A stretch of 42,317 nucleotides of DNA, filler included, from Yuukianura sp. NJ FZ-2021 (taxonomy: Eukaryota): NCBI GenBank assembly GCA_046563655.1. It is 2 parts of 2 records of this genome, joined end to end, with 100 filler letters (N's around TTAATTAATTAA, not from the genome) between each part and the next. Parts side by side here need not be neighbours in the genome. Positions count along the whole stretch, not along the records: positions 1 to 25,000 come from JAJCTO010000021.1; 1 more part is not named here. One strand, written 5' to 3'. Position numbers and translations under genes: made by a program. How positions within the stretch are numbered: the first letter of the stretch is position 1; every line of letters begins with the position of its first letter. The notes beneath the pieces were generated by a model, which worked only from the letters and a program-made list of their open reading frames with translations, ran no database searches and had not been told where the DNA came from. Shown piece after piece: positions 1-42,317 of the stretch.

Positions 1-1
1 A

Positions 2-65
2 GAGAGTGACTCCTACTAAGGAGAATGACTCCTACTAGAGTATCTTACTAGAGAGTGTCCTACTA
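2..65. repeat. Four short degenerate direct repeats ending in CTACTA/TTACTA
   Basis: GAGAGTGACTCCTACTA (2-18), GGAGAATGACTCCTACTA (20-37), GAGTATCTTACTA (38-50), GAGAGTGTCCTACTA (51-65); may continue left of the window. Confidence 0.6.
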
Positions 66-586
66 CAGTGTGTCCCAGACCGAATCTGGATCGCTACTTA
101 TATACACCCATAGTTGCGTCAGCCATACAGCTCTCATGGCCTGTCCATAAATGGAGTGACACTGGAGACGGATGTTTGTGAGTCTCGCCCGTGGCGAGCG
201 CTCACATGCCTCCCCGGTCTTGTCGATTTGAATTTTTAAATTACTAGTTGCAATACAAATGCTTGCTTACACTGTTTCTGGCCGACAGTTCTTAATCACA
301 GATATTAACCCTTTTCTGTATTGTTTAGCTATATTTTGTGTGAAGTACCTTCCTACTAATTGTGCACTCTTAACAGCTTTTAGTGACAGATTTCGGCGAA
401 TACATTTTTAGTTTACCAATATTTTGTCTATATTTTTCTAATAGTTTTGTACTGGCAACAGTTACCCAATGACATTCAATTAGTGTCTATTTCTAGTTTA
501 CAGTTTCCATTTAATTGATGCGTTGACGGTTTACATTTTTGAGAAGCTGGAGAATAAATGATTCTCAGCCATAAGTCCACCGAACC

Positions 587-2055
587 ATGTTTATCAAATT
601 AACTGAACTTCAACATTTGTCGTTTTTTGTCGTCGAATGTCACAAAATGTTACAAAATGTCTCTAAATAACCACATCATTATCTGACCGCAAGGAGACCC
701 ACTGTAGTTGTCAATTGCCCATAGCATTTGGCTCGTGACAGCGGTCTTCTTTTTAGGCGTGCCGACACTATAAAGTAAATATTGGAAAACAAATAACAAC
801 GAGATGAATTCCCTGTTTACTCCCGGTCAAATAAACATAACGCTTCCTATTCTTCATCTCAAGGTGGTTTATCGAACCACTTACCTCAAGAGACGTGTGT
901 CGAGTAAATCTCGTCAAACATAAGCTCACAGAAGAATGTTTGTCAAATTAACTGAACTTCAACATTTGTCGTTTTTTGTCGTCGAATGTCACAAAAATGT
1001 TACAAAATGTCTCTAAATAACCACATCATTATCTGACCGCATGGAGACCAACTGTAGTTGTCAATAGCCCCTTGCATCTGGCTCGTTACAGCGGTCTTTT
1101 TTTAAGGCTTGCCGACACTATAAAGTAAATATTGCCCAACAAATAACAGCGAGATGAAGTCCCTGTTTACCTCCCGGTCAAATAAACAGAACACTTCCTA
1201 TTCTTCATCTCAAGGTGGTTTTTCGAACTGCTTACCTCAAGAAACGCGTGTCGAGTAAATCTCGTCAAACATAAGCCCACAGAAGCATGTTTGTCGAATT
1301 AACTAACCTTCAACATTTGTCGTTTTTTGTCGTCGAATGTCACAAAATGGTACAAAATGTCTCTAAATAACCACATCATTATCTGACCGCAAGGAGACCC
1401 ACTGTAGTTGTCAATTGCCCATAGCATTTGGCTCGTGACAGCGGTCTTCTTTTTAGGCGTGCCGACACTATAAAGTAAATATTGGAAAACAAATAACAAC
1501 AAGATGAATTCCCTGTTTACTCCCGGTCAAATAAACATAACGCTTCCTATTCTTCATCTCAAGGTGGTTTATCGAACCACTTACCTCAAGAGACGTGTGT
1601 CGAGTAAATCTCGTCAAACATAAGCTCACAGAAGCATGTTTGTCAAATTAACTGAACTTCAACATTTGTCGTTTTTTGTCGTCGAATGTCACAAAATGTT
1701 ACAAAATGTCTCTAAATAACCAAATCATTATCTGACCGCAAGGAGACCCACTGTAGTTGTCAATTGCCCATAGCATTTGGCTCGTGACAGCGGTCTTCTT
1801 CTTAGGCGTGCCGACACTATAAAGTAAATATTGGAAAACAAATAACAACGAGATGAATTCCCTGTTTACTCCCGGTCAAATAAACATAACGCTTCCTATT
1901 CTTCATCTCAAGGTGGTTTTTCGAACGGCTTACCGCACGAAACGCGTGTCGAGTAAATCTCGTCAAACATAAGCTCACAGAAGCATGTTTGTCAAATTAA
2001 CTGAACTTCAACATTTGTCGTTGTTTGTCGTCGAATGTCACAAAATGTTACAAAT
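587..2055. repeat. Tandem repeat, ~349-bp unit, ~4.2 copies
   Basis: ATGTTT(A/G)TC(A/G)AATTAACT recurs at 587, 936, 1287, 1636 and 1985; units near-identical, copy 2 the most diverged. Confidence 0.95.
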
Positions 2056-2268
2056 GTTATTTTTGAAAAAGTTCCTATTTGTTCGTAAAACGAAAAAGCT
2101 TAAAAGTTTTCAAGTTTGAACTTGAAAATTCTCAGAATTGTCCAAGGTCAGAGGTAAAACGAATACTTTTTATTTTTGTTTGTAACGAACAAAACTAGAA
2201 AAGCTTTTCAGTCGCAATTTCCTATTGAACGCTTCAACACACTAAAAAAACTTTAAGCAATTTCAAAA

Positions 2269-3009
2269 ATGACAAGCCAATTTGATTTTGAAAAACTCCC
2301 ATACCTCGTCGTCAAAGAAATTTTTGGAAAACTAGATTTTGCGAGTGCTGAGCACCTTGCAAAAACGTTTCCACACTCTGTAGACATACTGCTACCACAG
2401 CTGGATAATTTTTACTAAACAGTTCGTCTATTTGCGACGTATGTTCACCGTGTGGACATACATTCCAGCTATTCCAGACCACTACACCCCGTAGTGCTGC
2501 AGACTCTTCAGAAATTTCCGATTGGACGTGAGCCTTCGGTGAAGAATTTGCTGCTCGAGGTCGGAAAGTATCATGTAACGGTAGACATCAAACTGTTCCG
2601 CTTTTCCAGTGTGGAAGACCTCCTCGCACTCGTGAACGAATTTGAAACTTTATGGCTATATAATACCTACACCTTAGAAGACAGCATCATAATCATGCCA
2701 CGTCGTTACACCAACTTTGAACGTGATCGAGAGATTACGTTTTCTACCGTCCTTAAGCTGCACAACCACTTCCATCCCAACATCAAGAACCAGAAGTTGG
2801 ATGATTTGTGCAATACAGCCTTACTTGCATATAACCGAATGCTTGATGAAGCACAACGGAAGCATGACTTGGAGAAGCGCTATCGGAAGAGGAAGGAGAA
2901 ACTACAACGCTGGAGTCGTAGACGAACCAACTTCAAAAAAATCTCATCTTTTTCTGAACATGTTCCGTCGTCGCGAAGCTCTTCGGCGTCTAAGCAGACG
3001 CTAAGGTAA
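2269..3009 (+). pseudogene. F-box-like protein interrupted by one in-frame TAA (2416-2418)
   Basis: ATG 2269 reads MTSQFDFEKLPYLVVKEIFGKLDFASAEHLAKTFP, fitting the F-box pattern (LP..(V/I)..IF..L); after the TAA the same frame continues into listed ORF 2452-3009; AATAAA directly follows the stop. Confidence 0.6.
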
Positions 3010-3346
3010 TAAAAAGAGTATAAAAATGAATATAAAAGCCTATTTTGTAATTGATCTAAATTTCTAAATTTTTATGTAGAATTTCAGCCTCATGGCATCG
3101 CTCTTACAGCTGATCACAAGCCTTGCACACTGGAAGTTGGAATTCTTGAAATTGAAAATTAATTAAATCTTTATTTTTAAATTCAATTAAAGTTAAATTT
3201 TTATTGTTAATTTTTTAATATAATGAAAGTATAATTATAATAACAATTAAAATAATAAAAAAATTTACAAAGTATGATAATTTATGAAATAAAAAATGTA
3301 TCAAAATCAGTTTGTAATAAATGCATAGAAAAAATTATGTCAAATT

Positions 3347-4639
3347 TTAAACGTCTGGATCTTCTAAGTCGGCATCCATGGCATACTGAACCATGAGCCG
3401 CATAGTTTCCAAAACGTCGTCTCTTTGAAACATACCTAGAACATTGGCCTTTTGATGTTCTACGACAAGTCTGGCAGCATGAGCGGTGATTCTTCCGCAG
3501 TTGGCGTCGGGTCCCATATTCCTGTAATTACGGCTGGGTCGGTAGTTCCAAAATAGAGTGTCACTCCTTCCGAACTTCTTGGCTAGAACTGTACTAACCA
3601 ACAGTCTCATATTTTCAAGAATGTCCGGCTTGAACGTGTCGTACATATACGCTTCCCTGAAAAGATAAAAGTTGATTGTAAAACTTAATGCTTATTTGGT
3701 CATGTATTTTTATTTGTAAACTAACTTACCAGTTGACGATATCAATTACTGCCATCATTAGATGACCCGGAACGTGAACTGGGAGAATTAGAATCTCCGT
3801 GTTGTCCGGAAGAGCCCAGAATGCGACCTCCATAATTGCATATACGTCCCAAGTCGACCTCATGAATTGTCGTACCTGCAAGTCCGTGGTGGAGCAGTCG
3901 AAGCCTTTGCGGATGTCATCTTTTAGGAAGTACGGTGCAACCCTGAACGATACATCTGAATGGATGTACTGGATTCTGTTGTTACCGTTTTGCAGCATCA
4001 ATCGCTGTAAAATATTCAAAATTAGAATAAATACAATAAATAAGAAATTGAAAATCAACCTACCTGCATAAAAACATTAAAGATCGGCATTGGAGTTCCA
4101 AGTTCTGGTTGGTCCTCAAAATCTCGAACCCTCTTCTCCGGAACTTTCGTGAAGTTATGATCATAATAATAGTCGTTGCATTTGATGTCGTACATATATT
4201 CCCTGTCCCAAATCAGCGAGTCAGCTAGAATTTCTGTGCCGGCGTAGCTGAGGTGCGGTAGTGGCTTGGCGTTGGCGGAGTCGATCCAATCCGCCCGATG
4301 TTTTGCTGGAACGTTTTTCATCATGAAGTACGAGTGTACTTCATGAATTCCGCGACGAAGTCGAATCAAATCGTTCACCATGAACCTTAGGAATGTTGGG
4401 TCTGTGGTAGAATTTCTGGAAAAAACAAAACAAACTCTAAATATTACTTTGAAAAAGCTACATTGGAGGTAATTGACTTGGAACATACCTTTGTTTTACA
4501 AATTTGTTGACGACGTCAGTGTAATCGTCCTTGATTTTTCTTGGAATAGACGCCGGCTTCCCACGAACATCAAACAGCAATACTTCCAGTATTTCTTCCC
4601 AGTGTATGGGAAAATAATATGGAAGATCCCGTTCAAAAC
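3347..4639 (-). CDS. Multi-exon Ulp1/SENP-like (C48, clan CE) cysteine protease; 5' exon(s) unresolved
   Basis: Exons 4639-4489, 4415-4064, 4004-3730, 3656-3347 are joined in frame by GT-AG introns 4488-4416, 4063-4005, 3729-3657. Product has IFNVFMQRL..IQYIHS, ILPVHVPGHLMMAVIDIVNWEAYMYDT and GPDANCG: His-Asp-Cys in C48 order. Confidence 0.75.
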
Positions 4640-7005
4640 CTAAAATTACCGTTTTTATCAAAACTTCTAAATCTTAACGTGTTAGCAGTGATTCAGGCAC
4701 AGTTTTCAACGCTGAATCCACTGGTACCTTTAGATTTGGGCTACCATTTGTAGCGCCAAAGTTACAGCAAATTAAAATTTTTTAACTTTTAACAAAATTT
4801 TACGCATAAATTAGTTGTATCTTCTAAAGATACGATCATTAAGACTTTAAAACATCATCATTGACATAGTTTTAGACGTGGAATCCGATGCAATAACCAG
4901 TTTCCTTCCACTATTCATCATTCATGAGTTACAACTAAAAAACGGCAAAACTGAAAAAACTGCAAATTAACTTTTCAAAAGTATCGCCAGCCCCGTATCG
5001 CTCGCCCTCTCTTGAAAAGCTCTTTTCTCGTCGGTAGAGGGAGACACTGGTTGCAAATAGGAGTCTAATAAAACTTAGGGAAATTATCAAAACCTAACCA
5101 ACAAAACTAAAACAAAAATTGAAATAAAAATTAACAACTTGAAATTAAAATTATATACGTATTTCATTGTCGTATTTTCAGACAATGTCAAAAGGATCAG
5201 CGTCTCCCACTCCAGGCCCGTCTAAACGACCATGTCACGTATGTCTTGTCTGTAATGAAAGATTTCAGACCAACGTCCAGCTTCTTATCCACGAGGAAAT
5301 TCAACATCATGACTCTTTAGACAATGAAGAGGAGCAGACACTACCCACCGCACGCGAAATTCTGGACATGTATCGAGAATTGAAGTGTCTGTCTTGTAAT
5401 CAATCGTTTGCCTGTCGAGATGAAATGCAACAGCATTTCTATGACATTCATCCAGACTTTTTCTCAATTAAATCACAAGATGGAGGTCTACGTCCAACAC
5501 CTTTAATACCCATCGAAGTGGAGTTAAGCGTTACATCTCTAAAAGTCGTCAAAGAATACAAAGCAAAATTTGACGAATTCAAGTGTGAAGATGGCGTTGA
5601 CGAGCGAGATTTTTTCAAGTGCGTTTACTCGTCTTCTGTTCATCGGATCAAAGAAGATCGGAAAGAGTGGAAAAACTTAAAGGTTTTTTTCTCCATGGTT
5701 TGCAACTTTACGAAGACTCAAGCCGACGGATCTGTTGAAACAAACCGTGGCTGTTTCACATCATATCGTCATCCATGAAAGCCTTCCAAAGATCTGGACG
5801 ATTATGGGCCACCAAATATCCAACCAAATTGAACACTTTACAAACGAAAGAAGTGGATGGGATTTGGACGGTATAACTGAGTTTAAGTTAGTGACTGCAA
5901 AATACCAATTCACAAAAATTGGAACCTTCATCGAAACACCGTTTCCACTTTCCGAGCATAACAAAACGTTGCTAAAGATAAACAACAGTGAAGTGTCCAT
6001 TTCTAACTCTCACAAGTCTAACTCTCAGTTCTTGCACACAAAAGAATTGCTGGAGTTCCCAACATTAATCGCCACCGCTACAGGGTTGACAAGTTGGTCA
6101 GAACATATGCTCCCCATACATCTAAAGTGAACACACAAGGAATCAAATTTCCAGTAACGATACAGCAGCTCCCTTTATTCGAAAAGCTCAATCCTCGTAT
6201 CTCATTGACAGTTCTCGGTTATGATATGGACGGCCCAGCAGCCCCACCACGTACTCAGCAAAGCAGTCGTAAGAAATCAGGCACTAACAAAAGAGAAGAT
6301 TTGGATTTGTTCAAGTACATGCAATAAAACATTTCCATTCTCTACAATTCAAAAGAGGCCAAACCTATCCATATCGATCTGATGTGTCTCATGCAAGGTA
6401 ACAATTCGCATTTTCTCCTTATTCGAAATCTCGAATCACTCATGTCATCCCCCGATCACAAAGGCTCTAAACACATTTGCCGCAACTGTCTGTCAAACTT
6501 TACCCTTCCAAGAACCCTGAAAGAAATTTGACATCACAAGACAGGAATTTCAGCAGGAAGTCGATAACGGTGGCAACATTGAACTTCTTTTCAAAAAAGC
6601 CGCGTATCCCTATTCACTGATGACATCATGTGAAGACTTTGAGATGACTAGTCTTCCACCAAAAGAAGCATTTTTCAACGACTTAACCGAGTCACCAATT
6701 CAAGACGATGTCTATAATCATGCAAAGAAGGTCTGGGACAGCTTTAACATTGAAAACATGGGACAGTGGCATGACCTCTACGTTCGTCTGGATGTGTCCC
6801 TTCTAGTCGACGTTATGGAGGGAGTGAGGAAGCTGATGATGGACAGTTATGGTCTAGAACTTGGCCATTACTACTCGCTTCCTATGATGGCTATTGATTG
6901 CGCTTTGAAGAAGTCTGGAGTCGTCCTGGATTTGATCACAGACCCAACGATGCATTGCTGGATTGAAGCAGGGATTCGAGGTAAGTAACTTGTGTCACAT
7001 TTAGG

Positions 7006-7023
7006 TAACCTAACCTAACCTAA
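7006..7023. repeat. (TAACC)n tract in PolB intron 6981-7130
   Basis: TAACCTAACCTAACCTAA, immediately preceded by TTAGG. Confidence 0.85.
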
Positions 7024-7276
7024 GAGATCCCTAACCCATATCGGGCGATCTCAGATTGGCCGATATCAGAACGATCTCGGGCGATCTCAGGGACAAAATT
7101 GAAGTGTTTTTTAATTAATTTTCATTTTAGGTGGCTACGTTAGCGTTGGCTCTAGACGGAAAGCAACTGGAAATAATAAATACATGGGAGATGAATACGA
7201 TCCAAATCAACCAATATATTATATAATTTACAGTGATGCGAACAACTTATACGTAAGTGTTTTAAGTTAAACAGGT

Positions 7277-7299
7277 TAACCTAACCTAACCTAACCTAA
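7277..7299. repeat. (TAACC)n tract in PolB intron 7253-7336
   Basis: TAACC x4 plus TAA, preceded by AGGT. Confidence 0.85.
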
Positions 7300-7524
7300 A
7301 TTTATATCAATGTTTTAAGATTGATAATATTTATAGGGCAAATCAATGAGTCTCGCGCTTCCTCTTGGCAACTTTCAATGGTTGACAGAAGAACAAATCA
7401 GAAAAATCTCTGACGATATCAACGCATTTGTAGCTGAAACAGAAAGAAAGAAAAGTGTTGGCTACATGTTGGGGGTAGCATGGTTGGTGTGTGCAAGAAC
7501 GTAAAACGTTCTAGTTTCGAAAGT

Positions 7525-7934
7525 TGAGTCATCGAAATAACTCAAACAAGAATGCAAGGTGAAGGTCCAAAGTATTTGGAAGTTGAGTCATAGAATTAGG
7601 TCGTTAATAAGTCATATAAGAAGGTTAAGTTCAATGATGGCATTTTAATTTGGAAGTCTTATTTGGTACAAAGTCCGATCTGTTTTCAAAGACGAAGGTG
7701 ACTCACACCTTACGTGCACACGTGTGAACAAAGTCCAAAATCGTTTTTGTGTGGTCCACAGTCCGACCCTTTTTCAAGGACGGTGGTGAGTCATGTCCTT
7801 AGGTGCACACGTGGGAACAAAGTCCAGAATCGTATGTTCATCGTCATTTCAATTTGTACTATTAATAGCCGACCCTACAATTAGGTTTTGCGCATGTATA
7901 TATATAGTAACGCTTGAGTTGTGAGAAGTCAGTC
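7525..7934 (+). promoter_or_regulatory. Putative IAP promoter: four AP-1-type sites, two E-boxes, TATA tract, Inr-like TCAGT
   Basis: TGAGTCA at 7525, 7584, 7787; TGACTCA at 7699; CACGTG at 7719, 7808 inside a ~89-bp imperfect duplication; TATATATATA ~7897-7906; TCAGTC at 7929; ATG at 7943. Confidence 0.55.
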
Positions 7935-7942
7935 AAAGGAAT

Positions 7943-8862
7943 ATGGAGGGCCTCATGAGTTATGAGGGGAGATTACAAACGTTTCAGAACGCTCAAGTAA
8001 GATGGCCATTGAATTTTGTGGCCCCGGAAGCATGTTCGTTTGCGGGATTTTACTACCTCGGAGTAGATGACAAGGTGGGTAATTTTCAACTTTTTCTAAA
8101 AAAAAGTAAAAAATTTGGAATAATTTGTTTTCTGTTGAACAGGTTGCGTGTCCATATTGCCGGGGTGTCGTGGGGGAATGGGTGGTTGGTGATGAGCCGT
8201 TGTTGCAGCACCGGAAACATTTCCCACGCTGTCCGTATGTTGTAGTCATGACCGGTCTACTATACGGGGTTGGGTTTGTTACCGTTCCGGATGTCACTGG
8301 GACCCACGGAGCCGAAGCGACCGGAGCAGCGAGGATTGATGTTTTCGAATATGTGACCACAGGAACCGGTATGCCCGGCACGGTAGCTTCTGATGTTTCC
8401 ACCGACCCTGGCCAGAGGGGAATAGATGCTGCCGGTGCTGGGACGAGAGGAACCGACATGGCCGCAGCAGCAGCCGCCCCCGAAACCGACATGGCCGGCG
8501 CGGGAAGAACCGCGCCTGAAACCGACATCCCCAGCGATGGAGGAGCCGATTTGGCCGGGTCGGCAACACGTTACGTGGCAGAAATAACTAGCCTCGAAAC
8601 TGATATTCCCAGTGTGGGTGGAAGTGATGTTGCCGGGACATCTGAACATGTTTCAAGTGCGGCATCCGGCGTTTTTGTTTCTGGTGTTACCAGAGACGAC
8701 TCTGGCAACAGTATTTCTTGTAAGATTTGCTGGGACAAAGAAGCCTGCGACGTATTCTTGCCATGTAAACATTTGGTTGCTTGTCCTACATGTTCATTGT
8801 CATTAAGAAGTTGTGCAGTTTGCCGAGAACCTATACTAATTAGATTAAGGGTGTATACTTAG
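7943..8862 (+). CDS. iap: Inhibitor of apoptosis protein, single BIR plus C-terminal RING, two exons (~283 aa)
   Basis: Exons 7943-8074 and 8143-8862 with a phase-0 GT-AG intron give BIR RLQTF..WP..AGFYYLGVDDKVACPYC..W..GDEPLLQHRKHFPRC and RING CKICWDKEACDVFLPCKHLVACPTC..CAVCR; AATAAA at 8985. Confidence 0.93.
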
Positions 8863-8892
8863 TCAAGTGTTGGTATTTTGTGTTGAGTTTCC

Positions 8893-8949
8893 CAAGTCCT
8901 CCCACAACCCAATTCAACTAAAAGTTGAATTGAGTTGTGGGATGACTTG
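8893..8949. other. Hairpin (27-bp arms, 2 mismatches, 3-nt loop) in IAP 3' UTR
   Basis: CAAGTCCTCCCACAACCCAATTCAACT-AAA-AGTTGAATTGAGTTGTGGGATGACTTG. Confidence 0.9.
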
Positions 8950-9108
8950 TGTTGCTGCGAGTTCGAATCCAACATTGAGAAATGAATAAAAAATAATTTG
9001 ATTCAAGTTTGTGTGTTTTCGTTTGACCTACGTTTTGTCATTTACTATTTAATGAAGTGAAATTTTTGAGTAAATTAACATTTGTTGTGAAAGATAAGAA
9101 GAGGAAGC

Positions 9109-9327
9109 ATGGAAGGGATCCGGAGATTTAAGTGTGACAATTGTGGTGACCGTTTCGATTCGCAAGATTCCTTTTGGGATCACGCTTTTGAACGTCATGT
9201 TGGCGTCTGCTGCGTAGGCTTAGTAGCCATAAGATTCTATCTTATTGAGATTGGGAGAGATGCGGCGAGTGGAGTCGCGGGAGTTTTGAGAGTTGGCGAG
9301 GTAGAGAGAGAGATTCAGTTAGTTTAG
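9109..9327 (+). CDS. Small protein with one C2H2 zinc finger
   Basis: FKCDNCGDRFDSQDSFWDHAFERH matches C-x2-C-x3-F-x8-H-x4-H; AATAAA at 9388. Confidence 0.55.
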   Translation: MEGIRRFKCDNCGDRFDSQDSFWDHAFERHVGVCCVGLVAIRFYLIEIGRDAASGVAGVLRVGEVEREIQLV

Positions 9328-9558
9328 TTTAGTGTGTTTTTGGTCTCCGCATGAGACGGAGTTTTTGTTGTATATTTTATTGCGACGAATAAATATATAA
9401 ATATATTTATTCATCGCTGTTGGTTTTGTGTTTGTGGTGATTGTCTTGGTGGTCATTTGGGTCTGAGAGCCTGTTGGCTCAGAGAGTAGTCTGGTGAGGT
9501 GTTTTTCAGTTGTTTAGCGTCGTAGGGCGTTACAGTCATGTTTACGACCTTCGCATAC

Positions 9559-12500
9559 GTTGCTGTGTCGTCCCTCATCTCGTGACCCTTTATTTATGAA
9601 AATTTGTGTCGAAACAAATCATTCAAAAAAACCTCCACGCGGAGCGATGCCGGGTGAAAATGAGTAACTTTTCTGAAATCCTCCTGAAAAGTACTACAGG
9701 AACCCAAGTTTAATTGGCGTGGATAGATCGCAATTAAATCTGGTTAGAGCGTACTTAAAAGTCTGAATGAAACGCTCAACTTCGGATTTTATCTCGGGTT
9801 GGAATACGGCACCCAGGGCAATGTCGAGCACCATTTTGACACAAAACGACTTAAATTTGTGAGAGTAAACATGCAAATGTGAGAATGAACAGAAAGTAAA
9901 TTTCATTTTTGAAATCCTCATAATAAGTGCTACAGGAACCCACTTTCACTTGCTGTGTCGTCCATCATCTTGTTACCTTTATTTATGAAAATTCATGTTT
10001 CAAAACAAAGAATTCAAAAGAAATGCATTCCGGAACGATGCTGGGTAAAAGTCAACTATATTTTTGGAATCCTCATAAAAAGTGCTACAGGAACCCACGT
10101 TCATTTGCTGTGTCGTCCCTCATCTCGTGACCCTTTTCTTATGAAAATTTGTTTCAAAACAAATCAATCGAAAAACCTCCACGAGGAGCGATGACGGGCG
10201 AAAATGAGTTACTTTTTTGAAATCCTCCTGAAAAGTACTACAGGTACCCACGTTCAGTAGCTGTGTCGTCCCTCATCTCGTGACCCTTTATTTATGAAAA
10301 TTTGTGTCGAAACAAATCATTCAAAGAAACCTCCACGCGGAGCGATGCCGGGTGAAAATGAGTAACTTTTCTGAAATCCTCCTGAAAAGTACTACAGGAA
10401 CCCAAGTTTAATTGGCGTGGATAGATCGCAATTAAATCTGGTTAGAGCGTACTTAAAAGTCTGAATGAAACGCTCAACTTCGGATTTTATCTCGGGTTGG
10501 AATACGGCACCCAGGGCAATGTCGAGCACCATTTTGACACAAAACGACTTAAATTTGTGAGAGTAAACATGCAAATGTGAGAATGAACAGAAAGTAAATT
10601 ACATTTTTGAAATCCTCATAAAAAGTGCTACAGGAACCCACTTTCACTTGCTGTGTCGTCCATCATCTTGTTACCTTTATTTATGAAAATCCATGTTTCA
10701 AAACAAAGAATTCAAAAGAAATGCATTCCGGAACGATGCTGGGTAAAAGTCAACTATATTTTTGGAATCCTCATAAAAAGTGCTACAGGAACCCACGTTC
10801 ATTTGCTGTGTCGTCCCTCATCTCGTGACCCTTTATTTATGAAAATTTGTGTCGAAACAAATCATTCAAAGAAACCTCCACGCGGAGCGATGCCGGGTGA
10901 AAATGAGTAACTTTTCTGAAATCCTCCTGAAAAGTACTACAGGAACCCAAGTTTAATTGGCGTGGATAGATCGCAATTAAATCTGGTTAGAGCGTACTTA
11001 AAAGTCTGAATGAAACGCTCAACTTCGGATTTTATCTCGGGTTGGAATACGGCACCCAGGGCAATGTCGAGCACCATTTTGACACAAAACGACTTAAATT
11101 TGTGAGAGTAAACATGCAAATGTGAGAATGAACAGAAAGTAAATTTCATTTTTGAAATCCTCATAAAAAGTGCTACAGGAACCCACTTTCACTTGCTGTG
11201 TCGTCCATCATCTTGTTACCTTTATTTATGAAAATTCATGTTTCAAAACAAAGAATTCAAAAGAAATGCATTCCGGAACGATGCTGGGTAAAAGTCAACT
11301 ATATTTTTGGAATCCTCATAAAAAGTGCTACAGGAACCCACGTTCATTTGCTGTGTCGTCCCTCATCTCGTGACCCTTTTCTTATGAAAATTTGTTTCAA
11401 AACAAGTCAATCGAAAAACCTCCACGAGGAGCGATGACGGGCGAAAATGAGTTACTTTTTTGAAATCCTCCTGAAAAGTACTACAGGTACCCACGTTCAG
11501 TTGCTGTGTCGTCCCTCATCTCGTGACCCTTTATTTATGAAAATTTGTGTCGAAACAAATCATTCAAAGAAACCTCCACGCGGTGCGATGCCGGGTGAAA
11601 ATGAGTAACTTTTCTGAAATCCTCCTGAAAAGTACTACAGGAACCCAAGTTTAATTGGCGTGGATAGATCGCAATTAAATCTGGTTAGAGCGTACTTAAA
11701 AGTCTGAATGAAACGCTCAACTTCGGATTTTATCTCGGGTTGGAATACGGCACCCAGGGCAATGTCGAGCACCATTTTGACACAAAACGACTTAAATTTG
11801 TGAGAGTAAACATGCAAATGTGAGAATGAACAGAAAGTAAATTTCATTTTTGAAATCCTCATAAAAAGTGCTACAGGAACCCACTTTCACTTGCTGTGTC
11901 GTCCATCATCTTGTTACCTTTATTTATGAAAATTCATGTTTCAAAACAAAGAATTCAAAAGAAATGCATTCCGGAACGATGCTGGGTAAAAGTCAACTAT
12001 ATTTTTGGAATCCTCATAAAAAGTGCTACAGGAACCCACGTTCATTTGCTGTGTCGTCCCTCATCTCGTGACCCTTTTCTTATGAAAATTTGTTTCAAAA
12101 CAAGTCAATCGAAAAACCTCCACGAGGAGCGATGACGGGCGAAAATGAGTTACTTTTTTGAAATCCTCCTGAAAAGTACTACAGGTACCCACGTTCAGTT
12201 GCTGTGTCGTCCCTCATCTCGTGACCCTTTATTTATGAAAATTTGTGTCGAAACAAATCATTCAAAGAAACCTCCACGCGGAGCGATGCCGGGTGAAAAT
12301 GAGTAACTTTTCTGAAATCCTCCTGAAAAGTACTACAGGAACCCAAGTTTAATTGGCGTGGATAGATCGCAATTAAATCTGGTTAGAGCGTACTTAAAAG
12401 TCTGAATGAAACGCTCAACTTCGGATTTTATCTCGGGTTGGAATACGGCACCCAGGGCAATGTCGAGCACCATTTTGACACAAAACGACTTAAATTTGTG

Positions 12501-15500
12501 AGAGTAAACATGCAAATGTGAGAATGAACAGAAAGTAAATTACATTTTTGAAATACTCATAAAAAGTGCTACAGGAACCCACTTTCACTTGCTGTGTCGT
12601 CCATCATCTTGTTACCTTTATTTATGAAAATCCATGTTTCAAAACAAAGAATTCAAAAGAAATGCATTCCGGAACGATGCTGGGTAAAAGTCAACTATAT
12701 TTTTGGAATCCTCATAAAAAGTGCTACAGGAACCCACGTTCATTTGCTGTGTCGTCCCTCATCTCGTGACCCTTTATTTATGAGAATTTGTGTCGAAACA
12801 AATCATTCAAAGAAACCTCCACGCGGAGCGATGCCGGGTGAAAATGAGTAACTTTTCTGAAATCCTCCTGAAAAGTACTACAGGAACCCAAGTTTAATTG
12901 GCGTGGATAGATCGCAATTAAATCTGGTTAGAGCGTACTTAAAAGTCTGAATGAAACGCTCAACTTCGGATTTTATCTCGGGTTGGAATACGGCACCCAG
13001 GGCAATGTCGAGCACCATTTTGACACAAAACGACTTAAATTTGTGAGAGTAAACATGCAAATGTGAGAATGAACAGAAAGTAAATTTCATTTTTGAAATC
13101 CTCATAAAAAGTGCTACAGGAACCCACTTTCACTTGCTGTGTCGTCCATCATCTTGTTATCTTTATTTATGAAAATTCATGTTTCAAAACAAAGAATTCA
13201 AAAGAAATGCATTCCGGAACGATGCTGGGTAAAAGTCAACTATATTTTTGGAATCCTCATAAAAAGTGCTACAGGAACCCACGTTCATTTGCTGTGTCGT
13301 CCCTCATCTCGTGACCCTTTTCTTATGAAAATTTGTTTCAAAACAAATCAATCGAAAAACCTCCACGAGGAGCGATGACGGGCGAAAATGAGTTACTTTT
13401 TTGAAATCCTCCTGAAAAGTACTTCAGGTACCCACGTTCAGTAGCTGTGTCGTCCCTCATCTCGTGACCCTTTATTTATGAAAATTTGTGTCGAAACAAA
13501 TCATTCAAAGAAACCTCCACGCGGAGCGATGCCGGGTGAAAATGAGTAACTTTTCTGAAATCCTGCTGAAAAGTACTACAGGAACCAAAGTTTAATTGGC
13601 GTGGATAGATTGCAATTAAATCTGGTTAGAGCGTGCTTAAAAGTCTGAATGAACCGCTCAAAAACGGATTTTATCTCGGGTTGGAATACGGCACCCAGGG
13701 CAATGTCGAGCACCATTTTGACACAAAACGACTTAAATTTGTGAGAGTGAACATGCAAATGTGAAAATGAACAGAAAGTAAATTACATTTTTGAAATCCT
13801 CATAAAAAGTGCTACAGGAACCCACTTTCACTTGCTGTGTCGTCCATCATCTTGTTACCTTTATTTATGAAAATCCATGTTTCAAAACAAAGAATTCAAA
13901 AGAAATGCATTCCGGAACGATGCTGGGTAAAAGTCAACTATAGTTTTGGAATCCTCATAAAAAGTGCTACAGGAACCCACGTTCATTTGCTGTGTCGTCC
14001 CTCATCTCGTGACCCTTTATTTATGAAAATTTGTGTCGAAACAAATCATTCAAAAAAACCTCCACGCGTAGCGATGCCGGGTGAAAATGAGTAACTTTTC
14101 TGAAATCCTCCTGAAAAGTACTACAGGAACCCAAGTTTAATTGGCGTGGATAGATCGCAATTAAATCTGGTTAGAGCGTACTTAAAAGTCTGAATGAAAC
14201 GCTCAACTTCGGATTTTATCTCGGGTTGGAATACGGCACCCAGGGCAATGTCGAGCACCATTTTGACACAAAACGACTTAAATTTGTGAGAGTAAACATG
14301 CAAATGTGAGAATGAACAGAAAGTAAATTTCATTTTTGAAATCCTCATAAAAAGTGCTACAGGAACCCACTTTCACTTGCTGTGTCGTCCATCATCTTGT
14401 TACCTTTATTTATGAAAATTCATGTTTCAAAACAAAGAATTCAAAAGAAATGCATTCCGGAACGATGCTGGGTAAAAGTTATTTATATTTTTGGAATCCT
14501 CATAAAAAGTGCTACAGGAACCCACGTTCAGTTGCTATGTCGTCCCTCATCTCGTGACCCTTTTTTATGAAAATTTGTTTCAAAACAAATCAATCGAAAA
14601 ACCTCCACGCGGAGCGATGCCGGGCGAAAATGAGTTACTTTTCTGAAATCCTGCTGAAAAGTACTACAGGAACCAAAGTTTAATTGGCGTGGATAGATTG
14701 CAATTAAATCTGGTTAGAGCGTACTTAAAAGTCTGAATGAAACGCTCAACTTCGGATTTTATCTCGGGTTGGAATACGGCACCCAGGGCAATGTCGAGCA
14801 CCATTTTGACACAAAACGACTTAAATTTGTGAGAGTGAACATGCAAATGTGAGAATGAACAGAAAGTAAATTACATTTTTGAAATCCTCATAAAAAGTGC
14901 TACAGGAACCCGCTTTCACTTGCTGTGTCGTCCATCATCTTGTTACCTTTATTTATGAAAATTCATGTTTCAAAACAAAAAATTCAAAAGAAATGCATTC
15001 CGGAACGATGCTGGGTAAAAGTCAACTATACTTTTGAAATCCTCATAAAAAGTGCTACAGGAACCCACGTTCAGTTGCTGTGTCGTCCCTCATCTCGTGA
15101 CCCTTTTTTTATGAAAATTTGTTTCAAAACAAAGAATTCAAAAAACCTCCACGCGGAGCGATGCCGGGCGAAAATGAGTTACTTTTCTGAAATCCTGCTG
15201 AAAAGTACTACAGGAACCAAAGTTTAATTGGCGTGGATAGATTGCAATTAAATCTGGTTAGAGCGTACTTAAAAGTCTGAATGAAACGCTCAACTTCGGA
15301 TTTTATCTCGGGTTGGCATACGGCACCCAGGGCAATGTCGAGCACCATTTTGACACAAAACGACTTAAATTTGTGAGAGTGAACATGCAAATGTGAGAAT
15401 GAACAGAAAGTAAATTACATTTTTGAAATCCTCATAAAAAGTGCTACAGGAACCCACTTTCACTTGCTGTGTCGTCCATCATCTTGTTACCTTTATTTAT

Positions 15501-18500
15501 GAAAATTCATGTTTCAAAACAAAAAATTCAAAAGAAATGCATTCCGGAACGATGCTGGGTAAAAGTCAACTATATTATTGAAATCCTCATAAAAAGTGCT
15601 ACAGGAACCCACTTTCACTTGCTGTGTCGTCCATCATCTTGTTACTTTATTTATGAAAATTCATGTTTCAAAACAAAGAATTCAAAAGAAATGCCATTCC
15701 GGAACGATGCTGGGTAAAAGTCATTTATATTTTTGGAATCCTCATAAAAAGTGCTACAGGAACCCACGTTCAGTTGCTGTGTCGTCCCTCATCTCGTGAC
15801 CCTTTTTTTATGAAAATTTGTTTCAAAACAAAGAATTCAAAAGAAATGCATTCCGGAACGATGCTGGGTAAAAGCCATTTATATTTTTGGAATCCTCATA
15901 AAAAGTGCTACAGGAACCCACGTTCAGTTGCTGTGTCGTCCCTCATCTCGTGACCCTTTTTTATGAAAATTTGTTTCAAAACAAATCAATCGAAAAACCT
16001 CCACGCGGAGCGATGCCGGGCGAAAATGAGTTACTTTTTTGAAATCCTCCTGAAAAGTACTACAGGAACCCACGTTCATTTGCTGTGTCGTCCCTCATCT
16101 CGTGACCCTTTATTTATGAAAATTTGTGTCGAAACAAATCATTCAAAGAAACCTCCACGCGGAGCGATGCCGGGTGAAAATGAGTAACTTTTCTGAAATC
16201 CTCCTGAAAAGTACTACAGGAACCCAAGTTTAATTGGCGTGGATAGATCGCAATTAAATCTGGTTAGAGCGTACTTAAAAGTCTGAATGAAGCGCTCAAC
16301 TTCGGATTTTATCTCGGGTTGGAATACGGCACCCAGGGCAATGTCGAGCACCATTTTGACACAAAACGACTTAAATTTGTGAGAGTAAACATGCAAATGT
16401 GAGAATGAACAGAAAGTAAATTTCATTTTTGAAATCCTCATAAAAAGTGCTACAGGAACCCACTTTCACTTGCTGTGTCGTCCATCATCTTGTTATCTTT
16501 ATTTATGAAAATTCATGTTTCAAAACAAAGAATTCAAAAGAAATGCATTCCGGAACGATGCTGGGTAAAAGTCAACTATATTTTTGGAATCCTCATAAAA
16601 AGTGCTACAGGAACCCACGTTCATTTGCTGTGTCGTCCCTCATCTCGTGACCCTTTTCTTATGAAAATTTGTTTCAAAACAAGTCAATCGAAAAACCTCC
16701 ACGAGGAGCGATGACGGGCGAAAATGAGTTACTTTTTTGAAATCCTCCTGAAAAGTACTACAGGTACCCACGTTCAGTTGCTGTGTCGTCCCTCATCTCG
16801 TGACCCTTTATTTATGAAAATTTGTGTCGAAACAAATCATTCAAAGAAACCTCCACGCGGAGCGATGCCGGGTGAAAATGAGTAACTTTTCTGAAATCCT
16901 CCTGAAAAGTACTACAGGAACCCAAGTTTAATTGGCTTGGATAGATCGCAATTAAATCTGGTTAGAGCGTACTTAAAAGTCTGAATGAAACGCTCAACTT
17001 CGGATTTTATCTCGGGTTGGCATACGGCACCCAGGGCAATGTCGAGCACCATTTTGACACAAAACGACTTAAATTTGTGAGAGTGAACATGCAAATGTGA
17101 GAATGAACAGAAAGTAAATTACATTTTTGAAATCCTCATAAAAAGTGCTACAGGAACCCACTTTCACTTGCTGTGTCGTCCATCATCTTGTTACCTTTAT
17201 TTATGAAAATTCATGTTTCAAAACAAAAAATTCAAAAGAAATGCATTCCGGAACGATGCTGGGTAAAAGTCAACTATATTTTTGAAATCCTCATAAAAAG
17301 TGCTACAGGAACCCACTTTCACTTGCTGTGTCGTCCATCATCTTGTTACCTTTATTTATGAAAATTCATGTTTCAAAACAAAGAATTCAAAAGAAATGCA
17401 TTCCGGAACGATGCTGGGTAAAAGTCATTTATATTTTTGGAATCCTCATAAAAAGTGCTACAGGAACCCACGTTCAGTTGCTGTGTCGTCCCTCATCTCG
17501 TGACCCTTTTTTTATGAAAATTTGTTTCAAAACAAAGAATTCAAAAGAAATGCATTCCGGAACGATGCTGGGTAAAAGCCATTTATATTTTTGGAATCCT
17601 CATAAAAAGTGCTACAGGAACCCACGTTCAGTTGCTGTGTCGTCCCTCATCTCGTGACCCTTTTTTATGAAAATTTGTTTCAAAACAAATCAATCGAAAA
17701 ACCTCCACGCGGAGCGATGCCGGGCGAAAATGAGTTACTTTTCTGAAATCCTCCTGAAAAGTACTACAGGAACCCACGTTCATTTGCTGTGTCGTCCCTC
17801 ATCTCGTGACCCTTTATTTATGAAAATTTGTGTCGAAACAAATCATTCAAAGAAACCTCCACGCGGAGCGATGCCGGGTGAAAATGAGTAACTTTTCTGA
17901 AATCCTCCTGAAAAGTACTACAGGAACCCAAGTTTAATTGGCGTGGATAGATCGCAATTAAATCTGGTTAGAGCGTACTTAAAAGTCTGAATGAAGCGCT
18001 CAACTTCGGATTTTATCTCGGGTTGGAATACGGCACCCAGGGCAATGTCGAGCACCATTTTGACACAAAACGACTTAAATTTGTGAGAGTAAACATGCAA
18101 ATGTGAGAATGAACAGAAAGTAAATTTCATTTTTGAAATCCTCATAAAAAGTGCTACAGGAACCCACTTTCACTTGCTGTGTCGTCCATCATCTTGTTAT
18201 CTTTATTTATGAAAATTCATGTTTCAAAACAAAGAATTCAAAAGAAATGCATTCCGGAACGATGCTGGGTAAAAGTCAACTATATTTTTGGAATCCTCAT
18301 AAAAAGTGCTACAGGAACCCACGTTCATTTGCTGTGTCGTCCCTCATCTCGTGACCCTTTTCTTATGAAAATTTGTTTCAAAACAAAGTCAATCGAAAAA
18401 CCTCCACGAGGAGCGATGACGGGCGAAAATGAGTTACTTTTTTGAAATCCTCCTGAAAAGTACTACAGGTACCCACGTTCAGTTGCTGTGTCGTCCCTCA

Positions 18501-21500
18501 TCTCGTGACCCTTTATTTATGAAAATTTGTGTCGAAACAAATCATTCAAAGAAACCTCCACGCGGAGCGATGCCGGGTGAAAATGAGTAACTTTTCTGAA
18601 ATCCTCCTGAAAAGTACTACAGGAACCCAAGTTTAATTGGCGTGGATAGATCGCAATTAAATCTGGTTAGAGCGTACTTAAAAGTCTGAATGAAACGCTC
18701 AACTTCGGATTTTATCTTGGGTTGGCATACGGCACCCAGGGCAATGTCGAGCACCATTTTGACACAAAACGACTTAAATTTGTGAGAGTGAACATGCAAA
18801 TGTGAGAATGAACAGAAAGTAAATTACATTTTTGAAATCCTCATAAAAAGTGCTACAGGAACCCACTTTCACTTGCTGTGTCGTCCATCATCTTGTTACC
18901 TTTATTTATGAAAATTCATGTTTCAAAACAAAAAATTCAAAAGAAATGCATTCCGGAACGATGCTGGGTAAAAGTCAACTATATTATTGAAATCCTCATA
19001 AAAAGTGCTACAGAAACCCACTTTCACTTGCTGTGTCGTCCATCATCTTGTTACCTTTATTTATGAAAATTCATGTTTCAAAACAAAGAATTCAAAAGAA
19101 ATGCATTCCGGAACGATGCTGGGTAAAAGTCATTTATATTTTTGGAATCCTCATAAAAAGTGCTACAGGAACCCACGTTCAGTTGCTGTGTCGTCCCTCA
19201 TCTCGTGACCCTTTTTTTATGAAAATTTGTTTCAAAACAAAGAATTCAAAAGAAATGCATTCCGGAACGATGCTGGGTAAAAGCCATTTATATTTTTGGA
19301 ATCCTCATAAAAAGTGCTACAGGAACCCACGTTCAGTTGCTGTGTCGTCCCTCATCTCGTGACCCTTTTTTTATGAAAATTTGTTTCAAAACAAATCAAT
19401 CGAAAAACCTCCACGCGGAGCGATGCCGGGCGAAAATGAGTTACTTTTTTGAAATCCTCCTGAAAAGTACTACAGGAACCCACGTTCATTTGCTGTGTCG
19501 TCCCTCATCTCGTGACCCTTTATGAAAATTTGTGTCGAAACAAATCATTCAAAGAAACCTCCACGCGGAGCGATGCCGGGTGAAAATGAGTAACTTTTCT
19601 GAAATCCTCCTGAAAAGTACTACAGGAACCCAAGTTTAATTGGCGTGGATAGATCGCAATTAAATCTGGTTAGAGCGTGCTTAAAAGTCTGAATGAACCG
19701 CTCAAAAACGGATTTTATCTCGGGTTGGAATACGGCACCCAGGGCAATGTCGAGCACCATTTTGACACAAAACGACTTAAATTTGTGAGAGTGAACATGC
19801 AAATGTGAAAATGAACAGAAAGTAAATTACATTTTTGAAATCCTCATAAAAAGTGCTACAGGAACCCACTTTCACTTGCTGTGTCGTCCATCATCTTGTT
19901 ACCTTTATTTATGAAAATTCCATGTTTCAAAACAAAGAATTCAAAAGAAATGCATTCCGGAACGATGCTGGGTAAAAGTCAACTATAGTTTTGGAATCCT
20001 CATAAAAAGTGCTACAGGAACCCACGTTCATTTGCTGTGTCGTCCCTCATCTCGTGACCCTTTATTTATGAAAATTTGTGTCAAAACAAATCATTCAAAA
20101 AAACCTCCACGCGTAGCGATGCCGGGTGAAAATGAGTAACTTTTCTGAAATCCTCCTGAAAAGTACTACAGGAACCCAAGTTTAATTGGCGTGGATAGAT
20201 CGCAATTAAATCTGGTTAGAGCGTACTTAAAAGTCTGAATGAAACGCTCAACTTCGGATTTTATCTCGGGTTGGAATACGGCACCCAGGGCAATGTCGAG
20301 CACCATTTTGACACAAAACGACTTAAATTTGTGAGAGTAAACATGCAAATGTGAGAATGAACAGAAAGTAAATTTCATTTTTGAAATCCTCATAAAAAGT
20401 GCTACAGGAACCCACTTTCACTTGCTGTGTCGTCCATCATCTTGTTACCTTTATTTATGAAAATTCATGTTTCAAAACAAAGAATTCAAAAGAAATGCAT
20501 TCCGGAACGATGCTGGGTAAAAGTTATTTATATTTTTGGAATCCTCATAAAAAGTGCTACAGGAACCCACGTTCAGTTGCTATGTCGTCCCTCATCTCGT
20601 GACCCTTTTTTATGAAAATTTGTTTCAAAACAAATCAATCGAAAAACCTCCACGCGGAGCGATGCCGGGCGAAAATGAGTTACTTTTCTGAAATCCTGCT
20701 GAAAAGTACTACAGGAACCAAAGTTTAATTGGCGTGGATAGATTGCAATTAAATCTGGTTAGAGCGTACTTAAAAGTCTGAATGAAACGCTCAACTTCGG
20801 ATTTTATCTCGGGTTGGAATACGGCACCCAGGGCAATGTCGAGCACCATTTTGACACAAAACGACTTAAATTTGTGAGAGTGAACATGCAAATGTGAGAA
20901 TGAACAGAAAGTAAATTACATTTTTGAAATCCTCATAAAAAGTGCTACAGGAACCCGCTTTCACTTGCTGTGTCGTCCATCATCTTGTTACCTTTATTTA
21001 TGAAAATTCATGTTTCAAAACAAAAAATTCAAAAGAAATGCATTCCGGAACGATGCTGGGTAAAAGTCAACTATACTTTTGAAATCCTCATAAAAAGTGC
21101 TACAGGAACCCACGTTCAGTTGCTGTGTCGTCCCTCATCTCGTGACCCTTTTTTTATGAAAATTTGTTTCAAAACGAATCAATCGAAAAACCTCCACGCG
21201 GAGCGATGCCGGGCGAAAATGAGTTACTTTTCTGAAATCCTGCTGAAAAGTACTACAGGAACCAAAGTTTAATTGGCGTGGATATATTGCAATTAAATCT
21301 GGTTAGAGCGTACTTAAAAGTCTGAATGAAACGCTCAACTTCGGATTTTATCTCGGGTTGGAATACGGCACCCAGGGCAATGTCGAGCACCATTTTGACA
21401 CAAAACGACTTAAATTTGTGAGAGTGAACATGAAAATGTGAGAATGAACAGAAAGTAAATTACATTTTTGAAATCCTCATAAAAAGTGCTACAGGAACCC

Positions 21501-24500
21501 ACTTTCACTTGCTGTGTCGTCCATCATCTTGTTACCTTTATTTATGAAAATTCATGTTTCAAAACAAAAAATTCAAAAGAAATGCATTCCGGAACGATGC
21601 TGGGTAAAAGTCAACTATATTATTGAAATCCTCATAAAAAGTGCTACAGGAACCCACTTTCACTTGCTGTGTCGTCCATCATCTTGTTACTTTATTTATA
21701 AAAATTTATGTTTCAAAACAAAGAATTCAAAAGAAATGCATTCCGGAACGATGCTGGGTAAAAGTCATTTATATTTTTGGAATCCTCATAAAAAGTGCTA
21801 CAGGAACCCACGTTCAGTTGCTGTGTCGTCCCTCATCTCGTGACCCTTTTTTTATGAAAATTTGTTTCAAAACAAAGAATTCAAAAGAAATGCATTCCGG
21901 AACGATGCTGGGTAAAAGCCATTTATATTTTTGGAATCCTCATAAAAAGTGCTACAGGAACCCACGTTCAGTTGCTGTGTCGTCCCTCATCTCGTGACCC
22001 TTTTTTATGAAAATTTGTTTCAAAACAAATCAATCGAAAAACCTCCACGCGGAGCGATGCCGGGCGAAAATGAGTAACTTTTCTGAAATCCTCCTGAAAA
22101 GTACTACAGGAACCCAAGTTTAATTGGCGTGGATAGATCGCAATTTAATCTGGTTAGAGCGTACTTAAAAGTCTGAATGAAACGCTCAACTTCGGATTTT
22201 ATCTCGGGTTGGAATACGGCACCCAGGGCAATGTCGAGCACCATTTTGACACAAAACGACTTAAATTTGTGAGAGTAAACATGCAAATGTGAGAATGAAC
22301 AGAAAGTAAATTTCATTTTTGAAATCCTCATAAAAAGTGCTACAGGAACCCACTTTCACTTGCTGTGTCGTCCATCATCTTGTTATCTTTATTTATGAAA
22401 ATTCATGTTTCAAAACAAAGAATTCAAAAGAAATGCATTCCGGAACGATGCTGGGTAAAAGTCAACTATATTTTGGAAATCCTCATAAAAAGTGCTACAG
22501 GAACCCACGTTCATTTGCTGTGTCGTCCCTCATCTCGTGACCCTTTTCTTATGAAAATTTGTTTCAAAACAAGTCAATCGAAAAACCTCCACGAGGAGCG
22601 ATGACGGGCGAAAATGAGTTACTTTTTTGAAATCCTCCTGAAAAGTACTACAGGTACCCACGTTCAGTTGCTGTGTCGTCCCTCATCTCGTGACCCTTTA
22701 TTTATGAAAATTTGTGTCGAAACAAATCATTCAAAGAAACCTCCACGCGGAGCGATGCCGGGTGAAAATGAGTAACTTTTCTGAAATCCTCCTGAAAAGT
22801 ACTACAGGAACCCAAGTTTAATTGGCGTGGATAGATCGCAATTAAATCTGGTTAGAGCGTACTTAAAAGTCTGAATGAAACGCTCAACTTCGGATTTTAT
22901 CTTGGGTTGGCATACGGCACCCAGGGCAATGTCGAGCACCATTTTGACACAAAACGACTTAAATTTGTGAGAGTGAACATGCAAATGTGAGAATGAACAG
23001 AAAGTAAATTACATTTTTGAAATCCTCATAAAAAGTGCTACAGGAACCCACTTTCACTTGCTGTGTCGTCCATCATCTTGTTACCTTTATTTATGAAAAT
23101 TCATGTTTCAAAACAAAAAATTCAAAAGAAATGCATTCCGGAACGATGCTGGGTAAAAGTCAACTATATTATTGAAATCCTCATAAAAAGTGCTACAGGA
23201 ACCCACTTTCACTTGCTGTGTCGTCCATCATCTTGTTACTTTATTTATAAAAATTTATGTTTCAAAACAAAGAATTCAAAAGAAATGCATTCCGGAACGA
23301 TGCTGGGTAAAAGTCATTTATATTTTTGGAATCCTCATAAAAAGTGCTACAAGAACCCACGTTCAGTTGCTGTGTCGTCCCTCATCTCGTGACCCTTTTT
23401 TTATGAAAATTTGTTTCAAAACAAAGAATTCAAAAGAAATGCATTCCGGAACGATGCTGGGTAAAAGCCATTTATATTTTTGGAATCCTCATAAAAAGTG
23501 CTACAGGAACCCACGTTCAGTTGCTGTGTCGTCCCTCATCTCGTGACCCTTTTTTATAAAAATTTTTTTCAAAACAAATCACACGAAAAACCTCCACGCG
23601 GAGCGATGCCGGGCGAAAATGAGTTACTTTTCTGAAATCCTCCTGAAAAGTACTACAGGAACCCACGTTCATTTGCTGTGTCGTCCCTCATCTCGTGACC
23701 CTTTATTTATGAAAATTTGTGTCGAAACAAATCATTCAAAGAAACCTCCACGCGGAGCGATGCCGGGTGAAAATGAGTAACTTTTCTGAAATCCTCCTGA
23801 AAAGTACTACAGGAACCCAAGTTTAATTGGCGTGGATAGATCGCAATTAAATCTGGTTAGAGCGTGCTTAAAAGTCTGAATGAACCGCTCAAAAACGGAT
23901 TTTATCTCGGGTTGGAATACGGCACCCAGGGCAATGTCGAGCACCATTTTGACACAAAACGACTTAAATTTGTGAGAGTGAACATGCAAATGTGAAAATG
24001 AACAGAAAGTAAATTACATTTTTGAAATCCTCATAAAAAGTGCTACAGGAACCCACTTTCACTTGCTGTGTCGTCCATCATCTTGTTACCTTTATTTATG
24101 AAAATCCATGTTTCAAAACAAAGAATTCAAAAGAAATGCATTCCGGAACGATGCTGGGTAAAAGTCAACTATAGTTTTGGAATCCTCATAAAAAGTGCTA
24201 CAGGAACCCACGTTCATTTGCTGTGTCGTCCCTCATCTCGTGACCCTTTATTTATGAAAATTTGTGTCGAAACAAATCATTCAAAAAAACCTCCACGCGT
24301 AGCGATGCCGGGTGAAAATGAGTAACTTTTCTGAAATCCTCCTGAAAAGTACTACAGGAACCCAAGTTTAATTGGCGTGGATAGATCGCAATTTAATCTG
24401 GTTAGAGCGTACTTAAAAGTCTGAATGAAACGCTCAACTTCGGATTTTATCTCGGGTTGGAATACGGCACCCAGGGCAATGTCGAGCACCATTTTGACAC

Positions 24501-25000
24501 AAAACGACTTAAATTTGTGAGAGTAAACATGCAAATGTGAGAATGAACAGAAAGTAAATTTCATTTTTGAAATCCTCATAAAAAGTGCTACAGGAACCCA
24601 CTTTCACTTGCTGTGTCGTCCATAATCTTGTTATCTTTATTTGTGAAAATTCATGTTTCAAAACAAAGAATTCAAAAGAAATGCATTCCGGAACGATGCT
24701 GGGTAAAAGTCAACTATATTTTTGGAATCCTCATAAAAAGTGCTACAGGAACCCACGTTCATTTGCTGTGTCGTCCCTCATCTCGTGACCCTTTTCTTAT
24801 GAAAATTTGTTTCAAAACAAGTCAATCGAAAAACCTCCACGAGGAGCGATGACGGGCGAAAATGAGTTACTTTTTTGAAATCCTCCTGAAAAGTACTACA
24901 GGTACCCACGTTCAGTTGCTGTGTCGTCCCTCATCTCGTGACCCTTTATTTATGAAAATTTGTGTCGAAACAAATCATTCAAAGAAACCTCCACGCGGAG
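9559..25000. repeat. Composite satellite of ~154-bp subunit variants and a ~236-bp subunit; higher-order units of ~545, 698, 851 and 1005 bp
   Basis: Every subunit ends in GAAATCCTC(A/C)T(A/G)AAAAGT(G/A)CTACAGG(A/T)ACC(C/A)A; the 236-bp subunit occurs 22 times, separated by 2-5 of the 154-bp subunits; array runs into the gap. Confidence 0.97.
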
Positions 25001-25100
25001 NNNNNNNNNNNNNNNNNNNNNNNNNNNNNNNNNNNNNNNNNNNNTTAATTAATTAANNNNNNNNNNNNNNNNNNNNNNNNNNNNNNNNNNNNNNNNNNNN
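25001..25100. other. Assembly gap with artificial six-frame-stop linker
   Basis: 44 N + TTAATTAATTAA (25045-25056) + 44 N = exactly 100 bp. Confidence 0.95.
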
Positions 25101-28100
25101 AATAGTCGGTTTTTTCCCTGAAGTTCCATCGACGTGTGAGTTATCATGATTCATGGTGTCAAAGTGAGAACGCATGGTTTGCATGTGAAGTGAAGGCATG
25201 CTTGACACTTCACCGGCACTTCTAGTTTAAGCTCAAGGATGGAGGCTGACAACATGTTTTTCAACGTGTGATTTAGTCAGTTATGCACTACGACGAAGTG
25301 GACCGTTATTTGATGAATACCAAGAATTTTGGTATGAGCGGTAACAAGGCATAAATTCCATTTTTCAGAACGTTTAACACTTTGTTGTATAGTTTCAACC
25401 CTAAGTTAAACCTAAATCGTAGTTAGACTTATGCAGTTGTGGTATGGTGATGCTGTGCTAAATAACAATTTCAGACTATTGTTGGGCAGAAGTTTTCAGA
25501 CATGATGTATTTAATGTGCTAGTCGGTAGGAAATATAAAAAAGTATTTTCCAGAAATTTTATCCAAAAATGGCCAAAAATGCCGAATGTTCAATTTTGAT
25601 TTAGAAAATGTAATAGTCGGTTTTTCCTGAAGTTCCATCGACGTGTGAGTTATCATGATTCATGGTGTCAAAGTGAGAACTCATGGTTTGCATGTGAAGT
25701 GAAGGCATGCTTGACACTTCACCGGCACTTCTAGTTTAAGCTCAAGGATGGAGTCTGACAACATGTTTTTCAACGTGTGATTTAGTCAGTTATGCACTAC
25801 GACGAAGTGGACCATTATTTGATGAATACCAAGAATTTTGGTATGAGCGGTAACAAGGCATAAATTCCATTTTTCAGAACGTTTAACACCTTGTTGTATA
25901 GTGTCAACCCTAAGTTAAACCTAAATCGTAGTTAGACTTATGCACTTGTTGTATGGTGGAGCTGTGCTAAAATACAATTTTGGACTATTGTTATGCAGAA
26001 GTTTTCACACATGATCTATTTAATGTGCAAGTCGGTAGGAAATATAAAAAAGTATTTTCCAAAAATTGTATCCAGAAACGGCCAAAAATGCTGAATGTTC
26101 AATTTTGATTTAGAAAATGTAATAGTCGGTTTTTCCCTGAAGTTCCATCGACGTGTGAGTTATCATGGTTCATGGTGTCAAAGTGAGAACGCATGGTTTG
26201 CATGTGAAGTGAAGGCATGCTTGACACTTCACCGGCACTTCTAGTTTAAGCTCAAGGATGGAGTCTGACAACATGTTTTTCAACGTGTGATTTAGTCAGT
26301 TATGCACTACGACGAAGTGGACCGTTATTTGATGAATACCAAGAATTTTGGTATGAGCGGTAACAAGGCATAAATTCCATTTTTCAGAACGTTTAACACC
26401 TTGTTGTATAGTTTCAACCCTAAGTTAAACCTAAATCGTAGTTAGAATTATGCACTTGTGGTATGGTGATGCTGTGCTAAATAACAATTTCAGACTATTG
26501 TTGGGCAGAAGTTTTCAGACATTTAATGTGCTAGTCGGTAGGAAATATAAAAAAGTATTTTCCAAAAATTTTATCCAAAAATGGCCAAAAATGCTGAATG
26601 TTCAATTTTGATTTAGAAAATGTAATAGTCGGTTTTTCCCTGAAGTTCCATCGACGTGTGAGTTATCATGATTCATGGTGTCAAAGTGAGAACTCATGGT
26701 TTGCATGTGAAGTGAAGGCATGCTTGACACTTCACCGGCACTTCTAGTTTAAGCTCAAGGATGGAGTCTGACAACATGTTTTTCAACGTGTGATTTAGTC
26801 AGTTATGCACTACGACGAAGTGACCGTTATTTGATGAATACCAAGAATTTTGGTATGAGCGGTAACAAGGCATAAATTCCATTTTTCAGAACGTTTAACA
26901 CCTTGTTGTAAAGTTTCAACCCTAAGTTAAACCTAAATCGTAGTTAGACTTATGCACTTGTGGTATGGTGATGCTGTGCTAAAATACAATTTCGGACTAT
27001 TGTTGGGCAGAAGTTTTCAGACATGATCTATTTAATGTGCAAGTCGGTAGGAAATATAAAAAAGTATTTTCCAAAATTTCTATTCAGAAATGGCCAAAAA
27101 TGCTGAATGTTCAATTTTGATTTAGAAAATGTAATAGTCGGTTTTTCCCTGAAGTTCCATCGACGTGTGAGTTATCATGATTCATGGTGTCAAAGTGAGA
27201 ACGCATGGTTTGCATGTGAAGTGAAGGCATGCTTGACACTTCACCGGCACTTCTAGTTTAAGCTCAAGGATGGAGGCTGACAACATGTTTTTCAACGTGT
27301 GATTTAGTCAGTTATGCACTACGACGAAGTGGACCGTTATTTGATGAATACCAAGAATTTTGGTATGAGCGGTAACAAGGCATAAATTCCATTTTTCAGA
27401 ACGTTTAACACTTTGTTGTATAGTTTCAACCCTAAGTTAAACCTAAATCGTAGTTAGACTTATGCAGTTGTGGTATGGTGATGCTGTGCTAAATAACAAT
27501 TTCAGACTATTGTTGGGCAGAAGTTTTCAGACATGATGTATTTAATGTGCTAGTCGGTAGGAAATATAAAAAAGTATTTTCCAGAAATTTTATCCAAAAA
27601 TGGCCAAAAATGCCGAATGTTCAATTTTGATTTAGAAAATGTAATAGTCGGTTTTTCCCTGAAGTTCCATCGACGTGTGAGTTATCATGATTCATGGTGT
27701 CAAAGTGAGAACTCATGGTTTGCATGTGAAGTGAAGGCATGCTTGACACTTCACCGGCACTTCTAGTTTAAGCTCAAGGATGGAGTCTGACAACATGTTT
27801 TTCAACGTGTGATTTAGTCAGTTATGCACTACGACGAAGTGGACCATTATTTGATGAATACCAAGAATTTTGGTATGAGCGGTAACAAGGCATAAATTCC
27901 ATTTTTCAGAACGTTTAACACCTTGTTGTATAGTGTCAACCCTAAGTTAAACCTAAATCGTAGTTAGACTTATGCACTTGTTGTATGGTGGAGCTGTGCT
28001 AAAATACAATTTTGGACTATTGTTATGCAGAAGTTTTCACACATGATCTATTTAATGTGCAAGTCGGTAGGAAATATAAAAAAGTATTTTCCAAAAATTG

Positions 28101-31100
28101 TATCCAGAAACGGCCAAAAATGCTGAATGTTCAATTTTGATTTAGAAAATGTAATAGTCGGTTTTTCCCTGAAGTTCCATCGACGTGTGAGTTATCATGG
28201 TTCATGGTGTCAAAGTGAGAACGCATGGTTTGCATGTGAAGTGAAGGCATGCTTGACACTTCACCGGCACTTCTAGTTTAAGCTCAAGGATGGAGTCTGA
28301 CAACATGTTTTTCAACGTGTGATTTAGTCAGTTATGCACTACGACGAAGTGGACCGTTATTTGATGAATACCAAGAATTTTGGTATGAGCGGTAACAAGG
28401 CATAAATTCCATTTTTCAGAACGTTTAACACCTTGTTGTATAGTTTCAACCCTAAGTTAAACCTAAATCGTAGTTAGACTTATGCACTTGTGGTATGGTG
28501 ATGCTGTGCTAAATAACAATTTCAGACTATTGTTGGGCAGAAGTTTTCAGACATGATGTATTTAATGTGCTAGTCGGTAGGAAATATAAAAAAGTATTTT
28601 CCAGAAATTGTATCCAGAAACGGCCAAAAATGCTGAATGTTCAATTTTGATTTAGAAAATGTAATAGTCGGTTTTTCCCTGAAGTTCCATCGACGTGTGA
28701 GTTATCATGATTCATGGTGTCAAAGTGAGAACGCATGGTTTGCATGTGAAGTGAAGGCATGCTTGACACTTCACCGGCACTTCTAGTTTAAGCTCAAGGA
28801 TGGAGTCTGACAACATGTTTTTCAACGTGTGATTTAGTCAGTTATGCACTACGACGAAGTGGACCATTATTTGATGAATACCAAGAATTTTGGTATGAGC
28901 GGTAACAAGGCATAAATTCCATTTTTCAGAACGTTTAACACCTTGTTGTAAAGTTTCAACCCTAAGTTAAACCTAAATCGTAGTTAGACTTATGCACTTG
29001 TGGTATGGTGATGCTGTGCTAAAATACAATTTCGGACTATTGTTGGGCAGAAGTTTCCAGACATGATCTATTTAATGTGCAAGTCGGTAGGAAATATAAA
29101 AGTATTTTCCAAAATTTCTATTCAGAAATGGCCAAAAATGCTGAATGTTCAATTTTGATTTAGAAAATGTAATAGTCGGTTTTTCCCTGAAGTTCCATCG
29201 ACGTGTGAGTTATCATGATTCATGGTGTCAAAGTGAGAACGCATGGTTTGCATCTGAAGTGAAGGCATGCTTGACACTTCACCGGCACTTCTAGTTTAAG
29301 CTCAAAGATGGAGGCTGACATGTTTTTCAACGTGTGATTTAGTCAGTTATGCACTACGAGGAAGTGGACCGTTATTTGATGAATACCAAGAATTTTGGTA
29401 TGAGCGGTAACAAGGCATAAATTCCATTTTTCAAAACGTTTAACACCTTGTTGTAAAGTTTCAACCCTAAGTTAAACCTAAATCGTAGTTAGACTTATGC
29501 ACTTGTGGTATGGTGATGCTGTGCTAAAATACAATTTCGGACTATTGTTGGGCAGAAGTTTTCAGACATGATCTATTTAATGTGCAAGTCGGTAGGAAAT
29601 ATAAAAAAGTATTTTCCAAAATTTCTATTCAGAAATGGCCAAAAATGCTGAATGTTCAATTTTGATTTAGAAAATGTAATAGTCGGTTTTTCCCTGAAGT
29701 TCCATCGACGTGTGAGTTATCATGATTCATGGTGTCAAAGTGAGAACGCATGGTTTGCATCTGAAGTGAAGGCATGCTTGACACTTCACCGGCACTTCTA
29801 GTTTAAGCTCAAAGATGGAGGCTGACAACATGTTTTTCAACGTGTGATTTAGTCAGTTATGCACTACGACGAAGTGGACCGTTATTTGATGAATACCAAG
29901 AATTTTGGTATGAGCGGTAACAAGGCATAAATTCCATTTTTCAGAACGTTTAACACTTTGTTGTATAGTTTCAACCCTAAGTTAAACCTAAATCGTAGTT
30001 AGACTTATGCAGTTGTGGTATGGTGATGCTGTGCTAAATAACAATTTCAGACTATTGTTGGGCAGAAGTTTTCAGACATGATGTATTTAATGTGCTAGTC
30101 GGTAGGAAATATAAAAAAGTATTTTCCAGAAATTTTATCCAAAAATGGCCAAAAATGCCGAATGTTCAATTTTGATTTAGAAAATGTAATAGTCGGTTTT
30201 TCCCTGAAGTTCCATCGACGTGTGAGTTATCATGATTCATGGTGTCAAAGTGAGAACTCATGGTTTGCATGTGAAGTGAAGGCATGCTTGACACTTCACC
30301 GGCACTTCTAGTTTAAGCTCAAGGATGGAGTCTGACAACATGTTTTTCAACGTGTGATTTAGTCAGTTATGCACTACGACGAAGTGGACCATTATTTGAT
30401 GAATACCAAGAATTTTGGTATGAGCGGTAACAAGGCATAAATTCCATTTTTCAGAACGTTTAACACCTTGTTGTATAGTGTCAACCCTAAGTTAAACCTA
30501 AATCGTAGTTAGACTTATGCACTTGTTGTATGGTGGAGCTGTGCTAAAATACAATTTTGGACTATTGTTATGCAGAAGTTTTCACACATGATCTATTTAA
30601 TGTGCAAGTCGGTAGGAAATATAAAAGTATTTTCCAAAAATTGTATCCAGAAACGGCCAAAAATGCTGAATGTTCAATTTTGATTTAGAAAATGTAATAG
30701 TCGGTTTTTCCCTGAAGTTCCATCGACGTGTGAGTTATCATGGTTCATGGTGTCAAAGTGAGAACGCATGGTTTGCATGTGAAGTGAAGGCATGCTTGAC
30801 ACTTCACCGGCACTTCTAGGTTAAGCTCAAGGATGGAGTCTGACAACATGTTTTTCAACGTGTGATTTAGTCAGTTATGCACTACGACGAAGTGGACCGT
30901 TATTTGATGAATACCAAGAATTTTGGTATGAGCGGTAACAAGGCATAAATTCCATTTTTCAGAACGTTTAACACCTTGTTGTATAGTTTCAACCCTAAGT
31001 TAAACCTAAATCGTAGTTAGACTTATGCACTTGTGGTATGGTGATGCTGTGCTAAATAACAATTTCAGACTATTGTTGGGCAGAAGTTTTCAGACATGAT

Positions 31101-33258
31101 GTATTTAATGTGCTAGTCGGTAGGAAATATAAAAAAGTATTTTCCAGAAATTGTATCCAGAAACGGCCAAAAATGCTGAATGTTCAATTTTGATTTAGAA
31201 AATGTAATAGTCGGTTTTTCCCTGAAGTTCCATCGACGTGTGAGTTATCATGATTCATGGTGTCAAAGTGAGAACGCATGGTTTGCATGTGAAGTGAAGG
31301 CATGCTTGACACTTCACCGGCACTTCTAGTTTAAGCTCAAGGATGGAGTCTGACAACATGTTTTTCAACGTGTGATTTAGTCAGTTATGCACTACGACGA
31401 AGTGGACCATTATTTGATGAATACCAAGAATTTTGGTATGAGCGGTAACAAGGCATAAATTCCATTTTTCAGAACGTTTAACACCTTGTTGTAAAGTTTC
31501 AACCCTAAGTTAAACCTAAATCGTAGTTAGACTTATGCACTTGTGGTATGGTGATGCTGTGCTAAAATACAATTTCGGACTATTGTTGGGCAGAAGTTTC
31601 CAGACATGATCTATTTAATGTGCAAGTCGGTAGGAAATATAAAAAAGTATTTTCCAAAATTTCTATTCAGAAATGGCCAAAAATGCTGAATGTTCAATTT
31701 TGATTTAGAAAATGTAATAGTCGGTTTTTCCCTGAAGTTCCATCGACGTGTGAGTTATCATGATTCATGGTGTCAAAGTGAGAACGCATGGTTTGCATCT
31801 GAAGTGAAGGCATGCTTGACACTTCACCGGCACTTCTAGTTTAAGCTCAAAGATGGAGGCTGACATGTTTTTCAACGTGTGATTTAGTCAGTTATGCACT
31901 ACGAGGAAGTGGACCGTTATTTGATGAATACCAAGAATTTTGGTATGAGCGGTAACAAGGCATAAATTCCATTTTTCAAAACGTTTAACACCTTGTTGTA
32001 AAGTTTCAACCCTAAGTTAAACCTAAATCGTAGTTAGACTTATGCACTTGTGGTATGGTGATGCTGTGCTAAAATACAATTTCGGACTATTGTTGGGCAG
32101 AAGTTTTCAGACATGATCTATTTAATGTGCAAGTCGGTAGGAAATATAAAAAAGTATTTTCCAAAATTTCTATTCAGAAATGGCCAAAAATGCTGAATGT
32201 TCAATTTTGATTTAGAAAATGTTATAGTCGGTTTTTCCCTGAAGTTCCATCGACGTGTGAGTTATCATGATTCATGGTGTCAAAGTGAGAACGCATGGTT
32301 TGCATCTGAAGTGAAGGCATGCTTGACACTTCACCGGCACTTCTAGTTTAAGCTCAAAGATGGAGGCTGACATGTTTTTCAACGTGTGATTTAGTCAGTT
32401 GTGCACTACGACGAAGTGGACCGTTATTTGATGAATACCAAGAATTTTGGTATGAGCGGTAACAAGGCATAAATTCCATTTTTCAGAACGTTTAACACCT
32501 TGTTGTATAGTGTCAACCCTAAGTTAAACCTAAATCGTAGTTAGACTTATGCACTTGTTGTATGGTGGAGTTGTGCTAAATAACAATTTCAGACTATTGT
32601 TGGGCAGAAGTTTTCAGACATGATGTATTTAATGTGCTAGTCGGTAGGAAATATAAAAAAGTATTTTCCAAAAATTTTATCCAAAAATGGCCAAAAATGC
32701 TGAATGTTCAATTTTGATTTAGAAAATGTAATAGTCGGTTTTTCCCTGAAGTTCCATCGACGTGTGAGTTATCATGATTCATGGTGTCAAAGTGAGAACG
32801 CATCGTTTGCATCTGAAGTGAAGGCATGCTTGACACTTCACCGGCACTTCTAGTTTAAGCTCAAAGATGGAGGCTGACATGTTTTTCAACGTGTGATGTA
32901 GTCAGTTATGCACTACGAGGAAGTGGACCGTTATTTGATGAATACCAAGAATTTTGGTATGAGCGGTAACAAGGCATAAATTCCATTTTTCAGAACGTTT
33001 AACACCTTGTTGTATACTGTCAACCCTAAGTTAAACCTAAATCGTAGTTAGACTTATGCACTTGTTGTATGGTGGAGTTGTGCTAAATAACAATTTCAGA
33101 CTATTGTTGGGCAGAAGTTTTCAGACATGATGTATTTAATGTGCTAGTCGGTAGGAAATATAAAAAAGTATTTTCCAAAATTTCTATTCAGAAATGACCA
33201 AAAATGCTGAATGTTCAACTTTGATTTAGAAAATGTAATAGTCGGTTTTTCCCTGAAG
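25101..33258. repeat. Satellite, ~510-bp unit, 16 copies plus a ~22-bp partial
   Basis: AATAGTCGGTTTTTCCCTGAAGTTCCATCG recurs every ~503-511 bp from 25101; last partial copy starts ~33237; no ORFs >=60 aa. Confidence 0.97.
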
Positions 33259-33589
33259 AGTAGTAATCACGTAGGGACTACTACCAAAAAACGTAAACAA
33301 AACATGACCTCGTTTTTCGAAATGAACTCTGTCAGTACATGTGCACTGACGGAGTTGACGAGACAATGATTATGATGTCATCAATTTTCCCACACGAGGC
33401 TGCCTCTGTGAGATCCACCATCCTCCCTCTCACACAAATTCTTTTGTACTTAAGAGTTGGGAGGAAACCAGGAGGGGAGATTGACTGCATTTTCATTACT
33501 TTGCTCCAAACTTACCATTAGGCAAATGCATGCAAGTGGGTGAGTTTAGTTGATTACCAACTTAGAAGCAGTGTACATATACAACGAAA

Positions 33590-36500
33590 ATGTCGGGTTA
33601 CAATAAGTCGATTTTGTATACGTGTGAAAGATGTGCGTTAGGAAACTTAAGTGCACCAGAGTTCTTGAATCATGTCCAAAGGACTCATCCTGACATTGAA
33701 ATCCCAGGTAATTTTAGTACAATAGCATGTTGTAACGATATTGTTAAAACAAAATCTTTGTACATTAGGCGAACTGTTACAAGACGATCAGATTCAAGAT
33801 TTGTCGCACATTAGTTGCACTTTTCAGGATGTTGAAATTCAAGGTATGTTTAGAACAATAGCAGACTAATCGATGAATATTAACCAATGTTGATAGAAAG
33901 TGGTTGTACAATTTACCTTTTGTTACAAGGTGTCCGAGTTGAAGATAATCGCGCGAGGGAAACATTTTGCGAAAGACTGTTCGGCTGCGAAACTTGTAAC
34001 ATACGAGGACTTAGAGAGCGAGACTTTATAAGTCATATGGAGCAAGTTCATCCAAGCATTCAATTGCCATGTAAGAAAAGTTGTAATTATATGAAATTTT
34101 TGTTTGAGATGACATTCATCTTGTTTATTTTACGATCAGCTGGTTCAAGAAGTTCAAGGTCGCCAGGTATTCCGAGGCCGCAGCAGGTTGTTGAACACCT
34201 TCGGAACGAAATAGAAGGTAAGCTGCAAATTATTATATTTTGTATTAAATTTTCGTGAAACGTATTTGTTTTGTATGAAATGACAGATCCTGAGGTTTTG
34301 GAATTACAAAACTACCAGAGGCGGTTTTGCGCCCAATGCGGAATAAACTTTGAATTTCCGGGACATTTAGATGAACACCAATTCAACGTTCATCCCGAAA
34401 TTTATGTTCGAAATGTTACTCCAAATCAGCAGGGTGGTTGTGCTGCATTCAACCGCGTACCTTTTGATGAAGTGGTAGCTTTTGGAGGTACAACTCGCGA
34501 GTATACGGCTAGATTTGAGGAAAATGTGTTTGTGGACGTGCGTGGCGTGTTTTCACATTGCTCAGCGACCTTGAGGGAGTTGATGACAAGGATTCACGAT
34601 GAAATTGGCTCGTATTTAGTGACAAGTGTTGCACTTGTAGAAATGACACGAGAACTGCGTTATAATCCGGATGAACATCAGGTGGAAGACTTCCCATTTC
34701 GTTCTTTTGCACATGTCTGTCTGCAACCACGGATGATAGAAAACGCAAATTCGGTTGATGTCAAACAAAATTGGAGACACAATAGCAGTATTTCTGCGGA
34801 AGGGATCTGGGTGGAAAGTTAGCCGGTTCAAATGGATTACCTTCAAGTTTTCTGTTTACCAAATCCAACGAGGACGCGGTTGGATCCCCACGCCAGCAAG
34901 TATAAGACGCAAGTGTTGCATTGTGAATATTAGAAATGTTGACGAATTCTGCTTCAAGTATGCCATTTTGTCCGAATTATATCCGTTATATAAGAATGGA
35001 TCAACTCCGTGGTACCATGTCGTTAACCCCAGAAGCTACGACAATGTTCCAAACACTGTGGACTGGGACTGCGTCAACTTTCCGATGGACCTAGACCAAA
35101 TGGACAAGTTTCACCACTTTAATCCTAAATTGTCAGTGAATGTGTATGGGTATGAACACAGAGATGAGTTGGATCCGAATTACGCGAAACAGAAGCTGAA
35201 AGTGTTTCCACTTCATGTATGTCAAGAAAAGAGGGAAAAGCACATTGATTTATTATTACTCATAGACGGAAGTGATTCGCATTTCGTTTTGCTTAAACAA
35301 ACGGACGAAAATCCATCTTTTGGGTTATCTCGCCTTCTGGGAAGCAAGTGCGTGCTGAAAAGTTTATCTGCAATTTTTGTCTCCACTACTGGCGATCAAA
35401 GGAGACACTGGACAGACATAAAATTTTCTGTGCCGCAGTAGAACCACAGGGTGTGTGCTTTCCACCAGAATTCAAGTACACATTTCAAGCACATTCGCCA
35501 CACACTACCTGTGTCTTTTGTCATTGTTTGTGACTTTGAGTGCATTTTACGACAAGAATGTGGAACAATGTGAATTGGAAATGTGCTGAATGAACACGTT
35601 GACTTTGGCTACAGTTTTGTGATTCTAGGACCAACCGGGAGGATGTGCGAGGAACCATTGACCTTTTGTGGTCGAAACGCTGCTCAGCATTTACTCGAAG
35701 ATTTGGTGAATATTACTGAACCATATTTTATAAAATTGAAACAAGATGTTGGACGTGACCCATCATACACTGAAATCGATTTTTATAATTCGAGAACCGC
35801 AGCCACAAACTGCATCCACTGTGGTGTTCAGTTTCAAAATGTGAGAGACACAGTGATTGACCATTGTCACCTCACGGGACGTATACGAGGAGTGAGTTGT
35901 AACAATTGCAACTTACAACTTCAAGTCACCAAAAAAATCCCCATCGTTTTTCACAATTTTCGAAACTATGACTCTCACTTTATAGTTCAAGCGTTGAAAA
36001 GCAACTTGTTCAAACATGTTTTACCCCTACCTACGTCAGAAGAAAAGTTTACATCAATGGAGTGTACAACTCATGCCGGAAATGCTCTCAAGTTTATAGA
36101 CTCTTATCAGTTTATCAGTTCCAGCTTGGCAGACTTGGTGGAAATGATGGCGAAAAAGGATGTGAATAAGTTCCAAGTGACCAAAGGTGCATTTCGTCAT
36201 CATCCAGGAGCAATGTCTTTTCTGCTTCAAAAGGGGGTCTACCCATACGAGTACATGGACAGTTTTGAAAAGATGGATGAGACTGGACTGCCCGACAAGG
36301 AAGCATTCTACAGTAAACTGAGACGAGAAGGAATTTCCGACGAAGATTACGAAAGAGCACTGAAGGTGTGGGAAGAGTTCGGATGTAGTACCTTGAGAGA
36401 TTATCACAACCTTTATGTGAAGTTGGACGTTTGCTTGTTGGCAGATTGTTTCCAGGACTTTGAGAGATACGATGATTACAAATTTCCGCTTAGACCCCGC

Positions 36501-38101
36501 TCATTACGTGACCCTTCCAGGAATTGCATACGATGCTGCAATGTTGGATTGGAAGAGTCGATTATGACTACTTGAAAGTGGATGACATGTACATGTGGTG
36601 TGAGAGGGGAATTCGTGGTGGAAATTGTGCTGTGGGGCTTCGATATGCAAAAGCAAACAATCCTTACATGGGAGCTCAATACGACCCGTCGAAACCACTA
36701 AGCTACTTGTGCTTGTTGGACGCCAATCTTCTCTACAGCACATGTTTGAGATGCTTTGTTCCTTGGAAGAATTTCCGCTGGGATCCGAGCTTTGAAGCAC
36801 GAACCGCAGATTTGGAGAGTGCAGTTGCAAGAATTTTGAGGATGGGAGATGAGGAGAGAGAAGAGCTCGTTTTGGAAGTTGACTTGGACTATCCAGATGA
36901 ACTGCATGATCAGCACAATGACTATCCACTGGCAGTAGAACGAGGAATGATTGAATATGAAAACTTGCCCCCCTACACAAAAAACGTGATGGAAAATTTG
37001 GGTGTTAGACCGACCTCAGTCAACAAATCGAAACTGATGGGCACCTTTTACCCAAAAAAAATTACATTATCCACTACAGACTGCTCAAGTTGTTTTTGCA
37101 GTTGGGACTCAAGTTGACAAAAATCCACCGAGGTCTTCGTTTCACACAAGCACCACTTATGTGAGCACCCCTACATTGAAATGTGCATCGAGAGAAGGAG
37201 AAGTGCCACGAATCCGGTTGATGTGAAATTTTGGAAAGCGATGGGAAACATTGTGTTTGGGAAACTGTTGCAAAATGTTCGAAAGCACAAGAGAATCAAC
37301 ATTGCGCTGACTCGTCAAAAAGTTTTCGAGTATGGAAAAAAACCAACTGTGAAACGTTTCAAAATTTTACACGAAGAGTGTGTTTTGTTCATGATGAAAA
37401 AGCTTTCAGTATGTTTAAATAAGCACATAAGTGCTGGACTTACAGTTTTGGATGACAGCAAACGAATCATGTACGATTTCTACTACAATGTCATGCCGAA
37501 AAAGTATGGCGAAAACATGAGACTGGTTATGACGGACACGGACAGTCTCCTGTTGCACATCAAGACTCCAGATCTCTACCAAGACTTTTACCAAATGACC
37601 CAAGATCCAGACTGCCGACTCGACACTTCCAACTATGATCCCAAGCATCCAACCCTCGGACACTTGTCTTCCCAGCAACATCAAGGAAAGTGTGGCTACT
37701 TCAAGGACGAATTTGCCAATTCAATTGTAACTGAGGTTGTTGCACTCAAGCCAAAACTGTACTGCGTCCGCTCTCTGGACCAGAATAACATCGTCTCGGA
37801 CCGAAAAAAGCCAAGGGCACGGTGAGAGCTGCGGTGAGGAATCAACTTCCGTTTTGATGACTATCTTCGTGTGCTGGATGAGTCATCTTCACTCAGTGTT
37901 AGGATGACCACAATTCGAAGTTTGGACCACCGAGTTTACACAACGACCGTATGCAAGCAGAGCCTTGCTGCATTGGAGGACAAGTCTGGCTACTACATCT
38001 CCCCAATCGAGTCTCTCCGATTTGGTCACTACCAAATCCCAATGTACCAACAAGAAGAAGAAGAAGAACAACAACAAGACGAACAAATGCAACAAGTTTA
38101 A
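33590..38101 (+). pseudogene. polB: Protein-primed family B DNA polymerase with spliced three-finger C2H2 leader and endonuclease VII-like insert; several frameshifts
   Basis: Exons 33590-33707, 33769-33843, 33930-34070, 34140-34217, 34287 onward. Motifs: GSGW, NIRNVDEFCF, ExoI VIVCDFE (~35520), CIHC..DHCHLTGRIRGVSCNNCN, ExoII HNFRNYD, KGVYPY, ExoIII YVKLDV, GIRGG, A LDANLLY, B KAMGNIVFGK, C TDTDS, GYFKDE, LKPKLY, terminal RFGHY. Confidence 0.95.
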
Positions 38102-38195
38102 GTTATTATTTAAGCCAATTAAATAAAAATTTAAATTTTAGTTTGAATTTAACCGTTTGACCAAACACAAGTGTTTTTTTTAAGTTGTAGTAGAG

Positions 38196-38854
38196 ATGAG
38201 TTTTCATTTCGGGCTGAGTCATCCGTTTGTGATGGTTTGTGCAGGAGCCACGCAATCTGGAAAGAGTACATTAATTCATCAATTAATTTTGAGAAAGGAT
38301 GAAGTGATTGAGCCTAAAATTGAAGCGAGTAATCTATTGCTACGGCGAAGATTTGCCTTCGTTTGCAAGTTCTGTGCATGAAGCTTTCAAGGACAAGGAG
38401 GACGTTTGTGTTGAATTTCAAAAGGGTATGGAGGTGGAGGTGGCCGAGGGAAACCGAGTTCCCACTCTCGTTATTCTCGACGACTTTATGGAAGAGATTG
38501 CAATGTCCAAGGACGTTTGCACAATGGTGACACGAGGGAGTCATCACAGATCAATGTCTCTAATCATTACAATGCAAAACTTTTTCTACAAAAACTGTAG
38601 AAACTTGACGTTAAACAGCAAATATTTGGCGTTATTTCGAAATCCCGAAAGACTCTACAATTATTCAGTTTCTGGGAAGACAAATGAACAATGGAAAAAG
38701 TCATCCCGTCCTTGAAGCTGCATACGAGGACGCAACAAAAAACAAGCCAAACAGTTACTTGTTTATGGACTTGAGTCAACAGCAGGATGATGAACACCGT
38801 TTCCGTTCAAATCTTTTTCCCGACCCATCATGCATCGTCTATTTGAAAAAATAG
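38196..38854 (+). pseudogene. A32/FtsK-like DNA packaging ATPase, frameshifted
   Basis: Walker A GATQSGKST, Walker B LVILDD, RGSHH..IITMQN, YLALFRNP and C-terminal YLFMDLSQ..RFRSNLF ending TAG 38852-38854; frameshifts near 38322 and 38650. Confidence 0.9.
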
Positions 38855-38913
38855 ATTCAAGGTAACTTACCCCTCAAGTTCGTTTGAGTTCAAGTAGTCC
38901 TTGAACTAGACAG

Positions 38914-39405
38914 TCAAACAAATCTGCAGGAATACAGATTCCAACACCCGGCTTCCAACTGGTTTCGAATGTGAAGATAAGAGTTGTCTGTAGTATTCCC
39001 AAGATGATCAGCAAAAAAGAGGGTCCATCCATTCTCGAGCATGACTTGAGGCGGCGGAAGAGGATTTGGGAATTGTTTACGAATCTCCACAATCATGGGA
39101 ACCGATGAGACTTTGCGCGTGTGTGCTGGATAATGCTTCTTTTTCTTTTGACGAGTAGAATGTAGGGTGTATGGAGGTGAACTTTCGTGACCTTCCATGT
39201 CTTCGGATGGTACAAAGCTTGGTCCAGGAGTAGCCATTTCTTGAGTGGGTGGGTGGAGCTTCACAGATTGTCCTCGTGACGATTTGTTCAAGTTGCAGTT
39301 GCAAGAAAAGGATTTACACACTGTGATTGTAGTTGTAGAATTTCGTTTACACAAAAACTCGGAAAATGATCTCCAGATACTAAAAATGCAACCACAGTTC
39401 ATCAC
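38914..39405 (-). CDS. Hypothetical protein within the Polinton
   Basis: 163-codon ORF immediately downstream of the integrase stop on the same strand; no recognisable motif; start uncertain (MATPGPS is an alternative). Confidence 0.35.
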   Translation of the reverse strand: MMNCGCIFSIWRSFSEFLCKRNSTTTITVCKSFSCNCNLNKSSRGQSVKLHPPTQEMATPGPSFVPSEDMEGHESSPPYTLHSTRQKKKKHYPAHTRKVSSVPMIVEIRKQFPNPLPPPQVMLENGWTLFFADHLGNTTDNSYLHIRNQLEAGCWNLYSCRFV

Positions 39406-39420
39406 CCGCGGACTTCAAGG

Positions 39421-40881
39421 TTAGGAATGAAGAATTTTCTGGAGTTCCGGATCATAAAATACACCAAAGATGAACTCTCCTTTTAAATCCTGAAGCTGAT
39501 AGCTGGTTGGAGTAGTATAAAAAACTTTGGAAACCTTGAACTGCTCTCGATTCCAAGACCTCGAGTAGCCCTTTTCAAAGATTTTTTTGATTTTACTAAT
39601 CAGAACAGTGTCCCCAACGGAGAATTTCCTCTTTTTACGACGCTTTACGACTCTGTCTTTGTAGAGATTTAGAAAAACGTCAGTTTTCGTTTCTTCGTTG
39701 ACTTGATTTGGTGTGCACATTTGATGGAAGAGTGGTATGAATTGTTGTAATTCTCTACGATCGCAGGTAGAAAATTTCTCCGTTCCCTTGTAAGTCATGT
39801 AGCGAGCAATTCTATTCATAAGAGTCTGGTTGAATCTCTCCACAATTACCGCCTTCAACTCGGATCCTGTACTGAACATATGGATTCCATGCTGTTTGAG
39901 TAACTTTTCCACAGTTTTGTTGATGAATTCTTTGCCCCGATCTACCTGCAAGTACTTGCAAGGCCCTCGCTTTTCTATAATCTTTGCCAGAGCATTTCGC
40001 ACAGTTGGGGCATTTTTATTCTTGAGTGGAATTGCATCCTGCAACTTTACTAAACCCATTGATGCAAGTCAACAAGAACTTGTATCCGTTGTTTGAGTCG
40101 CAATACTTGCTTACGTCAATCAGATCTGCTACCATTTGTTACACCCAGATTTAGAGTACCCATATTTAGAGTACTTAGTACACTTAGTCACTTAGTCGCT
40201 AAGGGACCCCAGCCCTTGTATTTAGTCACTAGGCAGGAAGTGTAATAGCAAGGCCAGGCTAATTAAGACAAAAACCACAAGGCTAAATTGATTAGTGAAT
40301 TAGCCCAATTAAGGTAACCACAGCCGTAGCCGGTAATGCGGTTAGAGCTCCGAACTTCCTATGTTTACCGCAACCTTAATTGAGTAATTAGCAGTAATTA
40401 AGCACCTGGTATAAATACCCGGTAGTTACTGCCCTAAGTTAAGTCAGTACAGAAGTCGAAGAAGTAAGCAAAACTCCGAACAAAGAAGTACGACACTTAA
40501 TAAGAACAAAAAGACTTCATTTCACCTCCTCGCAACAATGGACTGACTGGCATGGAACCTCGGCCGCCCGGAAGGGGTCTTTAGGGCCCTTGACCCCACG
40601 GGGCAAACATCGGTCTCCCCCGTGGGCCCTTCCTGAAATGGCGAACGCCTATTTCCGGCGTTACACATTTGTTGCTTAAGTCCAGGAATGAATACTCTTC
40701 GCCTAGGATATCTTTTCCGAGCTCGTTTGTGCAGAGTATATGCTGGTATGGAGTAGAGTGACTGCTCGACATCTTTTGAATGATTTTTCAAACTTTTTTT
40801 AACTTGATATGCACCCGAAAAACTATGCTGGACATTTGGATTTACGTAATCCTCTTTGATTTGTTTTTCTAGCTCTGACAT
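39421..40881 (-). pseudogene. Polinton retroviral-like (rve) DDE integrase interrupted by a solo LTR
   Basis: 5' part YVNPNVQHSFSG..PAYTLHKRARKRYPRRR..LKQQM joins VADLIDVSKY..NNGYKFLLTCINGFSK once the insert is removed; then LQVDRGKEF, VERFNQTL, FSVGDTV, FEKGY..W, ELQK. Extra frameshift near 40040. Confidence 0.93.
40137..40665 (+). mobile_element. Solo LTR (529 bp), probably Ty3/gypsy type
   Basis: TGTTACACC...GGCGTTACA termini (TG..CA, 7/9 inverted match); CATT duplicated at 40133-40136 and 40666-40669; TATAAAT at 40410 and TCAGT at 40444 suggest + orientation. Confidence 0.9.
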
Positions 40882-40982
40882 TTGGAGGACTAAATTAAAA
40901 TGCGACAAGTGTCATGGTCTTTATTGTTAGCAGCTTCTTGAGTGAAAAGGTTCATTGACGCCCAACTCCTTGGCTGGTCAAC

Positions 40983-41352
40983 ATGTCCAAGTGTGTAGCG
41001 CAAAACAGAGAGTTTTTGAGCTATTTGTCCAAAGCAACGTCACCTAAACAGCGGCGAGAATTGATTAAAAACGCAAGCAAAGAGGAAATTCAAGGCATTT
41101 GTGAGTGTATACTTAACGTGTACAAAGGGAACGTGGGCATCACCGCCAACACTGTCAAACGCCTGAAAACCATACAAAAAAACCATTCTCGCAATAATCA
41201 AGGGTCGGCGGAGGTCAAGTCTCAAGTTTAAGAAAAAACGACTCTTGTCTCAAAAAGGGGGAGCGGTACTACCTCTTTTGTTGGGAGCTGTACTACCCTC
41301 TTTAATTAGTACTGCCGTAGGATTTTTCAAAAAGAAAACTCAGCCGGAATAA
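40983..41352 (+). pseudogene. Small basic Polinton-type protein with QKGG and hydrophobic tail (putative virion core/membrane-active precursor); one frameshift
   Basis: IQGICECILNVYKGNV; removing one A at 41166-41169 continues KPYKKTILAII..KKKRLLSQKGGAVLPLLLGAVLPSLISTAVGFFKKK to TAA 41350-41352. Confidence 0.7.
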
Positions 41353-41357
41353 AGCGA

Positions 41358-42119
41358 ATGAAGTTGGTGAACGAAGCAGATTTTCAAAAACTTCAACAGC
41401 AAACCAAATTAGTTGGAAATGACGTTTCTATCCCTGCCGTCGATTCCGCAGACCCGAAACTGAGCGTGTTGTCAAATTCAAACATACCAGATGACATAAA
41501 AGCAATTTTGTATCAAGACCTAGCTCGTCGTCTCCATCAAAAACGTCTTATTTTAGAATCCAAACCAATTTTGGTGAAAAATGTTGCGGGTGACCGTGAC
41601 CGTCAACATGAGGGATTTCAAGAAGAAGACGAAAATGAATCAAATCTTTTTTACGGAACTCAACTTGGAGATAGTATAATTTCCAATCCCAGCATCAGAG
41701 TGGAAAATCTTTTAGATGTTACTGAACCATACATTTTGGAGCAGCTAAAAGGAAGTAAAAATGCAAGAAAACTTTTGCATTTGATGCGCTACAATGACAT
41801 TGTATGGAATGAAAAGTTTGAAGTTTTGATTCAAAAGCAACGTCTACCAGGCTCTGACATTGTAAACATACTACAATATTTCATAAACCTCAAGGATCGA
41901 AAGCATATTAGAGCTCCCGAAGGATTCATACAAGTTCGAGACCAATTGCAGCGGTACATTTCTCCAAAAATTGTGGATGGATCTGCTCCAAACTCTGGAA
42001 TTTCACGCCTAATCACTTCCCCAGCAATATTTTTTGAGCAAAGACAACAACAACAGAACCTGGCGGGATCAAATTACAACACTCCAAGTGCCAGCCAGAA
42101 TGATAAGGGGAACCGATGA
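41358..42119 (+). CDS. Polinton-associated protein of unknown function
   Basis: 253-aa ORF starting 5 nt after the upstream stop; IVWNEKFEVLI..PGSDIVNIL resembles an uncharacterised ORF I recall from Polintons; coding-like sequence may continue to the window end in another frame. Confidence 0.65.
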   Translation: MKLVNEADFQKLQQQTKLVGNDVSIPAVDSADPKLSVLSNSNIPDDIKAILYQDLARRLHQKRLILESKPILVKNVAGDRDRQHEGFQEEDENESNLFYGTQLGDSIISNPSIRVENLLDVTEPYILEQLKGSKNARKLLHLMRYNDIVWNEKFEVLIQKQRLPGSDIVNILQYFINLKDRKHIRAPEGFIQVRDQLQRYISPKIVDGSAPNSGISRLITSPAIFFEQRQQQQNLAGSNYNTPSASQNDKGNR

Positions 42120-42317
42120 GGAAGAGGAGGAAGAGGAAGAGGTAGATGACGTTTTTGAACAAAACCCCCAACCACCACCACCACCATTTCAAATTCATCG
42201 TCCCTCACCTACTAGAGCTAAAGCTACACCTATTGCAAAGAGACTTGTAAGGAGGGCTGCTAATCCAACTGGAAAAGGATGTGTTCAAAAAAGGAGGGAC
42301 CAAGGAGTCAAAAAGGA

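Follow-up and report, generated by a model that had tools for sequence, protein, structure and literature searches.

The locus analysed here raises the question of how the terminal-protein (TP) domain of a Maverick/Polinton polymerase is parted from the sequence fused to its N-terminal side. Polinton/Maverick virions have never been isolated, and the release of a polymerase-fused TP is described as an open question in PMC11161782, where processing of the Polinton PolB has already been proposed and the vOTU domain has been suggested to cut between the TP and the vOTU. The window, i.e., the whole stretch of DNA that was analysed, comprises 42,317 nt (84,630 residues in six-frame translation) and contains two PolB copies in which a zinc-finger leader is followed by a Q-x-G-G motif. 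An earlier note on this DNA had read the motif as a mimic of the SUMO C-terminus (QTGG), at which the leader would be released from a PolB polyprotein, possibly, for the left copy, by a spliced Ulp1-type enzyme encoded head-to-head with it, in place of adenain or in addition to it.

Two decayed elements in one window

The window holds two endogenous, decayed Maverick/Polinton elements of the adintovirus type that belong to different lineages. At the left locus, two segments of PolB are recognised:

5185..5775, plus strand: first ORF of the left PolB relic, with ATG, two C2H2-type fingers, a linker with QDGG and the start of the TP-like D1
5681..7504, plus strand: remainder of the left PolB relic, with at least three frame changes

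The fingers of the first ORF lie at about 5242-5310 and at 5386-5451 (Pfam zf-C2H2_4, E 3.6e-5), and the ORF terminates at a frame break. The remainder, which includes two GT-AG introns (6979-7130 and 7257-7336), stops ahead of the palm domain and has no recognisable vOTU Cys box within 5681..7504; compared with the right copy, the left PolB is about 300 residues short, the EndoVII and exonuclease part being gone. The left PolB is a broken relic, frameshifted, internally deleted and 3'-truncated.

The right locus contains the following features:

33591..34393, plus strand: multi-exon leader of the right PolB, three C2H2-type fingers, GT-AG junctions visible in the DNA
34439..34822, plus strand: TP-like D1 of the right PolB, homologous to residues 78-208 of the model of the related locus L001
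34740..35441, plus strand: vOTU-like domain of the right PolB, in a frame that differs from the preceding ORF
35574..38101, plus strand: remaining right PolB, with an Endonuclease VII-like insert ahead of the exonuclease and polymerase parts, in several ORFs and different frames
38184..38854, plus strand: FtsK/A32-type packaging ATPase, three overlapping frames
39421..40911, minus strand: rve-type integrase, in pieces and different frames (PF00665, E 3.2e-7)
40983..41352, plus strand: small basic protein in two frames, carrying QKGG

The three leader fingers occupy 33623-33688, 33986-34051 and 34328-34393, while Pfam matches in the rest of the right PolB are to PF02945 (E 2.7e-9) and PF03175 (E 5.8e-5). 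In the vOTU-like domain, named after PMC11161782 and PMC8502044, a Cys box (CFKYAILS, 34950-34973) and a His motif (35277-35294) are found. The gene order, PolB and ATPase pointing forward, an unnamed ORF and the integrase pointing backward, and the small basic protein again pointing forward, is the same in L001. With a pPolB bearing TP and vOTU, an rve integrase and an FtsK/A32-type ATPase, the right locus classes as a Maverick/Polinton element of the adintovirus type; capsid genes, a protease and terminal inverted repeats were not seen inside the window, and the right element continues past base 42317. No inverted repeats of at least 40 nt were found around either locus (positions 1-10000 being scanned for the left one), nor any adenain homologue within the window (best E 0.6), where the left element is a fragment and the right one exceeds the window end.

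In alignable stretches, the two PolB copies share 26-49% protein identity, and blastn of the left against the right copy gave zero matches; a recent duplication is ruled out by this degree of identity and by the absent DNA match.

A glutamine-glycine motif between leader and TP

Three Q-x-G-G sites belong to proteins of the two elements:

5476-5487, plus strand: QDGG, CAAGATGGAGGT; candidate cleavage site, Q98-G101 of the left PolB
34427-34438, plus strand: QQGG, CAGCAGGGTGGT; candidate cleavage site of the right PolB
41251-41262, plus strand: QKGG, CAAAAAGGGGGA; small basic protein

Translation at each position confirmed these sites where the earlier note had placed them, and they make up three of the four QxGG occurrences in the six-frame translation of the whole window, the fourth (35632) falling within a stop-ridden frame. 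In both PolBs the motif follows the last finger within about 15 residues, as had been claimed: in the left copy the last finger spans C68-H89 (nt 5386-5451) and Q98 comes 8 residues further on, and in the right copy the final His of the last finger ends at 34393 and QQGG begins 11 residues on. All window sites have Gly at P2 plus Gly at P1 or P1', as adenain-type sites do, and their P4 residue is Gln, not the Met, Ile or Leu of the AVP consensus.

Protein searches retrieved 8 PolB relatives, and all of those that bear fingers have the motif directly behind the last finger (P0001 QVGGG, P0004 QVGLG, P0018 QVGYG, P0019 QFGYG and P0021 QLGGG); in alignments A2 and A3, the Q and the first G are invariant. 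In the window itself, BLASTP of the two N-terminal ORFs sets SQDGG opposite NQQGG (24% over 85 residues, E 3e-6). Since the two window copies are distant from each other and yet share the motif, it reflects conservation across an old divergence and not a recent copy.

The expectation that QxGG would be conserved among homologues held for Q-x-G followed by Gly at P1 or P1', and failed for the di-glycine, which is absent from about half of the conserved sites. These read Q-x-G-x-G, a bulky residue standing ahead of the final Gly, and homologues show QVGYG, QVGLG, QVGFG, QFGYG, QYGAG, QTGQG and QDGEG. Two types of site, QxGG (type 1) and QxGxG (type 2, where P1 is Y, L, F, A, Q or E), are found in alternation at a single position of the alignment. 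At the same aligned place L048 has LFGAG and L065 has RLGFG, Leu standing at P4 in L048 only.

A survey of the junction covered 36 PolB N-termini with an ORF covering the 110-210 residues upstream of the vOTU Cys, which form 26 clusters at 60% identity. A Q-site at the leader/TP junction is present in 8 of the 26 metagenome PolB lineages, plus both window copies, and is missing from the junction in the other 18; the Q-site is a clade feature and not a general rule. The junction windows add up to roughly 3,480 residues, in which 11 sites occur (0.0032 per residue); the other parts of these ORFs, roughly 32,000 residues, have 13 (0.0004 per residue). Each of the 11 junction sites combines a P2 Gly with a second Gly at P1 or P1'. 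Site-positive lineages are scattered over a quick tree, which places the right window copy together with L004, L001 and P0019 (SH-aLRT 99). Scans of IMG/VR returned zero relatives with alignment A1 and one with alignment A3, L081, which has neither a finger leader nor the site.

The position of the motif in predicted structures is consistent with an accessible linker. In an AlphaFold model of the L001 protein (mean pLDDT 74), Q66-G70 lies inside segment 60-72, which has a pLDDT below 50 and separates the finger from a confident domain at 78-208; a weak model of the left window copy (mean pLDDT 55.7) likewise puts Q98-G101 within a stretch below 50, segment 90-107. In these models the candidate site appears exposed in a flexible, disordered linker. 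A Foldseek search with the L001 model gave Y-family polymerases as the best matches (2w7o_A, E 3.7e-3), none reaching E 1e-3; an LF/PAD-like fold of the TP (D1) is described in PMC11161782.

A flexible linker is also a place where Gly is common, and the motif might therefore be a glycine hinge or an interaction motif conserved at the start of the TP and never cut, its recurrence being due to composition or to some other shared function. The lack of the motif in two thirds of the lineages fits this possibility, as does a conserved Q-x-G-S-G-W further downstream, which indicates that Q-x-G-x-G can be purely structural. Moreover, a conserved IRGG lies within the folded polymerase (36608-36622), so a match to the motif alone does not mean cleavage. 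On the other hand, a hinge leaves unexplained the invariant Gln two residues ahead of the first Gly and the strict alternation of Gly between P1 and P1'.

The spliced neighbour gene and the SUMO-like reading

Upstream of the left PolB, in divergent orientation and about 545 nt from its ATG (5185), lies a spliced protease-like gene (3347-4639, minus strand):

3347..3656, minus strand: exon D, with the putative catalytic Asp (YMYDTF) and Cys (DANCG); stop codon 3347-3349
3730..4004, minus strand: exon C, with the putative catalytic His (PVHVPGHLMMAVID)
4064..4415, minus strand: exon B, extending the N-terminus by about 117 residues, of no recognised family
4489..4639, minus strand: putative exon A, an open frame behind an AG acceptor, ATG absent

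Its introns of 73, 59 and 73 nt are all GT..AG and 70-81% A+T, and the joined exon frame is open over 361 codons; a mini first exon near 4808 is possible. The putative triad, numbered along exons B-D, consists of His198, Asp215 and Cys262; the intervals of 17 and 47 residues are Ulp1-like, and the order is typical of clan CE proteases. Among the 30 named language-model matches listed for each exon, Peptidase_C48 clusters account for 21 with exon D (top score 0.93) and for 26 with exon C (top score 0.92), neighbours of this kind being rated as leads.

Profile and sequence comparisons assign the gene to neither C48 nor C5. Exon by exon, Pfam gave no protease family at E up to 10 (neither PF02902 nor PF00770), a PDB sequence search with exons C and D gave nothing relevant, and a search with exon D for longer homologous proteins found none. 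Likewise, with tblastn the four exons recovered only themselves in the window and nothing at 80 further PolB loci (best E 0.45), BLASTP against the PRO proteins of L038 and L046 reached at best E 0.14 over 15 residues, and hhalign against a four-sequence Maverick PRO alignment gave a probability of 0.3%. In Ulp1-type enzymes an oxyanion Gln usually stands six residues ahead of the Cys; here (RNMGPDANCG) no such Gln is present, and Met or Asn occupies that position. What the earlier note described as a spliced Ulp1-type gene is thus real and intact, with three short GT-AG introns, its family assignment being unsupported by HMM or sequence search; the label 'Ulp1-like' is drawn from two things only, the spacing of the predicted triad and the language-model neighbours.

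That this gene might be the left element's own PRO was considered and rejected, as it has no similarity to PRO, is much longer, and is intact while the element is dead. Because the gene is intact and the adjacent PolB is a dead relic, the two have had different histories, and the gene is best taken for an intact clan-CE protease gene with no relation to PolB, derived from the host or from a transposon, that abuts a dead PolB fragment. Animal DNA transposons of the Ginger1 and Mutator groups carry divergent Ulp1-like domains in intron-containing genes in invertebrate genomes (PMC2836005). By analogy, such transposons are a possible source, the window gene differing from them in having no fused or adjacent integrase or transposase on its strand and no inverted repeats of at least 40 nt in 1-10000.

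These results bear directly on whether the linker motif imitates the SUMO C-terminus and serves as substrate for an enzyme of the Ulp1/SENP type, be it one of the host or the product of the neighbour gene. The likeness is apparent in the three window sites (QDGG, QQGG and QKGG resembling QTGG) and in the neighbour, which is intact, has a His-Asp-Cys order with Ulp1-like spacing, and has Peptidase_C48 clusters as the nearest language-model neighbours of both catalytic exons; in addition, the Polinton protease itself bears the name 'vUlp1' in PMC11161782. The sequence upstream of the site nevertheless speaks against it: no ubiquitin-like beta-grasp fold lies directly there, the models giving a zinc finger (helix and short strands) and disorder. 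Ulp1/SENP enzymes recognise the SUMO fold and need the di-glycine, which, given Q-x-G-x-G in the homologues, is not conserved. As to the enzyme, the neighbour gene has no relative at 80 PolB loci, no similarity to Maverick C5 proteases, and no intact PolB partner beside it. The SUMO-like reading is accordingly very improbable, and SUMO mimicry by a dedicated Ulp1 enzyme, being unsupported by the data, is removed as an idea. What survives of the earlier proposal of a polyprotein with a releasable finger leader is that a site, conserved and probably proteolytic, parts the leader from the rest of PolB.

The same motif in other proteins of related elements

The small basic protein of the right element carries the same kind of putative site as the PolB linker, as the earlier note had seen, and a hydrophobic C-terminal peptide of about 29 residues lies directly behind its QKGG. 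In its homologues from L001 (LLNQRGG↓ALIPLL) and L038 (LLVQKGG↓SIAGVV), both the site and the hydrophobic tail are kept. Further sites are distributed over several proteins: in L038, proteins of 117 aa and 278 aa have one each and a protein of 138 aa has three, L046 has two in a 173-aa protein, and L001 has one in a 109-aa protein. Together, the non-PolB proteins of L001, L038 and L046, which were chosen for a site-bearing PolB and for length, two of them after their matches had been seen, contain 8 sites against a shuffle mean of 0.82, and 0 of 5000 shuffles reach 8; the control set is itself mildly enriched, with 6 sites against 2.54 expected (195 of 5000 shuffles reach 6). Among all 34 x-x-G-(G/xG) motifs in the non-PolB proteins of these three loci, 11 have Gln at P4, the frequency of Gln being 4.1%.

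A conserved but uncut hinge at the TP start accounts neither for this tenfold excess in unrelated small proteins, including three sites in one 138-aa protein, nor for the placement of the motif always just ahead of the hydrophobic tail of the small basic protein. Weighed against the features of the linker that favour it, we regard the hinge as unlikely, while still giving it appreciable weight.

A candidate cognate protease is encoded by some of these elements. Among 57 flanking ORFs scanned, 2 match Peptidase_C5 (L038:6859-7329, E 2.3e-6, and L046:8668-9156, E 1.1e-4) and zero match Peptidase_C48. In L058, a C5-like protease is present, yet non-PolB ORFs of at least 70 residues contain no site of the Q, L, M or I type.

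Proposed maturation by an adenain-type protease

The explanation that we favour, with a little better than even confidence, is that the Q-x-G-(G/xG) linker motif serves as a maturation site for the element's adenain-type protease, by which the leader would be cut off the TP. We infer both the cleavage and the identity of the cleaving enzyme from sequence. The PolB precursor would consist of a variable N-terminal leader (here made of C2H2-type fingers), a flexible linker, the TP (D1), and the vOTU-exonuclease-polymerase part, and the Q-x-G-G or Q-x-G-x-G of the linker would be the site for the element's own Peptidase_C5, the 'PRO' or 'vUlp1' of Polintons, cutting after the second Gly in type 1 or before the last Gly in type 2. 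Such a cut would detach the leader from the TP domain, much as the adenovirus protease trims the N-terminal part of the pre-terminal protein. QKGG of the small basic protein would be a further target of this protease, whose cut would free the hydrophobic C-terminal peptide, and additional core-like proteins would be processed too.

The adenovirus system offers the closest parallel to the proposed step. There, a clan-CE virion protease removes the N-terminal part of the DNA-priming TP at sites in which P2 is Gly and so is either P1 or P1'; such sites are also present in the viral core proteins. The AVP rule is (M/I/L)XGG↓X or (M/I/L)XGX↓G, and Gln at P4 is documented for AVP as a non-consensus residue, the pTP of HAdV-E4 being cut at QRGF↓G (PMC4246237). 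Unlike in adenovirus, the Maverick TP is fused to the polymerase, the part predicted to be removed is a zinc-finger leader, and Gln at P4 is the rule in the sites found here, whereas it is the exception in adenovirus. A conserved adenain-type site upstream of the TP, common to core-like proteins, would link Maverick maturation to the adenovirus pTP pathway.

An alternative cutter is found within PolB itself, since its vOTU-like cysteine protease domain might, in cis or in trans, sever the leader at QxGG. Viral OTU and papain-like proteases cleave polyproteins after Gly-Gly or Gly-Ala, and OTU enzymes recognise a C-terminal Gly-Gly. The right copy has the required Cys box and His, and a Cys, a Phe and a His are invariant in alignment A3; furthermore, it has been proposed that the vOTU detaches the TP from PolB (PMC11161782). 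That cut is placed, however, between the TP and the vOTU, on the opposite side of the TP from the motif. In type-2 sites, the residue that precedes the final Gly (Tyr, Leu, Phe, Gln or Glu) should not fit a di-Gly tunnel, to judge from OTU/DUB specificity, and the recurrence of the motif in small unrelated proteins of the elements is better fitted by a virion maturation protease acting in trans. Cleavage of the leader by the vOTU is therefore improbable.

Both enzymes may nonetheless have a part. The pPolB described in PMC11161782 as TP(D1)-vOTU-Exo-Pol resembles the copies studied here in having an LF/PAD-like D1 ahead of an OTU-like domain that contains a Cys and a His; it differs in that, in the portion of that paper considered here, zinc fingers have 0 occurrences and an adenain-type site upstream of the TP is not mentioned. 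We tentatively suggest, at somewhat less than an even chance, that in one widespread animal Maverick/adintovirus group the replication primer is carved from its precursor by two proteases, adenain removing the finger leader and the vOTU cutting the other side of the TP, and that Gln at P4 marks all maturation substrates, among them a small basic protein from which a membrane-active tail is released. If this holds, adenoviruses would have inherited the trimming of pTP from Polinton-like ancestors, and Maverick sequences would allow maturation sites to be read off directly. The predicted Gln-P4 specificity could then serve the annotation of maturation products in thousands of endogenous elements.

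The small basic protein also has counterparts in related viruses. Core proteins of adintoviruses and adomaviruses (cupiennin-like, pX-like and LO6) are small and basic, with adenain motifs and membrane-active tails (PMC8502044; 10.1101/341131). The motifs given in the portions of these sources considered here are (MIL)XGXG or L(LR)GG, unlike the Q-x-G found in the present elements; by its QKGG and its hydrophobic tail, the protein of the window fits this class.

Two PolB loci of different lineages

The DNA of the window is eukaryotic and of animal type; its introns are short and of GT-AG type, and its satellite arrays are long. Two Maverick/Polinton-type protein-primed PolB loci are present, both on the plus strand and about 24 kb apart along the window, with two of the arrays lying between them. 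The features are as follows:

570-2054, satellite with a 349-bp unit, 4.2 copies
2257-3009 (+), pair of ORFs whose start is F-box-like (..LPYLVVKEIFGKLDF..), just past the 3′ end of the Ulp1-like gene; no match in a Pfam search
3347-4639 (-), spliced Ulp1-like gene
5185 to near 7504 (+), left PolB
7925-8862 (+), intact IAP-type gene directly 3′ of the left PolB, with BIR (Pfam, E 3.2e-8; intron within the domain) and RING (zf-C3HC4_3, E 2.3e-11); IAP homologues have been reported in adintoviruses (PMC8502044)
9906-25000, satellite with a 153-155-bp unit in higher-order blocks, between the PolB loci
25025-33225, satellite with a unit of about 510 bp, 16 copies, between the PolB loci
33591-34290 (+), leader of the right PolB, apparently put together from some five short exons joined at GT-AG sites, as predicted from DNA; each long exon carries one finger of the form C-x2-C-x12-H-x4-H-P
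35574-36575 (+), Endonuclease VII-like insert of the right PolB (PF02945, E 2.7e-9), lying after the vOTU part and before the exonuclease; this family is also precomputed for the PolB relatives P0018 and P0022

The right locus spans 33.6 kb to the window end, in the order multi-exon zinc-finger leader and PolB, FtsK/A32-type ATPase, minus-strand ORF, rve integrase (-), small basic protein and further ORFs, an order identical to that of the metagenome locus L001. Several of its genes are distributed across overlapping frames, which were taken unmended from the assembly, frameshift and assembly error both being possible. The left locus is a relic. Its one open ORF (5185-5775) comprises a pair of fingers, QDGG and the beginning of the domain that follows. 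Further on, the frame changes no fewer than three times, about 300 residues corresponding to the Endonuclease VII and exonuclease region of the right copy are absent, and the 3′ part, with two GT-AG introns, stops near 7504, short of the palm domain. Short runs of (CCTAA)n, the complement of TTAGG-type telomeric repeats, lie inside both introns (6979-7130 and 7257-7336). Since the two PolBs share 26-49% protein identity over alignable stretches and no match was found between them at the DNA level, they represent different lineages.

A conserved motif behind the zinc fingers

The three motifs of the earlier note stand exactly where it placed them, namely QDGG in the left PolB (5476-5487), QQGG in the right PolB (34427-34438) and QKGG in the small basic protein (41251-41262). 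Only four QxGG occur in the 84,630 residues of the six-frame translation of the window, these three and one in a non-coding frame. The last finger is separated from QDGG by 8 residues and from QQGG by 11, and BLASTP of the left against the right N-terminal ORF superposes both motifs (E 3e-6).

Searched against the full library with HMMER, the right N-terminal ORF matched 17 proteins, P0001 and P0004 alone across the region and the other 15 through zinc fingers only; six further relatives came from a profile search. The motif stands right behind the last finger in each of the five relatives that have fingers (QVGGG, QVGLG, QVGYG, QFGYG, QLGGG), Gln and the first Gly being invariant in the alignments. 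Conservation after the fingers extends to Q-x-G, the di-Gly being replaced in part of the homologues, as in QVGYG.

Among the 80 PolB loci of a metagenome scan, together with the relatives, 36 N-termini (34 loci, P0019 and P0021) had a recognisable vOTU Cys box preceded by at least 150 residues and were counted, the remaining 48 of 84 falling short of this. In the junction region, 110-210 residues upstream of the vOTU Cys, Q-x-G-(G|xG) is present in 8 of 26 clusters (60% identity) and absent from 18; the region holds 11 sites in about 3,480 residues, versus 13 in about 32,000 elsewhere in the same ORFs. The aligned position reads LFGAG in L048 and RLGFG in L065, the leader of L038 is fingerless yet retains the site (IQYGAG), and the single IMG/VR relative, L081, lacks the motif. 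In a quick tree, L004, L001 and P0019 form a group with the right window copy (SH-aLRT 99), and the other motif-positive lineages are dispersed. In the related PolBs of L001 (2731-2800), L002 and L003, a further site, RRR-I/L-Q-x-G-x-G, lies ahead of the single zinc finger, which is thus bracketed by a basic run and a pair of candidate sites.

The site upstream of the terminal-protein domain

Polinton PolB is ordered as terminal protein (TP; D1, with an LF/PAD-like fold), vOTU, exonuclease and polymerase (PMC11161782). In the AlphaFold model of L001:2731-4230 (mean pLDDT 74), a zinc finger (residues 31-58) is followed by a stretch (60-72) that contains Q66-G70 and falls below pLDDT 50, and by a confident alpha/beta domain (78-208). 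Foldseek places Y-family polymerases at the top of the matches to this model (2w7o_A, E 3.7e-3, about 130 columns; none at E 1e-3), consistent with the published D1 fold (PMC11161782). In the weak model of the left window ORF (mean pLDDT 55.7), Q98-G101 falls inside a segment below pLDDT 50 (90-107). As low-pLDDT segments surround the motif and a D1-like domain stands behind it, the motif is predicted to lie in a linker directly upstream of the TP domain. For adintoviruses, an N-terminal OTU domain and 'Oncoid' zinc-motif ORFs upstream of PolB are already known (PMC8502044). In the main-text literature searched, no earlier description was found of a conserved Gln-P4 adenain-type site between leader and TP domain in a Maverick PolB.

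Candidate proteases

It had been proposed that the leader is released at a SUMO-mimic site, at the left locus possibly by the neighbouring Ulp1-type enzyme in place of, or next to, adenain. Conservation and linker position strengthen the motif as a putative cleavage site, and the candidate enzyme is reassigned to the adenain type. SUMO and ubiquitin proteases need Gly-Gly plus the modifier's fold. The aligned PolB sites switch between Q-x-G-G and Q-x-G-x-G, the latter common among homologues and carrying Tyr, Leu, Phe, Ala, Gln or Glu ahead of the last Gly, and a SUMO mimic is therefore not supported.

The spliced minus-strand gene itself is real. Its four exons (the first coding exon putative; 46% G+C) are joined over three GT-AG introns of 73, 59 and 73 nt (70-81% A+T; donors GTATGT, GTAGGT and GTAAGT; acceptors pyrimidine-rich, ending in CAG) into a frame open across 361 codons. 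In the product, His, Asp and Cys follow the clan-CE order (spacings of 17 and 47 residues), and no Gln stands ahead of the Cys. Peptidase_C48 clusters make up 26 of 30 language-model neighbours of exon C (top score 0.92) and 21 of 30 of the last exon, D (top score 0.93, recognition under the tool's threshold). The comparison with C48 and C5 by sequence gave neither: each exon searched against Pfam at E up to 10 returned no family, exons C and D had no match in PDB sequences, exon D had no homologue among 5.8 billion proteins, and Maverick PRO proteins were not matched. The gene has no relative in the 80 PolB loci and is intact beside a dead PolB, which argues against it as the processing enzyme; adjacency is the best reading of the head-to-head layout. 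Ulp1 domains are frequent in animal DNA transposons (PMC2836005), one possible origin of the gene.

The adenovirus protease follows a two-form rule, (M/I/L)XGG|X or (M/I/L)XGX|G, which the alternation of the PolB sites reproduces with Gln at P4; Gln at P4 is on record for this protease, HAdV-E4 pre-terminal protein being cut at QRGF|G (PMC4246237). Peptidase_C5 proteins occur in L038 and L046 (2 of 57 flanking ORFs scanned, 80 being listed), no Peptidase_C48 match was found among the 57, and further relatives of the C5 proteases are present in L057 and L058. In elements with a motif-bearing PolB, the motif also recurs in other proteins, three times in one 138-aa protein of L038 and twice in one 173-aa protein of L046. 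The non-PolB proteins of L001, L038 and L046 hold 8 sites where shuffling gives a mean of 0.82 (0 of 5000 shuffles reach 8), and for seven control loci the figures are 6 and 2.54 (195 of 5000 reach 6), in a test that is not blind because the three loci were selected for length and a positive PolB, in part with hits already known.

From the two-form rule, the recurrence of the motif and the C5 proteins, the PolB site is read as one among the substrates of the elements' own adenain-type protease, which would cut PolB at the motif by analogy with pTP trimming in adenoviruses (PMC4246237); we infer all of these steps from sequence. The vOTU domain of PolB, proposed to detach TP in Polintons (PMC11161782), remains a rival as the cutting enzyme, and the motif may possibly be a non-proteolytic hinge. 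A separate [IL]-R-G-G (36608-36622 and many loci) is conserved within the folded polymerase and fits the classical adenain consensus; it is a structural polymerase motif, and cautions against calling cleavage sites by motif alone.

The small basic protein

Adenain motifs are known from an adomavirus core protein (10.1101/341131) and membrane-active core proteins from adintoviruses (PMC8502044). In the conserved small basic protein of the window (40983-41352, across two frames), L001 (8971-9297) and L038 (5606-5956), the motif always stands directly before a hydrophobic tail (LLSQKGG|AVLPLL, LLNQRGG|ALIPLL and LLVQKGG|SIAGVV, respectively), which resembles a membrane-active peptide that could be released. 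All three copies have Q-[KR]-G-G followed by a C-terminal tail of about 20-29 residues.

Follow-up and report, generated by a model that had tools for sequence, protein, structure and literature searches.

TAACC tracts in two introns of a dead Maverick/Polinton-type polymerase copy as possible scars of break repair

Two neighbouring introns of a dead DNA polymerase copy each carry a short run of TAACC, and we read these runs, with moderate confidence, as short interstitial telomeric sequences left by break repair within introns that were already present. The introns would descend from a formerly functional lineage of Maverick/Polinton-type protein-primed polymerase genes that carried introns, and the copy would have died later. 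Breaks inside the introns would have received TTAGG repeats on their broken ends, from telomerase or by copying from a telomere, and head-to-head rejoining of these ends would leave roughly one G-strand unit opposed to three to four C-strand units. At intron 1, sloppy repair would also have duplicated a neighbouring 17-nt unit. TTAGG is reported as the arthropod telomere motif and is probably the telomere repeat of this host; we infer the mechanism and timing of the repair.

The polymerase copies and the two introns

The window, i.e. the whole 42,317-nt stretch of DNA analysed, holds a left and a right polymerase copy. Using tblastn of P0003 and P0001 together with an ORF map, we found on the left (5186..7476, + strand) a protein-primed family-B DNA polymerase gene with a C2H2 zinc-finger N-terminus (zf-C2H2_4, E 3.6e-5, below the cut-off). 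Relative to P0003, this gene has frame changes near 5762-5772 and 6004-6022 and an in-frame stop at 6325-6327. It has also lost ~272 residues (the nuclease-like and exonuclease part) at ~6526 and is truncated at its 3' end at ~7476, where run X3 has loose ends (7475/7476) and other copies continue. With its internal deletion and 3' truncation, the left polymerase is a dead member of a family that is multicopy in the DNA contigs of two organisms. No recognisable integrase or capsid genes adjoin it, and it is a polymerase fragment only. Pfam searches with the left exon pieces gave no match, neither P0001 nor a 6-member profile matched any sequence of a solved structure, and a scan of viral contigs with the polymerase protein alignment found no relative. 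The nearest Atlas clusters of the family are commonest in Arthropoda.

The right polymerase is degraded too (frame change at ~36512-36575, stops at 37115 and 37826), and it scores 22.6 bits against DNA_pol_B_2 (PF03175; cut-off 25.8). Its element combines the polymerase with an rve-type integrase match (31 bits, cut-off 32.6). The relatives P0004 and P0006 pass DNA_pol_B_2 at 29.9 and 66.8 bits and share 63% and 52% identity with the window exon. The earlier note had described the right copy as uninterrupted where the left one has introns, and we found the same: a single tblastn segment (36611..36748, + strand) runs across both intron sites.

Both introns proposed for the left copy in the earlier note were confirmed. 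Intron 1 (6981..7130, + strand; 150 nt, GTAAGT...TTTTAG, phase 1) lies at an AG|GT site, has the edges GTAAGTAAC (5') and TTTCATTTTAG (3'), and splits the first Gly codon of GIRGGY. The exon upstream (6527..6980, + strand; 62-67% identity to P0001-P0004) ends in ...HCWIEAGIR plus the first base of that codon (...att cga g, to 6980), and exon 2 (7131..7252, + strand) resumes at 7131 with gt ggc tac, reads (G)GYVSVGSRRKATGNNKYMGDEYDPNQPIYYIIYSDANNLY, and closes with the codons tta tac at 7252. Intron 2 (7253..7336, + strand; 84 nt, GTAAGT...TTATAG, phase 0, edges GTAAGTGTT at 5' and ATATTTATAG at 3') lies inside the conserved D-A-N-N-L-Y-G block, whose D, N, L, Y and G do not vary among 6 relatives; DANNLY is a putative motif A, after the DxxSLYPS motif. 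The exon 3 remnant (7337..7476, + strand) starts with ggc aaa tca atg and reads GKSMSLALPLGNFQWL...GYMLGV, after which homology stops.

With both introns excised, GIRG|GYVS and DANNLY|GKSMS abut exactly, with zero indel against P0001, P0003 and P0004. The two introns have the GT/AG ends, consensus-like flanks and exact frame restoration of U2-type introns, and their 3' ends are T/A-rich. Both have lengths divisible by three and contain in-frame stops. Intron 2 has TTATA(C/G) at both edges, and the 9-nt direct repeat TGTTTTAAG (family D6) brackets its tract region.

These inserts might not be introns at all, having reached an already dead gene by chance and merely resembling introns; the gene is a pseudogene, with a truncation and four lesions besides these inserts, and inserts divisible by three would fit this. 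However, the GTAAGT and AG ends are perfect, removing the inserts leaves no surplus or missing nucleotide, and the positions are identical or near-identical to those of introns in relatives under purifying selection. We consider such chance insertions highly improbable.

Placement of the TAACC tracts

The earlier note had reported a (TAACC)3-4 tract in each intron, and TRF located them with 100% match as (TAACC)3.6 at 7006..7023 in intron 1 and (TAACC)4.6 at 7277..7299 in intron 2 (both + strand). A degenerate CCCTAACCC (7029-7037, + strand) lies 3' of the intron-1 tract. No other TRF tract of this kind occurs in the 42-kb window. A search with a TAACC 15-mer at ≤1 mismatch gave 3 overlapping matches, all within these tracts, versus 0.01 expected, and 0/100 shuffles reached 3. 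Likewise, a regex for at least 2 TAACC units found the two tracts on the + strand of the window, and none of at least 2 units was found in G-strand orientation anywhere in it. By our own arithmetic, the chance of two random tracts both falling in these 234 nt is ~3e-5. Both tracts lie on the coding strand, 25-26 nt downstream of the 5' splice site, and they end 107 nt (intron 1) and 37 nt (intron 2) before the 3' splice site. A non-random placement of the tracts is supported.

TAACC runs hold a stop codon in every frame; hence, they would survive only in introns while the gene was in use. The shared orientation and the near-equal distance from the 5' splice site hint at a common cause beyond random breakage, and the lack of a further tract in ~42 kb of mostly non-coding DNA also counts against random breaks.

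An ordinary host microsatellite would be a simpler source, if (AACCT)n were a dispersed simple repeat common in short introns and perhaps strand-biased there. In penaeid shrimp, the telomeric repeat (AACCT)n is reported to be abundant across the genome as a simple repeat (PMC7878876), and strand-biased intron repeats are described in Daphnia (PMC3152781); in the Daphnia tandem-repeat paper, the sole match to AACCT is an unrelated 10-mer. Exonic tracts could not persist because of the stops they contain. However, TRF found the window to be poor in simple repeats, with no other tract of at least 2 units in 42 kb, and the third homology-supported intron (8075-8142, in a BIR/RING gene) is free of TAACC tracts. 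Moreover, slippage alone does not make the head-to-head junctions described below. We regard a microsatellite origin as unlikely.

The tracts correspond to the telomere motif, as the earlier note pointed out, and its remark that tandem TAACC also spells CTAAC is borne out on inspection. The branch-point use it associated with CTAAC was rejected for intron 1, since branch points do not usually lie as far as 107 nt from the 3' splice site. The CTAAC within the intron-2 tract is a possible branch point. More generally, the C-strand runs could be a selected cis-element, serving as splicing, silencing or protein-binding signals, and the like strand and 5' splice-site offset in both introns, together with the 37-nt distance and CTAAC of intron 2, are in keeping with this. 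Against a cis-element, the tract is missing from 9/9 introns of relatives, the intron-1 tract lies 107 nt from its 3' splice site, conservation is not seen, and the open-access literature searched contained no precedent; its probability is very small.

Comparing the two introns with each other, we found that AGG(T)(TAACC)n is the only common sequence, and that the alignment of their leaders and of their tails is within the range of shuffled sequence (1311/2000 and 1635/2000 shuffles were as good). Gene conversion between the two introns was rejected, as there is no flanking homology. This lack of likeness also speaks against a further suggestion of the earlier note, a small intron-generating element, according to which both introns would be, or contain, copies of one telomere-repeat-bearing mobile element or intron-generating transposon. 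Such transposons are known in dinoflagellate Maverick/Polinton-like elements (PMC11957031), and the direct repeat around the intron-2 tract region might be taken as the trace of one. However, the non-tract sequence has no further copy in the window or the 12 relative loci, and terminal inverted repeats are lacking, as are target duplications that match at both introns; the edges offer only AG|GT and the 5-nt TTATA. In addition, with the D6-bracketed segment taken out, only 30 nt of intron 2 would remain, too little for an animal intron. We give an intron-generating element hardly any credence.

Scanning viral contigs for GTAAGT followed by a tract gave 1 match per orientation, both in unrelated, intergenic-looking DNA. 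A link between intron 2 and a ~510-bp satellite was rejected; the flanks of the tract share a 10-mer and a 9-mer with it (25402-25417), which is chance level. The satellite is itself telomere-like at 25402-25417.

Introns at or near the same sites in polymerase relatives

The earlier note had proposed checking intron presence in the closest polymerase relatives, and in the 12 metagenome loci that we compared (site 1 covered by 12/12, site 2 by 10/12) it is patchy. Site 1 is interrupted in 5/12 loci and uninterrupted in 7/12. Two diverged relatives, L002 and L004, have an intron at the exact codon and phase of intron 1, and in L005, L006 and L012 the intron lies 3 nt downstream. An organism B contig, which reads AIRG|GTAAGTTTTTATTAAAT at site 1, also has its intron at the exact intron-1 position (loose end 6967). 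At site 2, only L007 (1/10 loci) is interrupted, by a GTAAGT...AG intron 4 nt upstream, and 2 nt upstream of the site the P0003 protein passes into read-through resembling GTAAGTGT. Intron 2 has these near-matches (2 nt, 4 nt) and no exact positional match among the relatives.

We found no TAACC-type 8-mer in the relatives' introns (0/9); homologous introns without tracts were the observation that the earlier note had named as telling against its own idea. The relatives' introns are 62-106 nt long, intron 2 minus its tract is ~60 nt, and intron 1 minus its tract and the triplicated 17-nt unit is ~80 nt; intron 1 is longer than the relatives' introns because of this triplication. Hence, with tract-free introns in relatives, lengths like theirs once the tract is subtracted, and the tract as the sole common sequence, the tracts would be secondary to the introns, as judged from relatives.

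The introns of L002 and L004 can be aligned (48 matches over 74 columns), and their exons have dS 0.84 and dN/dS 0.045, with the intron-less L001 under the same constraint. Such strong purifying selection (dN/dS ~0.04) argues that the intron-bearing relatives have long been functional and that introns of this kind are spliced; the polymerase family is probably spliced in its host.

Intron-free paralogues are present in the same genome: the loose end at 6966 reads GIRGGYVSV (X1/X2), and a joint runs from 7204 to 7329 (X3). These paralogues differ from the window copy at almost every synonymous site, and therefore count as members of another subfamily rather than as empty alleles. No tract-free version of the window's own introns was seen in the DNA contigs of two organisms, of which those covering the tracts are possibly from the same sample as the assembly.

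The earlier note had inferred intron gain, possibly by telomere-repeat insertion, and a form of this would be that at least intron 2 began as a coding break filled with telomerase-made repeats, which supplied splice signals by chance. The lack of a relative's intron at the exact intron-2 position (P0003 at 2 nt and L007 at 4 nt are the nearest), the intron-free paralogues, the TTATA(C/G) at both intron-2 edges and a telomere-like filler across a deletion in sister copies would all agree with such a birth. For intron 1, however, creation by the repeats does not accord with the tract-free introns at its exact position in L002, L004 and organism B. Furthermore, the paralogues belong to another subfamily, and it is improbable that random filler would provide a perfect GTAAGT and a T-rich AG end twice. 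We therefore find intron birth with the tract very unlikely.

In the tree, the window copy stands apart from L002 and L004, although support is weak, and gain, loss and sliding are not separable there. Given the offset positions and this weakly supported tree, independent gains at hot spots are possible. An extension of intron birth would make the tracts footprints of intron creation or re-creation, in which coding breaks at the GIRGG and DANNLYG hot spots of an actively replicating Maverick-like element, in an arthropod-type host, were repeatedly healed by two-sided telomerase addition plus filler and yielded new spliceable introns. Repeated creation of this kind would account for the 2-4-nt scatter of positions and for the telomere-like filler in the sister copies, and it too has a slim chance of being correct.

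Palindromic junctions and comparison with known systems

Break repair within older introns is the reading to which the junctions beside the tracts point. In intron 1, direct reading gives the 13-nt palindrome TTAGGT-A-ACCTAA (7001..7013, + strand), in which one G-strand telomere unit faces the start of the C-strand tract; the arm ATTTAGGT (inverted pair I4) neighbours it. In intron 2, a reverse self-match gives the perfect 10-nt palindrome AGGTTAACCT (7273..7282, + strand; intron positions 21-30), in which one G-strand unit abuts the C-strand tract. The estimated chance probability of each head-to-head junction is ~1e-3. Just 3' of the intron-1 tract, a 17-nt unit (ATATCGGGCGATCTCAG-like; repeat family D1) occurs three times and is accompanied by a 14-nt inverted pair (I1), together spanning 7038..7090 (+ strand), with an RNA fold z-score of -2.98 for this repeat region. 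Hence, repair footprints are found beside the tracts: palindromic junctions at both, and duplicated and inverted 17-nt units at intron 1. Sister copies have the telomere-like filler AACCTAAC in place of 233 deleted nt (5838 to 6072; runs X1, X2, X4).

If break repair within older introns is the correct reading, this would be an invertebrate case of telomere repeats patching internal breaks, so far mostly mammalian, and only introns would tolerate such patches. The more important result may be the polymerase clade itself, a virus-like transposon lineage with several spliceosomal introns that are patchy, nearly coincident in position and found under strong purifying selection. The clade contrasts with the intron-free Mavericks of vertebrates and would offer a compact system for weighing repeated hot-spot gain against loss and sliding. 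The window's own copy is a dead fragment and gives no information on present-day splicing.

Short telomeric insertions in vertebrates originate as single events where breaks are repaired, and deletions, duplications or a head-to-head layout often accompany them; none is exonic and 31% are intronic (PMC7215372). The break-repair interstitial telomeric sequences described by Nergadze and Giulotto come from primates, rodents and horse (PMC7215372, PMC2246262). The tracts in the window resemble the short mammalian sequences covered there in having few exact units, an internal site, a location in introns, flank duplications and head-to-head pieces. In contrast to the mammalian cases, the window motif is the 5-nt arthropod type with a one-unit facing arm at both tracts, and a mobile-element gene holds two events in adjacent introns, with 270 nt between them and no empty allele seen. 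In the open-access literature searched, we found no paper tying telomere repeats to intron gain, or reporting TTAGG-type tracts in arthropod introns.

As in Maverick/Polinton elements, the family is multicopy, the relatives P0004 and P0006 have DNA_pol_B_2, and the right element would combine such a polymerase with an rve-type integrase, both matches being below their cut-offs. According to published work, Mavericks that are intact in vertebrates lack introns (PMC8097293), whereas the window clade has several patchy introns, a C2H2 N-terminus and an endonuclease-VII-like insert. Intron-generating transposons of dinoflagellates are similar in that introns occur in genes of virus-like DNA elements and vary in presence among copies (PMC11957031). 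Those introners form families of near-identical inserts, whereas the window introns have nothing in common except the telomere run. In Daphnia populations, Li et al. in 2009 reportedly found intron gains by break repair, with parallel gains at the same sites. The polymerase introns are like these in presence/absence variation, and neighbouring sites gained more than once would have their counterpart here in the offsets of 3, 2 and 4 nt among relatives.

Two introns in a dead polymerase copy

We found that the left of the two Maverick/Polinton-type polymerase copies is split twice. Intron 1 (6981-7130, 150 nt, GTAAGT...TTTTAG) interrupts GIRGGY between the first and second bases of its first Gly codon, and intron 2 (7253-7336, 84 nt, GTAAGT...TTATAG) separates the Tyr codon from the Gly codon in DANNLYGKSMS. 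Both contain in-frame stops, and in alignment to relatives the three exon translations join without gain or loss of a residue, which bears out the earlier note's GTAAGT introns that restore the frame. It was also right that the right polymerase is unbroken at both sites, which it spans as one segment (36611-36748). The note's interpretation is partly supported, in that the two are introns of a real type, patchy across lineages.

The left polymerase is a dead copy from a multicopy family. Scored against P0003, a relative of 1043 residues, it changes frame twice (near 5762-5772 and near 6004-6022), meets an in-frame stop codon (6325-6327), lacks ~272 residues at ~6526 (where relatives have a nuclease-like insert and the exonuclease domain), and loses homology after ~7476. 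Many diverged family copies were found in contigs of public DNA runs of organism A (X1-X3) and organism B (X4), and some extend beyond 7476 and beyond the deletion point. In sister copies, 233 coding bases are deleted relative to window 5838-6072 and replaced by an 8-nt telomere-like filler, AACCTAAC; this filler was seen in X1, X2 and X4, hence in both organisms, in the strand orientation of the intron tracts.

Directly downstream of the truncated polymerase is an IAP-like BIR + RING gene (7925-8862, plus strand), with a tandem pair of 89-bp repeats (7664-7833) between it and the truncation point. The gene has a middle region rich in Ala, Gly and Thr, organism B contigs carry a nearly identical version of it, and its BIR domain is split by a 68-nt GT-AG intron (8075-8142) that has no TAACC tract. 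A short plus-strand ORF (9091-9220) with the C2H2-like motif FKCDNCGDRF...HAFERH resembles the zinc-finger N-termini of these polymerases and may be a further element fragment. A minus-strand ORF (3726-4076) ends in ...ILILPVHVPGHLMMAVIDIVNW, which we take to resemble Ulp1/adenain-type cysteine protease motifs; such proteases are common in Mavericks, and this ORF had no Pfam match at E < 0.01. A 349-bp tandem repeat (570-2054, four copies, 93% matches) has internal AATGTCACAA decamers.

The right Maverick-like block (33566-40068) consists of C2H2-rich N-terminal ORFs, the polymerase, an unassigned ORF (38308-38854) and an rve-type integrase match (39421-40068, minus strand). Its polymerase is degraded (one frame change, two stops), carries an endonuclease-VII-like insert and falls on a different branch of the family tree from the left gene. 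Two relatives that share 63% and 52% identity with the window exon score above the Pfam DNA_pol_B_2 cut-off, and the nearest Atlas clusters, commonest in Arthropoda, combine C2H2, endonuclease VII and DNA_pol_B_2. Composite satellites occupy ~23 kb (9700-25000 and 25100-33100): the first interleaves 153-155-bp units with a 21-bp motif, and the second repeats ~16 times a ~510-bp unit containing telomere-like AACCCTAAGTTAAACCTAAAT. N runs (25001-25044 and 25057-25100) lie where the satellites switch, at the coordinates of the filler joining the records.

Near-coincident introns of relatives

Relative introns were sought in 12 loci from a metagenome scan, onto which the relative protein P0001 was mapped by tblastn and the gaps then read. 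All 12 cover the intron-1 position (6980/6981); five are interrupted and seven are not. L002 (62 nt, GTTTGT...AG) and L004 (68 nt, donor reading GA) have introns at the window's exact position and phase, and those of L005 and L012 (92 nt) and L006 (65 nt) sit 3 nt further downstream, within the second Gly codon. Among the 10 loci that cover the intron-2 position (7252/7253), only L007 is interrupted (106 nt, GTAAGT...AG), 4 nt upstream in phase 2 of the Leu codon. P0003 is intact across the first site and continues after DANNL as CKCTH..., which back-translates to T|GTAAGTGT, a predicted intron that lies 2 nt before intron 2 of the window (Tyr phase 1). At the second site, therefore, no positional match is exact.

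The family's intron positions are thus near-coincident but distinct: in GIRGG they fall in the first or the second Gly codon, 3 nt from each other, and in DANNLYG they fall in phase 2 of Leu, in phase 1 of Tyr or after Tyr. Two additional intron places occur in relatives, one in L001/L002/L004 and one in L006/L012. Neither P0001 nor P0004 is broken at either site; at the first, L002's product P0002 and P0012, from an L004-like contig, both run off, and an organism B contig reads AIRG|GTAAGTTTTTATTAAAT. Another organism A subfamily, differing at nearly all synonymous positions, is unbroken at the first site (GIRGGYVSV) and apparently at the second.

In a tree of 21 rows built from the upstream exon, all intron-bearing rows fall within one clade of 12 (support 98/95), inside which intron states are patchy; the window copy pairs weakly with intron-free P0004. 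Site 1a requires two changes, and a single origin is compatible with the well-supported branches. One old intron may have undergone several precise losses and small slides, or introns may have been gained repeatedly at AG|GT-type hot spots. The clade is a compact case for intron sliding versus repeated gain, and its patchy introns are a more promising lead than the tracts.

We found that L001, L002 and L004 differ pairwise by dS 0.82-0.96 with dN/dS 0.037-0.045 (453-nt exon). The L002 and L004 introns can be aligned (48/74 columns, many indels), and L005 and L006 have a common diverged intron (51/96). Since the frame is kept over such distances despite stop-containing inserts, the inserts must have been spliced out; this indirect argument from sequence applies to the intron-bearing relatives and does not extend to the window's pseudogene.

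Origin of the TAACC tracts

TRF found exact tracts of (TAACC)3.6 in intron 1 (7006-7023) and (TAACC)4.6 in intron 2 (7277-7299). Their presence in both introns, correctly noted before, is far from chance: the tract 15-mer with at most one mismatch occurs only at the two tracts (three overlapping matches versus 0.01 expected; 0/100 shuffles reached three), and outside them no run of at least two TAACC units occurs on either strand of the whole window.

A head-to-head telomere junction read from the sequence, TTAGGT-A-ACCTAA (7001-7013), opens the intron-1 tract, and another, the perfect palindrome AGGTTAACCT (7273-7282), opens that of intron 2; we estimate that each would arise by chance about 1 in 1000 times. 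A degenerate CCCTAACCC lies six bases 3' of the intron-1 tract, and beside this tract a 17-nt unit occurs three times (7038-7090), in direct and inverted copies that make the intron 1 fold unusually stable (z = -2.98).

The TAACC-type 8-mer was found in 0/9 relative introns; its five matches in 39 kb of loci are all outside introns. Intron 2 without its tract is ~60 nt and intron 1 without tract and 17-nt triplicate is ~80 nt, against 62-106 nt in relatives. Hence, with tract-free introns in relatives and lengths in their range, these would be ordinary short introns enlarged later. The two introns have only AGG(T)(TAACC)n in common, leader and tail similarity is no better than in shuffles (1311/2000 and 1635/2000 did as well), and neither has further copies in the window or relative loci, which argues against a common intron-generating element. 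The proposed origin by telomere-repeat insertion or such an element is not supported for intron 1, whose position is shared with tract-free introns of L002 and L004. For intron 2, a lineage-patchy intron of real type stands and that origin is unproven. The tracts may mark intron birth.

We consider it about an even call that the tracts are scars of telomere-repeat repair, formed secondarily inside older introns of a Maverick-type polymerase copy that is now dead. Ordinary short introns would have come first and telomere repeats been added later at repaired breaks, with two-sided healing leaving facing telomere arms. Both tracts are on one strand, each 25-26 nt from the 5' splice site, with two in 234 nt of intron versus zero in the other ~42 kb; random breakage predicts neither this clustering, nor the common strand, nor the equal distance. 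Possibly the scars formed while an ancestor was still active, when scars outside introns would not have been tolerated, and spread afterwards, or the tracts have some function. They may also belong to a common intronic (AACCT)n class of the host; such repeats are described as numerous genome-wide in penaeid shrimp (PMC7878876).

The repair-scar reading has a parallel in mammalian short interstitial telomeric sequences, which PMC7215372 describes as inserted in one step where breaks were repaired, never in exons; the flanks often show deletions, duplications or inversions, and head-to-head stretches occur occasionally. Like these, both window tracts have head-to-head junctions, the telomere-like filler of sister copies bridges a deletion, and the intron-1 tract has duplicated and inverted flank units.

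Follow-up and report, generated by a model that had tools for sequence, protein, structure and literature searches.

A probable spliced zinc-finger leader ahead of a decayed Polinton/adintovirus-type DNA polymerase gene in Yuukianura sp.

Polintons, Mavericks and adintoviruses are usually annotated per ORF. In related protein-primed systems, the N-terminal part of the DNA polymerase (PolB) is thought to act as the terminal protein. The adintovirus PolB has been described with an OTU-like N-terminal domain (PMC8502044); the portion of that article available to us describes neither a zinc finger at the PolB N-terminus nor splicing, and the string 'splic' occurs in it 0 times. Coding sequences with Cys/His motifs are reported directly upstream of PolB as separate genes: small Cys-motif 'Oncoid' genes are typical of this position in adintoviruses (PMC8502044), and 'Ziftr' zinc-finger genes are present in some of them (bioRxiv 10.1101/2024.03.25.586562), in both cases according to the parts of the sources at hand. 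[quoted passage not shown] In adenovirus E2B, the pTP and Ad-pol mRNAs have common spliced 5' exons joined to a terminal coding exon (PMC11304566), so that a polymerase reached via upstream spliced exons is normal in the adenovirus-like world. The accessible part of the same source attributes no protein domain to these 5' exons, and the E2B introns measure kilobases.

The locus discussed here lies in a window of 42,317 nucleotides from the genome of Yuukianura sp. NJ FZ-2021 (assembly GCA_046563655.1), a composite of two pieces separated by an artificial spacer at 25001-25100 (N44, TTAATTAATTAA, N44). Its right-hand piece carries a PolB gene that shares with adintoviruses a homologous PolB core and an rve integrase nearby on the opposite strand; the model of an intact relative, L001, has a possible OTU-like fold. 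It differs from the adintovirus description, in the portion available to us, in that the N-terminal domain comes after a zinc finger and introns split the start of the gene. The element is of the same kind as the vertebrate Mavericks, and its copy in the window is likewise degraded; unlike the intronless Maverick genes covered in the source, however, this lineage apparently needs introns to start PolB. Compared with adenovirus E2B, as far as it is described in the source, each exon of the leader encodes a protein module and the introns are short (61-86 nt). Compared with 'Oncoid' and 'Ziftr' in the sources consulted, the last finger lies within the PolB ORF and the upstream ones are joined to it in frame. 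Fingers also stand N-terminal to Endonuclease VII and PolB domains in four spider proteins (P0004, P0005, P0007 and P0013, each named 'C2H2-type domain-containing protein'; PolB 39-42% identical to that of the window), but these form dense H-x3-H arrays 28 residues apart, whereas the fingers of the window are isolated H-x4-H-P modules with long linkers and form no linked array. In the literature searched on Polintons and adintoviruses, a spliced zinc-finger PolB leader is not described, nor is there mention of the conserved finger with which the PolB of this clade begins.

Five exons, all on the + strand, fuse into one open frame from ATG 33590 once four GT-AG introns are removed; this ATG is the first Met downstream of a stop at 33563-33565. 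Exon 1 (33590-33707, 118 nt) holds the start codon and finger 1 (33623-33688) and ends in H-P-D-I-E-I-P plus a split codon. Intron 1 (33708-33768, 61 nt, GTAATT..TTAG, GC 0.25) is followed by exon 2 (33769-33843, 75 nt), an acidic linker in which the second half of finger 1 recurs as a degenerate copy, and by intron 2 (33844-33929, 86 nt, GTATGT..CAAG, GC 0.30), which is homologous to intron 1. Exon 3 (33930-34070, 141 nt) encodes finger 2 (33986-34051) and ends in H-P-S-I-Q-L-P plus a split codon; intron 3 (34071-34139, 69 nt, GTAAGA..TCAG, GC 0.25) would add no in-frame stop if retained. Exon 4 (34140-34217, 78 nt) is a Ser/Arg/Pro-rich linker, and intron 4 (34218-34286, 69 nt, GTAAGC..ACAG, GC 0.25) contains TGA 34256-34258 in the exon 4 frame. 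Exon 5 (34287-38050) begins with finger 3 (34328-34393), which is continuous with the PolB body. The initial annotation had placed the four introns, their GT-AG borders and their phase 1 exactly as we find them, and the exons join in frame as it stated. It also described three C2H2 fingers, each followed by Pro, with non-finger exons between them; the spliced frame indeed reads CERC..HVQRTH-P, CETC..HMEQVH-P and CAQC..HQFNVH-P in that order. Each internal exon has a length divisible by 3 nt.

We asked whether such an arrangement may arise by chance. The four donors (CAG/GTAATT, AAG/GTATGT, CAT/GTAAGA and AAG/GTAAGC, with the slash at the exon/intron border) match 6, 6, 5 and 6 of 7 consensus positions. 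No other GT site between 33590 and 34438 reaches five matches, and on the entire + strand just 7 sites, three of these donors among them, have at least six. Introns have a GC content of 0.25-0.30, against 0.39-0.51 in exons. The acceptors have pyrimidine fractions of 0.50, 0.79, 0.64 and 0.50 at -18 to -5, and one of them is AAG. When the two segments between fingers underwent mononucleotide shuffling, a valid chain was obtained in 42/5000 and 57/5000 cases and both chains jointly in 0/5000, under an acceptor rule fixed post hoc, since the initial one (a pyrimidine at -3 and no less than 60% Y) excluded the observed sites and was then loosened. Because the donors are unique, the introns AT-rich and both chains found in no shuffle, the four-intron chain is, on these sequence measures, more than chance. 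The best reading of the sequence is a leader of five exons, with every intron in phase 1, that is fused to a PolB of Polinton/adintovirus type.

The polymerase itself was called a Polinton PolB at the outset, an assignment borne out by several observations. Exon 5 is colinear with full-length PolB proteins P0003, P0002 and P0001, with 41-50% identity to P0003 and P0001, and 549 PolB relatives were found, including 'PolB [Parasteatoda house spider adintovirus]' (E 6.6e-53). A word-indexed protein search with the exon 5 piece, restricted to longer proteins, returned no match; its sensitivity is low, since tblastn does match P0002 and P0003. Its parts are an N-terminal domain, a possible OTU-like region, an internal C2HC finger and an Endonuclease VII-like insert, along with exonuclease and polymerase domains; Pfam matches are Endonuclease_7 and DNA_pol_B_2 (E 5.8e-5, 22.6 bits, against a required 25.8). 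An rve-type integrase fragment lies on the - strand at 39421-40068 (Pfam rve at 39421-40065, E 3.2e-7, 31.0 bits, just below the cut-off of 32.6). This region is syntenic with the downstream genes of L001 and is frame-shifted too; ORFs up to the window end at 42317 matched no Pfam family.

In the window copy, the PolB body is a pseudogene. This is absent from the initial annotation, as are the in-frame ATG at 34280 within intron 4 and the common frame of the three fingers in the unspliced sequence. It has about seven frame changes (34745-34755, ~35339, ~35488-35574, 36455-36463, 36546-36548, ~37054 and ~37158) and two stops (37823 and 37835), so that nothing in this copy is functional. We estimate that with ~9 lesions in 3.75 kb, about one 564-nt leader in four would be undamaged by chance; an intact leader on a dead PolB is, by itself, not surprising. 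Upstream of the start codon, a unique stretch of 331 nt on the + strand (33259-33589) separates the gene from the end of a 510-bp satellite and is presumably 5' flank, promoter or a truncated element end. No second copy of 33380-33600 is present within the window, the far end of the element lying beyond it, and Rfam gave no match on 33000-35000. As part of the explanation that we favor, the right-hand piece probably holds a copy of an adintovirus/Polinton (Maverick)-type element that was integrated long ago into an animal-type genome and is now dead. A second PolB sits on the left piece, beyond the N spacer, and is not a neighbor of the right-hand one. On the same side of the window, an IAP-like ORF is observed at 8110-8859, for which a database search gave no match.

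The window copy is only a fossil, of value insofar as it points to a lineage. An intact relative is L001, whose PolB ORF has 1295 codons and shares 41-42% identity with the PolB of the window. From an ATG at 2137, its leader has exons of 124, 66 and 159 nt followed by the PolB exon, with two fingers in total; the introns (95, 87 and 82 nt, GC 0.26-0.30) are all phase 1, which places the predicted junctions at 2260/2356, 2421/2509 and 2667/2750. The exons of L001 occupy different genomic frames and are thus unreadable without splicing. A common intron spot, H-P plus five residues plus a split codon, is observed in exons 1 and 3 of the window and in exon 1 of L001, so that the intron after a finger exon has equal residue and phase in both. 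L002, the second of the two related loci compared, is cut off upstream; its acidic exon and its final intron stand where they do in L001. At the nucleotide level, the two loci agree to 61% in exon 3, hardly more than in intron 3 (57%). Between the leaders of the window and of L001, neither tblastx nor BLASTP finds a match in the upstream exons. The leaders are too diverged for this, and homology of the upstream exons is suggested by pattern and position.

Fingers are common in this PolB clade. Among HMMER profile matches, a finger adjoins PolB in 19 of 21 relatives, and extra upstream fingers are present in 5 of 21. The conserved finger at the PolB start has the spacing C-x2-C-x12-H-x4-H and is often followed by P-E-F-Y. 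The fingers are therefore less distinctive than the initial annotation had implied; the introns are the unusual part of this leader. The claim that finger number varies holds, with 1 to 4 fingers across relatives and two in the four-exon L001. So does the statement that the left PolB has two fingers without introns: they lie at 5242 and 5386 in an uninterrupted ORF, and several relatives hold 2-4 fingers in such ORFs. Of the 80 loci retained from a metagenome scan, 59 are tabulated, the other 21 being omitted as their match begins far inside PolB or at a contig edge; among the 59, L001 is the sole locus whose upstream finger stands in an ORF of its own and is consistent with a spliced leader. 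The C/H motif of L017 and L039 belongs to a short ORF that is unrelated; in L058, L063 and L065, the fingers are part of the PolB ORF. A scan of IMG/VR yielded only 3 distant loci, with 30-32% identity.

The exons also bear traces of their origin. An old tandem duplication of ~136 nt is detected at 33678-33929 (+ strand), in which 33678-33768 (the final part of exon 1 together with intron 1) aligns with 33814-33929 (the same portions of exon 2 and intron 2). The local alignment score is 50, compared with 21.1 +/- 4.0 in dinucleotide shuffles, 0/2000 of which equalled 50. That the similarity runs across the exon/intron junction indicates that modules were duplicated along with their intron. As 136 is not divisible by 3, the duplication would be frame-neutral only with the intron removed. 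At the protein level, exons 1 and 3 are paralogous (BLASTP E 1e-9), and the upstream fingers share with the PolB-proximal one a common spacing, a Tyr before the first Cys and an H-P tail. A recent two-exon duplication, [exon 1-intron 2] against [exon 3-intron 4], was considered and has no support at the DNA level. The end of exon 3 plus intron 3 is no more similar to the end of exon 4 plus intron 4 than shuffles are, 509/2000 of which reached the observed score. The idea that symmetric exons allow finger number to change is thus supported for duplication, by this footprint and by the 1 to 4 fingers across relatives. As to skipping, the other half of that idea, loss of an exon without loss of frame would be possible by arithmetic only. 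We regard the leader as a clean small case of module gain through duplication of an exon plus its intron.

We propose that the protein-primed PolB gene of this lineage starts with a short spliced zinc-finger leader and not at the polymerase ORF, an explanation that we consider probable as a whole on the basis of sequence comparison. Copies of the finger module stand in tandem upstream in this lineage, and very short phase-1 GT-AG introns separate them. The host spliceosome would join the exons, adding a start codon and extra fingers to PolB, and cassette exons could be skipped with the frame kept. The introns are confined to the leader, with none in the PolB body.

A first alternative is that two genes are present: exons 1-4, with introns 1-3 spliced out, would encode a small two-finger early protein ending at TGA 34256-34258, and PolB would be translated separately, carrying just its own finger as most relatives do, from ATG 34280, which lies inside intron 4. 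That ATG is in the exon 5 frame, three codons ahead of exon 5, and in 18 of 21 profile matches a Met stands a few to ~45 residues ahead of the PolB-proximal finger. The 'Oncoid' and 'Ziftr' genes, as reported in the sources at hand, provide precedents for small Cys-motif or finger genes at this position. However, six of the 7 consensus positions are matched by the donor at 34218, and its acceptor at 34286 gives a precise in-frame join. Furthermore, in the PolB frames of L001, L002 and P0122, the three closest relatives with N-termini available, no Met is found ahead of the finger, so that their PolB needs an upstream exon. The P0122 ORF seems to read as a pyrimidine tract and then to begin with D-P, as does exon 5 of the window. 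The paralogy of the upstream fingers with the PolB finger module also speaks for a single gene. We hold the two-gene reading to be unlikely.

Less likely still is the absence of any splicing, the leader having been an unbroken ORF holding three fingers, of the kind seen in the left PolB or P0148, with 'introns' that are accidental look-alikes, decayed or inserted. It is true that the three fingers lie in a common genomic frame when unspliced (intron 1, exon 2 and intron 2 span 222 nt, and the next interval 69 + 78 + 69 nt), that intron 3 has no in-frame stop and fingers 2 and 3 are parted by a single one, and that the remainder of the gene has decayed. Unbroken multi-finger ORFs in several relatives also fit. 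Against it stand four strong donors at the required places, with no others in this stretch, AT-rich introns, and a pair of chains absent from all 5000 shuffles. Exon 2 is open solely in the spliced frame, the 136-nt duplication would break an unspliced one, and the intact L001 has the same design with its exons in different frames. Equally improbable is a chimeric join, in which exons 1-4 come from a host zinc-finger gene beside the insertion and the frame match with PolB is coincidental. In its favor, introns occur in the leader alone, and the four spider models, some of which may be chimeric predictions, fuse Krueppel-type arrays to PolB, but L001 has the same leader design in a different sequence context, the upstream fingers match the PolB-proximal one in spacing, Tyr and H-P tail, and just 331 nt separate satellite and ATG.

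If the spliced leader is real and needed, ORF-based annotation truncates PolB, and may mislabel leader exons as zinc-finger genes and misjudge the intactness of copies. Splicing would also imply nuclear expression dependent on the host spliceosome, as in adenoviruses. The finger at the PolB start suggests a built-in DNA-tethering device at the protein end thought to prime replication: fingers beside the N-terminal part would anchor the polymerase on DNA, with the element termini at initiation, or host chromatin, as likely target. That the leader fingers bind DNA is something that we purely infer. More tentatively, and with doubt prevailing, some invertebrate adintovirus/Polinton lineages may build their replicative polymerase from a cassette-exon leader whose symmetric phase-1 exons, each with a copy of the N-terminal zinc finger of the polymerase, are joined and perhaps alternatively skipped by the host spliceosome. 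From a single gene, isoforms of PolB or terminal protein would result that carry one to three fingers and differ in DNA or chromatin targeting. Tandem duplication of units made of an exon part and its intron would supply new modules, and a virus-like transposon would thereby apply intron-mediated domain shuffling to its own replicase. Some upstream 'zinc-finger genes' of adintoviruses would be unrecognised leader exons, which is speculation.

All three fingers of the window leader fit the C-x2-C-x12-H-x4-H spacing, with profile scores under the Pfam cut-offs. Finger 1 weakly resembles the ZNF462-type C2H2 family of Pfam (E 2.2e-4, 21.4 bits, below the cut-off of 27), finger 2 scores 12.8 bits (cut-off 29), the exon 5 finger piece matched no Pfam family, and the leader of the left PolB reaches 24.5 bits, again below a cut-off of 27. 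The AlphaFold model of exon 3 is beta-beta-alpha (strands 17-19 and 24-27, helix 29-39), with a core pLDDT of 91-93. For the N-terminal model of L001, Foldseek against the PDB gave nothing at E <= 0.001; residues 215-351 aligned by VIA-align with many OTU entries at Z 5-6.5, a range under the tool's safe level. In this model, the finger stands just ahead of an alpha/beta domain, which is followed by the possible OTU-like domain, and the PolB-proximal finger is modelled at pLDDT 86-92 with a helix spanning both His.

The right-hand PolB of the window opens with a leader of five exons on the + strand, whose coordinates in the initial annotation proved exact. Its ATG at 33590 is the first Met codon downstream of a stop at 33563-33565. 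Removal of the four GT..AG introns proposed there, all of phase 1 (33708-33768, 61 nt; 33844-33929, 86 nt; 34071-34139, 69 nt; 34218-34286, 69 nt), yields a single open frame, and the internal exons (75, 141 and 78 nt) are each a multiple of three. In exon 5, finger 3 leads into the polymerase with no intervening stop. The three fingers, carried by exons 1, 3 and 5 and described as each being followed by Pro, do have this residue, after an identical spacing of C-x2-C-x12-H-x4-H (3/3); their Pfam scores lie under the curated cut-offs. The leader observation is correct and non-random. We consider it likely, from sequence comparison, that this is a lineage-specific, modular zinc-finger leader, predicted to be spliced, on an adintovirus/Polinton PolB of which the window holds a dead copy. 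A DNA-binding role for its fingers is putative.

To assess splice signals, all GT sites were scored against the MAG|GTRAGT consensus over seven variable positions. Between 33590 and 34438, only the four proposed donors reach at least 5/7 (6, 6, 5 and 6), and across the window's entire + strand just seven sites match at 6/7 or better, three of them leader donors. GC content is 0.25-0.30 in the leader introns versus 0.39-0.51 in the exons. We also shuffled the two inter-finger segments with the fingers held fixed, accepting any chain of 0-2 acceptable introns that left the frame open: such chains arose in 42/5000 and 57/5000 shuffles for the individual segments, and in 0/5000 for both together. 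The acceptor part of this test is post hoc, since the initial acceptor rule excluded the real leader sites and was then relaxed; the donor-site result is independent of that rule.

The leader also bears traces of growth by duplication. Exons 1 and 3, aligned to the exon end over 31 residues, share 11 identical and 21 similar positions (pair E 1e-9). Intron 1, taken together with the final 30 nt of exon 1, aligns with intron 2 and the final 30 nt of exon 2, through the donor and along the intron, with a score of 50 versus 21.1 +/- 4.0 for dinucleotide shuffles (reached in 0/2000). From the start of one unit to that of the other is 136 nt, the combined length of intron 1 (61 nt) and exon 2 (75 nt). 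Because of this alignment and offset, exon 2 is a diverged duplicate of the 75 nt at the end of exon 1, which encode the second half of finger 1; its zinc ligands have been lost. As 136 is not divisible by three, the duplication preserves the frame only with the intron spliced out. The same test on exons 3 and 4 was negative (score reached in 509/2000 shuffles). In an alignment of five finger modules (the three window fingers, finger 1 of the related metagenome locus L001 and the PolB-proximal finger of the left PolB), C, C, H, H and P are invariant, and four of the five have a Tyr five to seven residues ahead of the first Cys. On this alignment, the upstream fingers look like copies of the PolB-proximal finger.

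A scan of metagenome contigs yielded L001 (9680 nt, the contig encoding the PolB relative P0003), where the PolB ORF is intact (1295 codons), and L002, a 74% relative. In L001, the exon starting at ATG 2137 encodes a finger of the window spacing, then Pro, and ends in CAG|GTGAGT; two more short exons, acidic or of mixed charge, lead to the PolB ORF. The three exons measure 124, 66 and 159 nt and the introns, all of phase 1, 95, 87 and 82 nt, with GC of 0.26-0.30 in introns versus 0.38-0.53 in exons. A loose enumeration gave 283 alternative chains besides this model, which was chosen because its donors are the strongest (matching at 7, 5 and 4 of 7 positions) and because it retains the finger and a conserved acidic peptide. 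Since the L001 exons lie in differing genomic frames and the PolB frame of both loci has no Met ahead of the finger, L001 and L002 can make a finger-containing PolB only by splicing or from a non-AUG start. The acidic exon persists in L002, its frame open through many synonymous-type changes, and the last intron of L002 lies at the same place. The exon/intron contrast between the two loci is weak, at 61% nucleotide identity for exon 3 versus 57% for the following intron. The post-finger intron occupies the same place in window exon 1 (H-P-D-I-E-I-P), window exon 3 (H-P-S-I-Q-L-P) and L001 exon 1 (H-P-E-H-V-R-S), each with a split codon after these residues. Otherwise, BLAST of the window and L001 leaders gave no match, divergence being too great.

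Alternatively, exons 1-4 could be a small gene of their own that ends at TGA 34256-34258, with a one-finger PolB starting at ATG 34280. This start is possible because the ATG, which lies within intron 4, shares the frame of exon 5; one-finger starts are usual in most relatives, and small Cys-motif or zinc-finger genes have been published upstream of adintovirus PolB (in the accessible portions of PMC8502044 and bioRxiv 10.1101/2024.03.25.586562). However, intron 4 has a strong donor and acceptor that join in frame, and the closest relatives lack the start codon. The rival that the leader is a decayed unspliced ORF draws on the three fingers sharing one genomic frame, with a single stop between fingers 2 and 3, but the donor pattern, base composition, exon 2 frame, 136-nt duplication and L001 leader all argue against it. 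A chimera with a host finger gene is unlikely, because L001 has the same design elsewhere and the leader fingers are paralogous to the PolB finger.

How widespread are such fingers? A profile of the finger plus following domain, built from the window, L001 and L002 and searched against 1.84 billion representatives, matched 59 proteins. Twenty-one match the full length of the profile as a single stretch; the remainder are multi-finger proteins matched via the finger alone. A strict PolB-proximal finger occurs in 19 of the 21 (Pro next in 10 of the 19), and five of the 21 have one to three extra upstream fingers in the same ORF. Among the PolB relatives listed, 13/120 have N-terminal C2H2 fingers and 96/120 a conserved internal C2HC finger. 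The left PolB, as initially annotated, has two fingers and no introns, in one ORF. Given these counts and the left PolB, the finger is a clade feature, with one to four modules across the related elements compared. The first residue is not Met in three of the 21; in one of these, P0122, a stretch resembling a translated pyrimidine tract precedes D-P, the residues with which window exon 5 also opens; this hints at the same intron site without proving it. Among the relatives examined, the intron-split leader is confined to the window, L001, L002 and possibly P0122.

Downstream of the leader, ORF pieces contain Endonuclease_7 and DNA_pol_B_2. A protein search returned 549 relatives, including a spider adintovirus-named PolB (E 6.6e-53) and three metagenome proteins that are 46-50% identical. 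On the strand opposite to PolB, 39421-40065 holds an rve integrase fragment, and 38187-41585 is syntenic with the L001 genes downstream of PolB. Because of these domains, relatives, integrase fragment and synteny, the element is assigned, by homology, to the Polinton/Maverick-adintovirus type. The PolB body is colinear with P0003 (1281 aa), in an alignment that leaves no space for introns. Its frame changes near 34745-34755, about 35339, about 35488-35574, near 36455-36463 and 36546-36548, about 37054 and about 37158, with stops at 37823 and 37835 within well-aligned sequence; the downstream genes are likewise frame-shifted. This copy is dead; part of the frame changes may be assembly errors. 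A conserved internal C-x2-C-x12-H-x3-5-C finger precedes the Endonuclease VII-like insert of PolB, at 35369 (+) in the window in a shifted frame. Inside the integrase region, about 540 nt (40138-40685) have no counterpart in L001, where the corresponding point is 8660 to 8674; they are either an insertion or an intron-like interval.

We modelled the first 400 residues of the L001 PolB from a 21-sequence alignment (mean pLDDT 85.9). The finger forms a beta-beta-alpha unit (pLDDT 86-92), as does the window exon-3 finger when modelled. Residues 215-351 form a candidate OTU-like domain (Z 5-6.5, many OTU entries), in agreement with the OTU-like domain published for adintovirus PolB in the accessible part of PMC8502044. 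Between the two, an alpha/beta domain was modelled with confidence at residues 66-204 (L001:2947-3363). Structurally it is best matched by Y-family polymerase 'little finger' DNA-binding domains (Z 8.8, 8.2 and 7.6), borderline according to the tool, and the literature searched, available in part, yielded no description of it. Foldseek alone gave no significant match for this N-terminal model.

Our search of the adintovirus/Polinton/Maverick literature found no account of animal elements whose PolB leader is spliced or bears fingers. Barreat & Katzourakis (PMC8097293) state that intact vertebrate Mavericks are without introns, agreeing with Kapitonov & Jurka 2006; 'introner'-kind introns are reported inside dinoflagellate polinton-like elements (PMC12166617), and spliced 5' exons are common to adenovirus pTP and polymerase mRNAs (PMC11304566).

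Positions 25001-25100 are an artificial spacer (44 N, TTAATTAATTAA, 44 N), so the window joins two separate stretches, 1-25000 and 25101-42317, and features on either side of the spacer need not be neighbours. Positions 25101-33258 are filled by a satellite of about 510 bp (16 copies, 62-100% alike), which ends 331 nt ahead of the leader ATG; no other part of the window matches its unit. In L001, about 190 nt upstream of the leader ATG, 1629-1946 holds direct repeats that measure about 165-169 nt and are 84-86% alike, so this relative has repeats ahead of PolB too. A second, unrelated complex tandem array (9559-25000; subunits of about 153 bp in units of about 698 bp or more) reaches the edge of the left piece. 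The left PolB (5149-7477, +), whose start lies at about 5185 and whose fingers lie at 5242 and 5386, is strongly decayed, and about 260 residues between its N-terminal part and polymerase core are apparently missing. Its identity is only 25-40%, both to the right PolB and to the related proteins P0002, P0003, P0008 and P0010. Right after this remnant, an IAP-like ORF pair (7925-8862, +; BIR E 3.2e-8, C3HC4 RING E 2.3e-11) may belong to the host or be cargo of the element; a word-indexed search yielded no relatives. Downstream of this ORF pair, a lone C-x2-C-x12-H-x4-H motif lies at 9133 (+).
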